DNA of 64,000 nucleotides from NCBI GenBank assembly GCA_902520495.1, contig CABYNW010000003.1, positions 7,645 through 71,644 of the forward strand, given 5' to 3'. How positions within the stretch are numbered: the first letter of the stretch is position 1; each line of letters opens with the position of its first letter. The DNA comes from an uncultured SAR86 cluster bacterium (GTDB lineage: Bacteria; Pseudomonadota; Gammaproteobacteria; Magnimaribacterales; D2472). The notes beneath the pieces are model-generated. The model saw only the letters and a list, made by a program, of their open reading frames with translations. It searched no databases and was not told where the DNA came from. The position numbers were made by a program, and so were the translations under genes. This document shows positions 1 through 64,000 of the stretch, piece after piece.

Positions 1-171
1 TCATGTTATGTAGCATCTGGGAAGGGTGATTTATACCAAGAAAATGGAATATATTTTTGGGATATAGTCGCAGGAGCTGCAATTGTTGAAGCCGCTGGCG
101 GATCTGCAAAAATATTAAATATGCAAGATAATTACCAAGTTGATGTAATTTTCTCAAATTCACAAATATAA
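1..171 (+). CDS. Inositol monophosphatase-family protein, C-terminal fragment (runs off window start)
   Basis: Manual frame-1 translation SCYVASGKGDLYQENGIYFWDIVAGAAIVEAAGG...QI* contains the IMPase/CysQ WDxxAG..EAGG signature; TAA at 169-171. Confidence 0.8.
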   Translation, partial: SCYVASGKGDLYQENGIYFWDIVAGAAIVEAAGGSAKILNMQDNYQVDVIFSNSQI

Positions 172-176
172 AAAAA

Positions 177-1592
177 ATGAAGAGTTTGGTTTGGTTTAGA
201 AATGATCTGCGCGTGGATGACAATCCAGCATTAAGGGCTGCTTGTTCAAAATCAGAAGAGGTCCATGGAATTTATATATACTCAGAGAAGCAATTGAAAT
301 TTCATAACGAAGCTAATTGTAAGGTTGAATTTATTATTCAAAATCTAAAAAGCTTAGAACGAACACTAAACAAGTTAAACATTCCTCTAACAGTAATTAG
401 CTCAGATGGATTCACCGAGGATGCTGAAAAAATTCTTAATCTAATCAATGAAAGATCAATTAAAGAAATACATTGGAATAATCAATTTGGAACAGATGAA
501 GAATCCAGAGATATAGAAGTTGAAAATATCTTAATAAATAACAATATAAATTTTTTTTCATATGATGCTCAAATACTTTTTCCTGCAGGGACATTTAAAA
601 CAGGAGAAGGCAAACCTTACTCAGTTTTTACACCTTTTAAAAAAAGATGGATAGATAACTTTAATATTGATCTTTTAGATATTGAATATAACTACACACC
701 CAAAGAAAAAACAAAAATATCCTCAAATATCAATGATTTTAAATTCCGTTTTGCAAAAGATCATTCAGTTGATATGTCTTTATGGCCAGTTGGTGAAGAA
801 GAGGCTTTAAAAAGATTAGATAATTATTTAGATAAAAAAATATTTTATTATTCAAAGGATAGAAACGAACCAATTATCGATGGCACAAGTAGATTGTCAG
901 CTTATTTAGCTTTAGGAATTATTTCTCCAAAAAGATGTATTTTAGAAGCATTAAAAAAGAATAATTTTGAATTAGATTCTGGTGAACAAGGAGTAACTAA
1001 ATGGATTGATGAGCTTGTTTGGAGAGAATTCTATAAAAATATAATGTTTTCTTTCCCGAGAGTTAGCAAAGGTAGACCATTTCAAGAGTATACAAATAAA
1101 ATTAAGTGGCGCTTTGATGAAGGTGAATTTAAAGCATGGAAAAGTGGTAATACTGGGTTTCCTTTAATAGATGCTGCTATGAGGCAGTTAAAAAATGAAG
1201 GCTGGATGCACAACAGATTAAGAATGGTTGTTGCAATGTTCTTTACTAAAAACATGCTTCATGACTGGCGTCTAGGAGAAGCATTCTTCATGCAAAATCT
1301 TATTGACGGAGATTTTTCTTCTAATAATGGTGGATGGCAGTGGAGTAGTTCAACTGGGACAGACGCAGCGCCATATTTCAGAATTTTTAATCCTCTTACT
1401 CAATCAAAGAATTTTGATGCTGATGGTTTATTTATAAAAAAATATGTAGATGAGTTAAAAAATATAGATAAAAAAGATATTCATGACCCATCAAATGAAA
1501 TAAGATCTAATTGCAAATATCCAGCTAAAATATTAGATTTAAAAGAATCAAGATTGAGAGCAATCGATGCTTTTAATGAAGCTAAAAATTAG
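177..1592 (+). CDS. phrB: Deoxyribodipyrimidine (CPD) photolyase
   Basis: WFRNDLRVDDNPAL N-terminus, TSRLSAYL, TGFPLIDAAMRQL, WMHNRLRM, NNGGWQW, PYFRIFNP motifs. Confidence 0.95.
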   Translation: MKSLVWFRNDLRVDDNPALRAACSKSEEVHGIYIYSEKQLKFHNEANCKVEFIIQNLKSLERTLNKLNIPLTVISSDGFTEDAEKILNLINERSIKEIHWNNQFGTDEESRDIEVENILINNNINFFSYDAQILFPAGTFKTGEGKPYSVFTPFKKRWIDNFNIDLLDIEYNYTPKEKTKISSNINDFKFRFAKDHSVDMSLWPVGEEEALKRLDNYLDKKIFYYSKDRNEPIIDGTSRLSAYLALGIISPKRCILEALKKNNFELDSGEQGVTKWIDELVWREFYKNIMFSFPRVSKGRPFQEYTNKIKWRFDEGEFKAWKSGNTGFPLIDAAMRQLKNEGWMHNRLRMVVAMFFTKNMLHDWRLGEAFFMQNLIDGDFSSNNGGWQWSSSTGTDAAPYFRIFNPLTQSKNFDADGLFIKKYVDELKNIDKKDIHDPSNEIRSNCKYPAKILDLKESRLRAIDAFNEAKN

Positions 1593-1664
1593 TAAAATTT
1601 ATCTAGTTTACCTATTATCACTTATGTATACTGAGATTTGATTTTAGGGGTATATGGAGGAAAC

Positions 1665-3344
1665 ATGGGAACATATCCAAGCGATCTAGAGATAGCAAAT
1701 GCAGCACATAAAAAACCAATTGATGAAATTGCAGAATCAATTGGCATAGAAAAAAAAGACCTAATCAGATTTGGAGATGATAAAGCCAAGCTTTCTCATA
1801 AGCTTGTTAATTCATTATCAAAAAATGATGATGGAAAATTAATACTTGTTACTGCTATTTCTCCTACTCCTGCTGGCGAGGGTAAAACAACCACTAGCGT
1901 TGGTTTAGTTGATGGATTATGCCATATTGGTAAAAAAGCAATGATATGTTTGAGAGAACCAAGCTTAGGTCCATGTTTTGGAATGAAAGGTGGTGCTGCA
2001 GGAGGTGGAAACGCACAAGTTATTCCAATGACAGATATCAATTTACATTTTACTGGTGACTTTCATGCAATCGGTGCTGCTCATAATTTACTATCAGCTC
2101 TCATAGATAATCATATTCATTGGGATAATGAGCTAAACATTGATCCGAGAAGAATAACTTGGAAAAGAGTTGTCGATATGAATGATAGATCATTAAGAGA
2201 TATTACTTGCGGTCTTGGTGGAACTGGAAATGGAATACCTCGTCAAAGTGGATATGATATTACTGTTGCTTCAGAAATAATGGCTGTTTTTTGTTTAGCT
2301 TCTGATTTAGATGACCTCCAAATTAGAATTGGAAATATTGTAATAGGATATACAAAGACCAATGAACCCGTAAGGGCAAAACAATTAAATGCTGATGGTG
2401 CTATAACAGCTCTCTTGAAGGATGCATTTCAGCCCAACCTAGTTCAAACATTGGAAAATAATCCGGCATTCATGCATGGAGGTCCATTTGCAAATATAGC
2501 TCATGGATGTAATTCGGTAGTCTCAACAAAAACAGCATTAAAGTTAGCAGATTACGTAGTGACTGAAGCAGGATTTGGGGCTGATCTTGGTGCTGAAAAA
2601 TTCTTTGATATTAAATGTAGGAAATCAGGACTCAAGCCAGATGTTGTAGTTTTGGTTGCCACAACTAAGGCATTAAAAATGCACGGGGGTGTTAAAAAAG
2701 ATGAGCTTAGCTTAGAAAATGTTAATGCAGTTTTAAAAGGTTGTGAGAACTTAGGAAAACATATAGAAAATATTGGTAAATTTGGTATTCCCGTCGTTGT
2801 TGGAATTAATGATTATGTAACAGATACTGAAAATGAGCACGAGCAAATAATTAATTTTTGTAAAAATTTAGGCGTTCTTTGTAAAATTTCATCTCACTGG
2901 GAGAAAGGTGGAGAGGGGGCTGCAGACTTAGCAGAAGAGGTTGCAAAAATAGCTGACTCAAATTCAGCTGAATTTAAAACCTTATACGATGATGAAATGA
3001 CCTTATGGGATAAGACAGAGCACATCGCCAAAAATATTTATGGAGCTTCTGAAATTATTGCTGATAAAAAAGTTCGAAATCAGTTCAAAAAACTTGAGGA
3101 TGATGGCTTTGGAGAGTATCCAATTTGTATGGCAAAAACTCAATACAGTTTCTCTACAGACCCTTTATTAATGGGTGCTCCTGTTGGACATGATGTTCCA
3201 ATTAAAGAGGTTCGACTTTCAGCTGGTGCTGAATTTATTGTAGTTGTTTGTGGAGATATTATGACTATGCCAGGATTGCCAAGAGTTCCAGCTGCTGAAG
3301 CTATTGGTCTAGACGAAGAAAAAGAAATAAAAGGATTATTCTAA
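1665..3344 (+). CDS. fhs: Formate--tetrahydrofolate ligase
   Basis: [51 protein letters not shown] motifs; GGAGG RBS at 1656-1660 favours ATG 1665 over TTG 1638. Confidence 0.96.
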
Positions 3345-3411
3345 AAACCCTTCTAGTTCATTTATAAGTATTTAGTTATAATTTTATATCTAAAATTTCA
3401 TGGAGAATGAT

Positions 3412-4836
3412 ATGAGTAACGATTTAAATTTTTATATCAATGGTGAATGGGTAAAGTCAGATTCAAATGAATTAATTGATGTAATTAACCCAGCCAATGA
3501 AGAAGTTATTGGTCAAGTAACCGCTGGAAGAAGAGAAGATATTAATTCAGCAGTTGATGCAGCCAGCGAAGCATTTATTTCATTTTCACAATCTTCTAAA
3601 GAGGAAAGAATTGATCTTCTCAAAAAAATTATTCAAGAGTATGAAAAAAGATACAAAGAATTTGCAGAAGTTATTACAAAAGAAATGGGTGCACCTAACT
3701 GGTTATCAGAAAGAGCACAGGCAAATACTGGTTTAAAAAATTTTAAAGAAACTCTAGAAGCTCTTGAAAAATATGAATTTGAAAAGGAAGAAGGGGGCTA
3801 TATTTTAAGAAAAGAACCTATTGGTGTTATAGGTATGATTACTCCATGGAACTGGCCTATGAACCAGATAACAACTAAGGTATCTGCAGCTATTGCAGCA
3901 GGTTGTACTATGATTCTAAAGCCTAGTGAGATATCTCCATATTGCTCCATGTTGCTTGCAGAAGTCATGCATGATGCCGGCGTTCCAAAAGGAGTATTTA
4001 ATCTAGTTAATGGATATGGGCCAATAGTTGGTGCTGCTTTATCAGAACACGAGAAAGTAGATATGATGTCATTTACTGGCTCAACTAGAGCAGGTATTGC
4101 TGTAGCTCAAGCATCAGCAATGACTGTTAAAAGAGTTCAACAAGAATTAGGAGGAAAATCTGCAAATATTATTTTAGATGATGTTGCAGATATAGAAAAA
4201 TCAGTAAAAGGCGGTGCTGGACATTGCTTCTTAAATTCTGGTCAATCCTGCAATGCTCCAACAAAAATGTTAGTTTCTTCAAAAAACTATGATAAAGCAG
4301 TAGAAGTTGCTGTAGCTACTGCAAATAGTACAACAGTAGGGGATCCAAATGGTGAGTTTAGATTGGGACCAATCTCAAATAAAGCTCAGTACGAAAAAGT
4401 TATTAAGATGATAGAAATAGGAATTGAAGAAGGTGCAAGGCTTGTTGCTGGTGGAGTTGAAAAACCTGAAAGTTATGACAAGGGATACTATGTTAAACCA
4501 ACAGTTTTTGCAGATGTTACCAATGATATGACTATTGCAAAAGAAGAAATCTTCGGACCTGTTTTATGTATTATGAGATATGAAACTGAAGAAGAAGCCA
4601 TTAAGATTGCAAACGATACTGAATATGGTCTTGCTGGATACGTTCAAGGTGAACTATCTCATGCAATTGAGATTGGAAATCAAATACGTGCTGGACAGAT
4701 AACTATTAATGGAGGAGCTGGAGGAAATGCAGCCCCATTTGGAGGTTACAAGTCTTCAGGTAATGGAAGAGAGCATGGAAAACATGGCATAGAAGAATGC
4801 CTTGAAACAAAAGCAATAATTATTCCAGCTAGTTAA
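3412..4836 (+). CDS. NAD(P)-dependent aldehyde dehydrogenase
   Basis: ITPWNWP, FTGSTRAG, QELGGKS, NSGQSC (catalytic Cys), EEIFGPV, PFGGYKSSG; GGAG at 3402-3405 favours ATG 3412. Confidence 0.93.
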   Translation: MSNDLNFYINGEWVKSDSNELIDVINPANEEVIGQVTAGRREDINSAVDAASEAFISFSQSSKEERIDLLKKIIQEYEKRYKEFAEVITKEMGAPNWLSERAQANTGLKNFKETLEALEKYEFEKEEGGYILRKEPIGVIGMITPWNWPMNQITTKVSAAIAAGCTMILKPSEISPYCSMLLAEVMHDAGVPKGVFNLVNGYGPIVGAALSEHEKVDMMSFTGSTRAGIAVAQASAMTVKRVQQELGGKSANIILDDVADIEKSVKGGAGHCFLNSGQSCNAPTKMLVSSKNYDKAVEVAVATANSTTVGDPNGEFRLGPISNKAQYEKVIKMIEIGIEEGARLVAGGVEKPESYDKGYYVKPTVFADVTNDMTIAKEEIFGPVLCIMRYETEEEAIKIANDTEYGLAGYVQGELSHAIEIGNQIRAGQITINGGAGGNAAPFGGYKSSGNGREHGKHGIEECLETKAIIIPAS

Positions 4837-5642
4837 TCTAAAAGCTCAGGCTGCATTTTTATAATTTTATCAAATGCAGGCTGATAGCTTGCCCATGCAG
4901 CAATATCGTTGGCAATAAACTCTCTTGTTTTAATTGCAGTCTCATGTGGAATAATTTTTGGTTGACCTGCAGCTTCTGCCATGAGTTGTGCCTGACAACA
5001 TCTTTCCATCGACATATAAAACCATAAAGCGATATCAACTGAGGGACCTGTTGTTAAAATTCCATGATTTTGTAGTATTGCAACTTTCTTATCACCTAAA
5101 GCCTTGGCAATTTCATCTCCTTCATCAACCTCCTCAACAACACCAGAGAAATCTTCATAAATGCCTTGATTTTCATAAAAAGCACACGCATCTTGAGAAA
5201 TTGGATCTAATAATTTTCCAAGAGTAGAAAATGTTCTTCCATAAATTGAATGAGAATGAGCTGCAGCATTAACATCTGGCCTAGCTTTATGAAGTCTTGA
5301 ATGTATTGCAAATGCAGCAATATTTACATCTTTATCTCCTTGAACCACTTTTCCATCATGATTAACTAACAATAGATCTGATACAGAAATTTGAGAAAAG
5401 TGAACACCTAAGGGATTTACCCAAAAATGGTCCTTAAATTCAGGATCTCTATAGGTAATATGACCAGCAACTCCCTCATTAAATCCAAAGTAGTCAAATA
5501 GTCTAAAACCAGCAGCTAATTTTTCTAATTGATTTCGTCTTTCCTCAGCTGGGTTTGCAAATTCCTGAAAAACAAGTCCCTTTTCTTTAATAGGTAATTT
5601 ACCATTGGTAATATCAATTTTTATTGGCGCAACATTTGACAT
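4833..5642 (-). CDS. Class II aldolase/adducin family protein (NovR/CloR-like)
   Basis: EGVAGHIT, FWVNPLG, AFAIHSRLH, AAHSHS, LQNHG metal-binding His motifs; AGGAG RBS precedes ATG at 5642. Confidence 0.88.
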   Translation of the reverse strand: MSNVAPIKIDITNGKLPIKEKGLVFQEFANPAEERRNQLEKLAAGFRLFDYFGFNEGVAGHITYRDPEFKDHFWVNPLGVHFSQISVSDLLLVNHDGKVVQGDKDVNIAAFAIHSRLHKARPDVNAAAHSHSIYGRTFSTLGKLLDPISQDACAFYENQGIYEDFSGVVEEVDEGDEIAKALGDKKVAILQNHGILTTGPSVDIALWFYMSMERCCQAQLMAEAAGQPKIIPHETAIKTREFIANDIAAWASYQPAFDKIIKMQPELLD

Positions 5643-5701
5643 AGTTTTTATACTCCTAAGCTCAATAATGTTAAAATAGCTTATCAAATTAAGGACTAAA
5701 T

Positions 5702-7093
5702 ATGAAATTTAGAATTGAAAAAGACAGTATTGGTGAAGTTAAAGTGCCTGCAAAAGCATTATGGGGGGCTCAAACGCAACGAGCAGTAAATAATTTCCCT
5801 ATAAGCGGCATAAAGATGGATTTTCCTTTTACTAAATCATTTGTATCTTCGTTAGGCCTTATTAAAGATGCTGCAGCTAAAGCTAATTTAAGACTAAAAT
5901 TAATTTCTTCAAAAAAATCTAAAGCAATTTCGAAGGCCTCCAAAGAAATTTGGCAAGAAAAACATCATCATGAATTCCCTATTGATGTATTTCAAACCGG
6001 ATCGGGAACAAGTTCAAACATGAATGCTAATGAGGTTATAGCTAACATAGCAGCTAAGTACGCAAAAGTTGAAATTAGCCCAAATGATGATGTAAATATG
6101 AGTCAAAGCAGCAATGATGTTATACCCACTGCAATTAAAATTAGCGCTCATATAGATTTAACTAAAAAGCTTTTTCCGGCATTAGATGATTTAATTAAAT
6201 CAATTGATGGTAAGGCTGAATCTTTTAAAGGAACCATTAAGACTGGTAGAACCCATTTAATGGATGCGATGCCTATCGATTTTTCAGAGGAATTAAAAGC
6301 ATGGTCTAGTCAATTAAAATCTTCAAAAGAGATGTTAAACATTTTAGAAAAGAAACTTCTTGAACTTCCTCAGGGCGGAACTGCTGTTGGAAGTGGTATC
6401 AATGCTCATAAACAATTTTCAAAATATTTTGCTCAAGAAATGACAAAGTTGTTGGGTAACAACTCAAAATGTTCACCAGCTAAAAATTTTTATCATGAAC
6501 TTAGTGCTCAAGATTGCTCGGTTCAATTATCAGGAGAATTAAAAAATCTAGCTATTATATTAATGAAAGTTTCAAATGATCTCAGATGGATGAATAGTGG
6601 ACCACTAGCTGGAGTATCTGATATTGAACTAAAAGCTTTACAACCTGGAAGCAGTATTATGCCTGGTAAAGTAAATCCAGTGATTCCTGAAGCAGTTGCT
6701 ATGACCTCAGCAGATGTTATTGGAAATGATGTAACAATAACTATTGCAGCTCAATCTGGAAGTTTTCAATTAAATGTTATGTTACCTGTAATAGCTTACA
6801 ACCTTTTAAAAAGCATTAATCTTTTAAGTGGCTCTATGAATGCATTATCGAAGAAGGCTGTAAAGACATTTAAAGTTAATCATAAAAATTTAGAACTTTC
6901 ATTATCCAAAAATCCAATATTAGTAACTGCATTAAATCCAATTATTGGATACGAAAAAGCAGCAGCAATTGCAAAAAAAGCATATAAAGAAAATAGGCCA
7001 ATAATTGAGGTCGCAGCAGAAGAAACAGATCTAACAAAAGCAAAACTTAAAAAATTACTTGATCCATCAAAGCTTGCTAAGGGCGGTATATAA
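5702..7093 (+). CDS. fumC: Class II fumarate hydratase
   Basis: WGAQTQRA, QTGSGTSSNMN, GRTHLMDA, GSSIMPGKVNP signature. Confidence 0.92.
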   Translation: MKFRIEKDSIGEVKVPAKALWGAQTQRAVNNFPISGIKMDFPFTKSFVSSLGLIKDAAAKANLRLKLISSKKSKAISKASKEIWQEKHHHEFPIDVFQTGSGTSSNMNANEVIANIAAKYAKVEISPNDDVNMSQSSNDVIPTAIKISAHIDLTKKLFPALDDLIKSIDGKAESFKGTIKTGRTHLMDAMPIDFSEELKAWSSQLKSSKEMLNILEKKLLELPQGGTAVGSGINAHKQFSKYFAQEMTKLLGNNSKCSPAKNFYHELSAQDCSVQLSGELKNLAIILMKVSNDLRWMNSGPLAGVSDIELKALQPGSSIMPGKVNPVIPEAVAMTSADVIGNDVTITIAAQSGSFQLNVMLPVIAYNLLKSINLLSGSMNALSKKAVKTFKVNHKNLELSLSKNPILVTALNPIIGYEKAAAIAKKAYKENRPIIEVAAEETDLTKAKLKKLLDPSKLAKGGI

Positions 7094-7095
7094 AA

Positions 7096-7446
7096 TTGTC
7101 AAACGAACTTTCTCAAAGCAGCTGTGAGGCTTGCCGAGTAGATGCTCCTATGCTAACTGATCAAGAAATCAAAGAGCTTGCTCCTCTGATACCTTCATGG
7201 ATAGTGCATGAAGAGGAGGATATCAAAAGACTAATATGTTCTTTTGCTTTCTCTAGTTATGAGGATTCTGTTAGCTTTACAAATAAAGTAGCTCAACTAG
7301 CTGAAGAAGAGGATCACCATCCTGAGATTATCCTAGAATGGGGTAATGTAACTGTTTCTTGGTGGTCGCATAAAATAAAAGGCCTTCATAAAAATGATTT
7401 CATCTGTGCATCCAAAACAGATAATCTTTTTAAAGAATCAAAATAA
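7096..7446 (+). CDS. phhB: Pterin-4-alpha-carbinolamine dehydratase
   Basis: CEAC N-terminus, AEEEDHHP, WWSHKIKGLHKNDFICA motifs; TTG start. Confidence 0.9.
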   Translation: MSNELSQSSCEACRVDAPMLTDQEIKELAPLIPSWIVHEEEDIKRLICSFAFSSYEDSVSFTNKVAQLAEEEDHHPEIILEWGNVTVSWWSHKIKGLHKNDFICASKTDNLFKESK

Positions 7447-7461
7447 ATAATAATTTAAAAA

Positions 7462-7689
7462 ATGAATCAAAATGAAAAGCCATATCAATTCCTAGCTTGG
7501 GCTGCAACAGCAATATTAATTCTTGCTGCTATCTTGGCTAGTTTTGTACCGGCTTTAGAATATCACCACTGGGCATTTATCATAGCCAATTCTTTATGGG
7601 TTATTGTTGGATTCTTGTGGAAAGAAACGACTCTAGTAGTTTTAAATGCCGGCCTAACAATAATATATATCCTAGGCTTGATTTTATAA
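7462..7689 (+). CDS. Small membrane protein (about 3 TM helices), unknown function
   Basis: 75-aa highly hydrophobic ORF in tandem with phhB, fills the gap exactly. Confidence 0.7.
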   Translation: MNQNEKPYQFLAWAATAILILAAILASFVPALEYHHWAFIIANSLWVIVGFLWKETTLVVLNAGLTIIYILGLIL

Positions 7690-8982
7690 AAATATAAATT
7701 TTGAAATAAAAATTATAGTTAAAAACCATGCAGCTGATGTTATGTTTTTTATTTCACCGTTTGTAATTTTTAAAACTACATAGGATAAAAAGCCAAGACC
7801 AATTCCATCAGCAATTGAAAATGTTAAAGGTATCATTATCAAAATCACCAATGCAGGTAAAAGTTCAGTCGCATGAGACCAGTTAAGTTTTTCCATTCCG
7901 CCAAGCATTAAGATAGCTACATATACTAAAGCACCTGCAGTAGCATATGCTGGAATAATAGAAGCTAATGGCGATAAAAACATTGCCAAAACAAATAAGA
8001 ATCCTACAATCACAGCTGTGAGACCAGTTCTACCTCCAGCTTCAACACCTGCAGAACTTTCAACATAACTTGTTACTGGAGAACATCCAAAAAATGTACC
8101 AAATATACTAGCTCCGCTATCTGCCTTAAGGGCCTTATCAAGATTTTCAGCCTCACCATTTTCATCTAATAAATTAGCTCTTGTAGCTACGCCAACTAAA
8201 GTTCCTGTTGTATCAAATAAGTTAACAAATAGAAAAGACATAATTACTGTCAGCATACTTAGATTCAAAGCTCCAAGAATATCTAATTTCATAAAAGTTG
8301 GTGCGATATCAGGTGGAGATGAAATTATTCCATTAAATTGAATAAGATCAGCAAAAATTGAAACAACAGTTATTATCAATATTCCTATAATAATAGCGCC
8401 TGGTATTTTCCTAATAGATAACGCTGAGATAATAAGAAAGCCGATTGCAGCAAGAAGTGTTTCAATTTTTGTAAAATCACCTAGTGCTAATAGCGTTGCA
8501 TCATTAGTGATTATTATGCCGCCACTTTTAAGTCCAATTATTCCAATAAATAGCCCAACTCCAGCTCCCATCGCAATTCTCAGATTCATTGGTATGCTTG
8601 CAATCATCCAACTCCTTAGGTTTGTTACACTCATAACAAAAAATAAAATACCGGCTATGAAAACTGCTCCTAGCGCAACCTCCCATGCATAACCCATTTC
8701 TCCGACCACTGTATATGTAAAAAAAGCATTTAAACCCATTCCAGGAGCCAGACCAATTGGCCAATTAGCAAAAATTCCCATTACAAAACAAGCAATAGCA
8801 GCTGCTAGACAAGTCCCAACAAAAATAGCACCTTTATCCATTCCACTTGCTTCCATTATTTGAGGATTGACAAAAATAATATATGCCATTGTCAAAAAGG
8901 TTGTAAAACCAGCAATAATTTCAGACTTAATATCAGTGTTGTTAAGATCTAGTTTAAAGAAATCGTTAAGAAAATTTTTCAT
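7684..8982 (-). CDS. NCS2/AzgA-family purine (guanine/hypoxanthine/adenine) permease
   Basis: AGFTTFLTMAYIIFVNP, APGMGLNAFF, LFDTTGT, YVESSAGVEAGGRTGL motifs of AzgA/PbuG/GhxP; many TM segments. Confidence 0.93.
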   Translation of the reverse strand: MKNFLNDFFKLDLNNTDIKSEIIAGFTTFLTMAYIIFVNPQIMEASGMDKGAIFVGTCLAAAIACFVMGIFANWPIGLAPGMGLNAFFTYTVVGEMGYAWEVALGAVFIAGILFFVMSVTNLRSWMIASIPMNLRIAMGAGVGLFIGIIGLKSGGIIITNDATLLALGDFTKIETLLAAIGFLIISALSIRKIPGAIIIGILIITVVSIFADLIQFNGIISSPPDIAPTFMKLDILGALNLSMLTVIMSFLFVNLFDTTGTLVGVATRANLLDENGEAENLDKALKADSGASIFGTFFGCSPVTSYVESSAGVEAGGRTGLTAVIVGFLFVLAMFLSPLASIIPAYATAGALVYVAILMLGGMEKLNWSHATELLPALVILIMIPLTFSIADGIGLGFLSYVVLKITNGEIKNITSAAWFLTIIFISKFIFL

Positions 8983-9081
8983 GCAAATAAGTATATTCTA
9001 TCTAGTACAGATGTTAATGAAAGTGTTAATATAACATTAGAATTTTTATTACTTGCAAAAACTTAAATTTATATATTTATT

Positions 9082-9097
9082 TGGCACTGAAGTTGCA
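9082..9097 (+). promoter_or_regulatory. Putative sigma54 (-24/-12) promoter upstream of TonB-dependent receptor
   Basis: TGGCACTGAAGTTGCA matches TGGCAC-N5-TTGCW with exact GG-N10-GC spacing, 44 bp before the ATG. Confidence 0.6.
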
Positions 9098-9141
9098 TAT
9101 ATTTATATAAATAATACATCTATAAAGAGGATACATTTATT

Positions 9142-11466
9142 ATGAAATTTACTATGTTATTAAGGGCATCGTTTGCTTCCATTCTATTATTTTCTATTAC
9201 AAATAACATTTCAGCTCAAGAAGGAGAATTGGTATTTGAGGAAGTTATTGTTACTGCTGAAAAAAGAGATGAAAGCCTTCAGACTGTTTCACAAGCTGTT
9301 ACTGCTATTACTGATTCAGAGATTGAAGCAAAAAATATTAATTCTTTTGTTGATTTATCAAGCATTGTACCTGGTGTAACAGTTGCTAAAAACGAAGGAT
9401 ATAAAACAGTTATTTCTATCAGAGGTGTTGGTAATGAGACAAACCAAAATGCTATTGCAGCACCTTCTGTTGCATATCATATGGATGGCATCTTTATTGC
9501 CTCTCCGTTTTCATTGCAAACAGACTTTTTAGATGTTCAAAGAATTGAAGTATTAAGAGGTCCTCAAGGAACTCTCTTTGGTCAAAACTCAACTGGTGGA
9601 GCTATCAATGTTATTAGCAACAAGCCCTCTATGGATGAAAGTTTTTCCAAAGCAGATGTTACTGTTGGTAATTATGGTTTACAAAAAGTTCGTGCAATAA
9701 CAAATATTCCATTATCAGATAATGTTTCTACAAAATTTTCTTTTGTTATGACTGAAAGAGATGGTTTTTCAAAAAATATTTTCACAGGACAAGATTTGGA
9801 TGATGCGTCAAACATTAGCATTAGAAGTGACTGGATGATTGAGCTAAATGATACATCTTCATTGAGAATATTTGGGCAGTATTTTGATGTAGATAGAAAC
9901 GGCGCAGCTATAAGAGGAATAGATGATCAGTCACCAGGAATGCGAAAATTGTCTCAAAATACAATTTCTAATCAAGAGCTTACTTCTTCTGTGATTGCAA
10001 TGATTTTTGAATCAGATTTAGGATTTGCAAATCTAAAAATTTTAGCAAGCTCACAAGATGATGATATGTCAGTAACTAGAGATAATGACCGTCATAATTT
10101 TGGAGATCTCGTATTATCTATTCCAGGTTTAGGGTCAGGTTCTACTTATCAGCAGGCAGAATTCCGTCCTGAGACCTCAGTTGTTGAAACGAAAACTTTT
10201 GAAATTAACCTTATTTCAAATGAACCCTTGATGGATGGGAAGCTCGACTGGACTGTGGGAGCCTTTTATATGGAACATGAAATAGAAAATGTGATAAGAG
10301 GTTACAGAGATGATGATCTTGACGGAGTATTTAAATATGTCTGTGATGCATCTTTTGCTGATCCGAATTATTGTTATCAGCATGATTATGGTATACCAGG
10401 CAGATTTGATATTTTTGGTCCAGGTGCTGATGTTGACTTTTTTACAGATGCTTTTCCATATAGAGAATCTTTTTCAGTTTATGCTCAAACTACCTATAGT
10501 TTTAGTGATACTTTTAGGCTTGTTACTGGATTAAGATACTCCGAAGATACTTTTGGAACAGATGTTACAAACTTTCTAAATACTGAAAGCTTTCAAGCAG
10601 AAGGTACGACAGATGAAACTACCACAAGAATCACTGGTGAGTATGACTTAGCTGAAGCAACAATGGTTTATTTAACATTTGCTAGTGGGTTTAAACCTGG
10701 CGGAAGTAACTTAACCTTTGGTTTTGACAATGATAATGCTCCCCCAATGGTTTTTCCTACGTTTGAAGCAGAAACTGTTGATTCCGTTGAATTTGGATTA
10801 AAAACTGATTTACTTGATGGAAGAGCAAGAGCAAATATTGCTGCTTTTTCATATGATTATGAGAACTTACAATTTCAAGCTACTGATCCAGACCCCTATA
10901 GAGGAGGCGTAGCAAATATACCTGATTCAGAAATGTCTGGTATTGAAATAGAATTTACTGGATTAGTAACTGATTCATTTACGGTTGATATGAATTTCTC
11001 TTTCCTTGATTCAGAAGTTACATCAGATTATGACGTACTTGATAATGTTGATGCTTATCAGTATTTCTTTGGTCAAGAAGATTTAAGATATGGACTTAGA
11101 GAAAATGTTAAAGGTAATAAACTTGCAAAGACTCCTGAATTTACAGCTGATGTAAATTTCACATATGAAACAGATTTATCATCTGGAAACTTGCTAACGG
11201 CTGTTGTGCAATATGTTAAAAGGGGAGAACTTGAACAACGTGTTTCAAATAATCCTATTGTAGATTCAATAGGGGCATATGCAGTTGTAAACCTTACCCT
11301 GGGAATTGATTTTACAAATGATATGGGATTAGACTTTATGATTCTTAATGCAACTGATAAGGATGGCGTAAATTCGAGTATGACAGATGTCTTTGGTGTA
11401 GCTGCTACAGGCCTTGAGCTAATACCACCAAGACAATTTATGACAAGAATTAGTTATAACTTCTGA
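9142..11466 (+). CDS. TonB-dependent outer-membrane receptor (purine locus)
   Basis: Signal peptide, TonB box-like EEVIVTA, plug motif RIEVLRGPQGTLFGQNSTGGAIN, C-terminal ...RISYNF; GAGG RBS. Confidence 0.95.
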   Translation: MKFTMLLRASFASILLFSITNNISAQEGELVFEEVIVTAEKRDESLQTVSQAVTAITDSEIEAKNINSFVDLSSIVPGVTVAKNEGYKTVISIRGVGNETNQNAIAAPSVAYHMDGIFIASPFSLQTDFLDVQRIEVLRGPQGTLFGQNSTGGAINVISNKPSMDESFSKADVTVGNYGLQKVRAITNIPLSDNVSTKFSFVMTERDGFSKNIFTGQDLDDASNISIRSDWMIELNDTSSLRIFGQYFDVDRNGAAIRGIDDQSPGMRKLSQNTISNQELTSSVIAMIFESDLGFANLKILASSQDDDMSVTRDNDRHNFGDLVLSIPGLGSGSTYQQAEFRPETSVVETKTFEINLISNEPLMDGKLDWTVGAFYMEHEIENVIRGYRDDDLDGVFKYVCDASFADPNYCYQHDYGIPGRFDIFGPGADVDFFTDAFPYRESFSVYAQTTYSFSDTFRLVTGLRYSEDTFGTDVTNFLNTESFQAEGTTDETTTRITGEYDLAEATMVYLTFASGFKPGGSNLTFGFDNDNAPPMVFPTFEAETVDSVEFGLKTDLLDGRARANIAAFSYDYENLQFQATDPDPYRGGVANIPDSEMSGIEIEFTGLVTDSFTVDMNFSFLDSEVTSDYDVLDNVDAYQYFFGQEDLRYGLRENVKGNKLAKTPEFTADVNFTYETDLSSGNLLTAVVQYVKRGELEQRVSNNPIVDSIGAYAVVNLTLGIDFTNDMGLDFMILNATDKDGVNSSMTDVFGVAATGLELIPPRQFMTRISYNF

Positions 11467-11498
11467 TTTCTTTTATTCTTAAAGTTATAATTCACTCA

Positions 11499-11517
11499 AA
11501 GGGCCATATAGGCCCTT
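11499..11517 (+). terminator. GC-rich hairpin after TonB receptor (weak terminator or mRNA-stabilising stem)
   Basis: AAGGGCC-ATATA-GGCCCTT; no clear U-tract. Confidence 0.5.
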
Positions 11518-11526
11518 AGAGAAAAT

Positions 11527-12090
11527 ATGAAAAAACTATTTATTCAATCGGAATGTTTACTAAAAGATTCATCTCAGCTTGCATGGAATGTTTATGAATC
11601 GGGATTTGAACCAAACTACATAATAGGTGTATGGAGAGGCGGTGCCCCAATTGGAATCGCTGTTCAAGAGTTCTTAAGTTTTCTTGGCTTAAAGTCTGAC
11701 CATGTTGCTGTTAGAACTTCCTATTATTCCGGTATGGATAGTAGAAAAGATAGCGTACAAGTTTATGGATTAAACTATGTTATTAGACAGCTTGAATCTG
11801 AAGATAGGCTCTTAATTGTCGATGATGTGCATGATACTGGTAATTCAATTGCTCAAATTATTAACGATATAACATTGGCTTGTAAAAAAAATACACCTGA
11901 AATCAAAGTTGCCACTCCATATTACAAACCAAATAAGAGTCAAACTGGAAGAAAGCCAGATTTTTATATTCATGAAACTGATCAGTGGCTTGTATTTCCT
12001 CATGAGCTTGAAGGACTTACTTTAGATGAAATAAAAGCTAATAAACCCCAATTGACTGATTTAATTTCTAAGATAAAAGATAAAATTTAG
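11527..12090 (+). CDS. Type I phosphoribosyltransferase, probable hypoxanthine/xanthine/guanine PRT
   Basis: GVWRGG and PRPP-binding LLIVDDVHDTG motif, WLVFPHE C-terminal motif; purine gene context. Confidence 0.85.
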   Translation: MKKLFIQSECLLKDSSQLAWNVYESGFEPNYIIGVWRGGAPIGIAVQEFLSFLGLKSDHVAVRTSYYSGMDSRKDSVQVYGLNYVIRQLESEDRLLIVDDVHDTGNSIAQIINDITLACKKNTPEIKVATPYYKPNKSQTGRKPDFYIHETDQWLVFPHELEGLTLDEIKANKPQLTDLISKIKDKI

Positions 12091-12146
12091 ACATCAGATA
12101 AAATTCTCAGCCTTTTTTTTCTTTTTTCCTTTGGTTATAATCTGAC

Positions 12147-13610
12147 ATGGAAAAATTAAAATATAAAGCACTAACTTTCGACGATGTGTTGCTTCTTCCA
12201 AAGTATAGCGATTTTCTCCCAAGCGAAGCTTGCATCGAATCTAAACTAACAAAAAACATTACTCTTAAGACTCCGCTCTTATCTGCGGCAATGGATACTG
12301 TAACTGAATCGAAAATGGCTATCTCTCTAGCAGAAGCTGGTGGCATAGGCATAATTCATAAGAATAACTCAATTGAAGATCAGGCAGCCCAAGTTAAAGC
12401 TGTTAAAAAGTATGAAAGCGGTATTGTTAGAGACCCAGTAACTATAGCCTCTAATAAGTCTATAGGCGAACTGAGACAACTGACTAATGAGTTAAGTATT
12501 TCTGGAATGCCTGTAGTTGATGATGGAAAACTGCAAGGAATAGTCACAAGTAGAGATTTTAGATATGCAGAAAATATGGATGCTAATGTTTCATCAATAA
12601 TGACACCTTTTGAAAAATTAGTAACAGTTGAAGAGGGATTTTCTCAAGAAGATGTAATGAAATTAATGTATAACAACAGAATTGAAAAGATATTAGTTCT
12701 TGATAGTGATAATAATTTATCTGGATTGGTGACTATGAAAGATATTGAGAAATCTGCACAGCATCCTAATGCTACAAAGGATTCTTCAGGAAGACTTCAG
12801 GTTGGAGCTGCTATTGGTACTGGAGAAGATACTCTTGATAGAGCAGAGGCTTTAGTTGAAGCTGGTGTTGACGTGTTTGTTATTGATAGTGCTCATGGCC
12901 ATTCTTTAAATGTTATTAATACTATTAAAGCAATAAAAGATAAATTTAAAGATATTGATATTATTGGTGGAAATATTGCTACAGCAGAAGCAGCAACAGA
13001 GCTTGTAAAAGCAGGTGCTGATGCTGTAAAAGTTGGCATGGGTCCTGGCTCTATATGTACTACAAGAATTATAGCTGGTATAGGAGTGCCTCAAATTAGT
13101 GCAATTTTAGAAATAAAGAAAGCTCTCGTTGGAGGAGATATTAATATTATTGCAGATGGTGGAATTAGATTTTCAGGAGATATAGCTAAAGCTATTGCAG
13201 CGGGTGCTGATTCAGTAATGCTTGGCAGTCTTTTTGCAGGAACTGAAGAAGCTCCAGGAAAAGTAGAGCTTTTTCAAGGGAGAAGCTTTAAAACATACAG
13301 AGGAATGGGCTCTATTGGAGCTATGACAGAAAGAGATGATGCAAATAGATATTTACAGGAAGATGTTGAGACAGATAAATTAGTACCTGAGGGAATAGAG
13401 GGAAGAGTTCCTTATAAAGGCTTGGTAATTAATGTTATTAATCAATTAGTTGGTGGAGTAAGGCAAAGTATGGGCTACATTGGCTGTAAAAATGTTAAAG
13501 ATATGCAAAATAACAGTCAATTTGTGGAGATTACAAATGCTGGCATGGCTGAAAGTCATGTTCATGACGTAATGATTACAAAAGAAGCTCCAAATTATCA
13601 AAGAAGTTAA
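12147..13610 (+). CDS. guaB: IMP dehydrogenase
   Basis: [23 protein letters not shown] pair, GPGSICTTR catalytic Cys, YRGMGS, VPEGIEG. Confidence 0.98.
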
Positions 13611-13614
13611 TTCA

Positions 13615-15180
13615 ATGAGTAAGCTATCTATTAGCAATAAAAAAATTGATACTATTTTGGTATTAGATTTTGGTTCTCAATATACGCAATTAATTGCAAG
13701 AAGAATAAGAGAAAGTGACGTTTATTCTGAAATTTTGCCTTGGGACATAGATGAATCAAGAATTACTAAACTTAACCCCAAAGGAATAATTCTCTCTGGA
13801 GGACCTAATTCAGTAACAGAAACCTTCACACCTAGAGTTCCTCAGTTTGTTTTTGATTTAGGAATACCTATCCTTGGTATCTGTTATGGGATGCAAACTC
13901 TTGCAGAACAAATGGGTGGTCATGTTATATCTGCTGATCAAAAAGAATTTGGCCACTCTGAATTAGAAGTTGTAAGCGATTCTGTAATATTTAAAAACTT
14001 AGGTAAAAAAATTAATGTTTGGATGAGTCATGGAGATCAAGTCCAAGATTTGCCAGATGAATTCAACTTAATTGCATTAACTAATACAGCTCCCATTGCA
14101 GCAATGGAGCATAAAAGTCTAGCAATTTACGCTATACAATTTCATCCAGAAGTAACTCATACAGAACATGGACAAAAAATTTTAGACAATTTTATTTTTG
14201 ATATTTGCAATGCAAATACTGATTGGAAAATGGACGATTTAATTTCACAAAGAATAGAAGAAATTAAGGCTCAAGTTCAAGACAGCAAAGTCTTATTAGG
14301 TTTATCTGGGGGTGTGGATTCTTCAGTAACAGCTGCGCTTCTTCATAAAGCAATTGGTAAAAAATTAACATGTGTTTTTGTAGATAACGGTTTGCTTAGA
14401 AAGGGCGAAGCAGATCAAGTAATGCAAACCTTTAAAGAAAATATGAATCTAAATGTTATTAAATCCGATAGTGAGGAAGTTTTTTTAAGACATTTAAAAG
14501 ATATAGACGATCCAGAACAAAAAAGAAAAGTTATCGGCAGAACCTTTATCGATGTTTTTGATGCTGAGGCAATTAAACTTAAAGATATCAATTTTTTAGC
14601 ACAGGGAACAATATACCCAGATGTAATTGAATCATCTGGCTCAGAATCAGAAGAAGCAAGAGTAATAAAGTCTCATCACAACGTAGGAGGGCTTCCTGAA
14701 GAGATGAAATTAGATTTAGTTGAACCTATTAGAGATCTTTTTAAGGATGAAGTTAGAAGAATGGGTGTAGAGCTTGGAATATCTAAAGAAATGTTAGAAA
14801 GGCATCCATTTCCTGGCCCAGGTTTAGGCGTAAGAATTATTGGTGAAATTACAAAAGAAAAAACAAAAATTCTCCAAGAAGCAGATCATATCTTTATAGA
14901 AGAACTTATCAAAGCAGATTTATACGATAAAGTTAGCCAAGCATTTGCGGTTTTACTTCCAGTTAAGTCAGTTGGTGTTGTTGGCGATGAAAGAAGATAT
15001 GCAGAGGTTATTGCTCTTAGAGCTGTTGAAACAGTAGATTTTATGACAGCAAGATGGGCACATTTGCCATATGAATTTCTTGAACATGTTTCAAACCGTA
15101 TTGTTAATGAAATAGAGCAAGTTAGTAGAGTTGTTTATGATATTTCAAGTAAACCACCTGCAACTATTGAGTGGGAGTGA
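13615..15180 (+). CDS. guaA: GMP synthase (glutamine-hydrolysing)
   Basis: [51 protein letters not shown]. Confidence 0.98.
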
Positions 15181-15192
15181 AAAATATCCCTG

Positions 15193-15215
15193 AAACCCTT
15201 ATTCTTATAGGGTTT
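15193..15215 (+). terminator. Hairpin after guaA (possible terminator)
   Basis: AAACCCT-N9-AGGGTTT followed by TCGTTT. Confidence 0.45.
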
Positions 15216-15217
15216 TC

Positions 15218-15238
15218 GTTTGACAAAGTTTGTCAAAC
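15218..15238. repeat. Perfect 21-bp palindrome downstream of guaA
   Basis: GTTTGACAAA-G-TTTGTCAAAC; related half-site TTTGACGAA at 15268-15276. Confidence 0.8.
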
Positions 15239-15334
15239 TTAACAAAAAGCACTACCTTTTTTAAAACTTTGACGAATTCCTGCAATTATTAGTTAAAAGA
15301 TAATTATTTATGATGTTAAAGGTTACAATAATTA

Positions 15335-17218
15335 ATGGTTTACAGAGCAGAAATAGATGGTTTAAGGGCATTAGCAGTTATACCAGTAATCTTATTTCAT
15401 GCTGGGTTTGACTGGTATAGTGGTGGCTTTGTAGGTGTAGATGTTTTCTTTGTGATCAGTGGTTATTTGATTACAACCATTATTATCTCTGAGATGGCTG
15501 AGGATAAATTTAGTATCGTAAATTTTTATGAACGTCGCGCCCGCAGGATTCTTCCAGCCCTATTTTTTGTAATGGCTGCTTGTTTGCCGTTTGCTTGGTT
15601 GTTGCTAGCACCAAGTGAACTAAAAGATTTTGGACAGAGTTTGGTTGCGGTATCGACGTTTTCTTCCAATATTCTTTTTTGGACAGAAAGCGGTTATTTT
15701 AGTGCTAATTCTGAATTAAAACCATTAATTCATACTTGGAGTTTGGCTGTTGAAGAGCAGTACTACATAATTTTCCCTATTTTTCTTATGTTCACTTGGC
15801 GACTAGGCATCAAGTGGATCTTAATCCTACTATCGATATTCTTTTTTGTTAGTTTAGGAGTTGCTCAATGGGGCGCTTTTAATATGCCCGATGCTTCATT
15901 CTTTCTGCTACCAACAAGAGGTTGGGAATTACTTGTTGGCGTCTTTGCTGCCTTCTATCTCAAGTACAACACACACCTAAAATCTCAGTCTTTAAATCAA
16001 GTATTAAGTCTGATTGGCTTTGGAATGATTGTTTATTCAATTATCGCTTTTGATAAAACAACTCCTTTCCCAAGCTTATATGCTTTGATTCCAACTATTG
16101 GAACAGGTTTGTTGATTTTGTGCGCTGTTCCAAAAACGTTTATTCATATGATACTCAGTCTAAAACCAATTGTTGGTGTAGGACTAATTTCCTACAGCGC
16201 TTATTTATGGCACCAACCTTTATTAGCATTTGCCAGGCATAGTGCTATGGGAGAGGTTTCTGATATTATTTTGATTTCTTTGTGTAGCGCCTCATTAATG
16301 TTGGCATGGTTTAGTTGGCGTTATGTTGAAAAGCCTTTTAGGAGTAAAGGCAAAGTCTCGTTTCGGCGTTTATTTACTTCTTGTGGCTTGACTTTGTCTC
16401 TCTTTATAGGACTAGGCTTATATATTCATGTCAAAGATGGTTTTAAAACTAGGATTAATTCAGATGTTGATTTGGCAACAATTATGCCCTCTCCATTACG
16501 TAATGAATGTCATACCAAAGACCTGCCTTGTAAGTATTTTAAAGAGAGGATTGAGTGGGCGACTTTTGGTGACTCTCATGTTGTAGAGCTTACATATGCG
16601 CTTGCCAATAATCTAAGTAAATATGATGTTGGAGTTGAGCACAACAGCTATACCGGCTGTCAGCCATCTATTTCCAATACTCTCTCTAAATGCCATATTT
16701 GGGAAAAACAAACATTGGAGAGATTGGTGGAATCACAAACGATTAAAAATATTGTTGTTTCATATAGACTGGCAAATTATCTGTTTGGAGAATCAGAAGG
16801 TGTATATCCCAGTTTGCCGTTCGAGGGCACAGATAAAGATAGAGAATCCATATGGAATGACCTTATTACAATCTTTACAAAATTATCTGAAAGCGGAAAG
16901 AAGGTTTATTTTGTAGTTCAAGTACCTGAGTTGCCGGATAATGTAGAGAGTCTCGCTTTTCATAACAATCTTGAAACAAACATTAGACTTAAAGGTGTTA
17001 CTAGGGCATGGTGGGATCAACGGAATATGTTTGTTTCTGAGCGGTTAGGGAACTTGCCTAAAAATGTCATAATCGTTGATACTACAGACCTATTTTGTGA
17101 TCCTAATTGGTGCTATGCGAGCAATTCTGATGGCTTTCTATATATTGATGATCACCATTTATCAGTTTATGGCGCGACCACAATTATAGAAGAGTTTTTG
17201 AGAGAAACAATTGACTAA
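15335..17218 (+). CDS. OafA/OatA-type acyltransferase-3 with C-terminal SGNH domain (surface glycan O-acetylation)
   Basis: YRAEIDGLRALAV, GFVGVDVFFVISG, RRARRILP, HTWSLAVEEQYY, SYSAYLWH; SGNH motifs GDSH and DDHHLS. Confidence 0.92.
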   Translation: MVYRAEIDGLRALAVIPVILFHAGFDWYSGGFVGVDVFFVISGYLITTIIISEMAEDKFSIVNFYERRARRILPALFFVMAACLPFAWLLLAPSELKDFGQSLVAVSTFSSNILFWTESGYFSANSELKPLIHTWSLAVEEQYYIIFPIFLMFTWRLGIKWILILLSIFFFVSLGVAQWGAFNMPDASFFLLPTRGWELLVGVFAAFYLKYNTHLKSQSLNQVLSLIGFGMIVYSIIAFDKTTPFPSLYALIPTIGTGLLILCAVPKTFIHMILSLKPIVGVGLISYSAYLWHQPLLAFARHSAMGEVSDIILISLCSASLMLAWFSWRYVEKPFRSKGKVSFRRLFTSCGLTLSLFIGLGLYIHVKDGFKTRINSDVDLATIMPSPLRNECHTKDLPCKYFKERIEWATFGDSHVVELTYALANNLSKYDVGVEHNSYTGCQPSISNTLSKCHIWEKQTLERLVESQTIKNIVVSYRLANYLFGESEGVYPSLPFEGTDKDRESIWNDLITIFTKLSESGKKVYFVVQVPELPDNVESLAFHNNLETNIRLKGVTRAWWDQRNMFVSERLGNLPKNVIIVDTTDLFCDPNWCYASNSDGFLYIDDHHLSVYGATTIIEEFLRETID

Positions 17219-17612
17219 AAAAAGTAAAACTGATTTAAAAGAAATATTAAAACATGTAAACACTATCGCTATTGTAGGAGCAAGCTCGAATCCTGAAAGA
17301 GATAGTTATAAGGTTATGAAGTTCTTGATAGATTATGGTTATAAAGTTTTCCCAGTTAATCCAAAAGAAAATGATATCTTAGGAAGAAAATGTTATTCAA
17401 ACTTAAAGGCAATTGAAAAAAAGATTGATATGGTAGACATTTTTCGTGCCAATGAATTTATATATGATCTTGCTAAAGAGGCAATAGAAATTAATGCAAA
17501 TATTATTTGGACACAAGAGGGCATAGTCAATGAAAAAGCTGCATCTTTAGGAGAAAAAAATGGTCTTCAAGTCGTAATGGATGAATGCCCCAAGAAGATT
17601 TTAAACTCTTGA
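17211..17612 (+). CDS. CoA-binding protein (YccU-like)
   Basis: IAIVGAS, YKVFPVNP, IDMVDIFR, WTQEGI motifs; TTG start overlapping the upstream stop. Confidence 0.88.
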   Translation: MTKKSKTDLKEILKHVNTIAIVGASSNPERDSYKVMKFLIDYGYKVFPVNPKENDILGRKCYSNLKAIEKKIDMVDIFRANEFIYDLAKEAIEINANIIWTQEGIVNEKAASLGEKNGLQVVMDECPKKILNS

Positions 17613-17650
17613 AATTGGACTAATAATTATATTTATCATTTAATTAAGTT

Positions 17651-18460
17651 ATGAAAGATGATACAAAAAATATTCTTGACCAGGTAGTAGATGAGACAGG
17701 TATACTCAGACTCACACTAGATGATCAGAATAATAAAAATGCTTTGTCAGAATTTATGATGCAGGAACTTATTAATGCAATCGATAATGCCTCTTTAGAT
17801 AATTCAATCAAAGTGGTTGTAATTGCAGCAAAGGGAAATGTTTTTTGTTCTGGACATAATCTTAAAGAAATTACAGATGCAAGAAGCAAAGATGATGAAG
17901 GGGCTTCGTATTTTATGAGTCTATTCAAATTATGTTCATCGTTGATGCAATTAATTGTAAATTGCCCAAAACCTGTTATTGCTGAAGTTAACGGAATTGC
18001 AACAGCAGCTGGCTGCCAGCTTGTTGCAAGCTGTGATTTGGCTATATCTTCTTCTGATGCATCGTTTGCAACTCCAGGAGTTAATATTGGTCTTTTTTGC
18101 TCAACTCCTATGGTTGCTTTATCAAGAAATGTTAATAAAAAAGATGCAATGAAAATGCTCTTAACTGGAGATATGGTAGATGCTCCTGAAGCGAAAAGAA
18201 TTTCATTAATTAATGATCACGTTCCTTGTGATCAATTAACAGACTCTGTGATGAAGTTAGCTAAAAAAATTTCTAAAAAGTCACAAAAGACATTACAAAC
18301 CGGTAAAGAAGGGTTCTATAAACAATATGAGATGAGTTTATCTGATGCATATGAATATACATCAAAAGTAATGACTGAAAACACTTTGCGAGATGATGCA
18401 AAGGAAGGTATTGATGCTTTTATAGAAAAAAGAGACCCAAATTGGAATAATGACCAATGA
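17651..18460 (+). CDS. Enoyl-CoA hydratase/isomerase family (ECHDC3-like)
   Basis: FCSGHNLKE, ATAAGCQLVASCD, FATPGVNIGLFCSTP, DAKEGIDAFIEKR. Confidence 0.9.
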   Translation: MKDDTKNILDQVVDETGILRLTLDDQNNKNALSEFMMQELINAIDNASLDNSIKVVVIAAKGNVFCSGHNLKEITDARSKDDEGASYFMSLFKLCSSLMQLIVNCPKPVIAEVNGIATAAGCQLVASCDLAISSSDASFATPGVNIGLFCSTPMVALSRNVNKKDAMKMLLTGDMVDAPEAKRISLINDHVPCDQLTDSVMKLAKKISKKSQKTLQTGKEGFYKQYEMSLSDAYEYTSKVMTENTLRDDAKEGIDAFIEKRDPNWNNDQ

Positions 18461-19002
18461 GCAAAGATCCATTAGATCTTAAACAATATATTAGAACAGT
18501 AGATAATTTTCCTATAGAAGGAATTGAATTTAAAGACATTACAAGTCTTATAGAAACACCAAATGCTTTTGTTAAAACATGTGATGAAATTACTAGAATT
18601 TCAAAAGATTTTGGTGCAGATATAGTGGCGAGTATAGAAAGCAGAGGATTTATTTTTGCCGGAACAATAGCTAGAGATTTGCATCTCCCATTTGTTTTAG
18701 CAAGAAAACCTGGAAAGCTTCCTAATGAAACTTTTCAAAAAAGTTTTGATCTTGAGTACGGGAGTACATCCATAGAGATTCAAAAAAATACTAAAGTAGA
18801 GGTGAACCAGAAAATTGTAATTGTTGATGATCTAGTTGCAACTGGCGGAACAGCAATAGCATGCGCAGAATTATTTACTGAAAACTTTGGTGTTAAAAAT
18901 TCAGATATATTGATTTTAGGTATTATCGATTTAACCGCACTAGGGGGAAGTAAATTAATTAGAGAAAGAGATTACAAAATACAAACCCTAATAGATTACT
19001 GA
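18457..19002 (+). CDS. apt: Adenine phosphoribosyltransferase
   Basis: FPIEGIEFKDIT, ESRGF, RKPGKLP, LEYG, IVDDLVATGGT. Confidence 0.94.
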   Translation: MSKDPLDLKQYIRTVDNFPIEGIEFKDITSLIETPNAFVKTCDEITRISKDFGADIVASIESRGFIFAGTIARDLHLPFVLARKPGKLPNETFQKSFDLEYGSTSIEIQKNTKVEVNQKIVIVDDLVATGGTAIACAELFTENFGVKNSDILILGIIDLTALGGSKLIRERDYKIQTLIDY

Positions 19003-19751
19003 TTTCTTTTTGTCATTGATTGCCAAATGTTTATTGCAGACTGAAATTTTAAAAAAGGTTTTGTAATCCTATAGACTATTCCAGGGATGATTTCTGTCTT
19101 CCCGCCTCTTGATGCTTTCTCGGTTTCTTTTACAACTGTTTCAGGAGTAACCCACATCCATTTTGGTATTTTAGATTCTAAATGATCTAAACCAGCTCTT
19201 TTGTGAGCCTCTGTTCTTACATATCCTGGTAAACTTACTGTTACAGTAATCCCTTTATGTTTTAATTCAGCAGAGATTGACTTTCCATATGCATAAACAC
19301 CGGATTTAATACTTGAATATATAGAGGACTTAGGCATTGCTGTAATAGCACCGATACTAGAAATAATTACGATTCTTCCAGAGCCTTTATCAATCATTTT
19401 GGGAACAAATCCTTCAATTAGGTCAATTACGCCACCACACATTAAGTAATATGCATCATTCTTCTCTCTTTCATTTAGTTGTCCTATAGCTCCATTTATA
19501 GCTATACCTGCATTAGCGATAATCAAATCTGGAGTTTTAAAGTTAGCAACAATGTCAGCAATCGATTCTTTTTTTGATAAGTCAACATTATGGAACTCTG
19601 CATTTTGGTAATTTAGAATCAACTCAGACTTTTGAGATTTGTCTTTGTTTTTAGATACAAGATCTAATTTCCAACCTTCATTCATAAGATATTTTGAATA
19701 GGCAAAACCTATTCCAGATGAGGAACCAGTAACCAGAGCTCTTTTAGCCAT
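18996..19751 (-). CDS. Short-chain dehydrogenase/reductase
   Basis: TGSSSGIG, ANAG, ISS, YSSIK catalytic YxxxK, PGYVRT. Confidence 0.9.
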   Translation of the reverse strand: MAKRALVTGSSSGIGFAYSKYLMNEGWKLDLVSKNKDKSQKSELILNYQNAEFHNVDLSKKESIADIVANFKTPDLIIANAGIAINGAIGQLNEREKNDAYYLMCGGVIDLIEGFVPKMIDKGSGRIVIISSIGAITAMPKSSIYSSIKSGVYAYGKSISAELKHKGITVTVSLPGYVRTEAHKRAGLDHLESKIPKWMWVTPETVVKETEKASRGGKTEIIPGIVYRITKPFLKFQSAINIWQSMTKRNQ

Positions 19752-19834
19752 AATTTATCTTATATCACCAATATAATTTGTTTCAATATTATTCAAGCAT
19801 AACTTGAATCATATTTCTTTGATATGATTAAAAT

Positions 19835-20872
19835 ATGACAAATGAATATGGCAGACTCATGCTTGATATCGAAGGCAAGTCTCTGTCTGAAGAAGATAAA
19901 AATATAATTTCTAGCAGTCCAGTTGGAGGAATAATTTTCTTTTCCAAAAATTTTGAATCTTTTGAACAAATTAAAAATTTAATTAATGAAATAAAAAATA
20001 TAAAAGAGAATATTATTTTTGCTGTAGATCATGAGGGTGGAAGAGTTCAGAGATTTGATAGCGAATTTACTAAAATTCCATCAATGCAAGAAATCTCTAA
20101 TTTTGCAAGAAATAATAATGATTCTTCAATATTTAAAGATATTGGTTGGCTGGCTTCCAGCGAATTGGTTGCTGTAGGAATTGATATTAATTTTGCACCA
20201 GTTCTTGATATTAATAAAAATAATTCAACTGTAATTGGAGATAGATCATTTTCCAATAAAAAATTTGAAGTATTGGAATATGCTTCAAATTATATTGATG
20301 GAATGCATGAGGCTGGAATGAAATCAACAGGCAAGCATTTCCCAGGACATGGAGGAGTATTAGGAGACAGCCACATAGAATTACCAATTGATGATAGAAG
20401 CCTATATGAATTACATATGAACGACATGCTCCCTTATAGAGATTTAGGTAACAAACTTCATGCTGTAATGTGTGCTCACATTGTTTATTCTAAAATTGAT
20501 GACGAAATTCCAAGTTTTTCTGAACGATGGCTTAAAGATATTCTAAGAGATGATTTAGATTATAAAGGCCTAGTTTTTAGTGATGATTTAACTATGTCTG
20601 GAGCAGGGGATGATTTGTGTTGGAAAAAAGTAGAAAAATCCTTAAAAGCTGGATGTGATATGGCCTTAATTTGTAATGATAGAAAAGGAGCAAAAGAGTC
20701 AATAGATTACATGAATTATACTGGTGTTGAGGACAGTGAAGAAATATCAATCTTAAAAAGTAATAAAAAACTCGAGTGGCATGAAATAGAAATCAGCTCA
20801 AGAGCAAAAGAAATAAAAAGAACTATAAAAGAAATAGGAGATAAGAATGAGAAGAATAGTAACAGGGCATAA
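19835..20872 (+). CDS. nagZ: Beta-N-acetylhexosaminidase (GH3)
   Basis: AVDHEGGRVQR, FAPVLD, IGDRSF, KHFPGHGGVLGDSH NagZ signature, SDDLTM. Confidence 0.93.
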   Translation: MTNEYGRLMLDIEGKSLSEEDKNIISSSPVGGIIFFSKNFESFEQIKNLINEIKNIKENIIFAVDHEGGRVQRFDSEFTKIPSMQEISNFARNNNDSSIFKDIGWLASSELVAVGIDINFAPVLDINKNNSTVIGDRSFSNKKFEVLEYASNYIDGMHEAGMKSTGKHFPGHGGVLGDSHIELPIDDRSLYELHMNDMLPYRDLGNKLHAVMCAHIVYSKIDDEIPSFSERWLKDILRDDLDYKGLVFSDDLTMSGAGDDLCWKKVEKSLKAGCDMALICNDRKGAKESIDYMNYTGVEDSEEISILKSNKKLEWHEIEISSRAKEIKRTIKEIGDKNEKNSNRA

Positions 20873-21368
20873 CGCAGAGGGGAGATCAATAATAACCTTA
20901 GATGGACCTCCGGCACGATCTATTGGAGAAGATGTTGGAGGCCTTTTTGAGCTTTGGAATACTGATGGTAAAGATATTATTTCAACCGATGATTTAGATA
21001 GAGCAAACGATGAAATCATTCTTTCTCCTCCAGATGGAGGAACTAAGTTTAGATATTTTCAGATCAATCCACTTCCAGAGGGGGTTCCTGATGAAATGAT
21101 GCAAGAAATTGCAGCTGATGCTTTTGAAAAAATAGGCGCAGCTCATCACAGGGTTGATACTTCAAAACACCCGGCAATGCATAAGACCGAAACTATTGAT
21201 TACATTATTTTGCTTAAAGGCGATGTCACTTTAATTCTTGATGAAGAAGAAGTAGATCTAAAGCCATTTGATGTTGTTGTTCAAAGAGGAACCAATCATG
21301 CCTGGGTTAATAATGGAAATGAGCCTGCATTGTTAATAGCAGTTTTAATAGACAGTAATATTAAATAG
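20847..21368 (+). CDS. Cupin domain protein
   Basis: RRIVTGHNAEG N-terminus; MHKTETIDY...VVQRGTNHAW cupin motifs; AGGAG RBS. Confidence 0.85.
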   Translation: MRRIVTGHNAEGRSIITLDGPPARSIGEDVGGLFELWNTDGKDIISTDDLDRANDEIILSPPDGGTKFRYFQINPLPEGVPDEMMQEIAADAFEKIGAAHHRVDTSKHPAMHKTETIDYIILLKGDVTLILDEEEVDLKPFDVVVQRGTNHAWVNNGNEPALLIAVLIDSNIK

Positions 21369-21372
21369 CTTT

Positions 21373-23181
21373 TTAAAAACCAGCTTGACCTTCTTGAATA
21401 ATATCGTAGTAGCTCTCATCTAGAAGAGAATATGTTTTTTCTCCAGGCTTTTTAATAAAGATTTGATCTCCCTTAACCTTATCAAGGTGATATGCCTCTT
21501 CTCTTAAGTCATTCTTTTTTAATTTAAATGTTCCTGTTGTTTCAAGTTCTTCAATAATCCTAATAAAGACGGGTTGAGCATAAGTTGGAAGTTTTTCAGA
21601 TACGAACTCCGAGAATTTATCCCAATTAAAATTATTAAGATTGCAATTGAATGCAACCATTCCAGCTCTTCCTTCACTTTGAGGGACTTTGACACCAAAA
21701 ACATTAGCCATATTAACTTGATCAAAAGCGTTAAGTATTTCAGCAACTTCATTGGTAGAAACATTTTCAGATTTCCATCTAAAAGTATCTCCAACTCTAT
21801 CCACAAATTGATAATGCTGTCTTCCCAAAGCAAAACCTACATCCATAGTTTTTAAAAGATCTCCGGTATCAAACCAACGATCTCCATCCTCAATAACATC
21901 TCTTATGATTTTCTTTTCACTTGCTTGCGCATCTGTATATCCATTGTAAATTGCATTTGGACCAATTCTCATGAGAGCTAAACCCGGAGAGTGATCTTTA
22001 ATCTCAATGTATTTACCATTTTCATCGACTTTTAACTTGTCTTCAGCAACATCATATGCAAAAAGCTTAATATCGGTATTTGTCATGCCTATTGTTTGAT
22101 CTTTATTTAAAAGATTCATAAACATACCATTTGCTTCACTGGCCCCATATATTTCGCATATACGTTCAACATCAAATCTATTTCTAAAAGTATCCCAAAG
22201 ATCAGGCCTAAGACCATTTCCAACCATTTTTGAAATTGGATTATTTATCTCTTCATCACAGGGAGGCTGGAAGCTCAAGTATCTGCATAGTTCGCCAACA
22301 TATACAAATGCAGTTGTATTAAATTTTTGTGCTTCTCCCCAAAAAGATGAAGCAGAAAATTTCCTTTTAATGAAAGTAGATGCCCCAACTTGGATACAGG
22401 CACATAGACCAAGAATTAGACCTGTTGAGTGATATAAAGGAAGACAATTGTACATACAGTCATCGCTCGTTAATCTGTATCCAGCAATTGTTATGTTAGT
22501 TGATCCTGCCACAATTTTTACATTAGGGAATAATGCAGCTTTTGGTACACCAGTTGTACCAGACGTATATATATAGAAAGCAGTATCGCCAGCTATAACC
22601 TCATCAGTCTTATCAAGATTTGAAGACTTGGATTGATCAAGGTTTTCTTTTATATTTGATGCCCATTGAGGACAGTTATCTGGATTATTATCTTCAACCC
22701 ATAACAAATCAGATGAATTAGTAATGTTTATTTCTGATAAAACACCCTCTAAAGATTTACTTAATTCATCCCCAAAAATACATTTTTTTGAATCAGATGT
22801 ATTAATACAATGTATAAGAGGGTTACCAGTAAGACTAGTGTTAATTAATGCGCCTATTGCTCCTATTTTATTTATAGCTAATAGTGAAATAACAAAATTT
22901 GGTCTATTTTCCATAAATAAAATCACTCTATCACCATGTTCTATACCTTCATTTAAAAGTTTATTTGCAAGAATATTTGCAGCTTCATTTGTTTGCGAAT
23001 AGGTCCAAACCTCATCTTCAAAGTATAAAAAATCTTTTTCACCATGCTTTTGAACTGTATCTTGGAAAGAGTGGGCAAGTGACGAATTTGAATCCAATTC
23101 AGGCCATTTATATCTTAGAAGAGGAATGATGTATTTTAATTCCCCAATTACTCGGAAAAATTCTGAAATTTTTTTAAACAT
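21373..23181 (-). CDS. Long/very-long-chain acyl-CoA synthetase (FATP/FadD6-like)
   Basis: YIYTSGTTGVPKAA, YVGELCRY, GNGLRP, FVDRVGDTFRWKSENVST FATP signature. Confidence 0.92.
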   Translation of the reverse strand: MFKKISEFFRVIGELKYIIPLLRYKWPELDSNSSLAHSFQDTVQKHGEKDFLYFEDEVWTYSQTNEAANILANKLLNEGIEHGDRVILFMENRPNFVISLLAINKIGAIGALINTSLTGNPLIHCINTSDSKKCIFGDELSKSLEGVLSEINITNSSDLLWVEDNNPDNCPQWASNIKENLDQSKSSNLDKTDEVIAGDTAFYIYTSGTTGVPKAALFPNVKIVAGSTNITIAGYRLTSDDCMYNCLPLYHSTGLILGLCACIQVGASTFIKRKFSASSFWGEAQKFNTTAFVYVGELCRYLSFQPPCDEEINNPISKMVGNGLRPDLWDTFRNRFDVERICEIYGASEANGMFMNLLNKDQTIGMTNTDIKLFAYDVAEDKLKVDENGKYIEIKDHSPGLALMRIGPNAIYNGYTDAQASEKKIIRDVIEDGDRWFDTGDLLKTMDVGFALGRQHYQFVDRVGDTFRWKSENVSTNEVAEILNAFDQVNMANVFGVKVPQSEGRAGMVAFNCNLNNFNWDKFSEFVSEKLPTYAQPVFIRIIEELETTGTFKLKKNDLREEAYHLDKVKGDQIFIKKPGEKTYSLLDESYYDIIQEGQAGF

Positions 23182-23250
23182 CTTATAAATTTAATATATA
23201 TAATTTTATATTATAATCCCATCACACTTTTTTATATAGGACTTACCAAA

Positions 23251-24420
23251 ATGAACAATCCAACTAATTTCGATTTTGTTGTTTATGGCGCAACTGGTTT
23301 TACGGGAAAGCTTGTTGTTGAATATGCTTTAAAACAGTATTCAAACGGCGATATTTCATGGGCTATTGCAGGAAGAAATATACAAAAGCTTGAAAATTTA
23401 AAAGAGAAACTTAATTTGCCTGAAAGAGTTGGGATTATTGAAGTTGATAGTGAGGATCAAGCTTCTATTGATAGGCTTGTTGATCAAACAAAATGTGTTT
23501 TAACAACAGTTGGCCCATATCAATTATATGGTGATAAAGTGGTTAGATCATGTATCTCTTCTGGAACAGATTATGTTGATTTATGTGGTGAATCTGGATG
23601 GATGCATAAGATAATTGCAGAATGCTCTGATGAAGCAAAGGAATCTGGAGCAAGAGTAATATTTTCTTGCGGTTTTGACAGTATTCCATTTGATCTTGGT
23701 GTATTTTTTGTTCAAGAAGAAACAATGTCAAAACTTGGTAAATATGCACCTTCTGTGAGAGGAAGGGTTAGAGCTATGAATGGAGAATTCTCTGGAGGAA
23801 CTGCTGCGTCTATGAAAGCTACAATGGCTTCTTTAAAATCAAATCCTGACTTACTTAATATCCTTATAAATCCTCATGCTCTATGCGAGGGTTTTCAGGG
23901 ACCCCAACAAGCTGATGATTCAAAGCCAATTTACGATGAGGAATTAGAGACTTGGATAGCGCCATTCTTTATGGCACCTATAAATACAAAAAATGTTCAT
24001 CGTTCTAATGCATTAATGAATCACATATATGGAGAAGATTTCCAATATAACGAAATGTGGATTTCTGGCCCCGGAGATGAAGGCAAAGCAGTTGCAGATA
24101 TGATAGCTTCTGCTAATCCAATAGGTGGTGAAGATGCTCCAAAACCTGGGGAGGGACCTTCAAGAGAGAAAAGAGAAAATGGTAATTATGATATTTTGTT
24201 TTGTGCTGATGTCGATAATCAAGTTATTAAAGGATCCGTTGCTGGAGATATGGATCCTGGATATGGTTCTACTTCAAAAATGATTACCGAAAGTGCGGTT
24301 TGTTTAGTGAAGGAAGCAAATGATTTGCTAGGAGGTATTTATACACCAGCTTCATCATTGGGAACAAAGCTAATTAAGAGATTAGAAGATAATGCTGGAT
24401 TAACTTTTAAGATTGAATAG
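23251..24420 (+). CDS. Saccharopine dehydrogenase-like oxidoreductase (trans-acting enoyl reductase family)
   Basis: YGATGFTG, AIAGRN, TVGPY, YVDLCGE, CGFDSIP, SGGT, DPGYGST. Confidence 0.88.
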   Translation: MNNPTNFDFVVYGATGFTGKLVVEYALKQYSNGDISWAIAGRNIQKLENLKEKLNLPERVGIIEVDSEDQASIDRLVDQTKCVLTTVGPYQLYGDKVVRSCISSGTDYVDLCGESGWMHKIIAECSDEAKESGARVIFSCGFDSIPFDLGVFFVQEETMSKLGKYAPSVRGRVRAMNGEFSGGTAASMKATMASLKSNPDLLNILINPHALCEGFQGPQQADDSKPIYDEELETWIAPFFMAPINTKNVHRSNALMNHIYGEDFQYNEMWISGPGDEGKAVADMIASANPIGGEDAPKPGEGPSREKRENGNYDILFCADVDNQVIKGSVAGDMDPGYGSTSKMITESAVCLVKEANDLLGGIYTPASSLGTKLIKRLEDNAGLTFKIE

Positions 24421-24422
24421 AT

Positions 24423-24812
24423 TTAGAGATCACCTTTTTTTCTAAGGTCAGCTCTTATTTTTGTTGCACTTATAGAGGTAATTTCTTCATCAAATATCTC
24501 TTCTTCAAAAACATAACCCACACCTCTGCCATAAGAAATGTTTGTAATATTTGGTACTAGCATTATTTCGTAATCTAACCCTCTTTCAAAACCGTCTAAT
24601 TTTAGATTGGTTTCAATATCGATACAAACATCCTCCCAAGAAAATGGATTATCATCCTGTCCTTCACCACCGGACGAGCCTTCTACATCTCTAACTTGAA
24701 TTATTACCTGACCAGTTTTCACAACACATCTTTTAAATAGCTCCTGATGTCCTTTATGCCAAGGCTGCCATCTTCCTAGCATCTGAACAGTAGGCTTCTT
24801 CCAATCAAACAT
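24423..24812 (-). CDS. Small HIGH-superfamily nucleotidyltransferase (cytidylyltransferase-like)
   Basis: GRWQPWHKGH (HxGH motif), NPFS, ISATKIR (KMSKS-equivalent SxTxIR). Confidence 0.8.
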   Translation of the reverse strand: MFDWKKPTVQMLGRWQPWHKGHQELFKRCVVKTGQVIIQVRDVEGSSGGEGQDDNPFSWEDVCIDIETNLKLDGFERGLDYEIMLVPNITNISYGRGVGYVFEEEIFDEEITSISATKIRADLRKKGDL

Positions 24813-25215
24813 TTTGTAAAATCTCTTTTGCTAATATTTTGTGATTTTCGTCATTCATTTCTGTAATTCTATAGTCCGCATCTATAGGCTCCTCAAACAT
24901 TTTATTAGTATCTTCATACCTTCCTGATTTAATTGTATTCATCCATACGGTAATATCAGGATCAAAGTTTTTCTTAGTCTCTTTTGTAGGGCAAACAAAA
25001 TCGCAAATAACAATTCTTCCATGTTTTTTTTCAAAATCAGCAAGGTTTTTCATTCTTAAACTTTGCCTAATTCTTCCCTGTGGTGAAAAATCCCAGTCGT
25101 TAGCCATTTCTCTTACAATATCTGCGTTATACCACGCAGCATTAAGAAGGGGCTGCATTCTTTTTGCTAGATACGTCTTACCACTTCCAGGAAGACCCAT
25201 TATTAATATTTTCAT
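24805..25215 (-). CDS. Small P-loop kinase, adenylyl-sulfate kinase-like
   Basis: GLPGSGKT Walker A; NADIVRE..DWDFSPQGRIRQ resembles CysC DGDNVR..DLGFS..DR; DFVCP; FEEP. Only 136 aa. Confidence 0.75.
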   Translation of the reverse strand: MKILIMGLPGSGKTYLAKRMQPLLNAAWYNADIVREMANDWDFSPQGRIRQSLRMKNLADFEKKHGRIVICDFVCPTKETKKNFDPDITVWMNTIKSGRYEDTNKMFEEPIDADYRITEMNDENHKILAKEILQNV

Positions 25216-26318
25216 TATCTTGTTTTCTTAATACTAAAAATTTCGTTTTTAAATTGAATTTCACCAACATTATCAATAGTTTTTTTAACCTTATTATGAA
25301 GTCTGGTATTTTTTTCAAGAGCTTGGATATCTCTATCTGGGATTTGTCCTACATAAACAATGTTGGCCCATTTGGCATCAGTATTATGTCCGAATAATTC
25401 TGTAACAGTTTGATCAGGTGCCTTCTTAAAATTAAAAAAATAACTCAATGGCTTCGCATATGTATATTTATTGTTATCGCCTACTGGATTATTTTTTAAG
25501 TAATCAATGATATCTTTTGCAGTATTGGGAAAAGCTTCCTTATCTTTAAATGCCATTTTAAGAATTTTCTGAATAGATTCACCTCCAGATGAATGCGTAA
25601 TAAGAAGTTTTCCAGATTTATTTAGTAATCGCATTAAAGGACCTATTACATTTTTAACCTTAACACTAACTGAAGACGCTGCTCTGTATGCTTGTGATGC
25701 AATAATAAGGTCATAATTGTTGTTTTTATAATCATTTTTTACAAACTGCTCAAAATGTTTTTCATGATCTCCTCTATAAACCCTAATTATGCAGGGGTTT
25801 GAATAGGATGTTCTACTTTTGCTATCTATCTCTATGCCCCAATTTTTCTTAATAAAATTTCCAAGCGCATTACCAGTAATTTGTGAATGAAAGTCAAATG
25901 AATTATCGCTCTTGAGAATTAAATTAAACTCTTTAACTTTTTTATTTTTTATTTTTTTTGAGGTCTCGATTACTCCTAATTCTGCAAATTTAACATTTGT
26001 CATGGTTACCATTAGATTAGGGTGCTCAACAAACCTGTCAGGCATTTTTTCTAAAGTATTTTTTAAGTCTTCGTAGCTTATTTCTTTTCCAGTTATAAGA
26101 AGCGATGTATATGGATGATATCGATGAAAACTTTTAATAACATTCGATTTTATTGTTCCATCTCCTGTTCCTGCATCAAGTATTCTTAGATAAGATTTAT
26201 TTTGAGAAAGACCAGCAATATAAGGATAAAGCTTTTGTGAAATAGCTTTCTTCTCGCTAGTATTTTGAATGAAAGATAGATATTTTAACCTGTCATCAAA
26301 GAATCTTTTTTTCCCCAT
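25215..26318 (-). CDS. Putative class I SAM-dependent methyltransferase, uncharacterised
   Basis: LRILDAGTGDG motif I, acidic residue at end of beta-2 (ITGKE), YDLIIASQAY motif; stop overlaps kinase start (TAATG). Confidence 0.65.
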   Translation of the reverse strand: MGKKRFFDDRLKYLSFIQNTSEKKAISQKLYPYIAGLSQNKSYLRILDAGTGDGTIKSNVIKSFHRYHPYTSLLITGKEISYEDLKNTLEKMPDRFVEHPNLMVTMTNVKFAELGVIETSKKIKNKKVKEFNLILKSDNSFDFHSQITGNALGNFIKKNWGIEIDSKSRTSYSNPCIIRVYRGDHEKHFEQFVKNDYKNNNYDLIIASQAYRAASSVSVKVKNVIGPLMRLLNKSGKLLITHSSGGESIQKILKMAFKDKEAFPNTAKDIIDYLKNNPVGDNNKYTYAKPLSYFFNFKKAPDQTVTELFGHNTDAKWANIVYVGQIPDRDIQALEKNTRLHNKVKKTIDNVGEIQFKNEIFSIKKTR

Positions 26319-26429
26319 TGTTGCCCCTAAAAAAACTTATGTAAATAATAATCTAAATAACGAAATAATGCATTTACTCATTAGATATTTTCAGATTAAA
26401 ATGGCATAAATTAAACTTAAGGAGAACAT

Positions 26430-27584
26430 ATGTCTGAATCAAAACTGCCTTTGATGATTGGTATTGGTACGCGTATTAGAAAATCTCCTTACTATGAATC
26501 AGATTTGAAGTATGGTGTAACTGGTTTTACGGTTTATAACAAAATGTATTTACCAACTGGTTTTTCAAGTCCAGAAAAAGAATATGAAAGTTTAATAAAT
26601 GATGTAACTTTCGGTGATTTTGCTGCTGAAAGACAAATAGAGATTAATGGCCCTGATGCTCATAAATTTGTTTGTTATGTGCAACCAAGAAATTTAGAAA
26701 AATGCGCAATAGGAGCATGTAAATATATTTTATTGACTGATATAAATGGCGGAATAGTAAATGACGCATGCTTATTAAGATTAGAAGAAAACAAATTCTG
26801 GATTTCACCTGGAGATGGCGATGTAATTTTATGGTTACAGGGCATCGCAATAAATTCCGGTATGGATGTGTCTATTCATGAACCTGATGTGTCTCCACTG
26901 CAAATCAGTGGACCTAAGTCAGGCAAGCTTATCCAAAAACTTTTTGATGGCGAGCATGATGATTTAGGTTATTACAAAGCTAAACAAACATCCTTAAATG
27001 GTATTCCAATGGTAATAGCTAGAACTGGTTGGAGCGGTGAATTAAGTTATGAATTATATTTACAAGATAGAAAGTTAGGGAACCAGCTTTTTGAATTAGT
27101 GAATGATGCAGCAGAAGAATTTAATGGAAGGGTAATAGCGCCAAATATAATAAGAACCATCGAGGGTGGATTATTATCTTATGGTGGTGATTTTGGAAGA
27201 GAGCATAATCCTTATACGATCGGATTAGGCAGACTTGTTGATCTTGATCAGGAAGTTGACTTTATTGGCAAGAAAGCTCTTAAAGGTATTAAAGAAAAAG
27301 GACTAACAGAAAAGTTAGTAGGAATTGAGTTAGAAGGGGATCCGATTATAAAGGCTCCAGAAAATTTTTGGGAAGTTAATAATTTAGATAACAAAAAAAT
27401 TGGTCGAGTTTCAAGAGCATTCTATTCACCTAGGCTTAAAAAGAATATTGGATTAGCGATTGTTGATATTAATTATGCTGATGAAGGAAAGAAATTTTCT
27501 GTTGCAACACCAAATGGAGATCTACAATCAGTGGTTGTTTCTATGCCGTGGTTTGAGGCTGATATAGACACCCATTTAGATTAA
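26430..27584 (+). CDS. GcvT-family THF-dependent aminomethyltransferase/demethylase (DmdA-related)
   Basis: RIRKSPY, TVYNKMYLP, ERQIEINGPDA, EPDVSPLQISGP, ARTGWSGELSYE, RTIEGGLLSYG, FIGKKAL; AAGGAG RBS. Confidence 0.88.
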   Translation: MSESKLPLMIGIGTRIRKSPYYESDLKYGVTGFTVYNKMYLPTGFSSPEKEYESLINDVTFGDFAAERQIEINGPDAHKFVCYVQPRNLEKCAIGACKYILLTDINGGIVNDACLLRLEENKFWISPGDGDVILWLQGIAINSGMDVSIHEPDVSPLQISGPKSGKLIQKLFDGEHDDLGYYKAKQTSLNGIPMVIARTGWSGELSYELYLQDRKLGNQLFELVNDAAEEFNGRVIAPNIIRTIEGGLLSYGGDFGREHNPYTIGLGRLVDLDQEVDFIGKKALKGIKEKGLTEKLVGIELEGDPIIKAPENFWEVNNLDNKKIGRVSRAFYSPRLKKNIGLAIVDINYADEGKKFSVATPNGDLQSVVVSMPWFEADIDTHLD

Positions 27585-27586
27585 AT

Positions 27587-28099
27587 ATGCATATTAAATA
27601 CAATCTATTACTCTTATTTCTTACCATACCCATGATTTCATTTACCGATATTTCAAACAATCCGTCAAACTGGTATGTTGTTACTGATCAAGTAATGGGT
27701 GGTAAATCAGAATTAGAAGTAAATGTTGATGATGGTATTTTTAGTTTAAGTGGTTATGTAACCACAATAAATAATGGCGGCTTTGTAAGACTTGCACATA
27801 GGCCAAAAAATATCGATAAAGATATTAAGGGGATTCGTTTCATGGCGAAAGGTAATGATGAAACATATGAAGTTCATGTAACCATGCAGGGTTTAAGAAT
27901 GCCACCTTGGGCTTATCATAGTTCAACCTTTGATGTTAATAATGAATGGAAGACATTTGAAATTAATTTTTCTGATTTTGAAAAAAAATCAGGAGTATCT
28001 GCAAAACTTCGTCCTAACAATATTAGAGATATTAGTTTTGCAGGATATGGAAGAGACTTTGATGTAGATCTTCAAGTCAAAGAAATTAGCTTATATTAA
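27587..28099 (+). CDS. CIA30-family protein, signal-peptide-like N-terminus
   Basis: WYVVTDQVMGGKS and NNGGF motifs. Confidence 0.85.
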   Translation: MHIKYNLLLLFLTIPMISFTDISNNPSNWYVVTDQVMGGKSELEVNVDDGIFSLSGYVTTINNGGFVRLAHRPKNIDKDIKGIRFMAKGNDETYEVHVTMQGLRMPPWAYHSSTFDVNNEWKTFEINFSDFEKKSGVSAKLRPNNIRDISFAGYGRDFDVDLQVKEISLY

Positions 28100-28101
28100 A
28101 A

Positions 28102-28557
28102 ATGTTTTCATCCAAGGATAAGCTTTTCATGAGAAGAGCTATTGAATTAGCTAGAGAATCTTTTAATGAGGGAGAGGTTCCAGTGGGCGCTGTTATAGTT
28201 CAAGATGAAAAGATAATAGGTGAAGGAAAAAATAAAGTAATTTCTGACAATGACGTCACCTCGCATGCAGAAATAAATGCAATAAGAGAAGCATCAAAAA
28301 ATATCAAAAACTACAGACTTAATGAATGCTATATGTATGTAACATTGGAGCCATGTCATATGTGCGCAAAGGCTGCAGTAGATGCAAGACTAAGTTCTAT
28401 AATTTTTGCCGCATTAGAACCAAAAACTGGAAGCATAATATCAATTGACAATTTCTTTGATAAAAAAGAACTTAATCATAGTCCTTCATATCAATATGGC
28501 TTGTTAAAAGAGGAGAGCTCTAAGCTACTAAAAGATTTCTTTAGACTGAGGAGATAA
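28102..28557 (+). CDS. tadA: tRNA adenosine(34) deaminase
   Basis: GEVPVGAV, HAEINAIR, YRL, TLEPCHMC, LLKDFFRLRR. Confidence 0.9.
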   Translation: MFSSKDKLFMRRAIELARESFNEGEVPVGAVIVQDEKIIGEGKNKVISDNDVTSHAEINAIREASKNIKNYRLNECYMYVTLEPCHMCAKAAVDARLSSIIFAALEPKTGSIISIDNFFDKKELNHSPSYQYGLLKEESSKLLKDFFRLRR

Positions 28558-28993
28558 TTATATTTTTTTTCATTGTGGTATGAGGAATACCAGTATCCGA
28601 ACCATTGTATTTCTTTTCAGTTTTGTAGCCTAAGATTTTATAGAAACCTATAGCATGATCTCTAGCATTTAGAATTATTCTTTTAGCATTATTTTCTTTG
28701 GCATTTTTTTCAAGCAAATCAAGAATTTGTTTTCCAATACCAGTACCCTGTAGATTTTCTGAAACAGCCATATATCTAATTTGAGCTTCATCTTTATTAT
28801 TAAAATGAAGTCTCCCACAGGCAATAATTTCTTTATCCTTAATACCAATCAAATGAAATGCTGATTCCTCAAATTTATCTTTTAAGGAGGTTATATCTTT
28901 TCCGATGGGCTTTCTAAGAATCTCCCATCTAAATAAATCATATTCTTTATATTCTTTTTGGTTTGATGGAGTTTTAAATACAATCTTACTCAT
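28541..28993 (-). CDS. GNAT N-acetyltransferase
   Basis: RWEILRKP, CGRL, QIRYMAV, QGTGIG acetyl-CoA motif, LNAR, FYK..GY. Confidence 0.88.
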   Translation of the reverse strand: MSKIVFKTPSNQKEYKEYDLFRWEILRKPIGKDITSLKDKFEESAFHLIGIKDKEIIACGRLHFNNKDEAQIRYMAVSENLQGTGIGKQILDLLEKNAKENNAKRIILNARDHAIGFYKILGYKTEKKYNGSDTGIPHTTMKKNIIISSV

Positions 28994-29798
28994 TCAGATC
29001 TAGCCATATAGGGCAGTGATCAGAAGGTTTTTCCATTGCGCGGGCATCATGATCAATACCAACATCATTGATAGAATTTCTTAGGTTTTCTGACAACAGA
29101 ATATGATCTATTCTTAATCCTCTTTTTGGATTTTGATCAAACATTCTTGATCTATAATCAAACCAAGAATATGTTGTTGAATCATCTGGATATATAACCC
29201 TCCAAGTATCAACAAACCCTAGATCTTTTATGCTATTCCACATTTCTCTTTCTTGGGGTTGAAATGATGTTTTACCTTCTCTCAACCATCTTTTTGCGTT
29301 ATTTTCACCAATACCAATATCAATATCTTCAGGAGAAACATTGAAATCTCCCATCACAATGATATTAGAAGAATTTTGTTTAAGGTTAAGTATGTGTTCT
29401 TTAAGGTCTTGATAATATTTAACTTTTTTAGGAAATTTTGTTTCATGTTTTATATTTTCCCCTTGAGGAAAATAACCATTCATGACAATCAATTCATCAT
29501 TACCGAATTTGTATGTTGATTGAATAAACCTTTTTTGATCTTCTTCAGTATCATTTATAAAACCTTTTACTGTACTGAGAGGTTTTGATTTACTAAGAAT
29601 TGCCACACCATAGTGACCCTTTTGGCCATGATATTCAACATGATAACCAATATCATTAATCACCTCTATTGGGAAGTCTGGATCATTAACTTTAGTCTCT
29701 TGAAGCCCTATAACATCTGGATCAATAGTATCTCTTAAGTGCTCAATTTGATGAGGTCTTGCTCGAATACTATTTATATTGAAAGATACTATCTTCAT
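28986..29798 (-). CDS. xthA: Exodeoxyribonuclease III
   Basis: SFNINSIRAR, GLQETK, GYFPQGE, GDFN, WFDYRS, LRIDHIL, PSDHCP. Confidence 0.96.
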   Translation of the reverse strand: MKIVSFNINSIRARPHQIEHLRDTIDPDVIGLQETKVNDPDFPIEVINDIGYHVEYHGQKGHYGVAILSKSKPLSTVKGFINDTEEDQKRFIQSTYKFGNDELIVMNGYFPQGENIKHETKFPKKVKYYQDLKEHILNLKQNSSNIIVMGDFNVSPEDIDIGIGENNAKRWLREGKTSFQPQEREMWNSIKDLGFVDTWRVIYPDDSTTYSWFDYRSRMFDQNPKRGLRIDHILLSENLRNSINDVGIDHDARAMEKPSDHCPIWLDLNE

Positions 29799-29800
29799 TT

Positions 29801-31828
29801 TCAATTAACAGAAGATAAGATAGTTTTATTTAAGTTTAAGAAATCATTCATAATATTTGTTGATTCTATTAATTGATAGTCATTCTTGAGATTGATTGAA
29901 TTATTATCTTCATTTTCTTGTTCATTATATTCTTCAAGCTCATCATAAGACAAAAATATATCTAGATTTGATGCAAGCCTTCTTTCATTTTCAATCTTTA
30001 AAAGCCAATCTTTTCTTAGATTTTTTTGTAATTCTCTATCTTCAATATTTAGACTTAAGAATTTTTTATTCTTGTTTAGATCGTATCTGCTTCTAATCTT
30101 CTTAAGATAATTTAGATTTGGTTCATCACTCAATCTAAACTCAAACTGATTAACAACTTTATTAATTAATTCATTATCCATTTTAAATTTTTTGTGCCTA
30201 TAGGGTCTAATAACATCCCAAGATAATGCTGTTGGGTAAGAACTTTCACCCACAGTATCAATATCCCATGTGCTAGGCAGCTCTATATCAGGAACCACTC
30301 CTTTATTTTGAGTACTCATTCCATTAACTCTATAGTATTTAGATTCTGTAATTTTAATTTGCCCCTCAGAAAGGTTCTCTAAACTTTGAACCGTACCTTT
30401 TCCAAATGTTCTTTGCCCTACTACTATACCTCTTCGATAATCTTGTATGGCTCCAGCTACTATTTCTGATGCAGATGCAGAATATCTATTAACTAATACA
30501 ATTATTGGTTTATTCCAAACCTGAACAGCTCTGCTGTCTCCATAAGGTTGAATAAAGCCTCTTTTTTGTTTTACTTGAACAGTAGGACCGGAAGAAACAA
30601 AAAGACCAATAATTTTATTAGCTTCAATTAATGCTCCACCTCCATTATTTCTTAGATCAAGTATTACCGCGTCAACATCAGATGTATTAAAATTTTCAAG
30701 GATATTCTTAACATCCTTACTGCTGCTTCTGAAGTTTTTATTTCTTTTTTGATATTCATCAAAATCAATATAAAAGGAGGGCAGGTCTATTATTCCAATC
30801 TTATTATTGTCTATATCTATTATTTTAGATTTTGCAGCTCTATCTTCTAATTTAACTTCTTCTCTTTCCAGGGTAATTAATTTTCTTGAATCAGTTTCAG
30901 AGTTAAATGAAATAAATTCTATTTCAACCTCAGAGCCAATATCACCTCTAATTAGATCAACAACTTCATCTATTCTCCATCCTACAACATCTATAAACTC
31001 TTCCTCATCACCTTGTCTTATTTTTGCTATTCTATCCTCTGGTTTTATTTTTCCTGATTTTTCTGCAGGACCACCAGGTACCAAGCTTATTATCTTTGTA
31101 TAGTCATCTTCAACTCCAAGCAAAGCACCGATACCACTTAGCTTCAAGCTCATATTTAAATCGAAATCTTCAGCAGATCTTGGAGACAAATATGATGAAT
31201 GTGGGTCAAATTGATTGCTTAAAGTATTTATAGCCAATGAAAAAATATCTTCTTCTTTTTGTTGACCTATTCTCCTTACTCTATTTTTATATCTTTTTAT
31301 TAGATCTTCATTAGGTTTAGAGCTAGATGAATCTGAAGTTTTTGCAATTAATAGGTCATTCTTTGTCTCTAGTCTCCATATTTCTTTTAGAGCACTTTTT
31401 GTTAATACCCACTGATTATCTTCTGAAAAAATATCCAAGTATTCATCTTTATTAAAATCAAAATTGTCATTTTCCACTAATTCAATTTGAAATTTAGAAA
31501 ACTTAATAAGTTTTTCAAAGTATAGGTTTATTAATTCATATGCTAGCTCAATATCAAAATCTTTATCGCCTTGGAATTTTGATTGCTCTATAAATTTATT
31601 AATCTCTGTAATAGTGAAATAATTTTTATCTTTATCTAGCTTTTTAATAAGTGCTTGTATATATTTTTTATTGAAGTCAGTTTTATCTTTCTTTTTAAGG
31701 AAGTGATCTTTTTCTAATTTTGAATATATCTCTTTACTTAAATCTTTTTTATTTTGACTCAATTCAATTGATTCATAAGCTGAAAGGCTAATTGTAAAAA
31801 TGAAGGCTAAGAAATATAAAAATTTCAT
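29801..31828 (-). CDS. prc: Carboxy-terminal processing (tail-specific) protease, S41
   Basis: Signal peptide, DPHSSY, PDZ GIGA, DLRNNGGG, SASASEI, TFGKGTVQ, GVVPDI. Confidence 0.93.
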   Translation of the reverse strand: MKFLYFLAFIFTISLSAYESIELSQNKKDLSKEIYSKLEKDHFLKKKDKTDFNKKYIQALIKKLDKDKNYFTITEINKFIEQSKFQGDKDFDIELAYELINLYFEKLIKFSKFQIELVENDNFDFNKDEYLDIFSEDNQWVLTKSALKEIWRLETKNDLLIAKTSDSSSSKPNEDLIKRYKNRVRRIGQQKEEDIFSLAINTLSNQFDPHSSYLSPRSAEDFDLNMSLKLSGIGALLGVEDDYTKIISLVPGGPAEKSGKIKPEDRIAKIRQGDEEEFIDVVGWRIDEVVDLIRGDIGSEVEIEFISFNSETDSRKLITLEREEVKLEDRAAKSKIIDIDNNKIGIIDLPSFYIDFDEYQKRNKNFRSSSKDVKNILENFNTSDVDAVILDLRNNGGGALIEANKIIGLFVSSGPTVQVKQKRGFIQPYGDSRAVQVWNKPIIVLVNRYSASASEIVAGAIQDYRRGIVVGQRTFGKGTVQSLENLSEGQIKITESKYYRVNGMSTQNKGVVPDIELPSTWDIDTVGESSYPTALSWDVIRPYRHKKFKMDNELINKVVNQFEFRLSDEPNLNYLKKIRSRYDLNKNKKFLSLNIEDRELQKNLRKDWLLKIENERRLASNLDIFLSYDELEEYNEQENEDNNSINLKNDYQLIESTNIMNDFLNLNKTILSSVN

Positions 31829-31833
31829 AAATT

Positions 31834-32922
31834 TTACAAACCTTGTGCTTTTGCAGCCTCTTCTCTGACTATTTCTGGAGATCCAAGGATATGTCTATTA
31901 AGACCAATTCTTTTGAACCAAAAATGAAGACCAAGCAAATCAGTAAAACCCATACCTCCATGAACTTCAGTAGCTTTTTTAGAAACCATTTTTGATACTT
32001 CTGAGATATGAGATTTTGCTAAACATGCCATTAGTTTTGAGTCTTTATTAGAATTATCAAAACTATATGCTGCATGCCATACTAATGAATAACATGGTTC
32101 TAATTCAGCGGTCATCTCAGCACACATATGCTTAACTGCTTGGAAAGATCCAATTACTCTATTAAATTGTTTTCTTTCCTTTGAATATTCTACTGCTTTA
32201 TTAATCATTGCTTGAGATGCCCCTAATGAATCAGCAGCAGTGATAATTCTTCCTGCATTCAGAGCCATCTCTATTGATAAAGAAGAAGATTTCGTATTAT
32301 CTAAAATTTCGATAGGCGTATTTTCAAAACTCATTTCTTTATAAGTTCTTGTTTTATCTACTGTAGTAAGATCTATTATTTTAATCCCTTCAGAATCTAA
32401 AGATACAAATCCAATCTGTCCTTTTTTATCACAAAGCATTACATGAGATGCATAATCAGTATCAAGAACAAATAAAGTTCTTCCAGTTACTGTATTATTT
32501 GTAATCGATAGTCCGCTCGAATCTCTTGATCCAAAATATTCAGAAAAACCAATACCAAAACTAATCAAATTTTGAGACATTTCATTAAATAGTTTTTCCT
32601 TTTGTTCGTCACTCGCTCCGAATTTAATTGCTATTGGAGCAATAACATATGGTCCTAGAAAAGGGAAGGTTGCGACACCCTCACCAAGACTTTGACTTAC
32701 TGCAGAAGCAAAAAGTAAGTCTAAACCCAATCCACCATTTTCTTCAGGAATTAAAATATTGTTTATTCCCAAATTTATTAGTCCTTGATTTAATTCATTC
32801 TTTGTTGAGAGATCCTCACCTTCAGATATCTTTTTTATGATATCAAGGGGAGCTTGATCTTCTAAAAACCTCTTTACATTATCTTGAAAGAATATTTGAT
32901 CTTCTGACAATCCAAAATACAT
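31834..32922 (-). CDS. Acyl-CoA dehydrogenase family, short (probably non-catalytic) subunit
   Basis: KERKQFNRVIGSFQAVKH, EVHGGMGFT; degenerate N-terminal FAD motifs. Confidence 0.88.
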   Translation of the reverse strand: MYFGLSEDQIFFQDNVKRFLEDQAPLDIIKKISEGEDLSTKNELNQGLINLGINNILIPEENGGLGLDLLFASAVSQSLGEGVATFPFLGPYVIAPIAIKFGASDEQKEKLFNEMSQNLISFGIGFSEYFGSRDSSGLSITNNTVTGRTLFVLDTDYASHVMLCDKKGQIGFVSLDSEGIKIIDLTTVDKTRTYKEMSFENTPIEILDNTKSSSLSIEMALNAGRIITAADSLGASQAMINKAVEYSKERKQFNRVIGSFQAVKHMCAEMTAELEPCYSLVWHAAYSFDNSNKDSKLMACLAKSHISEVSKMVSKKATEVHGGMGFTDLLGLHFWFKRIGLNRHILGSPEIVREEAAKAQGL

Positions 32923-32923
32923 A

Positions 32924-34168
32924 TTAAGCTCCTTGTTGAGTTTTTGGCTCTCTTGGCATACCCAATCCTCTTTCTGAAATTATATTTTTTTGTATTTGAC
33001 TAGTGCCGCCTCCAATTATTAAGCCTAAATAATACATATAGGTAAATTGCCATGAGCCACCATCTCTAAGATTAGGACTACCATCATATAATGTTCCAAG
33101 CTCACCCATAACATCTATACCAAATCCTTCTAGCTCATGCCTTAATTCAGTACCAATTAATTTTTGGATCATACCTGCCATTTTTACATTTTGTCCTTGA
33201 TTCAATTTAGCTGATAAAACTCTTAATGAATTTGATTGAAATGCCATTACTTTGCCTTGAAGTTTAATTAACTTATCTCTATATGCTGGATTATTTATAA
33301 CCTTTTCTCCATTAATAGTTTCTTGTTTCATTCTATCTATTAGCATATTTAATCTATTCATTGTTGCATTTGGGTCTGTTAGAGAACCTCGTTCATGGCC
33401 TAGTGTTGCATTTGCAACAGCCCAACCTTCACCTCTTTTACCAATAATATTTGCTTCAGGTATAGTAACATCAGTAAAAAATACCTCATTAAAGCCAGCA
33501 TTTAAGGTCATATCTACCAAGGGTCTAATTTCAATACCCGGAGTATCCATAGGTATTAATAGATAACTTATTCCAGCATGTTTCGGTGCATCTGGCTCTG
33601 TTCTAACTAAACAAAACATCATTTGTGAGTATTGAGCCGTACTAGTCCAGATTTTTTGACCATTAATGACCCAATTTCCATCGATTAACTCGCCCTTGGT
33701 TTGAAGGCTTGCTAGATCACTTCCCGCATTAGGCTCAGAATAACCCTGGCACCAAATCATTTCTCCATGCAAAGTTGGCTTGATATATTCTTGCTTTTGT
33801 TCTTCAGTACCAAGCTCTAAGAGGGTAGGCACTAACATATCTATACCTTGACCTCCCATTGGAGAAGGTATTCTATTTGATGCAAATTCGGCAGCAATGA
33901 TTCGGTTCTTAATAATATCTATATCCCCACCATAACCGCCATATTCCTTTGGAATAGATCTAGCAAAATAACCATTCTTAATTAATATTTTTTGCCATTC
34001 AGTTCTTGTTACTTTCATTCCATCAGATTTATCTGAGCTAGCAACTGAACTCAAAGCAGTTAATGCCCCACCTTTTTTATTAGTAATAATTACCCCAGAA
34101 AACTTTTTACAAAATTTTTGTACATCTTTTGTAAAATCTTCATACTCAGTTCCATAATTTAAATCCAT
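32924..34168 (-). CDS. Acyl-CoA dehydrogenase family, catalytic-type subunit
   Basis: WCQGYSEPNAGSDLASL, NGQKIWTS, FNEVFF, LGHER, GGGTSQIQKNII. Confidence 0.92.
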   Translation of the reverse strand: MDLNYGTEYEDFTKDVQKFCKKFSGVIITNKKGGALTALSSVASSDKSDGMKVTRTEWQKILIKNGYFARSIPKEYGGYGGDIDIIKNRIIAAEFASNRIPSPMGGQGIDMLVPTLLELGTEEQKQEYIKPTLHGEMIWCQGYSEPNAGSDLASLQTKGELIDGNWVINGQKIWTSTAQYSQMMFCLVRTEPDAPKHAGISYLLIPMDTPGIEIRPLVDMTLNAGFNEVFFTDVTIPEANIIGKRGEGWAVANATLGHERGSLTDPNATMNRLNMLIDRMKQETINGEKVINNPAYRDKLIKLQGKVMAFQSNSLRVLSAKLNQGQNVKMAGMIQKLIGTELRHELEGFGIDVMGELGTLYDGSPNLRDGGSWQFTYMYYLGLIIGGGTSQIQKNIISERGLGMPREPKTQQGA

Positions 34169-34170
34169 AA

Positions 34171-34956
34171 TCAATCCCAGTTAGGTTTTCTTTTTTCTAA
34201 AAATGCTGCAATACCTTCTTTGGCATCTCTTCCTTCAAAACATTTTGCAATTTGTTCTTGCAAATATGGTAATGCCTCATTAAAACTTTTGCTATCTTGT
34301 TTTTCATATGCTTCTAGACCAAATCGCATAGTCTCAGGAGCTAAACTAGCCAGCTCTTCTGCTAAAGTATTTACAGTCCTGTCTATATCTTTTACATCAA
34401 CTGATTTATTAATTAAACCCCAGCTCTTAGCTTTACTGGCACCTATTGGTTGCCCTCTCATAATAAAATCAAGTCCAGCTCTTTTTGGCATTACTCTAAA
34501 TAGACCAGCCATAACCATAAATGGCCATAAACCTCTATGGATTTCAGGAGCTGAAAATTTTGCATCTTTTACAGCTATTGCATGTGTTGCATTTGTTACT
34601 ATGAGAAGGGCACCTGCAAGAACAGACCCCTGAATTTTACATATTACTGGTTTATATAGATGCCTTAAAGATAGACTAATATCATCCTTGCCTTCTAGCT
34701 TAGGAACATTTGATTCTGATTTTGCCCTAGTAAGATCAGCGCCTGCACAAAAAATATCTCCTTCAGCTGCAATAATCACTACTCTGATAGAATGCTCTTG
34801 TTTTGCATAGGCTAAGGCATAATTTAATTCATTCATCATGACATTATTTAATGCATTCTTCTTTTCAGGCCTATTAAGGGTTATAGTCATAATGTTATTT
34901 TCTATATCTAGTTTAGTGGCTTGAAAATCTAAACCTTCTAAAGATAGTTTTTTCAT
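34171..34956 (-). CDS. Enoyl-CoA hydratase/isomerase family (AtuE/LiuC-like context)
   Basis: TLNRPEKKNAL, FCAGADL, PEIHRG, DAKEGIAAFLEKRKPNW. Confidence 0.88.
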   Translation of the reverse strand: MKKLSLEGLDFQATKLDIENNIMTITLNRPEKKNALNNVMMNELNYALAYAKQEHSIRVVIIAAEGDIFCAGADLTRAKSESNVPKLEGKDDISLSLRHLYKPVICKIQGSVLAGALLIVTNATHAIAVKDAKFSAPEIHRGLWPFMVMAGLFRVMPKRAGLDFIMRGQPIGASKAKSWGLINKSVDVKDIDRTVNTLAEELASLAPETMRFGLEAYEKQDSKSFNEALPYLQEQIAKCFEGRDAKEGIAAFLEKRKPNWD

Positions 34957-34958
34957 AA

Positions 34959-36731
34959 TTATTTACCCTCTAATATATTTTTAGGTACGTTAATCTTTTT
35001 CGCTCTCAAATATTCACCCAGAGATTTAGCTTGCCCATCTTTCCTATTATTAGAAGAGACACCGTCTTGCAAAATATCATGAATATAAAAATTAAGTGAA
35101 TTTATATTCGCTAATTCATATCTATCAATATCAAAATCTTTTAGATCAGGTAAAAGCTCTTTTAGTTTATTAACTGATAAGTAATTTATTAAGAATGCAA
35201 AAGATTTAGAATTTTTTGCCCAAACACCTAGATTTGCACATCCGCCTTTATCTCCTGATCTGGTTCCATAGATATCTCCAAAGTAAATACTTTGTTCATC
35301 ATTTTTCTCAATTTCTTGGATTTTAATTGGTTCTCTTTGGTAATATATTTCTTCAAAACCCATTTGACTGGTTGGGATAACTTCTATTTCCTGATCGCCA
35401 ATATGAACTATTTCTTTTATATATTTACTATCCACCAAGGCCGGCCAATAAACAATTACAGGACCACTTGATTTAACACCACCTTGTGCAAAAAAACCTG
35501 GAATATTTGATAAAGCTAGCTCAATAATTTTTGCACTAAATAATCTGCCTACTAATTCAGCATCCATAGATTTTACTGAAATTACAAGAGATGCCATGGA
35601 TTCCTCATTGCTATTAGGATTTTCTTTGTCAGTTCTATGTAATTGAATTGATACTTCATCAAATTGTTCTTCACCGCCAACTGAATTAAAGAGAGCATTT
35701 GAAAATACTTTTGCTTTTTCTTCTATATCAAGGCCTGTTAAAATTACTTCCATCCCATTACGAAACCCTCCAGCAAGATTAATGCAGACTTTATGATCAT
35801 TGGGAGGAGAGCTGCCCCTACATCCTGAAATATAAACTTTGTCTTTTTCGATATCTTCAATCTTAAGAGTATCAAAATGCGCTATTACATCTGGATTCAT
35901 ATATGCTGGTGTACTAATTTCATATAACAACTGAGCGGTAACAGTTCCTTTTGAAACAAGACCACCTGTTCCAGGATGTTTTGTAACATAAAAACTTCCA
36001 TCTTCAAGAATTTCAGCTATGGGATAACCAATATTATCGAAACTAGGGACTTCTTTAAAAAATGCGTAATTGCCTCCTGTAGCCTGACATCCACACTCAA
36101 TAATATGACCTGCAGCTAATGCTCCTGCCAATGCATCATAATTATTTCTCTTCCAGTTAAATTTCCATGCAGCTGGGCCGATAACCACTGCGGCATCAGT
36201 TACTCGAGGACATACCACGATATCTGCTCCATTATCTAATGCTTCTTTAATTCCCCATGCTCCTAAATATGCATTTGCAGTAAGAGTTATGCATCCAGAA
36301 TCACTTAATGGAATTTTTTTATCAATATTTTGAAAGGATTCGCCTTCATTAGATAGTTCATTTATTCTTGGTAGCAAATTATCACCGTCAATATAAGCAA
36401 CTTTCATATCAATGGATTGATCACTTAAAATTTTTTTAATTTCGCATGCCATTGACTTAGGATTTAAACCACCAGCATTACTAATGATTTTAATATTTTT
36501 TTCTTTACAACTTTTAGCAACTTCTTTTATCTGTTTAAGAAAAGTTCCCACATAGCCTTTATCTTCTCCTCTTTGAAGTTTTTGATTATAAAGAATTGCC
36601 ATGGTTAGTTCAGCAAGGTAATCACCAGTTAGAATGTCAATTGGACCTCCGTCAACTAATTCTCTAGCAGCTGACAATTTGTCTCCGTAGAAACCACTAC
36701 AATTCGCAATTTTAATTACATCTTTGCTCAT
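34959..36731 (-). CDS. atuA: Acyclic terpene utilisation AtuA-family protein
   Basis: IANCSGFYGD, GDYLAELTM, SNAGGLNP, ANAYLG, RVTDAA, GHIIECG, QLLYEI, RSGDKGG, DGQAKSLGE. Confidence 0.88.
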   Translation of the reverse strand: MSKDVIKIANCSGFYGDKLSAARELVDGGPIDILTGDYLAELTMAILYNQKLQRGEDKGYVGTFLKQIKEVAKSCKEKNIKIISNAGGLNPKSMACEIKKILSDQSIDMKVAYIDGDNLLPRINELSNEGESFQNIDKKIPLSDSGCITLTANAYLGAWGIKEALDNGADIVVCPRVTDAAVVIGPAAWKFNWKRNNYDALAGALAAGHIIECGCQATGGNYAFFKEVPSFDNIGYPIAEILEDGSFYVTKHPGTGGLVSKGTVTAQLLYEISTPAYMNPDVIAHFDTLKIEDIEKDKVYISGCRGSSPPNDHKVCINLAGGFRNGMEVILTGLDIEEKAKVFSNALFNSVGGEEQFDEVSIQLHRTDKENPNSNEESMASLVISVKSMDAELVGRLFSAKIIELALSNIPGFFAQGGVKSSGPVIVYWPALVDSKYIKEIVHIGDQEIEVIPTSQMGFEEIYYQREPIKIQEIEKNDEQSIYFGDIYGTRSGDKGGCANLGVWAKNSKSFAFLINYLSVNKLKELLPDLKDFDIDRYELANINSLNFYIHDILQDGVSSNNRKDGQAKSLGEYLRAKKINVPKNILEGK

Positions 36732-36732
36732 C

Positions 36733-37344
36733 TTAGTTCCTTAATTTAATGCCATTTAAGATTATGCTGGTTATTGAATTTGCTGACTCTTCTGGAGATG
36801 ATTCACTCAGTTTATTTTTTTCCTTTATAAATTCCCTTCCGATTCCACCAAGTAAAATTGAGAACGCTTTTGAATCTATATCTTGTATTTCCTTAGCCTT
36901 GATGGATTGGTTTAAAAGCTCTTCCGTTAAGTTCGTAATAAAATCTGCATGATAATCAACAACTGATTCCAACCTTTTTATTTTTTCGATATCTTTAAAA
37001 AACATATTAAATTTTGGGCCTACAACCTGATTGACCATATATAGGTATTTTTCTAATTTTTCTAATGGCGACTTAACTTCAGATATCGACTCTAAAGCAT
37101 ATTTTCCATGTTTTCTTAAAATACTGTCAGTAATCATTATAATTAATTCCTCTTTACTAGGAGCAATTTCATATAAAGTTCTTAAAGATATTTTCAGATT
37201 TGATGCTATTTGAGACATTGTTAGATCAGGAACCCCTTTCTCTAGCATTTTTTCTAAATCTTCAATAATTTCATGATGTCTTTTTGTGAAAGCTTCTTGC
37301 CTTTTAGGATTTAAATTTTTTATATAATTGAAATGCAACATCAT
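36733..37344 (-). CDS. TetR/AcrR-family regulator embedded in Atu-like operon
   Basis: HTH LTMSQIASNLKISLRTLYEIAPSKEEL; ATGA overlap with upstream gene. Confidence 0.88.
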   Translation of the reverse strand: MMLHFNYIKNLNPKRQEAFTKRHHEIIEDLEKMLEKGVPDLTMSQIASNLKISLRTLYEIAPSKEELIIMITDSILRKHGKYALESISEVKSPLEKLEKYLYMVNQVVGPKFNMFFKDIEKIKRLESVVDYHADFITNLTEELLNQSIKAKEIQDIDSKAFSILLGGIGREFIKEKNKLSESSPEESANSITSIILNGIKLRN

Positions 37345-39266
37345 TTATTTTTAATAACCATTAAGAGGGCGCCATTTTCAACTTGATCATTATGTTTTAT
37401 AAATAACTCATCAATAACTCCGTCCTCAATAGCTTTTACAGTATGTTCCATTTTCATGGCCTCTAATACCACAAGAGTATCTCCTTTCTTAATTTTACTT
37501 CCGACTTTAACTTTGAGATCAATTACTTTTCCTGGCATGGGAGCAATCAGCCCACCATCCTTAACTTCTTGCCCAATGGTCTTAAACCTAGGTAATATAG
37601 TTAACAAGATATCCCCCCATGGGCCATGAACTACAAGTTTTTCATCCTTCTTGGTAATTTTAGAAAAAAATCTTCTTTCCTCTATTTCTATATCTATCCC
37701 AAACTTACTCCACTTAATGACTTTTACATTAATACTTGGATTTACAGTAAATGAACCATCTCTATTAGATTTATATTCAACTGATATTTCATTTGAATTA
37801 AATTGAAAGCTAATTTTTTGTTGGGGTAATCTAGAATTTGTCCAACCTGATTGAATTCCTTTTAATATAAGAGCATTATTTCTATTTTCTCCCTGAATCC
37901 ATAGGGTTGCAGCAATTGCTGCTAGAGACTGTTCTTTATCAGTCAATTCTATTGATCTTTTTGGTTTAGCTATATCTATAAAGTCAGAAGTTGTATTGCC
38001 TTTATGAAAATGCTTAGATCTTAAACATGCAATAAGGAAATCTCTATTAGTCGTAATTCCTCCTATATGAAGCGATTGAAGGGCTAAAGCTAATTTATTG
38101 GCTGCATCAGTTCTATTTTTTCCTTTTGCGATTACTTTAGCTAGCATAGGGTCAAAATCAGTACCTATTATTGACCCTTGTTTTACTCCTGTATCCCATC
38201 TAGCGTCTATGTTATCGTCAACCTCATAAGCAATGAGTGTTCCTGTAGCTGGCAAAAAATCTTTTGCAGGATCTTCTGCATATAATCTTGCTTCAATTGA
38301 GGATCCATTCCAAGTAATGTCATCCTGGCTATAACCTAAAGCCTCACCTCTTGCAATTCTTAATTGTTCATATACTAAATCCTTATTTGTAATCTCTTCG
38401 GTAACAGGATGCTCTACTTGTAATCTAGTATTAACTTCTAAAAACCAAAATTCGCCTGTTTTATCATCGACTAAAAATTCTACTGTTCCAGCTGACTCAT
38501 ATTTAAGTTTTTTAGCCATTTTTATTGCGGCATTACCCATAGCCATTCGCATATTTTCATCGACTCTAGGGGATGGAGATTCTTCAATAATTTTTTGATG
38601 TCTTCTTTGAATAGAACATTCTCTTTCGCCTAAATGAACAATATTTCCATGCGAGTCACCAAGAATTTGAATTTCAATATGTCTTGAAGAGGCCACGTAT
38701 CTTTCAATAAAGATTCTGTCATCACCAAATCCAGCTTTTGCCTCTCTCTTAGCACTTGTTATGGAGTCTTTTAGATCTTTCTTTGATTCAACAATTCGCA
38801 TACCTTTACCACCACCACCAGCTGCAGCTTTAATAAGCAGAGGATAACCAACTTTATTAGCTTTTGATGGTTCAGTTGTCATCGGCAGGGTAGGGACTCC
38901 AGCTTTATCAGCAATCTCTTTTGCTTTTAATTTATCACCCATCGAAGTTATAACTTTAGAGCTGGGACCAACCCAGATCAAACCTGCTTTAATAACATCT
39001 CTTGAGAATTTCGCATTTTCTGACAAAAACCCATATCCAGGATGGACTGCTTGAGCACCTGTTTTAATCGCTGCTTCAATAATTTCTTTTCCATTAAGAT
39101 AGGTATCAGTAAGTTTAATTGCTTCATCGGCGAATTTAACAAAAGGAGATTCAGAATCTGCATCTGTGTATACTGCAACACAGGAAATACCCATTCCATG
39201 AGCAGTTTTCATTATCCTGCAAGCAATTTCGCCTCTATTTGCAATAAGCAATTTATGATATGTCAT
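37341..39266 (-). CDS. Biotin-dependent acyl-CoA carboxylase alpha subunit (biotin carboxylase + BCCP; AtuF/MccA-like)
   Basis: LIANRGEIA, HPGYGFLSEN, GGGGKGMR, RECSIQRRHQK, EVNTRLQVEH, EAMKME biotin Lys. Confidence 0.94.
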   Translation of the reverse strand: MTYHKLLIANRGEIACRIMKTAHGMGISCVAVYTDADSESPFVKFADEAIKLTDTYLNGKEIIEAAIKTGAQAVHPGYGFLSENAKFSRDVIKAGLIWVGPSSKVITSMGDKLKAKEIADKAGVPTLPMTTEPSKANKVGYPLLIKAAAGGGGKGMRIVESKKDLKDSITSAKREAKAGFGDDRIFIERYVASSRHIEIQILGDSHGNIVHLGERECSIQRRHQKIIEESPSPRVDENMRMAMGNAAIKMAKKLKYESAGTVEFLVDDKTGEFWFLEVNTRLQVEHPVTEEITNKDLVYEQLRIARGEALGYSQDDITWNGSSIEARLYAEDPAKDFLPATGTLIAYEVDDNIDARWDTGVKQGSIIGTDFDPMLAKVIAKGKNRTDAANKLALALQSLHIGGITTNRDFLIACLRSKHFHKGNTTSDFIDIAKPKRSIELTDKEQSLAAIAATLWIQGENRNNALILKGIQSGWTNSRLPQQKISFQFNSNEISVEYKSNRDGSFTVNPSINVKVIKWSKFGIDIEIEERRFFSKITKKDEKLVVHGPWGDILLTILPRFKTIGQEVKDGGLIAPMPGKVIDLKVKVGSKIKKGDTLVVLEAMKMEHTVKAIEDGVIDELFIKHNDQVENGALLMVIKNK

Positions 39267-40918
39267 AGCCTATAGACTCCATAGCCTGGTGCACCCTCAA
39301 TATTTCTTCCATTCACAAGCGATAAACAAATTCCTAATACTGTTCTAGTATCTCTAGGATCAATAATGCCATCATCACTTATTGCTCCAGTTGCTCTTAA
39401 AGCAAGGGATCCTTCCTCTTGCCATTTCTCTGCAAAAGCTACCATTTGAGCATCCTCTTTCTCATCAAATTTCTCTCCTTTTCTAGCAGCCCTTGCTCTT
39501 CTTACAATTGACATAACACCAGCAATTTGTTTTGGTCCCATGACTGCAATTTTCGCAGTTGGCCATAGGAAGGTAAATTTATTATCAAATGCTCTTCCTG
39601 ACATCGCATATGTTCCAGCCCCGTAACTTGCTCCTAAGATTATTGTTATGTGAGGAACTGTCGAATTTGATACTGAGTTTAAAAATTGAGCACCTTTTTT
39701 AATTTGACCATCTCTTTCATAATCCTTCCCAACTACAAAACCTGTTATATTCTGTAAGAAAATAATTGGAATATCTATTTGATTACAAAGTTGAACAAAA
39801 TGAGCTCCTTTAGATGCAGTATCGGGAAATATAGGACCATTATTACCAATTATGCCAATTGTATAGCCATGAATAGAGGCAAAGCCACATACCATTGTTG
39901 GGCCGAATAAAGGTTTAAATTCTTCAAATCTAGAACCATCAGTTATTCTTCCAATGACCTCTCTTACATCAAATGGCTTCTTAAGATCTGAATCAACTAA
40001 GCCCAATAAATCTTCTGAATCAAGAATTGGATTGTCTGGAGCTAGTTTTGGTTTTTTTCCTTCCTTTCTCCAATTTAAATGAGAAACGACTTCTCTCCCT
40101 ATTCTCAGGGCATCCATCTCATCTTCAGCTAAATAGTCAGCTAGGCCAGAAACTTCTGCATGCATTTGACCGCCTCCCAAGCTTTCATCATCTGACTCTT
40201 CGCCAGTAGCCATTTTTACCAATGGTGGCCCACCCAAAAACACTTTTGACTGTTTTTTTATAAATATATTGTAATCTGACATGCCTGGTTGATAAGCTCC
40301 TCCGGCGGTAGATGATCCAAATACTAGAGATATTGTGGGTATTCTTAACTTAGATAATTCAGTAACATCATAAAAAGTCCTTCCTGATTCAGCAAAATGT
40401 CCTGCTCCTAAGATTGAACCTCTTGCAGCATCTTTCCCCTTTCCTCCACCCATTCTAAGATCTCCGCCAGATGACTCCACAAATTGCACATATGGTATTT
40501 TGTTCACTCTTGCTATTTCCATGGCGCGTGTCCATTTTTTTGCAGAATAAGTGTGCATTGCTCCAGCTAGAACTGTTGGATCGTTTCCAAAAATTACGCA
40601 TTCTGTACCAGCAACAATACCAACACCTGCAACTGCTCCTCCTCCCACTGGATAATCAGATCCATATGCGGCTAATGAACTTATTTCTAGAAAAGGTGAG
40701 TCAGGGTCTATAAAATTTGCAATCCTGCTTCTTATTGACATTTTACCTCTTGAGGCAAGTCTTTCATGATGATGCATTCCACCACCTAGTTCTGCAAAGT
40801 CGAGCAAGTCCTCTATCTCACTAAGTTTCTCAAGCATATCGTTTTTATTTTTTTGATATTCTTTAGACTTCGTATTTATATTACTTTTAATTGTTTGCGC
40901 TATATTTCTTTGCTTCAT
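39263..40918 (-). CDS. Acyl-CoA carboxylase beta (carboxyltransferase) subunit (AtuC/MccB-like)
   Basis: GSSTAGGAY, FLGGPPLVKMATGE, FLQNITGF, SYGAGTYAM, DDGIIDPRDTR. Confidence 0.93.
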   Translation of the reverse strand: MKQRNIAQTIKSNINTKSKEYQKNKNDMLEKLSEIEDLLDFAELGGGMHHHERLASRGKMSIRSRIANFIDPDSPFLEISSLAAYGSDYPVGGGAVAGVGIVAGTECVIFGNDPTVLAGAMHTYSAKKWTRAMEIARVNKIPYVQFVESSGGDLRMGGGKGKDAARGSILGAGHFAESGRTFYDVTELSKLRIPTISLVFGSSTAGGAYQPGMSDYNIFIKKQSKVFLGGPPLVKMATGEESDDESLGGGQMHAEVSGLADYLAEDEMDALRIGREVVSHLNWRKEGKKPKLAPDNPILDSEDLLGLVDSDLKKPFDVREVIGRITDGSRFEEFKPLFGPTMVCGFASIHGYTIGIIGNNGPIFPDTASKGAHFVQLCNQIDIPIIFLQNITGFVVGKDYERDGQIKKGAQFLNSVSNSTVPHITIILGASYGAGTYAMSGRAFDNKFTFLWPTAKIAVMGPKQIAGVMSIVRRARAARKGEKFDEKEDAQMVAFAEKWQEEGSLALRATGAISDDGIIDPRDTRTVLGICLSLVNGRNIEGAPGYGVYRL

Positions 40919-40936
40919 AATAAAATTTATTTTTTA

Positions 40937-40964
40937 TGGTAATATTATACATCTAATATTACCA
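40937..40964. promoter_or_regulatory. Perfect 11+11-bp inverted repeat, probable repressor operator of the Atu-like operon
   Basis: TGGTAATATTA-TACATC-TAATATTACCA, 18 bp upstream of the carboxyltransferase start codon. Confidence 0.65.
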
Positions 40965-41005
40965 ATTATAAAGATAATTAAAAATATAGAAAAATAATTT
41001 TTTTT

Positions 41006-42700
41006 CTAAGCCGTTTTCTGCTCCTTTAAGCCAAGTTCCTCAATACTAATTTCTCTCATCTTATATTTTTGAACTTTTCCAGTTACAGTCATTGGAAAAT
41101 CATCTACAAATCTAATATATCTTGGCACTTTATAGTGAGCTATCTTGCCTTTACAAAATTCTTTTATATCTTCTTCAGAGGTATTTTTCCCTTCTTTTAA
41201 ACTAATCCATGCAATTATTTCTTCGCCATATTTAGGATCAGGCACACCAGTTACTTGAACTGCTTCTATATCTTGATGAGTCATTAAATAGTCTTCTATT
41301 TCTACTGGATAAACATTTTCTCCTCCACGTACTATCATATCTTTAATACGTCCTACAATATTTACATAGCCGTCCTCATCCATAACAGCACTATCTCCTG
41401 TATGCATCCAGCCATTTGAATCTATTGCATTGGCAGTACCTTCAGGATTTTCCCAATAACCTAACATAACGGAATAGCCCCTTGTACATAATTCACCAGT
41501 TTCTCCAATAGGGCATGTTTTCCCAGATTCTGAATCAATAATTTTTACTTGTACATGAGGATGAACACTCCCAACTGTGCTTACTCGTTTCTCCATTGGA
41601 GAATCAATTTTTGTTTGAAAACTTACAGGACTTGTTTCTGTCATTCCATATGCTATTTCAACATCTTTCATATGCATTAATTCAACAACCTGTTTCATTG
41701 TTTCGATTGGACAGGGTGAGCCAGCCATCAGACCAGTTCTCAAAGTTTTCAGGTTATATTCTTCAAAATTAGGCAATGCAAGTTCTGCAATGAACATTGT
41801 TGGGACACCATATAAAGCAGAAGCCTGTTCATCCTGAACTGCTTTTAATGCAGCATCAGGTTCAAAGCCTTCACTAGGATAAATTGCACAAGCACCATGA
41901 GTAAGACATGCAAGATTAGCTAAGACCATTCCAAAACAATGATAAAGAGGTACGGGAACTACAAGCCTATCCTTTTCTGTAAAATTCATAGTTACTCCAG
42001 TAAAGTAACCATTATTAAGAATATTATGATGACTTAAAGTTGCTCCTTTTGGAAATCCGGTTGTTCCACTTGTATATTGAATGTTAATTGCATCATCTAT
42101 ATCTTGATTATCTGTTCGGTCTTGTAATTTTTTATCATTAATTTCTTTCCCTAAAGTTATAAAATCTTTCCAATTATAAATACCCTTTATCTTAGATGAG
42201 GTCATTGAGATAATTGTTGTTAAATTCTTAAATTTACTTGATTGAATTTGACCTTGTATGGCATCTTTTATTTCAGGCATAATTTCACAAATCATTGATT
42301 CATAATCTGAAGTTTTAAATTGATTTTGGAAAACTAGACCTTTGCAGCCTGATTGACCCAAAACATATTCTAATTCATGAGAGCGATATGCAGGGTTTAT
42401 AGTGACTAAAATAACACCTGCCTTAGCTGCTGCATATTGTGTCAATAACCACTCTGCATTATTAGAAGACCAAATTCCGATTCGATCACCTTTTTTCAGA
42501 CCAGCGCTTATTAAAGCTTTTGCCAATTCATTAACTTTTATAGCTAATTCAGCATATGTAAATCTAATATTTTGATGAACAGAAATCAGCGCCTCTCTAT
42601 CAGAGAACTTATTAGAAATATTATTAAATACTTGACCTATAGTATTTCCCAGTAAGGGCCTGTCAGATGCACCACTTGCATAACTTAATTTATTAGACAT
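41006..42700 (-). CDS. AMP-binding acyl-CoA synthetase (ACSF2/YngI-like)
   Basis: [52 protein letters not shown]. Confidence 0.92.
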
Positions 42701-43994
42701 TCTTCATTTCTCCAAAATAATTTATTCCCTTTAGCATAAAGAAGATTCCGATGGGACCAATTAAAACAGATACTAAGGCTAAAGATTTAGCTATAGCAGT
42801 AGGATCTTGAAATATAAAATCTGTACTAGATGCTACTAAAAAAGGACCTAAAACCAATCCAAAAACACTAGTTACAACTACATAAATACCAGTTATAACT
42901 CCTCTTATTCTGTTTGGAGAGACTATTACCATGGCGCTTGATGTTCCTGCTAATGGTAGAGTTACAAAAAAACTAGCAAGCGTCACAAATATTAAAGCAA
43001 TATTAACATTTGGTTGAAAAGGTAACATAATCAAACTTAAAGATGCCATTGAAATACCAAAAATTGCTAACTTAAAATGTGGCGCTCTAATTTTATTATT
43101 AGACATTAACCTTAATACAATAGGGCCTGACAAAACCCCTGCAGAGCCAGCCAACATTGCTATTAATCCATATACCCGTCCTGATTGAATTAAATCCCAT
43201 TCATACACTCTAAGCAACATAGTAGGGACCCATGATTGAAGTCCATAAAGCAGAATTATTAAACATGAATTTCCTATAATAATTGCACCATAGACTTGCC
43301 AATTTTTTTGAATAAATTCAGCAATCTTTTTAAATGAGGGAACTTCTTTTGAATCTATCTCTGGAATTTTACGCTTTGGCTCTTTAATTGTTAAAAATAA
43401 ACAAACTACAAGAATTCCTGGTAAACCAACTGCAATAAATGTTAGTTGCCATGGAGCAACCTCTCCAATTAAAGGCAGAACTAAATTACTATCCATTTGA
43501 GAAGTCCAATCAAGCACTTGAGCTCCAAATATCATCGCAATTCCGGCTCCTAGGTATGGACCTAAAAGATAAATACTCATAGGATATGCAATTTTATCTG
43601 AATCAAAATAATCACCTAAAATAGAAATTGAACCTGGATGTACGGTTGACTCACCTGCGCCAATACCCATTCTGGCAATAAACATACTGACATAATTCTT
43701 AGAAAATCCACATGCTATTGTTGCTACACTCCATACCAATAGACCAACAATCATTACAGTAATCCTATGAGACTTATCTACTAGCCTTCCTATTGGAATA
43801 CATAATCCTACATAAGTTAAAACAAAAGCTAATCCTTGCAATGCACTTATTTGGGTATCTGTGATATTTAAATCATTTTGTATTGGAACAACTAATAAAT
43901 TTAAAACTTGACGATCAATAAAAGAAAATGTGAAACCAATTAATAAAATAAAGGCTACATACCAGCCGTAAATATTATATGTTTTGCTATGCAT
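42693..43994 (-). CDS. MFS transporter (spinster/ACS-like)
   Basis: [20 protein letters not shown] motif [11 protein letters not shown]; about 12 TM segments. Confidence 0.9.
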
Positions 43995-44005
43995 ATATAG
44001 ACTGA

Positions 44006-44854
44006 TTATTTTTTAAGATCATCAAAAATCTCTGGAAGCTCTTGATCACCATGCCCATGATTTTTTATATCACTTGTCATCATGGCATACATTTCACTTG
44101 TTACATGATGAGAAAAATCATCAGTAAAAATTCGTTTCCAGTATCTTCTGGCTACTGCTGCTGTTACTCTTCGAGTAACACGATCCACTTTCATCATATC
44201 GCCTGCAAGTTCCCATGCTCTATCAAGAAGTTTGTCTTTCGAATGTACTTCATTAACAACACCCCATTCTAAAGCCTGCTTTGCATCAAATGATTCTGCA
44301 GTATACATAAACCAGTTAGCTCTTTTTAATCCAAGTAACTTTTGAAAAACTAAAAATTGCCCATCTCCTGGTACCAACCCAACTTTAAGATGACCTTCAA
44401 AAAATTTTGTGGTGTCTGCACATAGGGTAATATCACATAAAAGTGGGAATTCAGTATGAAATCCAGGACCATTTATAACTGAAATAATTGGAACGTCAAT
44501 ATTCCATAACAAGTTTTCACATAATTTATGAGCATCTAGATATTCCCAGTCATAGTTTTCTTTTCTAAATGTTTTATTATTTTTTTCTATCTCAGCCCAA
44601 CTTTCTTTATCAAATTCTCTTAACCAGAAATCTCCTGTTCCGGTAAGAATTATCACTTCATTTTTTCTATCTGCGCCTATGATAGGAAATATTTGAGGAA
44701 GAGCTCTATGTAATTCTTTACTCCATTTAGCTTCTTTGCCATCTGTATGCATTCTTATTTCTAAAATACCTTTTTCACGCTTAAACGCAAAAAAGTCTTT
44801 AAAAAGTTCTTGATATTCCTCCAATTGCATATCGTTAACTGTATTTAAAGGCAT
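44006..44854 (-). CDS. Crotonase-superfamily beta-diketone hydrolase, 6-oxocamphor hydrolase (CamK)-like
   Basis: MHTDGKEAKWSKELH, ILTGTG, NGPGFHTE, HLKVGLVPGDG, NEV..LLDRAWELA parallel OCH motifs as recalled, with the same W-x4-H and H-x8-D spacing; GGAG RBS. Confidence 0.8.
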   Translation of the reverse strand: MPLNTVNDMQLEEYQELFKDFFAFKREKGILEIRMHTDGKEAKWSKELHRALPQIFPIIGADRKNEVIILTGTGDFWLREFDKESWAEIEKNNKTFRKENYDWEYLDAHKLCENLLWNIDVPIISVINGPGFHTEFPLLCDITLCADTTKFFEGHLKVGLVPGDGQFLVFQKLLGLKRANWFMYTAESFDAKQALEWGVVNEVHSKDKLLDRAWELAGDMMKVDRVTRRVTAAVARRYWKRIFTDDFSHHVTSEMYAMMTSDIKNHGHGDQELPEIFDDLKK

Positions 44855-44882
44855 GTTATATCTCCAAAAAATTTTTATAAAC

Positions 44883-44896
44883 TGAGAACGGTCTCA
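44883..44896. promoter_or_regulatory. Palindromic operator-like site TGAGA-N4-TCTCA (site 1)
   Basis: TGAGA-ACGG-TCTCA between divergent hydrolase and TetR genes, adjacent to a TATAAT. Confidence 0.7.
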
Positions 44897-44953
44897 AATC
44901 ATACTATAATTTCTAATTTTAAAAAACAATAATTAAAGATAATATATCCAAAT

Positions 44954-45568
44954 ATGAATAAAAACTCAGTCAAAATTGCAGTTAAAGATAAAACTAGAGA
45001 AGATATTATTAATTCTGCAATAAAGGTTATAGCAAAATCTGGAAGAGATGCTGCTTCAATTCTTGAGATTACAAAAGTTGCAAAGGTGGCTAATGGAACT
45101 TTTTATTATCATTTTAAGAATAAAGAAGAATTGCTAGATACGATAGGTGAAAAAATTCTTATCGAAATAGTTGACTCATATGAAATAGATTGGTCTTCAG
45201 CAAAAGACAATCCAGCAGTATTGTTTGCTCATGCAACAAAAGTGAACTTAATTAAGTGCTCTCAAGACCCCTTATTATTAAAGGTAATAATTGATGCATT
45301 TCATATACGTGGTAAAGTTCCTGTGATTTTAAGGGGTTATAACAAGAGCTTGATTGCGCATATAGAATTTGGGATATCAAAGAAAAAATATGATATAAAA
45401 ATTGATGATAACTTGCTTGCAAATATGCAATCAATCAATCGAAATGCTTTGATAATGATATCTCAAGGAAAAAATATTGATAAAACAATACAGCAGGCTA
45501 TCGAGGCTAAATTAAGAATATTAGGAATTTCATCTAAAGAGGCAAGAAAAATTTCTATTGACTCATAA
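44954..45568 (+). CDS. TetR/AcrR-family regulator
   Basis: TREDIINSA, ASILEITKVAKVANGTFYYHFKNKEEL HTH. Confidence 0.92.
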   Translation: MNKNSVKIAVKDKTREDIINSAIKVIAKSGRDAASILEITKVAKVANGTFYYHFKNKEELLDTIGEKILIEIVDSYEIDWSSAKDNPAVLFAHATKVNLIKCSQDPLLLKVIIDAFHIRGKVPVILRGYNKSLIAHIEFGISKKKYDIKIDDNLLANMQSINRNALIMISQGKNIDKTIQQAIEAKLRILGISSKEARKISIDS

Positions 45569-45595
45569 AAAAGGGCTATCATAAATATAGCCCTT
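45567..45595 (-). terminator. Rho-independent terminator for TonB receptor (possibly bidirectional)
   Basis: AAGGGCTAT-N7-ATAGCCCTT stem preceded on + strand by an A-run (U-tract on minus strand), between convergent genes. Confidence 0.7.
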
Positions 45596-45632
45596 ATCAT
45601 TTATAAACTTTGCAGTCTAGGGGATACGCAGT

Positions 45633-47918
45633 TTAAAAATCTTTACTAAATTGAACAGCAATACTTCTGGTTCTATCAAGAATAGAGAATTGTCCAGTCT
45701 GATTTGTATAGTTTGTTTGCTGATTCCAATTACTTGTGTATTCGTCTGTTAAGTTTTTACCTAAGATAGAAATCTTCCAATCATCTTTAGAGAATTCAAC
45801 ACGAGCGTCAATTTTACTAAAACCATCCTCTTTACTATTTGGATCATAATCAGTGTTATGCCAGACATCATCTGTCCAGTAAATTGAAATGGATGATTTC
45901 CTCATCATTCCATTTGACATTTCGTTCTCAGATGTCAATGAAAATAGACCACTATTATCAGCTGCATATAACAAAGGAAGGCCTGTATAATCACAGCTTG
46001 ATGTTCCTGCAACTGGAGTTACACCAACAGCACAGGTACCACCAGTATAATCATCATAAGTTGCGTCTAATTTTGTAAAAGATAGATCTGCAATAACTGA
46101 ATCAGATAGAAGATAGCTAAGCTCTACTTCAAAACCTTTATTTGTGCTAGGTACATTTGAGATTGTATTATATGGAGCTCCTCCATCTGGGGGATATATA
46201 TATGAACTTAACTGATTGCCATCATATTTTGAATTAAAATAATTCATACTAGCTTTCATTTTTTCATTACTTGTTTTATATCCGATTTCATATGCATCTA
46301 CTCCTTCAGATTCATAAGCACCATTATTTGCTAGAGCAGTTCCTAGTGCTTCATAACCTCCGGCTTTAAAACCATCAGAGTAAGTAGCATAAAACATAGA
46401 ATTCTCATCTTTAAAATATTGCAGCATTAATGATGGAGTTGTTGCACTTTCTGAGTATGAATTTGCTTGAAGTGTTCCATCAGCAATTGATCCCTTATGA
46501 GTAAATTTAATATTAAAATCATCAAATGTATAACCAGTTCCATTTATACCCAATGTTGTAGTTGTTCTAATATAATCTTTTTCTACATCAGTGTGCCTCA
46601 CACCTGCTGTAAGATGAAGTTTTTCTGATATGTAAAATGTTCTAGTTGCAAAAATCGACATTGTTGTGTCATCAATTTCCATTGGTCTTATTAAGGCTAG
46701 GTTTGCTGTACCAATTCCAAGGGAAGCACCCCATTCAGCAACGTAGTACCTTCCAATATTCATAGTATTTGCTGTTTCAGTATTTTGATAGTAAAAACCT
46801 ATCATCCATTGACCGTTATCAGTCGCCTCACTTGTTAATCTTAGTTCTTGTGAAAACTGTTCTGATGTTTCGTCATGAAGCCAATGAAAGAAATCTCTAG
46901 AACTGTAATCAGATTCACCTGGTATTTCAGCATCAATTTTCTGATTTGAAGTAATTGATGTTAATTCACCCATTCCTATTGTTTTCTTAATTTCAAGTAC
47001 AATAGAGTCTGAATCTAAGTGACCAAACGCGCCCTCTGAGCCACTATATCTATCATCAAACAAACCTTCAAAATCAGGAGCACCTAAACCAAGTTTACAT
47101 GTGCTAATTATGAAAGTGATATCAGCACCACTTCCATCTGCCAGACAATTAGTTTGCTGCCAACCCATTCCAGAGGAAGTATCCAATCTCCCAAGGTCAA
47201 TTTTAAGCTTGGCCTCCATATCATCACTTGAATCCCAAACCAAAGTTGTTCTCATATTAAAACCATCTTTATTAGGATAGTTATCTCCAGCAGGATTTGT
47301 GTTCTTTAACCATCCATCCATTTCATGATATTGAAATGCAAATCTTGCTTTTAAGCCATCAGAAACTCTTCCACTTCTAATTGCAGCAATAGTTTTTTCA
47401 CCATGACTTCCAAAAGTAGCTGAAATACTAGACTCACTTTCATCTGTTGGAACTTTGGTTATAAAACTTAAAGCTCCACCAATAGCATTATTTCCAAAAT
47501 AAGTTGTTTGTGGACCTTTTAATATTTCAACTCTCTCCATATCAAGTAAAACACCAGCAGTAGTCCAAGATCTTCCTTGATAGACACCATCTACAAATTG
47601 ACCAACTGACTGGTCAAATGACTGATTTGGTCCAGCCCCAACACCACGCATATAGACTTTGTTACTAAAAGTGCCTTTACTAATATTTATTCCAGGTGTT
47701 CTATCTGAAATATCAAACATCGTCATGATATTATTTTCAGCCATGATTTCACCTGTAAGAATATCAATTGAGATAGGTGTATCTAGTTCACTTTGTTCTT
47801 TTAAAGTTGCAGTAACCACAACTTCTTCAATAGATTGTTGAGCATTTATAGTTGTAAAACTAAACATTAACGCTAAAGACATTAATCCATTAAAGAAATA
47901 GCTTTTATTTATCTTCAT
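45633..47918 (-). CDS. TonB-dependent outer-membrane receptor
   Basis: Signal peptide, EEVVVTA TonB box, RVEILKGPQTTYFGNNAIGG plug motif, GFKAGG, C-terminal Phe; GGGGG RBS favours ATG 47918. Confidence 0.94.
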   Translation of the reverse strand: MKINKSYFFNGLMSLALMFSFTTINAQQSIEEVVVTATLKEQSELDTPISIDILTGEIMAENNIMTMFDISDRTPGINISKGTFSNKVYMRGVGAGPNQSFDQSVGQFVDGVYQGRSWTTAGVLLDMERVEILKGPQTTYFGNNAIGGALSFITKVPTDESESSISATFGSHGEKTIAAIRSGRVSDGLKARFAFQYHEMDGWLKNTNPAGDNYPNKDGFNMRTTLVWDSSDDMEAKLKIDLGRLDTSSGMGWQQTNCLADGSGADITFIISTCKLGLGAPDFEGLFDDRYSGSEGAFGHLDSDSIVLEIKKTIGMGELTSITSNQKIDAEIPGESDYSSRDFFHWLHDETSEQFSQELRLTSEATDNGQWMIGFYYQNTETANTMNIGRYYVAEWGASLGIGTANLALIRPMEIDDTTMSIFATRTFYISEKLHLTAGVRHTDVEKDYIRTTTTLGINGTGYTFDDFNIKFTHKGSIADGTLQANSYSESATTPSLMLQYFKDENSMFYATYSDGFKAGGYEALGTALANNGAYESEGVDAYEIGYKTSNEKMKASMNYFNSKYDGNQLSSYIYPPDGGAPYNTISNVPSTNKGFEVELSYLLSDSVIADLSFTKLDATYDDYTGGTCAVGVTPVAGTSSCDYTGLPLLYAADNSGLFSLTSENEMSNGMMRKSSISIYWTDDVWHNTDYDPNSKEDGFSKIDARVEFSKDDWKISILGKNLTDEYTSNWNQQTNYTNQTGQFSILDRTRSIAVQFSKDF

Positions 47919-47972
47919 TTTTCCCCCCAAGAGAAATTTTTTATAATAATATATTTTTAATATTATTCTGAT

Positions 47973-48061
47973 TGAGACATAGCTTAACTCTGAGACATAT
48001 CTCAGTTTTAAAGGTATACTTTCATGAACTTTATGTCAACAAAAAACTGAGAAATGTCTCA
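47973..48061. promoter_or_regulatory. Three further copies of TGAGA-N4-TCTCA operator-like site
   Basis: 47973-47986 TGAGACATAGCTTA (2 mismatches), 47991-48004 TGAGACATATCTCA (perfect arms), 48048-48061 TGAGAAATGTCTCA (perfect arms, overlaps esterase ATG). Confidence 0.75.
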
Positions 48062-49091
48062 AATAATTAAATCTTATAAAAAGTTTCTTATTGGCAATTT
48101 TTTTAATATTCCTGTTTGGGTGCTAAGAATAATTTTTCCTCAAGTCAGGACTAAGATAAGAGAATCTAAAATTGATTTTCAATCGTATGCTTTTATAAAG
48201 TTAAATCCAAAAAGCACTCTACATACAATTAAAGAAAAAGATTTACCAAAAATTAGAAAGGTAATAGAGCACAATAAGATAACTAGCAAGCTATCTGTAA
48301 AATCTAAAGACTTAGTTGAAACAAAAGATCACTCTATATTTATAAAACATAAAAATGATCAAATGTTGCTAAGAGAATATATACCTAAGAATATAGGCTC
48401 AGACAAAATAATTTTATTTTTTCATGGCGGAGGCTGGACCATTGATTCGGTCAATACTTATGATGATATGGTTAAATATTTCTCTGATTATTTAAATATA
48501 AAAATATTTTCATTTGAATACAGTCTATCTCCTGAGGAAAAGTTTCCAAATGCTTTAAAGGAGGCTGAAGAAATATATAAGTGGCTTATTAATAGTGGAA
48601 CTCCATCAAACAAAATCAGCCTATCTGGTGACAGTGCTGGCGCTCATATGGTTGCATCCTTATCTTATAAATTAGCTAAACAGGGTTCAGAAATGCCTAA
48701 CAGCTTATTGATGATATATCCTCCTTGTGATCCACAATTTAAATCTGAGTCAATAAACCTTTTTAAGGATGAATATTTTTTATTACATTCTGACTTATCT
48801 TGGTTTTGGAATAAATTTAGAAAAAATCAGACCGATGAAGATAACCCAATGTTTAATCTTTTAAAATTTGACTTAACCATAGCATTTCCACCTACTATTT
48901 TAGTAACCGGAGGCTTTGATCCTATATGTGATGAAGGGACACAATACGCAAACCTATTAAAAAAACAAGGAACAAATATTAAAATATTAAATTATCCTAC
49001 TTTATTTCATAACTTTGCATTCATGACAAAGTTACATACTGCTAGAAAGGCTGTTAATAATTTTTTAGATGAATATAAAAAGATAGTCTAA
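48054..49091 (+). CDS. Alpha/beta hydrolase, HSL-family esterase/lipase
   Basis: HGGG oxyanion motif, PEEKFP, GDSAG nucleophile Ser, DPICDEG, HNF. Confidence 0.9.
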   Translation: MSQIIKSYKKFLIGNFFNIPVWVLRIIFPQVRTKIRESKIDFQSYAFIKLNPKSTLHTIKEKDLPKIRKVIEHNKITSKLSVKSKDLVETKDHSIFIKHKNDQMLLREYIPKNIGSDKIILFFHGGGWTIDSVNTYDDMVKYFSDYLNIKIFSFEYSLSPEEKFPNALKEAEEIYKWLINSGTPSNKISLSGDSAGAHMVASLSYKLAKQGSEMPNSLLMIYPPCDPQFKSESINLFKDEYFLLHSDLSWFWNKFRKNQTDEDNPMFNLLKFDLTIAFPPTILVTGGFDPICDEGTQYANLLKKQGTNIKILNYPTLFHNFAFMTKLHTARKAVNNFLDEYKKIV

Positions 49092-49109
49092 AATAGTCAT
49101 TAATTTAAT

Positions 49110-49730
49110 ATGATTAAAATATACGCAACTGAAAATTCTAGAGCTGTCCGGCCTATATGGACTGCTGAGGAAATGGGTTTGGAGTACGATTTAATTATGA
49201 TGCCGTTTCCTCCAAGAGTTTTTATGAAAGAGTACTTAGATATAAATATTCTTGGGACCATACCATTTATGATTGACGGGAATATTGAAATGACTGAGTC
49301 AGTTGCAATTTGTCAATATTTAGTTGAAAAATATGGACCAACTGATCTTCAAGTCAAGCCAAATGAAAAAGATTATCCAGTATATTTAAATTGGCTATTC
49401 CATTCTGATGCAACATTAACATTTCCACAAACAGTGGTCCTAAGATATAAGTTTCAGGAACCTGGTGTTGCAGATGCTGCAGTTGAAGGTTATAGCAAGT
49501 GGTTTGTTTCAAGGTTAAAGCTTTTAGAAAAATCTTTAGATGGTAAAGATTATTTATGCTCAGATCGTTTTACATTAGCAGATATATGTGTAAGTTATGC
49601 AATAAATTTAGCTTCAGTTCTAGATATCAAGCAAGCCTTCAAACCAAATATTACTAGATGGAGTGAGAATTTATTTTCAAGACCAGCTTTTATTAAAAGT
49701 AAAGATTATAGATATGAGCCAAATGAATAG
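49110..49730 (+). CDS. Glutathione S-transferase family
   Basis: SRAVRPIWTAEE, GTIP, ESVAICQYL, FTLADI. Confidence 0.9.
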   Translation: MIKIYATENSRAVRPIWTAEEMGLEYDLIMMPFPPRVFMKEYLDINILGTIPFMIDGNIEMTESVAICQYLVEKYGPTDLQVKPNEKDYPVYLNWLFHSDATLTFPQTVVLRYKFQEPGVADAAVEGYSKWFVSRLKLLEKSLDGKDYLCSDRFTLADICVSYAINLASVLDIKQAFKPNITRWSENLFSRPAFIKSKDYRYEPNE

Positions 49731-50970
49731 ATTAATTGTAAATATTTTCATTATTTTTTTAGCTATTAATTTGCATGCTAATACAACAAATCATATACAA
49801 ACCATATATTTAGGATCTGGATGCTTTTGGGGGGCTGAAAAAGGTTATGAAAGCTTGAAGGGGGTTATCGATGCAGAGTCTGGTTATGCAAATGGATATG
49901 GAGTTAAACCTAATTACAGGTCAATAATTCAATTTAAAAACAAATACAATGAAAATAATTTTGCTGAGGTTGTGAAAGTTACATTCAATAGCAATGCAAT
50001 AACTTTAGAAGAGATTTTGAAACATTTTTTTGAAAACCATGACCCAACTCAACACAACAGACAAGGTAATGATGTTGGAACTCAATATAGATCAACAATT
50101 CTTTTTGAAAACAAATCTCAAAAAAATCTCGCAATCAAAATAATGGATATTTATCAAGATTTATTAAATGCTGCAGGATATGGAAAATTAAAAACAAAAC
50201 TCGAACCGTTAGATAATTTTTATCTTGCAGAAGATTACCATCAAGATTATTTAAAAAAGAATCCAAATGGATATTGCCCAGATCTTTCTACAGGCATTGT
50301 TTTTAATCAATCAGAAAAAGATTTTCATGACAATACAAGCTTACTTTCTGGAAAACATATTTTAATTTTAGATTCACAAGACTATTGTCCTTACTGTGAG
50401 AAACTTAAAAATGATGTAACAGATAAATATAAGGGTAGTATTCCTCTAACATATCGATCCTCAGATCAGCTTCATGGATTAAGTATTGAATCCCCAACCT
50501 GGGCAACACCTTCTCTAATTTTATTAGAAGATGGAAAAGAAATTTTTAGTTATCAGGGATATATTGAATCTAAAGATTTTTATAAAATTTTAGGTAGGTT
50601 TAAATTAGGCAATACTGAGGCATATGATGTTGCTTTTAATAAAGGAACTGATTCAAGATTTTGTAAAGAATATGAAATTTTTAAGAATACTCCCGAAGGA
50701 GTTTTTATAGACAAGTTAAGCGGAGAACCTTTATTTGATACTAAAGATAGATTTGTATCTCGCTCAGGTTGGCTTTCTTTTACTAAACCAGTAGATGGCT
50801 CTGTATATGAATTGCCCGATAATAGTTTTGGAATGAGAAGAACGGAAATTAGATCTGTCTCATCAGATATTCACCTAGGTCATGTTTTTGATGATGGTCC
50901 AAATGGAATGCCAAGATACTGTATTAATGCAACAGTTTTAGAATTTAAAGCTAGAAAGCAAACTATTTAA
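49723..50970 (+). CDS. msrAB: Exported MsrA-thioredoxin-like-MsrB fusion methionine sulfoxide reductase
   Basis: Signal-like N-terminus; MsrA GCFWG, QGNDVGTQYRS, AEDYHQDY, GYC; central CPYC and WATP Trx fold; MsrB HLGHVF, RYCIN. Confidence 0.88.
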   Translation: MNRLIVNIFIIFLAINLHANTTNHIQTIYLGSGCFWGAEKGYESLKGVIDAESGYANGYGVKPNYRSIIQFKNKYNENNFAEVVKVTFNSNAITLEEILKHFFENHDPTQHNRQGNDVGTQYRSTILFENKSQKNLAIKIMDIYQDLLNAAGYGKLKTKLEPLDNFYLAEDYHQDYLKKNPNGYCPDLSTGIVFNQSEKDFHDNTSLLSGKHILILDSQDYCPYCEKLKNDVTDKYKGSIPLTYRSSDQLHGLSIESPTWATPSLILLEDGKEIFSYQGYIESKDFYKILGRFKLGNTEAYDVAFNKGTDSRFCKEYEIFKNTPEGVFIDKLSGEPLFDTKDRFVSRSGWLSFTKPVDGSVYELPDNSFGMRRTEIRSVSSDIHLGHVFDDGPNGMPRYCINATVLEFKARKQTI

Positions 50971-52907
50971 TAAGTAATTCCATACCCATATTCATAAGTT
51001 GGGTTAATAGAGTCGTCAGGCAAATCCTCTTTTTGATTTAGAACAGATTCCATTGATAAAGGTATTTCAAAAGGAAGTTTCCCGGATGGATTAAATTCTC
51101 CAAAAATCCCTTCAAATATAATTTCATCTAAAACTCCAAAGGTACCAATAAGGGCAGATGAATGATTTTTAATATCTTCTAAGATTGCAGGTCTATTTAA
51201 ATCTACAACGATAACCAAATCTTGAATTTGAGAATAGTTTTTAATTTTTGATTTTATTTCATCATTAAAATTTAAATCTCCGTTTGGGAACAAAGTACTT
51301 AGAAAATTATCGAATAATCTATTTAAACCAGATTGCTGATTACCATTAAAGACAGTATGAATATACATTATGATTACATCAGCATCAGCTGGACTATCAG
51401 TTACAGTGCCATATTTTCTAGCAATGTCCTTATTCAGTCCGTCTACAAATATTTTAGTATTTTTTTTAAGAGGTAAAAGTTCCTTATTTTCAAGCAAAAC
51501 TATAGATTTTCTTTGTGCCTCAAGTCCTGCTTCAACATTTTCTTTAGTATTAACCCTAAATTTAACTTCATTTTCATTTACATAAGGGTTATCAAATAAA
51601 CCTAATTCAAATTTATTTATTAAAATTCTTTTTACTGATCTATTAATTCTTTCTTCAGAAATCTTATTTTCTGAAACTAGCTTAATAAGATGAGAGGTAT
51701 CTATTTCACCACCATATTGATCAATACCTGCATTGATAGATTTTTCATATCTTTCCTCAATCGACAGAGAATCTACTCCCCAATGTCTCCCAGTTATTAT
51801 CCCCCAATCTGAACAAATAACACCTTTAAAGCCGAGTTCTTCTCTTAATAAGTCTGTAAGAATATATTTATTAAATGCCATAGCCACATCATCATTTGTT
51901 TGTGAAACAGGTATTCCATAATAAGGCATTATTACTTTAAGATTGTTTTCAATTGCGCTTATAAATGGAATCAAATGATAGTCAAAATTATTACCTGGAT
52001 ATATTTGATTTCTACCACTAAATAAATGTGGATCGAGCCCATTTTCCTGCGGACCGCCTCCTGGAAAGTGTTTTACCATCGTATGCACACTTTGATTATT
52101 AATTTCATTACCCTGAAATCCATTCATATAAGCTAATGTCATCTTATTTGACAAGTCTGCATTAGAACCAAAAGTTCCAAAGTTTCGAGCCCAGCGTGGC
52201 TCTGTTGCTAAATCAGACATTGGATGAAGAGCTGTTCTAATTCCTACTGCAAGATATTCTTGTTTTGCAATTTCACCAAAATTTTTAACGATTGAAGGAT
52301 TATTTGTTGCTGCAAATCCTAGTTGAGAAGGCCATTTTGAAAAACCATCAACTGAAAAAGAAGCAACTCCTCCTCCTTTTGGAACTTCATGAATAGGATC
52401 AGAGCTTATAGTTATTGGAATTCCCAATCTTGTTCTTGAGGCTATCCTTTGAAATTTATTTATTTTGATAGCTAGTTCCTCAGGACTAGGATTTCCGTAA
52501 AGATTAAAATGAGAGATGTTTTTAAAAAGAATTTGTGATTCGGGTAGCTTACGACCTCTTATTAATACCTCATAAATAAACATTGGTAAATCAGCATTAA
52601 GAGTGAAGGGTGGATGAAACATTTGACCAACCTTTTCTTCTAAATACATTTGGTTAATAAGATCATCAGCTCTAATATTTGAATTAAGCCTATGATCCTC
52701 ATATATGTCTAACTTATTATTTTTATTTAAATCACGAAAAATTTTCTCATCAATATTTAACATATTAACTTCGTCATAAAGAGAGTTTTTTATTCTTATT
52801 TTCTCTGCAGGCTTAATAGTATTAAAAACAACCCATACCATACATACTATTAATAGAAATAAAAAAATTGCTAAAGATTTTTTTAAAAAGGTAGAGATGT
52901 TCAACAA
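50967..52907 (-). CDS. GH3 beta-glucosidase-like glycosidase with N-terminal membrane anchor
   Basis: TRLGIP, DLATEPRWAR, KHFPGGG, CSDWG nucleophile, PSGKLPF; start (TTG) uncertain. Confidence 0.9.
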   Translation of the reverse strand: MLNISTFLKKSLAIFLFLLIVCMVWVVFNTIKPAEKIRIKNSLYDEVNMLNIDEKIFRDLNKNNKLDIYEDHRLNSNIRADDLINQMYLEEKVGQMFHPPFTLNADLPMFIYEVLIRGRKLPESQILFKNISHFNLYGNPSPEELAIKINKFQRIASRTRLGIPITISSDPIHEVPKGGGVASFSVDGFSKWPSQLGFAATNNPSIVKNFGEIAKQEYLAVGIRTALHPMSDLATEPRWARNFGTFGSNADLSNKMTLAYMNGFQGNEINNQSVHTMVKHFPGGGPQENGLDPHLFSGRNQIYPGNNFDYHLIPFISAIENNLKVIMPYYGIPVSQTNDDVAMAFNKYILTDLLREELGFKGVICSDWGIITGRHWGVDSLSIEERYEKSINAGIDQYGGEIDTSHLIKLVSENKISEERINRSVKRILINKFELGLFDNPYVNENEVKFRVNTKENVEAGLEAQRKSIVLLENKELLPLKKNTKIFVDGLNKDIARKYGTVTDSPADADVIIMYIHTVFNGNQQSGLNRLFDNFLSTLFPNGDLNFNDEIKSKIKNYSQIQDLVIVVDLNRPAILEDIKNHSSALIGTFGVLDEIIFEGIFGEFNPSGKLPFEIPLSMESVLNQKEDLPDDSINPTYEYGYGITY

Positions 52908-52929
52908 TTGAATTTAATCCATTTTTTAA

Positions 52930-54084
52930 TTAATCATCAAAGAACCCGTTGATTCTTTCATATGATTCTATAAATTCTTCCTTAAATTTTTGGACTGTTT
53001 GACCTGCACTTATAGTTTCATCTACCAGTCCTATGCCTTGTCCAACCCAGTATGTTTCAAGCTGTTTTGCGCCTTCGTGACCAATAGCGGCTTGATCTGC
53101 TACCTTTTTAAGAGCAGGCTCACTAACCATTGTTTGCAGAGGCATTGGTAATGGCTCAGGGGCATCTTTATCCTCCCAAGCTTCTACCCATGGCGATGTA
53201 AGTTGTCTTGAGTGTTTGCCAGTTCTACTTTTTGATCTAACAGTATGGCTGGATGAGGCTGCAACTAGTTTCTCTTTTATATTGTCAGAAGTTTCTGCTT
53301 CTGTTGTTGGTAAGAAAACTGAAGCACACCATGCACCGTCTGCTCCCATAGCCATAACCCCAGCCATTTGCTCACCAGTACAAATTCCACCAGCGGCTAA
53401 AATAGGTACATTGCCATAAGGCTTTAGAGCTCTTCTGACCTCGGGAACAAGAACCATAGTGGACACACTTCCACAATGACCTCCACCTTCTGTTCCTGAG
53501 ACAACAATAATATCTACTCCAGCTTCTGCTTGTTTAACTGCATGTTGTTTTGCTCCAACGAGTGCTGCAACTGGAACATTATTTTCCTTGCCCATATCTA
53601 ACATCCATTTTGGTGGAACACCCAAAGCATTAGCAACAAGACTAATTGGATGCGAAAAAGCAACTTTTAAGACTTCCTTAGCACCATCAAGGCCTGCGCC
53701 CAAAACTTGATTTGAATTTTGTTCTGCTCTTACAGATTCTGAATCGCCCCTTAGATCTGAGGAATCAATATCATGTTGCTCAAGAATATCTGCTCTAAAC
53801 TCTCTATGCTCTTGAGGAATCATAGCTCTAAGGTCATCTGTAGTAAGGTTTTCACCTTTACCAACATAAGAATTAGGAACTAATACATCCACCCCATAAG
53901 GCATCCCATTTACATTTTCATCGATCCAAGATAATTCTATCTCAAGTTTTTCAGGAGTAAGACCTACCGCTCCAAGAACTCCCATTCCACCTGCCTTAGA
54001 GACTGCAGCAACAACATCCCTACAATGACTAAATGCAACCAAAGGAAATTCAATATCTAATAATTCGCATATCTGTGATTTCAT
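52930..54084 (-). CDS. Nitronate monooxygenase/FabK-like flavoprotein
   Basis: AFSHCRDVVAAVSKAGG, GTEGGGHCG, LAAGGI motifs. Confidence 0.88.
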   Translation of the reverse strand: MKSQICELLDIEFPLVAFSHCRDVVAAVSKAGGMGVLGAVGLTPEKLEIELSWIDENVNGMPYGVDVLVPNSYVGKGENLTTDDLRAMIPQEHREFRADILEQHDIDSSDLRGDSESVRAEQNSNQVLGAGLDGAKEVLKVAFSHPISLVANALGVPPKWMLDMGKENNVPVAALVGAKQHAVKQAEAGVDIIVVSGTEGGGHCGSVSTMVLVPEVRRALKPYGNVPILAAGGICTGEQMAGVMAMGADGAWCASVFLPTTEAETSDNIKEKLVAASSSHTVRSKSRTGKHSRQLTSPWVEAWEDKDAPEPLPMPLQTMVSEPALKKVADQAAIGHEGAKQLETYWVGQGIGLVDETISAGQTVQKFKEEFIESYERINGFFDD

Positions 54085-54159
54085 AATTACCCCCTAGACT
54101 AAGTACCTTATAGTTTATATTACTTACTTTAAATTGAGAATGAATTAAAATAGGGCACT

Positions 54160-54645
54160 ATGATAAATTTTACAGTTCCTGATATTTGTGATCAAAATGA
54201 TGATATCCAAATTGGAGAATTATTTTTAAGTTCTTTCGGAGCGATAAATAAATTTTGTGGTGAAATTCATACTGCAAAATGCGAACATTCTAATAGTGTT
54301 GTAAAAGAATTAGTTCAAAATGATGGAGAAGGAAAAGTTTTATGCATAAATCATACTGGATCAGAATTATGCTCAATGGTGGGAGATCAAATTGCACAAA
54401 CAGCATTCGAAAATAATTGGAATGGCATTATCACTAATGGTTTTATAAGAGATATCGAAGTCATTCAAAATATTAATATAGGTTTGTATGCATTAGGTAC
54501 TTATCCAAAAAAAACTGATAAATTAAAAGGAATTGGAGAAAAGGATGTACCTATACAACTTGGTAATGTGGATATAAATCCAGGTTATTGGATTTATATA
54601 GATACTAATGGTTGGGTTGTTGCTTCAAAGAAATTAGAACTTTAA
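54160..54645 (+). CDS. RraA/HMG-aldolase family protein
   Basis: PDICD, FG..KFCG, GDQIA, W.GI..NG.IRD, PGYWIYIDTNG. Confidence 0.85.
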   Translation: MINFTVPDICDQNDDIQIGELFLSSFGAINKFCGEIHTAKCEHSNSVVKELVQNDGEGKVLCINHTGSELCSMVGDQIAQTAFENNWNGIITNGFIRDIEVIQNINIGLYALGTYPKKTDKLKGIGEKDVPIQLGNVDINPGYWIYIDTNGWVVASKKLEL

Positions 54646-55521
54646 TTTTTCAATATCAATATCTTTTTGAATCCAGATTGTTTCAATCCATTCCTTAAAA
54701 TCCTCTCTATACTGTTTATCATTTGAATAATTTTTTCCTTTGAGTTTTTCAGGAATATCATATTTTTTTACCAAAATTTTGACATTTTTCATTTCACCGG
54801 TAAGAAAAGACCACCCATCTCTTTTATTGCTTTGGTAAACAACAGAATAATCTATCAAGGTATCAATATTTTGAATTGCAGATAATGCTGTAGCCATTCC
54901 ACCTACCTTAGGAATTAGTAAATTTTTGTATGGTGAGCCTTGATCTTTATGTTTCTCTTTTGTGAATCTTGTTCCCTCAGCGTAACTAAAAATAGTGGAT
55001 GGGCATCTAAGAAATCTTTTACATGACTTTATTGTATTATCGTAATCTTTTTTTATAAGAGATGGATCTTTCTCAATCGCTCTTTTTGAATGTCTATTTA
55101 CAAAAGGCATATTAAGCGTTTTATTCGCAAGAAATACATACGGAATCCACCATAATTCTTTTTTCATAAAAAATTTTAGTAATGGTATTCTGTAATTTGC
55201 TGAAACTAAAAGTACAAAAATATCAGCCCAAGATTGATGATTTGACATAGCCATATACCATTTTGTTCTATCAAAATTTCTATCATCACTAATTATTTGT
55301 ATGGTATTTCCATGCATCAATAACATAATAAGTTTTATACCATATACAGTTAGGTCTCCAATAAAATTAGAAAATTTAGCAAGAGAAATTTTAAAAGCTT
55401 TTATTGGGATGATAGCTCTAGGAATATTTACAATAGCCAAAGTACCAAAACCAATTGTTAGTTCAACAATAATTAAAATAAAAGTTATCAAGCCTATCAA
55501 GCTCGATTTAATAATATTCAT
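54634..55521 (-). CDS. Lysophospholipid acyltransferase (YihG-like)
   Basis: NHQSWAD (NHx4D), KFFMKKEL, AEGTRFT, LLIPKVGG. Confidence 0.88.
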   Translation of the reverse strand: MNIIKSSLIGLITFILIIVELTIGFGTLAIVNIPRAIIPIKAFKISLAKFSNFIGDLTVYGIKLIMLLMHGNTIQIISDDRNFDRTKWYMAMSNHQSWADIFVLLVSANYRIPLLKFFMKKELWWIPYVFLANKTLNMPFVNRHSKRAIEKDPSLIKKDYDNTIKSCKRFLRCPSTIFSYAEGTRFTKEKHKDQGSPYKNLLIPKVGGMATALSAIQNIDTLIDYSVVYQSNKRDGWSFLTGEMKNVKILVKKYDIPEKLKGKNYSNDKQYREDFKEWIETIWIQKDIDIEKLKF

Positions 55522-55539
55522 TCTGCTATAAATGTTTTT

Positions 55540-56679
55540 CTAAAATCCACTAAGATTTGCATATCTTTCAGTATGATATTTTGAGCTACCAAATATTTGT
55601 TCTGCAACTCTTGCCCTTTTAAGGAAGAAACCAATATCATACTCATCTGTTACACCAATACCTCCATGCATTTGAACAGCCTCATTAGAAACTAAATGCA
55701 GGGTTTCTCCAGCCACAGTTTTTGCTAAACTTGATAATCTCTGTAACTCGTTAGATCCCTCATCTGCAGCTTTCATGGCACCCATAACTGAAGATTTTGT
55801 AAGTTCTATTTCACAAAACATTTCTGCAGCCCTGTGTTGAAGTGCTTGAAATGAACCAATAAGCACTCCAAACTGTTTTCTTTGTTTTAAATAATCTAAT
55901 GTCATCTCAAAGGCAGCCTCTGCATTTCCTAACATCTCTGAAGCCATAGCAATCCTTCCAATATCAAGAATATCTTCAACTGTTTCTCCTCCTGTTTCAA
56001 GATCACCTAAGATGTTAGAATCAGGAATTTCTACTTCACTAAAATTTATATTTGCATAATTTCTTGAATCCGCCATGTCGAGCTTTATTTTATCTATTCC
56101 TTTAGAATCAGAATTAACTAAAAAAAGTGTTAGTCCTGCCATATCACCCTTATTTCCAGAAGTTCTTGCTAATAAAATTATTAAATCAGCACTCGCACCA
56201 TCAATCACAAAAGTTTTCTTACCATTAACAATAAAGTTGGAACCTTCTTTTTTTGCAATAATTTCTGTATTAGCTGGATTATGATGACTTGATTCATCTA
56301 TAGCTAGAGATGTAGTTAATTCTCCATTTACAATTTTTGGAAGGTACTTTTGCTTTTGTTCTTCAGTTCCAAAATTTGTAATCGAGTATGCGCCTATTAC
56401 TCCGGTAGCAAATAAAGGAGAGGGCGTAAGTGTTTTAGCGCATTCATTTAAAATCACACTTATACCAGTTATGCCAAAATCAGAACCCCCATACTCTTCA
56501 GGAATTAAGATGCCTGGCCATCCTAGTTTAGTCATTTCATTCCACAGATCTTGATCCCATAGAAGTGGGTCATTATGATCTCTAAGTGATCTAAAATGAG
56601 TTATTGGAGACCTTTCATCGGCAAAACTTTTTGCAGTGTCTTTTAAAAATTGCTCCTCTTCAGTTAAAACTAATTTCAT
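55540..56679 (-). CDS. Acyl-CoA dehydrogenase family, short subunit (PimD-like)
   Basis: PEEYGG, NGKKTFV, RKQFGVLIGSFQALQHR, QMHGGIGVTDE. Confidence 0.9.
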   Translation of the reverse strand: MKLVLTEEEQFLKDTAKSFADERSPITHFRSLRDHNDPLLWDQDLWNEMTKLGWPGILIPEEYGGSDFGITGISVILNECAKTLTPSPLFATGVIGAYSITNFGTEEQKQKYLPKIVNGELTTSLAIDESSHHNPANTEIIAKKEGSNFIVNGKKTFVIDGASADLIILLARTSGNKGDMAGLTLFLVNSDSKGIDKIKLDMADSRNYANINFSEVEIPDSNILGDLETGGETVEDILDIGRIAMASEMLGNAEAAFEMTLDYLKQRKQFGVLIGSFQALQHRAAEMFCEIELTKSSVMGAMKAADEGSNELQRLSSLAKTVAGETLHLVSNEAVQMHGGIGVTDEYDIGFFLKRARVAEQIFGSSKYHTERYANLSGF

Positions 56680-56683
56680 TATA

Positions 56684-57886
56684 TTATTGCGTTGGAAGAC
56701 CAAGAACTCTTTTAGATATTACATTCAATTGAACTTCAGAAGTGCCTCCTTCAATAGAATTTCCCTTTGTTCTTAGCCAAGCTCTAGTTAAATTTTTATC
56801 ATTTTCATCAAATTCATCACCATCCCATGCCAAACCATCAACACCAGAAGCAGCGACCATCAATTCATGTCTTTTTTTATTATGTTCTGTTCCATATAAT
56901 TTAAACATAGAGGCTGTAGCGCTAGCTTTTCCACCCTCATCTCCAGCTCTTTTCAAGGTTAACCCAAATGCATGTTCTTTAATTTTGTGAGAAGCAATTT
57001 CAGATCTATAAAATGAATTTTTAATTTTTCCGTTCTCTTCACCTAGACGTTTTTTAGCTATCGAAACAACATCTCTTCCACTTCCAGCTCCAGCGACGGC
57101 TCCAGCTAGACCAAAATTAGATATAAATGCTCTTTCATGTTGAAGAAGTTTTTTTGCTATTGTCCAACCCGCATTAAGCTCACCAATTAGGTTGCCTTTA
57201 GGGACTTCTACATCATCAAAAAAGGTCTCACAAAAAGGTGATTTACCTGAAATTAAAGTTATTGGCTTTGTGGTCACTCCTTTAGTTTCCATGTCAATTA
57301 ATAGGAAGCTAATTCCATCGTGCTTTGGTTCCTTTGGTCCTGTTCTGACTAATGCAAAAATCCAGTCAGCTTTATCAGCATATGATGTCCAAACTTTTTG
57401 CCCATTAACAAGAAATGTATCACCAGTGTCTTCAGCTTTTGTTGCCAAGCTTGCAAGATCTGAACCTGATCCTGGCTCAGAATAACCCTGACACCACCTT
57501 ATCTCTCCTTTAATTATTTTTGGAAGATGTTCCTTTTTTTGCTCTTCGGTACCATACTCTAGCAAAACAGGAGCAAGCATCCAGATTCCAAAACTTAGTA
57601 ATGGTGATTTTGCTCCAATAACAAACATTTCTTCATTTAATACTTTAACCTCTTCTTTGGTTAGTCCTCCGCCACCATATTCTTTTGGAACCGTAGGCAT
57701 TGTCCAACCTTTTTCACCCATTCTATCTAACCAAATTTTAGATTCTGGATTTTTATATTTAGCATTTCTTCCTCCCCATACCTCATCAACAGGAATGGTG
57801 GGATCAGCACCACTGCGCATAGATGGTGGACAATTTTTATCAAGCCAATTTTTAGTATCTTCACGAAATTTATCTAAATCATTCAT
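56684..57886 (-). CDS. Acyl-CoA dehydrogenase family, catalytic-type subunit (PimC-like)
   Basis: WCQGYSEPGSGSDLASL, NGQKVWTS, LQHER, EGGTSEVQ; start placed at MNDLDK. Confidence 0.92.
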   Translation of the reverse strand: MNDLDKFREDTKNWLDKNCPPSMRSGADPTIPVDEVWGGRNAKYKNPESKIWLDRMGEKGWTMPTVPKEYGGGGLTKEEVKVLNEEMFVIGAKSPLLSFGIWMLAPVLLEYGTEEQKKEHLPKIIKGEIRWCQGYSEPGSGSDLASLATKAEDTGDTFLVNGQKVWTSYADKADWIFALVRTGPKEPKHDGISFLLIDMETKGVTTKPITLISGKSPFCETFFDDVEVPKGNLIGELNAGWTIAKKLLQHERAFISNFGLAGAVAGAGSGRDVVSIAKKRLGEENGKIKNSFYRSEIASHKIKEHAFGLTLKRAGDEGGKASATASMFKLYGTEHNKKRHELMVAASGVDGLAWDGDEFDENDKNLTRAWLRTKGNSIEGGTSEVQLNVISKRVLGLPTQ

Positions 57887-58005
57887 ATTTAATGTAGTTT
57901 TATTATTTTTCTCGAATATTATATGCACATATTTACTTTTTTCGAGTATTGTGTAAAAAATTAAGCCTATTAATACTAACTTTTAATAAGAGTATAATTA
58001 AGATT

Positions 58006-58869
58006 ATGTTTAAAAATATTGGAATTTTTATAAAAAAAAGCATCATTCAAGACTTTGAAGATAAAACCCTTGATGCTTTAATTTCCTCAGTTTCAAAAAA
58101 TGATATCAATTTATTTATTGATGATTCTTTTAATTTTAAGCATGAAAAAGTAAGCACCTTAAAGTACAAAGATTTTGTAAATAAAGTAGATTTAATAATT
58201 GTTTTTGGTGGTGACGGTACTTTATTAAATTCAGCAAGAGAATATCTTGAACATGAAATACCAATATTAGGGGTAAATATGGGAAATGTAGGATTCCTTA
58301 CAGATATAAAAGTTAATAATTTTGATAATGCTATTCAAGAAATCCTAGATGGAAGCTTTAAAATTGAAGAAAGAAATCTAGTATCAGCAGATTTTGATGG
58401 CAATCAAATATATGGCCTAAACGAAGTTGTTATTCACTCTGGTGCATATGCTCAACTAATGAGATACAGATTAAATGTAAATAATAAAGTTGTTTATGAA
58501 CAAAGATCTGATGGATTAATAATAGCAACACCCACTGGATCAACTGCTTATTCTTTATCAGCAGGAGGCCCAATTATTCATCCTAGTCTCGATGTATGGA
58601 CAATACTTCCGATGCTACCCCAAAGCTTGTCTTCTAGACCTTTTATAATTTCTTCTGATGAAAATGTCGAGGTAGAATTATTTGAAGGACCCAATGAAAA
58701 TGCAAAGATTTGTGTTGATGGGCAGGACGATATAGATGTTCCGTATGGAGTTCAGATATCAATATCTAAGATGAAAAAGACATTAAAACTGGTTCATCCT
58801 AAAGATAATGACTTTTTTGAGGCCTGCAGAGAAAAACTAGGCTGGAGTTTAAATATTTCAAAAAATTAA
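58006..58869 (+). CDS. nadK: NAD(+) kinase
   Basis: GGDGT, GFL, LNE, DGLIIATPTGSTAYSLSAGGP, VDGQ, EKLGW. Confidence 0.94.
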   Translation: MFKNIGIFIKKSIIQDFEDKTLDALISSVSKNDINLFIDDSFNFKHEKVSTLKYKDFVNKVDLIIVFGGDGTLLNSAREYLEHEIPILGVNMGNVGFLTDIKVNNFDNAIQEILDGSFKIEERNLVSADFDGNQIYGLNEVVIHSGAYAQLMRYRLNVNNKVVYEQRSDGLIIATPTGSTAYSLSAGGPIIHPSLDVWTILPMLPQSLSSRPFIISSDENVEVELFEGPNENAKICVDGQDDIDVPYGVQISISKMKKTLKLVHPKDNDFFEACREKLGWSLNISKN

Positions 58870-58870
58870 C

Positions 58871-59497
58871 TTGAACATATCTAATAATTTACACATACCT
58901 ATAATATTAATAGCAATTGCGATTGCTGTATTTTCTAATTTTGGCTCTACTGTAGCAGTAATAGAGCATTTTACTTTTACTAAGATTAGTATTTCTAGTA
59001 GTGGATTTTTATATACATCCTCTTTAGATCAAACATTTTTTGAAGAAAATCAATGGTGGAGATTGATAAGCCCAATTTTTATTCATTTTTCAGTTGCTCA
59101 TTTAGCTTTTAATTGTTTGTGGATTTATGTTTTAGGTGAAAAGATAGAGAAGGCTGATAGCAAGAGAATTTTTATGTCAGTTATTATTATCTCATCAATT
59201 TGCAGTAACTTTTTACAATATTACTGGACCAGTTCAAGTTTATTTGGAGGACTTTCAGGAGTTATTTATGGACTATTAGGTTTTTGTATGATTCTTGAGA
59301 TGGAATCTAAATATGATAGATATGGACTTCCTCCCGCATTATATTTATTTATGATTGCTTGGTTGATATTAGGATTTATTGGAGTGCTTGACCTTTTTGG
59401 TTTTGGCAAAGTTGCAAATTTTGCTCATTTGGGTGGTTTAGTTTCAGGAATTATGTTTGCTATGATATATAAAAACTTTATGAAGAAATTTTATTAA
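58871..59497 (+). CDS. Rhomboid intramembrane serine protease (GlpG-like)
   Basis: WWRL, HFS..H..FN, GLSG catalytic Ser, AHLGG. Confidence 0.9.
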   Translation: MNISNNLHIPIILIAIAIAVFSNFGSTVAVIEHFTFTKISISSSGFLYTSSLDQTFFEENQWWRLISPIFIHFSVAHLAFNCLWIYVLGEKIEKADSKRIFMSVIIISSICSNFLQYYWTSSSLFGGLSGVIYGLLGFCMILEMESKYDRYGLPPALYLFMIAWLILGFIGVLDLFGFGKVANFAHLGGLVSGIMFAMIYKNFMKKFY

Positions 59498-59498
59498 T

Positions 59499-60359
59499 AT
59501 GATTAAAAAAGCAGTACTTCCTGTTGCAGGGTTTGGTACGAGATTCCTACCTGCTTCAAAATCAATTCCAAAAGAAATGCTTCCTATTATAGACAAACCT
59601 CTTGTTCAATATGCTGTAGAGGAGGCAATCAATATTGGAGTCGATGAAATTATTTTTATTATTAGTCCAGAAAAATATTCTATAAGGAAGCACTTTGAAA
59701 AGAATGAAATATTTGAGTCTAGATTAAAAAATTCAGATAAGACTGAAATGATTAGTAAATTAAATCCTGAAATTTTTAGTGAGATAAAATTTCACTACAT
59801 TGATCAAGAAGAACAAAATGGTCTAGGTCATGCAATTCTTCAAGCGGAAAAAGTTATAGGAGATAACTCATTCGCAGTCTTGCTACCTGATGATTTATTT
59901 TTTTCTGAAGAATCTTGTTTAGATCAATTATTGAATTCTTATAAAAAAACTAACTCATCTGTAATCGCCGTAAATAAAGTTAACAAAGAAGATATTCATA
60001 AATATGGAGTCATAAAACCTGGAGATATAAAAAATAATTTGATACAAATTGAAGATATAGTTGAAAAACCATCTTATGAAAATGCTCCTTCAGATATAGC
60101 AGTTTGTGGAAGATATATTTTTAAACCATCCATTTTCAAATTTCTACATTTAACTAATTTTGATAATTCAGGAGAAATTCAACTTACTGATGCCATTAAA
60201 GTACTTTTAAAAGAAGAGAAGGTGCATGCAAGAATTTATGAGGGAGAAAAATATGATTGTGGTAGTAAAAAGGGATTTGTTCATGCTACCATTGCTCTCG
60301 CTTTAAGAGATGAATCCATTAGCAAGGATATAAAAGAAATTATAAAGGAAATTATTTGA
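59499..60359 (+). CDS. galU: UTP--glucose-1-phosphate uridylyltransferase
   Basis: KAVLPVAGFGTRFLPASKSIPKEMLP, GLGHA, LPDD, VEKP, GEIQLTDA, YDCG. Confidence 0.94.
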   Translation: MIKKAVLPVAGFGTRFLPASKSIPKEMLPIIDKPLVQYAVEEAINIGVDEIIFIISPEKYSIRKHFEKNEIFESRLKNSDKTEMISKLNPEIFSEIKFHYIDQEEQNGLGHAILQAEKVIGDNSFAVLLPDDLFFSEESCLDQLLNSYKKTNSSVIAVNKVNKEDIHKYGVIKPGDIKNNLIQIEDIVEKPSYENAPSDIAVCGRYIFKPSIFKFLHLTNFDNSGEIQLTDAIKVLLKEEKVHARIYEGEKYDCGSKKGFVHATIALALRDESISKDIKEIIKEII

Positions 60360-61345
60360 ATTTTTTTCTTAAACTTTTTAAGTTATTATCGCCTGAATTA
60401 GCTCATTCTTTTTCCTTAAACTCATTAAAACTTCTTCATAAACTTAATATCCTAAGACTTTTTTTTAAAAAAAATTATAAAGATGAAAATGTAATATTTT
60501 TAGGGATGCATTTCAAAAATAGACTAGGAACAGCTGCAGGCCTTGATAAAAATGGAGATTACATTGATGCTCTTGGAGATCTTGGGTTTGGATTCCTAGA
60601 GGTTGGAACAGTAACTCCACTTGCACAGTCAGGCAATCCAAAACCAAGAGTTTTTCGAAATTATAGAGAAAATTCTATTATTAATAGACTTGGGTTTAAT
60701 AATAAAGGCGTTGATTATTTAGTAAGTAATTTAAAAAAGAAAACTTATAAAGGAGTATTGGGAGTTAATATTGGCGCTAATAAGGATTCTATTGGCAATC
60801 AAAGAATTAATGATTATTTAGTTTGCCTAGAAAAGGTAAATAAATACGCTGATTACATCACTATCAATATATCTTCTCCAAATACACCAAATTTAAGAGA
60901 CTTGCATGACAGTGAAAACTTATCTATTTTAATCAATGCTATTGATAAAAGCATTAAAGACTTAGATATAAGCAAACCTGTTTTCTTAAAGATTTCTCCA
61001 GATGAATCAGATGAAACTATCAGTAATATAATTACGCATGTTGAAAATTCTTCATTTTCTGGAATTATTGCTACCAATACAACTATTGATAAATCAATGC
61101 TTGTAAATGAAGAAATTAAACTAATTGATGGCGGTATTTCTGGAGAGCCATTAATGAATAAATCTACTGAAAAGCTTTCATACATAAGATCAAAGTCCAA
61201 AGATATAAAGTTGATCGGGGTTGGAGGCGTATTATCAAAAGAAGACTATGATAAAAAAATTAATGCTGGCGCAAGCTTAGTTCAGGTCTATACAGGATTC
61301 ATTATTCAAGGACCAAAGTTAATAAATAATATTTTAAATAATTAA
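60356..61345 (+). CDS. pyrD: Quinone-dependent dihydroorotate dehydrogenase (class 2)
   Basis: AAGLDKN, GNPKPR, INRLGFNN, NISSPNTP, KISPD, GGISG, QVYTG. Confidence 0.95.
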   Translation: MNFFLKLFKLLSPELAHSFSLNSLKLLHKLNILRLFFKKNYKDENVIFLGMHFKNRLGTAAGLDKNGDYIDALGDLGFGFLEVGTVTPLAQSGNPKPRVFRNYRENSIINRLGFNNKGVDYLVSNLKKKTYKGVLGVNIGANKDSIGNQRINDYLVCLEKVNKYADYITINISSPNTPNLRDLHDSENLSILINAIDKSIKDLDISKPVFLKISPDESDETISNIITHVENSSFSGIIATNTTIDKSMLVNEEIKLIDGGISGEPLMNKSTEKLSYIRSKSKDIKLIGVGGVLSKEDYDKKINAGASLVQVYTGFIIQGPKLINNILNN

Positions 61346-61346
61346 T

Positions 61347-61790
61347 ATGGAATATATTGTTTTTTTTACTGCAATATTGGTCTTAGTAGGTTCTATATCT
61401 CTTGCAATGCCATCCAAATCTTCTAGAAAAATTTCAAAAGTAAGATTGGAAGCAAAACTCTTAGGTTGCAAGATTTCTTCAACTTTATATGGAAACAACA
61501 AGTTTAAAAATCAAAGTTCTATTTCTGCAAGTTATCAAATAAAAAATGAGACAAATCTAAAAGATGCACATTTTATTAGAGACAAAGAACAATTAATCTT
61601 GTATTCTCCTGTCAAATTAAAGTATTCAGATAGCTTTGATAGTATAAAAAATAATCTAGAAGATGCTTCTGACAGTTTAATTGAGATTATTTTTACAAAA
61701 TCTTTGATATTGTTTTTATGGAATGAAAAAAATGGTATTGAGGATTTGAGAGTAATACTAAAGAATCTCAATAAAATAAATTATTTTTAA
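61347..61790 (+). CDS. Hypothetical protein with N-terminal TM segment
   Basis: 147-aa ORF starting 1 bp after the pyrD stop, hydrophobic N-terminus. Confidence 0.65.
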   Translation: MEYIVFFTAILVLVGSISLAMPSKSSRKISKVRLEAKLLGCKISSTLYGNNKFKNQSSISASYQIKNETNLKDAHFIRDKEQLILYSPVKLKYSDSFDSIKNNLEDASDSLIEIIFTKSLILFLWNEKNGIEDLRVILKNLNKINYF

Positions 61791-61849
61791 ATATATCTTG
61801 CATATTAGACCCGTTTAATGATATTCATAAAAAAGGAAGTACTTAAAAT

Positions 61850-64000
61850 ATGTCAAAATCATTAGTAATAGTTGAATCTCCAGCAAAAGCTAAAACCATT
61901 TCAAAATATCTTGGATCTGAATATATTGTTGAATCAAGTGTTGGTCATATAAGAGATCTTCCAAAGAAAGCATCATCAAATTCTAAGAGATCATCAATTC
62001 CTAAAGATATTTCTCCCGAAGAAAAGTTAAGACTTAAAACTATCAATGATAGAAATAGATTAATAAGAAGAATGGGCATAGATCCAGATAATGGCTGGGT
62101 TGCAGACTGGCAAATAATTCCCGAAAAAGAAAAAGTAATAAAGTCATTAAAAAAAGCAGCCAAGGGTGTGGATCACATATACCTTGCTACTGACCTTGAT
62201 CGTGAAGGTGAGGCAATAGCCTGGCATCTTAAAGAGGCACTTGGACCTGAAAAATATGAATATTCTAGAGTAAGGTTCAATCAAATAACAAAATCATCAA
62301 TAATTGAGTCATTTAATGATCCAAAAGAAATAGATATAGATTTGGTTAAAGCATATAGAGCTAGACGATTTTTGGATAAGGTAATAGGTTTTGAACTATC
62401 CCCACTATTATGGAAAAAAATTGCCAGAGGTCTTTCTGCTGGAAGAGTTCAATCCGTTGCCTTAAGAGTATTAGATGAAAGAGAAAGATTGATACAGGAA
62501 TTTATACCTGAAGAATTTTGGGAAGTATCTATGACCTTAAATAAAAATGAATTAAGCATTCCATTTTATTTAAATAGAAAAAAATCTGAACCTTTATTGA
62601 AAGAAGAAGAAGCCAAAAAGATAGAGGCGCTAATTAAGAGTTCGGTTCTCTCGATACACGAAATAATAAAAAAACCAGTTAAAACTAAACCAAAAGCTCC
62701 GTTCATAACATCTACACTTCAACAAGCTGCAAGTACTAGATTAAGTTTTAATGTAAAAAGAACCATGAGAGTTGCTCAGAAACTTTACGAGGCTGGTCAT
62801 ATAACCTATATGAGAACCGATGCTCCAAGTTTAAGTAAAGAATCAATTCAAGATGCTAGAAATTTTATAGGTGAGAGAATTGGTGAAAAGTATTTGACGA
62901 ATGCTCCAAGAATTTATTCAGGTTCTGAAAATGCTCAAGAGGCACATGAAGCTATAAGGCCAACAAATGCATATCTGACGGCAGATGATCTTATGAATCA
63001 AACTGAAGAAGAGAAAAGACTTTACAAATTAATCTGGCAGCAATACATAGCCAGTCAAATGCCAGATGCTGAATATTTATCAACATCAGTAAAAATAAAT
63101 GTTGGTGAGTACACTTTTTCTGCAAAGGGTAGAGAGGTTGTTTTTGATGGTTATACAAAGATTTATGAATCTATGAAGTCAGACAATGATGATATTTTAC
63201 CAGCCCTAGAAGAAGGAGAGGTCCTAAGTCTTAATGAATCAAAGCTTGATCAGAAATTTACAAAACCACCATCAAGATATTCTGAAGCTGCGCTCGTCAA
63301 AGAATTAGAAAAAAAAGGTATTGGCAGACCATCAACGTATGCAAATATTATTTCTACTATCCAGGATAGAGGATATGTTGAAATTCAGAACAGAAGATTT
63401 TTTGTTAAAAAAATTGGCCATATCGTTGCTGAAAGATTAATCGAAAGTTTTGACGATATTATGGATTATGAATTTACTGCTAATTTAGAAAATAATTTAG
63501 ATAAAGTAGCTACCGGAGATCTTAATTGGAAAAATGTTTTAGATGAATTTTATGAAGCCTTTCAAAAAGATTTAGTTTCAGCTTCTAATGATGATGCGGG
63601 AATGAGGCCTGGAAATATTCCTACAGAAACCAATATTAGTTGTACATGTGGAAAAAATAATATGGTAATACGAAATTCTTCGAATGGTGTTTTTTTAGGG
63701 TGTTCTGGATATCAAAATGCTGGCGATGAAAAATGTAAAAAAACCCTTAATTTAATTTCAGGTGATGAGGCGGTTAGTGTTGATGATACAGAAGAAGCTG
63801 AAAACTTATTAATTAAGAAAAGATGCCCAAAGTGCAGTACCAGCATGGATAACTATCTTATAGATGAAAATAGAAAGCTTCATGTTTGTGGAAAAAATCC
63901 TGATTGTGACGGACATCTGATTGAGGAAGGTCAATTTAAAATTAGAGGATATGATGGCCCGACATTAGAGTGTCATAAGTGTGGAGCTGATATGCAGCTC
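61850..64000 (+). CDS. topA: DNA topoisomerase I, partial (runs off window end; absent from the ORF track)
   Basis: Manual translation MSKSLVIVESPAKAKTI..GHIRDLP, ATDLDREGEAIAWH, SAGRVQS, ITYMRTD, AQEAHEAIRP, GIGRPSTY, Cys-rich Zn ribbons. Confidence 0.96.
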   Translation, partial: MSKSLVIVESPAKAKTISKYLGSEYIVESSVGHIRDLPKKASSNSKRSSIPKDISPEEKLRLKTINDRNRLIRRMGIDPDNGWVADWQIIPEKEKVIKSLKKAAKGVDHIYLATDLDREGEAIAWHLKEALGPEKYEYSRVRFNQITKSSIIESFNDPKEIDIDLVKAYRARRFLDKVIGFELSPLLWKKIARGLSAGRVQSVALRVLDERERLIQEFIPEEFWEVSMTLNKNELSIPFYLNRKKSEPLLKEEEAKKIEALIKSSVLSIHEIIKKPVKTKPKAPFITSTLQQAASTRLSFNVKRTMRVAQKLYEAGHITYMRTDAPSLSKESIQDARNFIGERIGEKYLTNAPRIYSGSENAQEAHEAIRPTNAYLTADDLMNQTEEEKRLYKLIWQQYIASQMPDAEYLSTSVKINVGEYTFSAKGREVVFDGYTKIYESMKSDNDDILPALEEGEVLSLNESKLDQKFTKPPSRYSEAALVKELEKKGIGRPSTYANIISTIQDRGYVEIQNRRFFVKKIGHIVAERLIESFDDIMDYEFTANLENNLDKVATGDLNWKNVLDEFYEAFQKDLVSASNDDAGMRPGNIPTETNISCTCGKNNMVIRNSSNGVFLGCSGYQNAGDEKCKKTLNLISGDEAVSVDDTEEAENLLIKKRCPKCSTSMDNYLIDENRKLHVCGKNPDCDGHLIEEGQFKIRGYDGPTLECHKCGADMQL

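Follow-up and report, generated by a model that had tools for sequence, protein, structure and literature searches.

The locus studied here raises the question of what reaction three tightly overlapping genes serve, and whether all three belong to one module. They lie on the minus strand of a 64,000-nucleotide stretch of DNA from an uncultured SAR86 cluster bacterium, analysed as a whole and referred to below as the window. A methyltransferase-like open reading frame of 367 aa (26318-25215) is followed by an APS-kinase-like P-loop kinase of 136 aa (25215-24805) and by a NadM-like HIGH (HxGH) nucleotidyltransferase of 129 aa (24812-24423), termed NT. The methyltransferase stop and the kinase start share one base, at 25215, within a TAATG (25213..25217), and the kinase stop overlaps the NT start by eight bases (24805..24812). 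The reading frames, their lengths, both overlaps and the motifs had been described in a sequence-only reading and were all confirmed. The kinase and NT differ from genus relatives mostly at third codon positions (186/86/654 by position for the kinase, in the 12 gap-free alignments among 19 loci, and 251/157/926 for NT, in 17 of 19), and intact orthologues of each occur in 32 of 36 genus relatives.

The source genome is 1.09 Mb with ~32% GC and is 85% complete. Parts of all three genes appear in contigs from four RNA-library runs, and one of these contigs, of 495 bases, crosses the kinase-NT junction, although contigs cannot show an operon; none in the four runs bridged the methyltransferase-kinase junction by 31 bases. 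A promoter and terminator scan gave 8 sites compared with 11.3 in shuffled sequence, which is nothing above chance, and Rfam produced no match in the 64-kb window or in the PnuC loci considered below. As a separate observation, GC skew changes sign at about 28-30 kb of the window, where mostly positive values give way to mostly negative ones, a possible replication origin or terminus.

The kinase carries the P-loop GLPGSGKT and matches the Pfam family APS_kinase (PF01583) with 30.2 bits, over the cut-off of 21.1; with the NCBIfam CysC model TIGR00455 it scores 21.7 bits, under the cut-off of 138.7. Its best natural PDB matches are the APS kinases 2yvu and 2gks. In an alignment of 22 sequences (the kinase, 20 relatives and one canonical CysC) the residues G7, G10, G12, K13, D32, R35, F43, R48, F73 and P76 are invariant, and we take these to be the P-loop and core APS-site residues. 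Those from D32 onwards are common to canonical CysC, with which the kinase has the P-loop, D-x-x-R, F-S, R and F-x-x-P in common at an identity of about 25%. The two differ in the lid. The CysC segment RDPKGLY...FTG is lacking, with ~13 residues missing, and in place of R-D-P-K-G-L-Y the kinase has a short T-I-K-x-G-R; its Y/F-E-D-T-N-K-M-F-E-x-P stretch nevertheless keeps the spacing of CysC F-T-G-I-D-S-A-Y-E-K-P. The lid region of CysC is described in PMC10322725. By its sequence, the kinase is a lid-shortened relative of CysC.

NT has HKGH at residues 19-22 and SATKIR at 115-120. Its family, which is coherent (714 representatives at E up to 1e-10), is marked by GRWQPxHxGH, R41, NP, PNI, YGRxVGY and SATxIR; R41, PNI and YGRxVGY are its own, and HxGH and SxTxxR, the ATP/pyrophosphate motifs of HIGH nucleotidyltransferases, are nearly invariant. 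No profile family matched NT over cut-off. The best sequence match is NadM, below the curated cut-offs (PRK01153, 28 of 127 bits; TIGR01527, 26.1 of 181.2), and the predicted fold ranks likewise, although the model is weak, with a mean pLDDT of 68 and values under 50 across residues 90-113 in the substrate-pocket region. In this model NadM comes first (Z 9.2, rmsd 3.4, 115 residues aligned), followed by PPAT (Z 8.6), Sat 1v47 (Z 7.0, rmsd 4.1, 119 aligned) and TagD-like folds (Z 6.2); the top rows from VIA-align are all HIGH enzymes. With NadM of M. jannaschii (1f9a) and Francisella NadM-Nudix (2qjt), NT shares GRxQPxHxGH, NPF and SxTxxR; however, the match is confined to the first 75-80 residues, NT has its own YGRxVGY, and there is no NAD gene context. 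Plain orthology of the two proteins to an enzyme such as NadM or canonical CysC, which the sequence-only reading had named as fatal to its proposal, does not apply: both fall far below the curated cut-offs.

The likeness of NT to Sat consists in the HIGH-superfamily nucleotidyltransferase fold, as seen in the predicted model. Sat motifs are QxRN...HxxH and GRD. NT keeps HxGH but has GRWQ in place of QxRN, and its YGRxVGY only loosely recalls the Sat GRDHAG. There was no match to the Sat family PF01747 at E up to 1, and comparison of the NT profile with one Sat domain gave a probability of 0.9%. Whereas Sat has three domains (PMC10322725), the 129 residues of NT amount to the catalytic core only. 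Databases label NT a 'cytidylyltransferase', the ESM Atlas returned only the proteins' own unnamed clusters, and searches of the literature, mostly open-access main texts, found no description of NT.

The kinase and NT occur in the same 40 of 61 related genomes and lie no more than 200 bp apart in 39 of these. Among 80 viral NT loci the kinase is adjacent in 76, within 850 bp in three and cut off in one; among 80 cellular NT loci it is present in 72, four of them with the methyltransferase, and NT stands alone in eight. The unit is therefore one of two genes, not three. The two proteins also correspond to the halves of a single phage family, phrog_10255, the kinase to the N-terminal half (E 2.9e-29, profile positions 2-106) and NT to the C-terminal half (E 8.6e-20, positions 124-228). 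Members of this family such as Xylella phage Sano gp35 and Stenotrophomonas phage DLP_6 gp227 have the same two domains in the same order; they are fused, viral and annotated only as kinase or hypothetical protein, whereas the genes here are split and cellular. The single-gene form was found in 12 phage records (Xylella, Xanthomonas, Clavibacter and Stenotrophomonas phages), and a P-loop precedes HxGH in 110 of the best 120 of 3,077 longer NT homologues.

Fusion in the opposite order was also observed. In protein P0382, NT precedes a canonical CysC (TIGR00455, 233.6 bits against the cut-off of 138.7), the same domain order as in Sat-CysC and CysN-CysC. P0382 clusters with a total of seven members, and the fusion family comprises 177 matches of ~310 aa; because the NT motif, the CysC P-loop and the CysC lid occur together in 100 of the best 120 of these 177, we regard NT-CysC as a family and not a chimera. 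The whole fusion was present at 19 of 80 metagenome loci retrieved with it as the query. These fusions (L208-L226) lie on low-GC marine contigs and carry no annotation beyond adenylyl-sulfate kinase or CysN/CysC; their neighbours include TPR-sulfotransferases, peptide-transporter-like genes and very large repeat proteins.

A link to phages, which the sequence-only reading had suggested for marine phages, is borne out by the fused and split forms found in phages, and its suggestion to look for fused homologues yielded both orders. Viral cysC auxiliary genes have been reported (10.1101/2021.01.05.425418, PMC10914622), and the word 'nucleotidyltransferase' does not occur in the main texts of these two papers. 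In an NT tree, six SAR11/HIMB59-type rows fall among viral rows with a support of 99 on the enclosing branch; this was a quick tree on 129 columns, with 35 of 67 branches open and two named phage rows dropped at the domain filter. Its topology fits phage-host exchange and gives no direction. Some phages (L116, L117, L120) have a small DUF2061-like membrane gene between kinase and NT, and in P0263 a sequence similar to it is fused to NT. In Ralstonia phage RSL1 (L003:8989-15226) a mini APS kinase that has no NT domain is clustered with glycosyltransferases, a nucleotidyltransferase and a Sulfotransfer_2 gene next to thymidylate synthase; this cluster may serve sulfated glycan modification.

The pair recurs in a sulfur context. 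Of the 80 cellular NT loci, 21 contain aprA and 26 contain cysQ, and genes of sulfonate degradation such as xsc often accompany them. Although many of the genomes are closely related, the loci show three gene orders. At one locus (L148) a lone NT lies immediately upstream of aprMBA, and a canonical cysC follows some 4.4 kb downstream. In sulfur oxidisers, sat occupies the place ahead of aprMBA. The genome of this locus (G062) itself holds Sat, so Sat is not lacking where this arrangement occurs. Of the 20 Pelagibacteraceae genomes, 13 have both NT and AprA and none has one without the other; a further genome, without either, has Sat. The match of NT and AprA is not independent evidence, the two genes lying 360 bp apart in incomplete, related genomes. 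Sulfotransferases form the second context. In all six family f2 genomes with the pair, the gene immediately upstream of a kinase copy encodes a Sulfotransfer_3 protein (in one of them, G055, this copy has a stop and an intact pair lies elsewhere), and a TPR-sulfotransferase is adjacent at 4 of the 19 NT-CysC fusion loci, where 13 neighbours were scanned.

The same genomes often show a gap that the pair could fill. Profile searches of the source assembly, 85% complete, found no canonical cysC, cysD, sat, cysH-like or aprAB gene and no PAPS-reductase-domain match, which extends to the whole genome the earlier remark that no other cys genes lie nearby; the assembly does hold three Sulfotransfer_3 genes and a CysQ-like gene just under cut-off (223.9 of 228.8 bits). 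Across the 61 related genomes sulfotransferases were found in 46 and the pair in 40, against one with Sat and one with CysD over cut-off, and many small-genome marine bacteria thus have sulfotransferases without a known PAPS source. By family, f1 and f2 have sulfotransferases as well as the pair, f3 has neither (0/8 each), and in f4 both are rare; the single CysD genome (G045) lacks the pair. A Fisher test over the 24 genomes outside the genus (6/1/4/13) gave p 0.009, a value that is overstated since kin are not independent and on which our reading does not rest. There are exceptions: G052 and G058 (140 and 70 contigs) have sulfotransferases with no pair, Sat or CysD found, in G060 the pair is present and no Sulfotransfer_3 was found, and at the 80 viral loci sulfotransferase-like neighbours are rare (two proteins, under cut-off). 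Five Bacteroidota loci (L131, L141-L143, L150) have NT but no kinase, and none showed an identifiable sulfur gene next to NT; there NT is flanked by a PLP decarboxylase-like gene and further unrelated genes, and in one Bacteroidota genome (G065) NadD is present and no Sat or CysD was found.

Two fusion orders, the aprMBA, cysQ and sulfotransferase neighbours and this gap filling tie NT to APS. We conclude that the kinase and NT probably form a minimal PAPS synthase, in which the NadM-like NT would act as a non-orthologous ATP sulfurylase. One branch of the sequence-only reading, a minimal PAPS-synthase-like pair, thereby gains support from the fusions and the recurring sulfur context, with the catalysis inferred. 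NT would convert ATP and sulfate to APS and pyrophosphate, and the kinase would phosphorylate APS to PAPS. In the source genome PAPS would then supply the three Sulfotransfer_3 proteins, and the CysQ-like phosphatase would clear PAP. In SAR11-type genomes with the pair beside aprMBA, NT would probably run in reverse, from APS and pyrophosphate to ATP and sulfate, and so complete the sulfite disposal begun by AprBA. The exceptions listed above speak against this reading. By sequence and predicted fold, moreover, NT is nearer to NadM than to Sat, and the Sat motifs are absent. NT also coexists with Sat in two genomes, G037 and G062. The Sat domain (PF01747) of G037 belongs to a 717-aa protein (L302:4451-6601) whose N-terminal part appears pyruvate-kinase-like by eye.

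This coexistence would suit an NT with a separate role at APS. Since the context links NT to APS and not to one reaction, NT might instead use phosphate as acceptor, in the manner of an APS:phosphate adenylyltransferase, hydrolyse APS or act on a related oxyanion, with the kinase still making PAPS. We consider this unlikely: the ATP/pyrophosphate motifs are nearly invariant in NT, and genomes with sulfotransferases but without Sat or CysD need a maker of APS.

The resemblance to NadM suggests another role, a split NadR-like NAD salvage in which the kinase would turn nicotinamide riboside into NMN and NT would adenylylate NMN in place of NadD. A NadD over cut-off is indeed missing from 36 of 37 genus genomes, the single match having stops, and searches of three genus genomes detected a PnuC-family transporter but no NadE, NadC or PncB/NadV. 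However, the pair does not follow the loss of NadD: family f2 has both (NadD 7/8, pair 6/8) and f4 has almost neither (0/8 and 1/8). NadD loss is tracked instead by a protein with CinA-like and HIGH parts (f1 26/36, f4 8/8, f2 0/8, f3 0/8). Furthermore, the PnuC gene has a TonB receptor on one side and an APH-family kinase on the other, presumably a thiamine-uptake layout, the kinase of the pair has APS-kinase residues, and NT fuses to a true CysC. NAD salvage is therefore very unlikely to be the function of the pair. The CinA-like/HIGH protein, of 368 aa, is encoded at G000:C2:105873-106976 (L304:3871-4977, minus strand), with an orthologue at L306:4134-5243; it has no PDB sequence match and, to judge from its occurrence only in the two families that lack NadD, is a likely NadD replacement. 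Across five whole genomes (G000, G014, G018, G039, G042) NadD, NadE, NadC and PncB/NadV were not found, and NAD kinase was found in all four of these that were tested. Such lineages appear to depend on an outside source of NMN or NAD.

A role in cell-surface polymers, in which the pair would activate a sugar phosphate or polyol phosphate and NT would be the cytidylyltransferase of its database name, is scarcely credible. The pair does lie in islands that also encode NeuB, UDP-glucose dehydrogenase and GDP-mannose dehydratase, in one locus set a KDO-type synthase is near it in 13 loci and a cytidylyltransferase in 17, and in phages it lies near glycan genes. But such islands also hold canonical CysD/CysNC (G045), CysQ-like and PAPS-reductase-domain genes, so that the location of the pair can be explained by PAPS supply. 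A polymer role would leave the aprMBA linkage and the CysC fusion unexplained, and TagD-like folds rank lower in the model comparison.

The methyltransferase has motif I, DAGTGDG, at residues 48-54, and D48-A-G-x-G-D and E79, the acidic residue after strand 2, are invariant across distant homologues. No Pfam family matched over cut-off. The predicted structure (pLDDT 78.7) has a class I SAM fold, with Z up to 17.2; the SABATH carboxyl/N-methyltransferases 2eg5 and 1m6e and histamine N-methyltransferase 1jqd align with Z 16-17 over ~255-266 residues at only 11-16% identity. On this model, the upstream gene encodes a class I SAM-dependent methyltransferase-fold protein. Full-length homologues in larger gammaproteobacterial genomes (L296-L300) have varied neighbours that give no hint of a substrate; R5, F6, R10, Y13, E22, K23, P93-D-R, S208-Q, R212 and W317 are invariant in these homologues.

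Within the 61 related genomes the methyltransferase is present in 33, all of one genus, and it adjoins the kinase in 28 of the 33 that hold both, with two more broken by contig ends. It was found in none of the 24 genomes outside the genus, seven of which have the pair, and at none of the 80 viral NT loci. In three genus genomes (G011, G016, G035) it keeps its locus without the pair, the next gene following directly, and a pair of 67-70% identity lies elsewhere, in a polysaccharide island. Among 400 class genomes, 6 carry homologues of 27-32% identity, and the stretches retrieved around these contain no pair. Because it is unlinked in the three genus genomes and absent from the viral loci, the methyltransferase is likely a local, genus-specific neighbour of the pair and not part of the module. 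Unlinking in relatives, by which the sequence-only reading had proposed to judge its operon, thus holds for the methyltransferase and not for the kinase and NT. The other branch of that reading, a single methylate/phosphorylate/nucleotidylate pathway, has the tight overlaps and the adjacency within the genus in its favour, as well as other SAM-methyltransferase genes beside the pair or an NT-CysC fusion at a few loci (L029, L219, L221). This pathway, like a variant in which the methyltransferase would act on a sulfated or sulfur-bearing product of the pair, can be given hardly any credence, and the three-gene pathway was rejected on gene order. The pair came to lie behind the methyltransferase in most of one genus, and no shared pathway is indicated.

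The fate of APS in SAR11 has been open, because aprAB is under strong purifying selection (PMC12636525) and sat is reported absent: PMC5069961 lists cysC, cysQ and aprA for strain HTCC1062, and no sat or cysD. On balance we favour the view that NT represents a third class of ATP sulfurylase beside Sat and CysDN, derived from a NadM-like scaffold and carried by many marine phages, which would be the missing Sat of SAR11 and of related ocean bacteria with streamlined genomes, would draw ATP from sulfite disposal and would allow PAPS to be made with ~265 residues. If true, a 129-residue ATP sulfurylase would close both this gap and that of the PAPS source, and would change the annotation of ocean sulfur pathways and of viral cysC genes; the pair would also be a very small module for PAPS regeneration. 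The methyltransferase itself adds little beyond one uncharacterised family.

The closest known systems are the PAPS synthases, among them human PAPSS1 (1x6v), Aquifex Sat-CysC (2gks) and the Thiobacillus enzyme (3cr8). In these, too, a HIGH-fold nucleotidyltransferase is combined with an APS kinase, and both orders exist; the pair is likewise linked to sulfotransferases, CysQ and AprBA. In contrast to the PAPS synthases, the two genes here are split, NT is NadM-like and without Sat motifs, and the kinase, at 136 aa, has a cut-down lid.

Follow-up and report, generated by a model that had tools for sequence, protein, structure and literature searches.

The accessory island occupies positions 40965–49088 of the 64-kb window (the whole stretch of DNA analysed), where it forms an indel of approximately 8.1 kb relative to island-less congeners. 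It carries six genes, encoding an acyl-CoA ligase, an MFS carrier, a crotonase-fold hydrolase, a TetR-family repressor, a TonB-dependent receptor (TBDR) and an HSL-type esterase, whose coordinates and families, as proposed in the first-pass annotation, agree with the ORF calls and family profile matches. Three genes lie on the minus strand at one end: the ligase (41006–42700; AMP-binding, 4.5e-93, plus AMP-binding_C), the Spinster/OATP-like carrier (42693–43994; MFS_1, 3e-40) and the 282-residue hydrolase (44006–44854; ECH_1, 1e-24). The ligase scores 868.9 bits against NCBIfam NF009233 (PRK12583, ‘fatty acid CoA ligase family’; cutoff 832). The tetR gene (44954–45568, plus strand; TetR_N, 1.5e-11) converges on that of the TBDR (45633–47918, minus strand; plug and barrel), with a bidirectional terminator-like hairpin between them (45571–45595; 9-bp stem with 4 GC pairs, a consensus match only). 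The ORF call of the TBDR extends to a TTG at 47930, the ATG at 47918 being the likely true start; read by eye, the N terminus (MKINK...) is signal-peptide-like and EEVVVTA resembles a TonB box. The family IV esterase (48054–49091, plus strand; 345 residues; Abhydrolase_3, 5e-47) contains HGGG, GDSAG, DP and H motifs, also read by eye.

Genomes that lack the island match the query up to approximately 40964 and again from approximately 49089–49110, the second match starting 12–40 bp further on in the same contig; such empty sites were read directly in six genomes. Of 41 genomes of the genus, 8 carry the island (G000, G003, G020, G021, G028, G029, G063 and, in pieces, G033), 24 lack it cleanly, with joined flanks, and 9 are indeterminate owing to contig ends or no match, the tallies being read from listed rows. 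Gene order is identical in G003, G020, G021, G028, G029 and G063 as far as the contigs reach, and the island proteins of congeners share 68–99% identity. The flank from AtuA to the carboxyltransferase is 79–95% identical to the window in island-bearing genomes and 69–72% identical in island-less ones. By sequence, the island-bearing genomes look like one subclade, and the eight are therefore not eight independent observations. Across the order, an orthologue of the hydrolase is found in 7 of 266 genomes and in this genus alone among 22 genera.

Twenty metagenome loci were examined. Sixteen are genus-like (GC 0.32–0.35) and share one gene order. A locus of different lineage, L132 (GC 0.43), contains all six genes in another order, with the ligase moved to the opposite strand (identities: esterase 49%, TBDR 66%, TetR 60%, hydrolase 72%, MFS 63%, ligase 55%); its ligase scores 838 bits against NF009233. 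The TBDR, hydrolase, MFS and TetR genes are found in L133 (GC 0.41), L134 (GC 0.57) and the genome locus L004, and this core recurs together with its operator in 57%-GC genomes. The 57%-GC relatives L004 and L134 contain no esterase or ligase within 10 kb, so the strictly conserved core comprises four genes. Gain and loss affect all six genes at once, and the genes stay together in unrelated lineages even where their order has been reshuffled. Metatranscriptomic contigs from four libraries of three studies match, at 92–99% identity, parts of five genes (ligase, MFS, hydrolase, TetR and TBDR) and the 5′ end of the esterase gene; this is weak evidence, and DNA carry-over is possible.

Every transcription unit of the island begins with a 22-bp palindrome, AAACTGAGA-N4-TCTCAGTTT (consensus from 36 sites), which travels alongside the tetR gene. 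Operator O1 (44875–44904, core 44883–44896) lies in the spacer separating tetR from the hydrolase operon, 29 nt ahead of the hydrolase start codon (ATG), and is kept in five congeners and in L132 and L133. Two further palindrome matches, O2 (47983–48012, core 47991–48004) and O3 (48040–48069, core 48048–48061), are located between the TBDR and esterase genes and across the esterase start codon, respectively. The palindrome family previously reported in both divergent intergenic regions is thus confirmed: TGAGA-N4-TCTCA is found at 44883, 47991 and 48048 and nowhere else in the 64 kb (3 observed against 0.08 expected; 0 of 100 shuffles reach 3), and the 1.09-Mb assembly contains only these three copies of the core, all in island promoters. 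Each of 33 island-less genomes has 0–4 scattered matches to the core, compared with 0–2 for a control pattern. In L132, sites are positioned in the esterase–TBDR spacer, in the TetR–hydrolase spacer and 53 nt upstream of the relocated ligase gene; L004 and L134 each have one, upstream of the TBDR gene. With the operator in both divergent promoters, its only genomic copies there, and its recurrence with these genes in other lineages, the six genes form one regulon under a putative TetR operator, as first proposed, and they co-occur in further genomes and lineages.

TetR/MFS pairs are commonly efflux modules. The present pair could likewise serve efflux or detoxification beside unrelated neighbours, with no pathway involved, and several NCBIfam matches of the TetR are efflux repressors, all under cutoff; its best match, the Bacillus-type FadR (54 bits), is also under cutoff. 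Given that the common operator precedes the receptor, the esterase, the hydrolase operon and the L132 ligase, and that gain and loss of the six genes is joint, we consider this arrangement very unlikely. The direction of transport by the MFS carrier, taken here as import, is a prediction, and TetR with MFS is a classic efflux pair too.

The hydrolase is most similar to two crotonase-fold enzymes that act independently of CoA. Among solved structures, phmmer places first the Anabaena enzyme ABDH (Alr4455, PDB 2j5g/2j5s; 3e-45, 36% identity) and then 6-oxocamphor hydrolase of Rhodococcus sp. NCIMB 9784 (CamK/OCH, PDB 1o8u/1szo; 4e-43, 34–35% identity), the next crotonase following at 8e-19. The structure model (pLDDT 86, with approximately 25 additional C-terminal residues relative to OCH that are of low confidence) has 1o8u, 1szo, 2j5g and 2j5s as all of its top ten Foldseek matches (TM 0.89–0.93, r.m.s.d. 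1.8–2.5 Å). The motifs KWSKELH, GFHTE and HLKVGLVPGD are all present in the translation and, as the first-pass annotation had claimed, fall exactly on W40/H45, H122 and H145/D154 of OCH, and E254 aligns with OCH E244 (positions counted by hand on the phmmer alignment to 1o8u). The catalytic set H49, H133, H155, D164 and E254 is complete. Its first four members are invariant in 20 of 20 family sequences and E254 is kept in at least 90%; W44, at the position of OCH Trp40, is not invariant. The ABDH catalytic residues named in the available part of its description (H43, H144, D153 and E243; PMC3584854) align with H49, H155, D164 and E254.

Ordinary enoyl-CoA hydratases as best matches, or a lack of co-occurrence elsewhere, had been named at the outset as grounds against the proposal; phmmer, family conservation and Foldseek instead group the hydrolase with OCH and ABDH, and the genes do co-occur. 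By these comparisons it is a full-featured member of the OCH/ABDH clade, with predicted β-diketone activity. The ligase could nevertheless act first, on the imported, de-esterified acid, leaving the crotonase-fold enzyme to use the resulting acyl-CoA, with an activity such as that of a hydratase, of an isomerase or of a 2-oxoacyl-CoA ring hydrolase similar to BadI. Most of the superfamily, by a wide margin, depends on CoA. The best 60 of 132 solved relatives are all CoA enzymes by name except four OCH/ABDH entries, and the operon reads toward acyl-CoA carboxylase and dehydrogenase genes. That one operon holds both the ligase and the crotonase-fold gene also fits this CoA-dependent order of steps. 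The hydrolase is, however, 26 orders of magnitude nearer the two CoA-independent enzymes than any CoA-dependent structure and retains their His/Asp/His/Glu set, and the ligase belongs to a separate transcription unit in L132 and has no orthologue within reach in L004 and L134, which makes a CoA-dependent reaction unlikely.

The clade has only two characterised members and comprises at least 120 clusters at 50% identity (E ≤ 1e-30) in widely differing gene contexts. Of 80 genome loci of the family, 11 have a TBDR gene within 10 kb and 6 an AMP-ligase gene, and in L009 and L041 the ligase directly adjoins the hydrolase. We know of no physiological substrate of ABDH. This, the size and diverse contexts of the clade and the variable W44 would suit an enzyme with another reaction, such as action on a β-keto ester or lactone, decarboxylation or C–C formation, in a locus that catabolises or remodels a different lipid-like ester. 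We regard that as improbable, since the catalytic residues are all conserved and family neighbours elsewhere include SDR, cyclase-family, BKACE and FAH proteins, that is, other 1,3-dicarbonyl enzymes (compare the available part of PMC10470551).

The best solved relative of the MFS carrier is the bacterial transporter 6e8j (2e-29), which we take to be a Spinster homologue, followed by SPNS2; neighbouring clusters are MFS_1 and OATP, one named ‘spinster family’, and the score against TIGR00893 (98 bits) is far under the cutoff of 395. By sequence, the protein resembles Spinster/OATP-type transporters, which carry amphipathic anions; this points to a lipid-like substrate, although this class is a guess. 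The best solved relatives of the esterase are generic HSL carboxylesterases, and it scores 184 bits against the LipP1 model (cutoff 350). Its M-S-Q start is kept in four of four genus-like orthologues examined. The proposal that ester cleavage precedes inner-membrane import, placing it in the periplasm, is not supported: the esterase lacks a signal peptide, and its amphipathic N terminus, which is conserved, matches those of soluble HSL esterases in length. No dehydrogenase or oxygenase able to make a β-diketone is present in the island, and we assume that the substrate already contains one or exposes one on de-esterification.

An inventory of TBDR, MFS, esterase and AMP-binding enzyme resembles siderophore systems, and β-diketones chelate metals. 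A β-diketonate or ester metallophore could thus be imported by the TBDR and MFS and destroyed by the esterase and C–C hydrolase to free its metal, in parallel with Fes acting on enterobactin, and the TBDR has no family matches beyond weak plug-domain hits to haem and siderophore receptors. Such metal piracy is highly improbable: specific siderophore-receptor models all score far below cutoff, the regulator is a substrate-type TetR, and neither promoter region contains a Fur-box-like site above background (best 12/19, a score reached by 183 window positions).

The neighbouring genes were correctly described as Atu-like, encoding a carboxyltransferase, a biotin carboxylase, a second TetR, AtuA (E 4e-156), a hydratase and two acyl-CoA dehydrogenases, as in the Pseudomonas Atu cluster with AtuR; the specificity of the carboxylase is predicted. 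Outside the island, a perfect palindrome, TGGTAATATTA-N6-TAATATTACCA (40937–40964), lies upstream of the carboxyltransferase gene and is the probable operator of the second TetR (36733–37344). It is unique in the window, and all six island-less genomes read retain it. The island, a separate indel, differs from this operon in both its TetR and its operator, and the 64-kb window showed no genes for geraniol or citronellol oxidation. The suggestion that the island product feeds the Atu-like operon is circumstantial: in three island-bearing genomes a copy of the island promoter and operator precedes the two acyl-CoA dehydrogenase genes, whereas the operon carries a conserved operator of its own, occurs in every island-less relative and is not adjacent to the island genes outside the genus.

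The island was probably acquired horizontally and probably works as a self-contained regulon for the catabolism of a single scarce ester, likely amphipathic or lipid-like in nature, that carries or yields a 1,3-dicarbonyl. TetR bound at O1–O3 would repress hydrolase–MFS–ligase, itself, the receptor and the esterase until its ligand, either the substrate or the acyl-CoA product, arrives. The compound would be carried over the outer membrane by the TonB receptor and over the inner membrane by the Spinster/OATP-like carrier, and the cytoplasmic esterase would remove an acyl or alkyl ester. The hydrolase would then cleave a C–C bond of the β-diketone by a retro-Claisen reaction (His155/Asp164 dyad, His133, His49 and Glu254), giving a keto-acid. 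Once converted to its CoA thioester by the PRK12583-type ligase, this acid would pass to beta-oxidation-type enzymes, a role that the neighbouring acyl-CoA dehydrogenases and Atu-like carboxylase set could plausibly fill in this genus.

OCH acts in the camphor pathway after a hydroxylase and a dehydrogenase. Neither is present at the island, where the hydrolase, unlike OCH, is found beside a TonB receptor, an MFS carrier, an esterase and a ligase under TetR. For ABDH, the available part of PMC3584854 describes no comparable regulon. According to the parts of their descriptions available, the steroid ring-A hydrolase SRAH (amidohydrolase_2 fold; PMC11780191), the curcumin hydrolase CurH (thiolase-like; PMC11407993) and the dihydrophloroglucinol cyclohydrolase DPGC (‘cyclase’ family; PMC10470551) catalyse the type of reaction predicted here, in which a 1,3-dione is split by retro-Claisen hydrolysis and then degraded through CoA-linked steps, but have folds unrelated to that of the island hydrolase. 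The island resembles TonB-dependent utilization loci and TetR-repressed catabolic operons in that an outer-membrane receptor, an inner-membrane carrier and degradative enzymes are encoded together with a local repressor whose operators occupy divergent promoters; it differs in that its key enzyme is a predicted CoA-independent C–C hydrolase from a clade with so few characterised members, and our literature search found no TonB/TetR catabolic locus built around such an enzyme. The island is most likely an optional marine-bacterial block for the import and C–C cleavage of an ester-bearing 1,3-dicarbonyl, the resulting acid passing into CoA metabolism.

The island (window 40965–49088) has well-defined limits and is best regarded as an accessory, regulated set of genes for uptake and cleavage of a compound, in which the key enzyme is unusual. 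On the minus strand, the gene for a crotonase-fold hydrolase (44006–44854) is the first of a run that continues, after a spacing of 11 nt, with an MFS transporter gene (42693–43994) and, after a spacing of −8 nt, with an AMP-ligase gene (41006–42700). The TetR gene (44954–45568, plus strand; TetR_N, 1.5e-11) is divergent from this run and convergent with the TonB receptor gene (45633–47918/47930, minus strand), with a hairpin between the two, whereas the gene for an HSL-type esterase (48054–49091, plus strand) diverges from that of the receptor. The Atu-like set, situated 87 nt downstream of the ligase gene, is composed of genes for a carboxyltransferase, a biotin carboxylase/BCCP protein, a second TetR, AtuA (E = 4e-156), a hydratase and two acyl-CoA dehydrogenases. 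These reading frames and families, listed in the first-pass annotation, were confirmed by ORF calls and Pfam. The receptor contains plug (1.8e-14) and barrel (7e-23) domains in Pfam, with a signal peptide and a TonB box judged by eye at its N terminus; no specific family name was attained for the receptor, the MFS protein, the esterase or the TetR. The assembly comprises 1.09 Mb with approximately 33% GC and is 85% complete, and the stretch was found in sequencing runs labelled as marine or seawater metagenomes; the DNA runs X1–X14 contain less than half of the sampled words. The closest named relatives of the carboxyltransferase are assigned to ‘Gammaproteobacteria bacterium’ and have Tara sources. 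Beyond the esterase, an MsrA–thioredoxin–MsrB fusion ORF (49663–50970) with a GTG start, as called, overlaps the end of the GST gene by 68 nt; its true start is probably further inside.

The limits of the island were defined by searching all 41 genomes of the genus with 17.9 kb of DNA that spans the region. The island is present in 8 of them (G000, G028, G063, G020, G003, G029, G021 and, as three contig pieces, G033). In 24 island-less genomes, similarity on the AtuA-to-carboxyltransferase side stops at approximately 40964 and that on the GST/Msr side restarts at approximately 49089–49110, with both flanks on the same contig, a few tens of bases apart; the other 9 genomes are indeterminate. 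The six genes singled out in the first-pass annotation are the exact span of this indel, the boundaries of which in island-less genomes assign the ligase to the island and not to the Atu-like operon. Empty sites, read at 6 of 7 loci (L113, from G023, was left out as its GST start was not located by pattern), consist of the carboxyltransferase start, a kept TGGTAATAT...ATATTACCA palindrome, approximately 35 nt and the GST start.

Flanking DNA is 79–95% identical to the window in island-bearing genomes, compared with 69–72% in island-less genomes. Given these more similar flanks, the island-bearing genomes probably form one subclade, and the eight would then represent one or few events rather than eight. 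Of the 266 genomes of the order, 7 contain an orthologue of the hydrolase, all in one of its 22 genera, a distribution that fits acquisition of the island by the island-bearing subclade. Pfam revealed no integrase or transposase in the island, nor was a tRNA noted there, and the GC content of the island is genome-like. An AAGAT-type repeat at both junctions was discounted, being too short and AT-rich. Another small presence/absence difference in the neighbourhood concerns a GH3 glycosidase gene (50967–52907), which is missing between the Msr and NMO genes in G020 (L105), G063 (L116) and contig L125.

There are three copies of the palindrome TGAGA-N4-TCTCA in the window (positions 44883, 47991 and 48048), against 0.08 expected, and none elsewhere in the assembly. 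The site at 44883 lies 29 nt before the hydrolase ATG, and that at 48048 lies across the esterase ATG. All three sites are retained in G020, G003 and G029, in which the flanking proteins have drifted to 68–78% identity; island-less genomes have 0–4 scattered core matches each, comparable to a control pattern. In the metagenome locus L132, one site is found in each of three promoter regions, including a position 53 nt upstream of a relocated ligase gene, and the loci L133, L134 and L004 have one site each where the contigs allow. The consensus of 36 sites is AAACTGAGA-N4-TCTCAGTTT. The island TetR has an N-terminal TetR HTH and the palindrome in its own divergent promoter, and between lineages the presence of the palindrome varies with that of the gene. 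Because the palindrome accompanies the TetR gene through genomes of 33%, 43% and 57% GC and marks every transcription unit, the six genes very probably form a single regulon, with the palindrome as the predicted binding site of the TetR. Iron regulation, as in a Fur-type siderophore system, was rejected, as no Fur-box-like site stands above background in the island promoters, in which the best matches to the Fur-box consensus (12/19 and 11/19) are at background level.

The block extends beyond the genus. Among 20 metagenome loci, 16 are genus-like, and their gene order is identical in all 16. L132 (43% GC; hydrolase 72% identical) contains all six genes, with the esterase, receptor, TetR, hydrolase and MFS genes placed as in the window and the orthologous ligase gene (55% identity; 838 bits to NF009233) on the other strand, where it follows a further ligase gene that is unrelated. 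In L133 (41% GC), the order receptor–TetR–hydrolase–MFS reaches the contig ends. L134 (57% GC) and L004, a 5.9-Mb Pseudomonadales MAG (hydrolase 67%, MFS 67%, TetR 50% and receptor 45% identical), have a receptor–hydrolase–MFS core with the TetR gene behind; no orthologous esterase or ligase gene lies within 10 kb, and SnoaL-like genes and a second MFS gene are close by. In L004, a pair of genes for SnoaL-like proteins (polyketide-cyclase fold; 4752–7155) is oriented divergently from the core, and genes for a Rieske oxygenase and a second TonB receptor are located 6–10 kb from it. The contig of L136 is too short to judge gene content.

The hydrolase has a crotonase fold (ECH_1, 1e-24, Pfam), and its AF2 model has a pLDDT of 86 and a pTM of 0.88. 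In a Foldseek search with this model, the first ten ranks are occupied solely by entries for 6-oxocamphor hydrolase of Rhodococcus (OCH, CamK) and the Anabaena β-diketone hydrolase (ABDH), with TM scores of 0.89–0.93 (approximately 0.9 to 1o8u and 2j5g) and an E value of 2e-22, compared with 4e-17 for CoA-dependent crotonases. The best sequence matches among all solved structures are likewise 2j5g (ABDH, 3e-45) and 1o8u (OCH, 4e-43), and the next solved relative is mycobacterial ‘EchA15’ (8e-19). The alternative raised in the first-pass annotation, that an ordinary enoyl-CoA hydratase would be the best match, is thus not borne out, OCH and ABDH ranking first by both sequence and structure. Residues W44, H49, H133, H155, D164 and E254 correspond in printed alignments to W40, H45, H122, H145, D154 and E244 of OCH; the earlier mapping onto OCH was correct, with all six positions aligned in the sequence comparison with 1o8u. 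The catalytic set of OCH consists of the H145/D154 dyad with H122, H45 and E244. The catalytic positions of the hydrolase also coincide with H43, H144, D153 and E243 of ABDH. An excerpt of PMC3584854 gives this ABDH residue list (H144/D153, H43 and E243) and cites a reference whose title calls ABDH coenzyme A-independent.

In an alignment of 20 homologues, extending down to 41% identity, H49, H133, H155 and D164 are invariant, E254 is at least 90% conserved and W44 is not invariant. Every feature examined here, in sequence and predicted structure, places the hydrolase in the OCH/ABDH clade, and it is likely to cleave a β-dicarbonyl without CoA. The closest relative with a name from its source, at 61% identity, comes from Georgfuchsia toluolica and is annotated as a ‘putative 6-oxocamphor hydrolase’. 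The clade is of modest size: 1.84 billion representatives include at least 120 clusters (50% identity) that belong to it at E ≤ 1e-30. A 221-residue ENA protein, P0005, matches the hydrolase with 94% identity over 61% of the latter and has precomputed Carboxyl_trans and ECH_1 matches; either a faulty gene call or a variant with the hydrolase directly adjoining the carboxyltransferase could account for it.

Among 80 genome loci containing a member of the hydrolase family, 11 have a TonB receptor gene and 6 an AMP-ligase gene at a distance of at most 10 kb. Four loci of marine Gamma- and Alphaproteobacteria (L036, L038, L044 and L048; approximately 4000–17500 in each) contain one conserved cluster, which has in common genes for a LysR regulator, two cyclase-family proteins, a GST, an SDR and an MFS protein, as well as for an OCH-family hydrolase, a TonB receptor, a sulfatase, a methyltransferase-like protein and an FAH-family hydrolase. 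This cluster could be a counterpart of the island that handles a sulfated 1,3-dicarbonyl precursor. In L009 (5333–15369), an OCH-family gene lies among genes for DUF1329, 3-hydroxyacyl-CoA dehydrogenase, DUF362, BKACE, AMP-ligase, ChsH2-like and thiolase proteins. Cyclase-family and BKACE enzymes carry out the two C–C cleaving steps in anaerobic phloroglucinol degradation, according to an excerpt of PMC10470551, and with such neighbours the hydrolase family therefore accompanies other 1,3-dicarbonyl chemistry. The combination of a receptor, an MFS carrier and a hydrolase with a de-conjugating enzyme, which is an esterase in the island and a sulfatase in the four loci, may represent a repeated design.

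The substrate clues come from the other island proteins. The translated esterase contains FHGGGW, GDSAGA, GGFDP and LFHNF (Abhydrolase_3, 5e-47); an HGGG oxyanion motif, a GDSAG nucleophile elbow and catalytic Asp and His residues are the marks of family IV/HSL esterases. It missed the LipP1 equivalog cutoff (184 versus 350 bits). No cleavable signal peptide was found in the esterase, the N terminus of which is conserved, amphipathic and charged in 6 orthologues, and the solved HSL esterase 4ypv, of equal length (348 aa), aligns with it from residue 75. A periplasmic location was rejected on these grounds, and the esterase most likely works inside the cell, which leaves the step order of the first-pass annotation, with ester cleavage before inner-membrane import, unsupported. 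The nearest solved relative of the MFS protein is 6e8j (2e-29), a bacterial MFS transporter that we take to be a Spinster homologue, followed by SPNS2 sphingosine-1-phosphate carriers; its atlas neighbours are MFS_1/OATP clusters, one of them called ‘spinster family’. These relatives point to an amphipathic anion or lipid as the putative cargo. The ligase scores 868.9 bits against the 832-bit cutoff of NCBIfam NF009233 (PRK12583), ‘fatty acid CoA ligase family’, and the best match of the TetR, below threshold, is FadR of Bacillus, which senses acyl-CoA. There is no enzyme able to create a diketone among the island genes. Together, these features suggest that the substrate would be a hydrophobic ester already holding, or unmasking, a 1,3-dicarbonyl.

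The island genes are not part of the AtuA/carboxylase operon, and this assignment was rejected: the Atu-like operon is intact in the 24 island-less genomes, being core in the genus, and has its own operator, and in other lineages the island sits away from it. A perfect 11+11 palindrome, TGGTAATATTA-N6-TAATATTACCA, unique in the window, is located upstream of the carboxyltransferase gene at 40937–40964; all 6 island-less genomes read have kept it, and the second TetR (36733–37344; TetR_N only 1.8e-4) probably uses it as operator. The core status, separate operator and lack of adjacency elsewhere speak against the link to the operon that had been proposed at first pass, which retains in its favour the orientation of the ligase gene, reading towards the operon, and copies of an island promoter in some relatives. 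Such a 68-bp copy (85–87% identity) of the hydrolase/TetR promoter–operator region (44870–44937) is present in G063 (L116, 1590–1680), G020 (C34, 1724–1791) and G033 (C5, 5909–5976), placed between the hydratase and first acyl-CoA dehydrogenase genes and oriented to drive both dehydrogenases, and contigs L119 and L120 have the same palindrome between these two genes at approximately 12840. The window has no promoter copy, because its hydratase and first dehydrogenase genes overlap at 34171–34174. A consensus scan found no intrinsic terminator between the ligase and carboxyltransferase genes, which counts weakly and decides nothing either way. We consider entry of the island product into the neighbouring acyl-CoA enzymes rather doubtful. 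The two acyl-CoA dehydrogenase genes (31834–34174; 416 and 362 aa) adjoin with a 1-nt gap, and the second product, of 362 aa, has no significant middle-domain match; the pair resembles heteromeric dehydrogenases for bulky acyl-CoAs.

Contigs of four metatranscriptomic libraries from three studies contain pieces of five island genes and the 5′ end of the esterase gene at 92–99% identity, which denotes presence in RNA libraries only and gives no information on expression level, strand or the ends of transcripts. In the four RNA runs, cover is lacking for most of the esterase gene (48241–48908) and for parts of the ligase gene, which is no evidence of silence. RNA contig joints at 39438/40834 and 47331/47438 were disregarded, as they occur in single low-depth contigs with short sides.

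In the Rhodococcus camphor pathway, a camphor hydroxylase and a 6-hydroxycamphor dehydrogenase accompany the hydrolase. The island differs in that no P450 or corresponding dehydrogenase gene was found in it or in the flanks examined, and its interpretation as a camphor pathway was rejected. The other known β-diketone hydrolases, SRAH, CurH and DPGC, differ in fold from the island enzyme. No description of such a locus was found in titles and abstracts of the literature; supplementary gene tables could mention one.

The pathway as a whole, as proposed, is somewhat favoured. A broader interpretation, which we regard as improbable, is that a subpopulation of streamlined marine bacterioplankton would use this TonB-dependent regulon to harvest algal β-dicarbonyl lipids or terpenoid esters as an unrecognised carbon source. 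The island would then be the first defined physiological OCH/ABDH pathway outside camphor degradation, its branched acid passing through the ligase to the products of the neighbouring dehydrogenase and Atu-like carboxylase genes, and the loci L036, L038, L044 and L048, which have a sulfatase gene where the island has the esterase gene, would serve sulfated forms as sister systems. Candidate substrates for such algal-lipid use are ring-opened acetylated fucoxanthin-type keto-carotenoids and acyl-phloroglucinol-like lipids.

For the many TonB receptors in marine Gammaproteobacteria with small genomes, few substrates are known. The receptor described here is linked, through presence/absence, synteny and a common operator, to five other genes, one of them with rare, diagnostic chemistry, and its substrate is therefore narrowed to something testable; the ligand of the island repressor should be this substrate or its product. 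The locus also gives the OCH/ABDH clade, with its two studied members, a natural, regulated context. Within one genus with genomes of approximately 1.1 Mb, the clean presence/absence polymorphism of the island sets apart the niches of populations that live together, and can be tracked in metagenomes.

What the first reader, a model, noticed from the sequence alone, without database searches (positions are those of the whole stretch)
44879..48064. De novo operator motif AAACTGAGA-N3-GTCTCA repeated in both divergent promoters around the TetR
Seen: AAACTGAGAACGGTCTCAAAT (44879-44899) and AAACTGAGAAATGTCTCAAAT (48044-48064) match at 19/21 positions. The reverse complement of 47988-48008 is AAACTGAGATATGTCTCAGAG, and a degenerate copy lies at 47973-47986. 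The core is the palindrome TGAGA-N4-TCTCA. Sites lie just upstream of the hydrolase/TetR pair, upstream of the TonB receptor, and over the esterase start codon. Established: TetR repressors bind short palindromes near their own and target promoters. Inference: this defines the TetR regulon and places the esterase and receptor in it.
Basis: partly seen in the sequence, partly recalled or inferred. Interest (0 to 1): 0.7.

Follow-up and report, generated by a model that had tools for sequence, protein, structure and literature searches.

The report
TetR operators on a catabolic island
Three copies of a 14-base palindrome sit on the predicted promoters of a six-gene nutrient uptake and breakdown island in a marine bacterium, and they are likely the binding sites of the island's own TetR repressor: an ordinary kind of gene switch with a motif I did not find in print.

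Summary
TGAGA-N4-TCTCA occurs exactly three times in the 1.09-Mb genome, all here (44883, 47991, 48048). The 'degenerate copy' at 47973 is only a half-site.

The core lies upstream of the TetR in 20 of 22 orthologous loci and in 0 of 71 other TetR loci. It moves with the target genes when they are rearranged. It recurs before two 29-31%-identical alphaproteobacterial TetRs that share the recognition helix but have other neighbours. The nearest solved relative is RolR, whose operator has the same TGA-N8-TCA geometry, but RolR's resorcinol-binding residues are not kept.

All three sites lie in an 8-kb island (acyl-CoA ligase, MFS, beta-diketone hydrolase, TetR, TonB receptor, esterase). The island is missing from four near-complete relatives. 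Best reading: a local, ligand-released repressor regulon for catabolising a (probably cyclic) 1,3-diketone or its ester. Binding and ligand are untested.

Two extras in relatives: in one genome the promoter between the paired operators is inverted, and one clade has copied the operator-promoter cassette in front of an acyl-CoA dehydrogenase. New member of a known kind.

The parts
44883..44896 (.). O1: operator palindrome in the 99-bp hydrolase/TetR divergent gap. It covers the predicted -35 of tetR and the predicted start of the hydrolase transcript.
47991..48004 (.). O2: operator palindrome just downstream of the predicted -10 of the receptor promoter. It holds the predicted -35 of the esterase promoter.
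48048..48061 (.). O3: operator palindrome 9 bp upstream of the receptor -35, over the esterase ATG. Also kept in loci where no esterase ATG lies in it (L041, L042, L107).
48011..48039 (-). Predicted receptor promoter, TTGACA-17-TACCTT, enclosed by O2/O3, which form 19-bp 95% inverted repeats. This segment is inverted in genome G133.
44901..44929 (-). Predicted hydrolase-operon promoter (TTGTTT-17-TAGTAT). With O1 it forms the cassette copied before an acyl-CoA dehydrogenase in G020, G033 and G133.
   Evidence: promoter assignment is inference
47973..47981 (+). Half-site only (direct repeat of O2's left arm); not counted as an operator
44954..45568 (+). TetR-family regulator, 204 aa, RolR-like (TetR_C_40) subfamily; likely cognate repressor
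44006..44854 (-). Crotonase-fold beta-diketone hydrolase (6-oxocamphor hydrolase/ABDH family); H49, H155, D164, E254 match the catalytic residues
42693..43994 (-). MFS transporter, 11 bp after the hydrolase stop
41006..42700 (-). Acyl-CoA ligase (PRK12583, above cut-off), overlapping the MFS gene. Carries its own exact site where it has been relocated (L041).
45633..47930 (-). TonB-dependent receptor
48054..49091 (+). Hormone-sensitive-lipase-family esterase (HGGG, GDSAG)
45571..45595 (.). Terminator-like hairpin on both strands between the converging tetR and receptor genes

Best explanation
The three palindromes are likely operators for dimers of the adjacent TetR (44954-45568), which would repress the promoters of its own six-gene island until a small-molecule inducer releases it. 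O1 would block both tetR (autoregulation) and the hydrolase-MFS-CoA ligase operon. O2 and O3 clamp the receptor promoter, and the overlapping esterase promoter, from both sides. On induction the receptor and MFS would import a compound, the esterase would free it, the beta-diketone hydrolase would open a 1,3-diketone by retro-Claisen cleavage, and the ligase would activate the keto acid for the neighbouring beta-oxidation/carboxylase genes. Shown: the sites, their conservation, their tracking of this TetR, and the gene families. Inferred: binding, repression, promoter positions, operon structure, and the pathway and ligand (likely a cyclic or terpenoid 1,3-diketone, its ester, or its ring-opened acid or CoA ester).
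For: All 3 exact genome matches are in the island's two divergent gaps. Exact core within 300 bp upstream of the TetR in 20 of 22 orthologous loci (50-99% identity), against 0 of 71 scored other-TetR loci even at one mismatch. The 2 exceptions (L042, L107) are rearranged and carry the sites before receptor>hydrolase>MFS; L041 has an extra exact site before its relocated CoA ligase. Two alphaproteobacterial TetRs at 29-31% identity with the same VANGTFYY helix, but dehydrogenase/oxidoreductase neighbours, have the core upstream (0 and 1 mismatch); three similar-distance homologues with other helices lack it. RolR is the top PDB match by sequence (4e-10), profile (6e-21) and fold. The rolO oligo in the supplement of PMC10415137 holds two 14-bp palindromes, TGAAC-N4-GTTCA and TGAAT-N4-ATTCA, the same TGA-N8-TCA geometry. 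Four near-complete relatives lack the island and have no exact core and no intergenic near-match in the fetched region, although they keep the neighbouring TetR. TetRs under 200 bp from a divergent gene usually regulate it (abstract of PMC3511530); here the gap is 99 bp.
Against: No binding or expression test was possible. The 22 orthologues are kin, not independent; about five divergence levels are sampled. L042 and L107 have no good site before their own tetR (best 3 mismatches), so autoregulation is not universal. 3 of 5 distant full-length homologues lack the core, and the 2 that have it were found by patterns for that same helix. Promoter-like hits in 44700-48300 are no more frequent than in shuffles (18 vs 18.6), and the predicted tetR -10 spacing is not kept in the 78-80% group. 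The bare core occurs about once per genome by chance (30 matches in 34 genus genomes without the island; reversed control 34 in 41). In this lineage O3 overlaps coding sequence. G033 has the sites but its TetR was not found (73% complete).
Confidence: 0.88

Rival explanations
1. Another factor binds the palindromes, such as the second TetR at 36733-37344 or a global regulator.
For: The genome has 4 TetR_N proteins, one of them 7 kb away. Binding is untested.
Against: The second TetR is in 34 of 41 genus genomes, and the motif cluster is missing in four island-less genomes that keep it. A different palindrome before its operon is present once in 32 of 41 genomes. A global factor would leave sites elsewhere; the next-best genome hit scores 16 against 25-27 bits and lies in an ORF.
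Confidence: 0.05
2. O2/O3 are mainly recombination arms of an invertible promoter (phase-variation switch), and the palindromes are kept for that.
For: O2 and O3 form 19-bp 95% inverted repeats around a 33-bp promoter core. In G133 the 43-bp spacer is inverted: 39 of 43 identical to G020 when reversed, 18 of 43 as is.
Against: Only 1 of 16 loci covering the region is inverted. Contigs of 4 DNA runs list no strand-changing joint (contigs drop rare forms and the tables were cut). No serine recombinase in 4 of 4 genomes and only two tyrosine recombinases, on other contigs, in each. The rival does not explain O1 or the single sites in L041.
Confidence: 0.04
3. The sites are conserved promoter or RNA elements (the half-site doubling as a -35, or a small hairpin), or the TetR acts as an activator.
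For: The left half-sites serve as predicted -35 boxes at 44882 and 47992.
Against: Both halves are kept while the 4 central bases vary, as for a protein-bound dyad. The stem is only 5 bp and no Rfam family matches in 40000-50000. Sites over predicted start points fit repression, not activation.
Confidence: 0.03

Closest known systems
RolR-rolO of Corynebacterium glutamicum (PDB 3AQS/3AQT)
   Same: Best PDB match by sequence, profile and fold. TetR_C_40-type C-terminal domain. Local repressor of an aromatic-catabolism cluster (passages of PMC10415137). 14-bp TGA-N8-TCA palindromes.
   Different: About 25% identity. Inner half-site GA instead of AC/AT. Single palindromes at separate places rather than a tandem pair. 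The resorcinol residues D149, R148, R145 align to H136, A135, S132, and only D94 is kept (D79); D149A abolishes resorcinol binding in PMC3086911. The target genes differ.
6-oxocamphor hydrolase (1O8U) and Anabaena beta-diketone hydrolase (2J5G/2J5S)
   Same: E 3e-45 and 4e-43, against 8e-19 for the next crotonase. ABDH catalytic H43, H144, D153, E243 (PMC3584854) align to H49, H155, D164, E254.
   Different: Substrate unknown. Here it sits with a TonB receptor, MFS, esterase and CoA ligase; no camphor oxygenase is in the island.
AtuR/atu acyclic terpene utilisation regulon (Pseudomonas)
   Same: A TetR repressor on inverted repeats overlapping divergent promoters of lipid-catabolic genes (passages of bioRxiv 10.1101/2025.09.24.678253). 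AtuA and carboxylase genes lie next to the island.
   Different: The AtuR site given there is an unrelated 24-bp repeat. The atu-like operon here has its own TetR and its own palindrome.
Invertible promoters (invertons)
   Same: A promoter between inverted repeats, seen in both orientations across genomes.
   Different: The repeats are the operators themselves. No invertase was found and no mixed population was seen.

Membership tests
TetR-family local repressor with palindromic operator | N-terminal TetR helix-turn-helix and all-helical ligand domain | tested here: met
   PF00440 44.3 bits, cut-off 24; 10 helices, pLDDT 86.6
TetR-family local repressor with palindromic operator | Palindrome conserved at its own and target promoters, co-occurring with the factor | tested here: met
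   20 of 22 vs 0 of 71
TetR-family local repressor with palindromic operator | Direct binding, repression and ligand release | not testable with these tools
   Needs EMSA, footprint or reporter
RolR-like (TetR_C_40) subfamily | Full-length similarity to RolR / PF21306 domain | tested here: met
   RolR ranks first. PF21306 hits 14 of 22 aligned members at E<=0.001, but not the window protein alone.
RolR proper (resorcinol sensor) | D94-R145-R148-D149 ligand motif | tested here: not met
   D79, S132, A135, H136 by both alignments (residues)
RolR proper (resorcinol sensor) | rolO sequence | tested here: not met
   Same TGA-N8-TCA frame, different inner bases and no tandem pair
Crotonase-fold beta-diketone hydrolase (OCH/ABDH) | Catalytic His/His/Asp/Glu set | tested here: met
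Crotonase-fold beta-diketone hydrolase (OCH/ABDH) | Retro-Claisen C-C cleavage activity | not testable with these tools
   Needs an enzyme assay
Invertible promoter (phase variation) | Promoter flanked by inverted repeats | tested here: met
Invertible promoter (phase variation) | Both orientations within one population | tested here: inconclusive
Invertible promoter (phase variation) | Dedicated site-specific recombinase | tested here: not met
   PF00239 in 0 of 4 genomes; two PF00589 genes each, none near the island; genomes 77-90% complete

The most novel reading that the evidence does not exclude
The paired operators double as recombination arms. The promoter between O2 and O3 flips without a dedicated invertase, and because the arms are palindromic operators, repression survives while the strong (TTGACA) and weak (GAGACA) promoters swap between the TonB receptor and the esterase. 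This would be a repressor-site-mediated, recurring expression switch on a surface receptor in a streamlined marine bacterium. That the G133 inversion is real as a one-off event is more likely (about 0.75).
Probability: 0.08. Interest if true: 0.7.

Novelty: new member of a known kind. Interest (0 to 1): 0.36.

Why it matters
It gives a testable operator and regulon for an uncharacterised RolR-like TetR subfamily, in an abundant streamlined marine bacterium with only four TetR genes found. It also points to regulated uptake and C-C hydrolysis of a 1,3-diketone-type carbon source in about one sixth of this genus; the TetR could serve as the sensor to find that compound. Relatives show two rarely caught steps of regulon rewiring: an inversion between operators, and a copied operator-promoter cassette that likely recruits new genes. 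The basic arrangement is textbook.

Tried and rejected
Distal regulon members in this genome: two weight-matrix scans found nothing near the three sites (next best 16-17 bits against 25-27). Single distal exact matches at G003:C3:31480 (in an ORF) and G163:C1:1652707 (in an ORF) were rejected as background; two in G028 were not examined.

Fourth site at 47973: rejected.

RNA contigs from 4 runs cover the receptor, hydrolase, MFS and ligase but not 48314-48987 (esterase). Contigs cannot show level, strand or ends, and DNA may be present, so this was not used as evidence. Two RNA contigs stop at 44881 and 44866, short of the predicted hydrolase start near 44894; they are different places, so not used.

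Recurrent inversion: not seen (inconclusive).

Wider spread of the TetR: none in 399 other scored genomes of the class at 1e-18 (one genome not scored), none in plasmids at 1e-12, and 1 weak hit without the core among 300 relatives of the L108 genome.

Rfam: no match.

Literature searches for the motif or regulon (listings only unless stated) showed no description of it. The original rolO paper (PMC3416628) is not held and was not seen. A recalled resemblance to the LiuQ motif could not be checked, because the passages of PMC5343134 give no motif. RegPrecise is not available, so 'not in print' is limited to these searches. Supplements of the AtuR preprint were not seen.

A steroid ring-A beta-diketone hydrolase was considered and rejected as another family (amidohydrolase 2; passages of PMC11780191).

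No earlier scan findings. No complex prediction was run.
Full report
OBSERVATION. The quoted sequences are at the stated coordinates, and the two 21-mers match at 19 positions. The exact core TGAGA-N4-TCTCA occurs three times in the window (44883, 47991, 48048). These are the only three in the whole 1.09-Mb assembly, where about 1.1 is expected. Among all 5-N(0-10)-5 palindromes that occur three times within 3.3 kb in this genome (132 clusters), it is the only one with two or more G/C per half. At one mismatch the window count is at chance (6 vs 3.85). The 'degenerate copy' at 47973 is a half-site scoring 4.0 bits against at least 19.3 for real sites, and it is seen only in the window and a 99% relative.

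SETTING. The runs that hold this DNA are marine; the genome is 32% GC. I did not test its taxonomy; 'SAR86-like' would be my inference. The genes are acyl-CoA ligase <- MFS <- crotonase-fold enzyme | TetR -> <- TonB receptor | esterase -> GST -> MsrAB. The crotonase's best PDB hits are the Anabaena beta-diketone hydrolase and 6-oxocamphor hydrolase (3e-45 and 4e-43; next family 8e-19). The four catalytic residues named in passages of PMC3584854 align to H49, H155, D164 and E254. The six genes 41006-49091 form an island: in four genomes 91-97% complete, the carboxyltransferase and GST genes flank each other directly and the fetched regions hold no exact core (two one-mismatch hits inside a coding region). 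The TetR was found in 6 of 139 genomes of the family, all in this genus of 41, and the hydrolase in 7 of 41; many of these genomes are incomplete.

CONSERVATION. An exact core lies within 300 bp upstream of the TetR in 20 of 22 orthologous loci (50-99% identity), against 0 of 71 scored loci of other TetRs even with one mismatch (4 more were too short and 4 gave no hit). The two exceptions, L042 and L107 (the latter a Pseudomonadales MAG), are rearranged. They carry the pair of sites before receptor>hydrolase>MFS and none before tetR. In L041 the ligase has moved and carries its own exact site. O2 is exact in 15 of 15 other loci that cover it; O3 is exact in 9 and has 1-2 mismatches in 6. It persists where no esterase start overlaps it. 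Two alphaproteobacterial TetRs at 29-31% identity (L108 Bradyrhizobium jicamae, L109) share the VANGTFYY helix, neighbour unrelated enzymes and have the core upstream. Three homologues at similar distance with other helices do not. L108 and L109 were found through helix patterns, and relatives are not independent. The bare core turns up about once per genome by chance, so lone distal hits were not counted.

WHICH FACTOR. The genome has four TetR_N genes. The neighbouring one (36733-37344) is in 34 of 41 genus genomes and goes with a different palindrome at 40937-40964, found once in 32 of 41. For the island's TetR, RolR ranks first by sequence, profile and predicted fold. A stored homologue falls among TetR_C_40 clusters. 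The rolO oligo in the supplement of PMC10415137 contains two 14-bp palindromes, TGAAC-N4-GTTCA and TGAAT-N4-ATTCA, the same frame as here. RolR's ligand motif (passages of PMC3086911) is not kept: D149, R148, R145 align to H136, A135, S132. It is RolR-like, not a resorcinol sensor.

MECHANISM (inferred). A receptor promoter TTGACA-17-TA(A/C)N(G/T)T on the minus strand keeps its spacing from the window to L041 and L042. O2 would cover its start point, and O3 lies just upstream of the -35. On the plus strand O2 supplies the predicted esterase -35 (47992-48020), and O1 the predicted tetR -35 (44882-44910). O1 also sits just after a predicted hydrolase -10. Consensus promoter hits alone are at chance level, so only the conserved one is well supported. 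These placements fit steric repression, released by an inducer, as is general for the family (abstract of PMC3511530). The likely pathway is import, ester hydrolysis, ring or chain cleavage of a 1,3-diketone, then CoA activation. The hand-over to the adjacent atu-like carboxylase/dehydrogenase operon, and the ligand, are guesses.

REWIRING IN RELATIVES. (a) O2 and O3 with their flanks are 19-bp, 95% inverted repeats around 33 bp. In G133 the 43-bp spacer is inverted (39 of 43 identical to G020 reversed, 18 of 43 direct), so TTGACA faces the esterase; this is 1 of 16 loci. No invertase candidate was found, and contigs of four DNA runs list no strand-changing joint (weak test). The repeats are short for an assembly flip, but an amplification chimera is not excluded. 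(b) G020, G033 and G133, a 100/100 clade, have a 94-bp gap before the acyl-CoA dehydrogenase orthologous to 32924-34174. It holds an exact core and a near copy of the O1 promoter cassette (55 of 64 identical to the window's). The other 27 of 30 genomes examined have gaps of 37 bp or less and no core (5 further hits had no locus). That is a derived gain, or a gain with later losses in G000 and G028.

KNOWN VERSUS NEW. It works like any divergent TetR operator system, closest to RolR-rolO; it fails membership of RolR proper. Eight literature searches showed no description of this motif or regulon, but the library lacks most subscription papers and the rolO paper. Verdict: real, well supported, new member of a known kind; interest 0.36. 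The boldest reading not excluded is an operator-armed invertible promoter (probability 0.08).

Noticed in passing
window 40937-40964: A second palindrome, TGGTAATAT-N10-ATATTACCA, upstream of the carboxyltransferase. Present exactly once in 32 of 41 genus genomes, reversed control 0; likely the operator of the TetR at 36733-37344.
   Followed up: partly
L026:12466-12536 (G133:C2:81465-81535): The promoter between the two operators is inverted relative to 15 other loci.
   Followed up: yes
L124:1473-1566, L113:1473-1566, L155 (G020, G133, G033): A copied operator-promoter cassette lies inside the atu-like operon before an acyl-CoA dehydrogenase; absent from the window, where the genes overlap at 34171-34174.
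   Followed up: yes
window 41006-49091: The island is inserted between the carboxyltransferase and GST. GST-MsrAB now start 18 bp after the esterase and may have lost their original promoter and come under the island's control.
   Followed up: partly
window 36733-40918: TetR, biotin carboxylase and carboxyltransferase are only 64-67% identical to those of island-less relatives, while flanking genes are about 80%; possibly replaced along with the island.
   Followed up: no
L108:9830-9890 and L109:9825-9870: Tandem TGAGA-type sites, the second overlapping a TTGACA box, before dehydrogenase / FAD-oxidoreductase genes in alphaproteobacteria; suggests a subfamily-wide motif.
   Followed up: partly
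L107:15778-18010: In the Pseudomonadales MAG two SnoaL-like proteins replace the esterase across from the receptor.
   Followed up: no
L026:3-1239: AtuA of G133 aligns in two pieces around residues 306-309, a possible frameshift.
   Followed up: no
window 50967-52907: The GH3 glycoside hydrolase is missing at this place in G020, G133, G033, G035 and L035.
   Followed up: no
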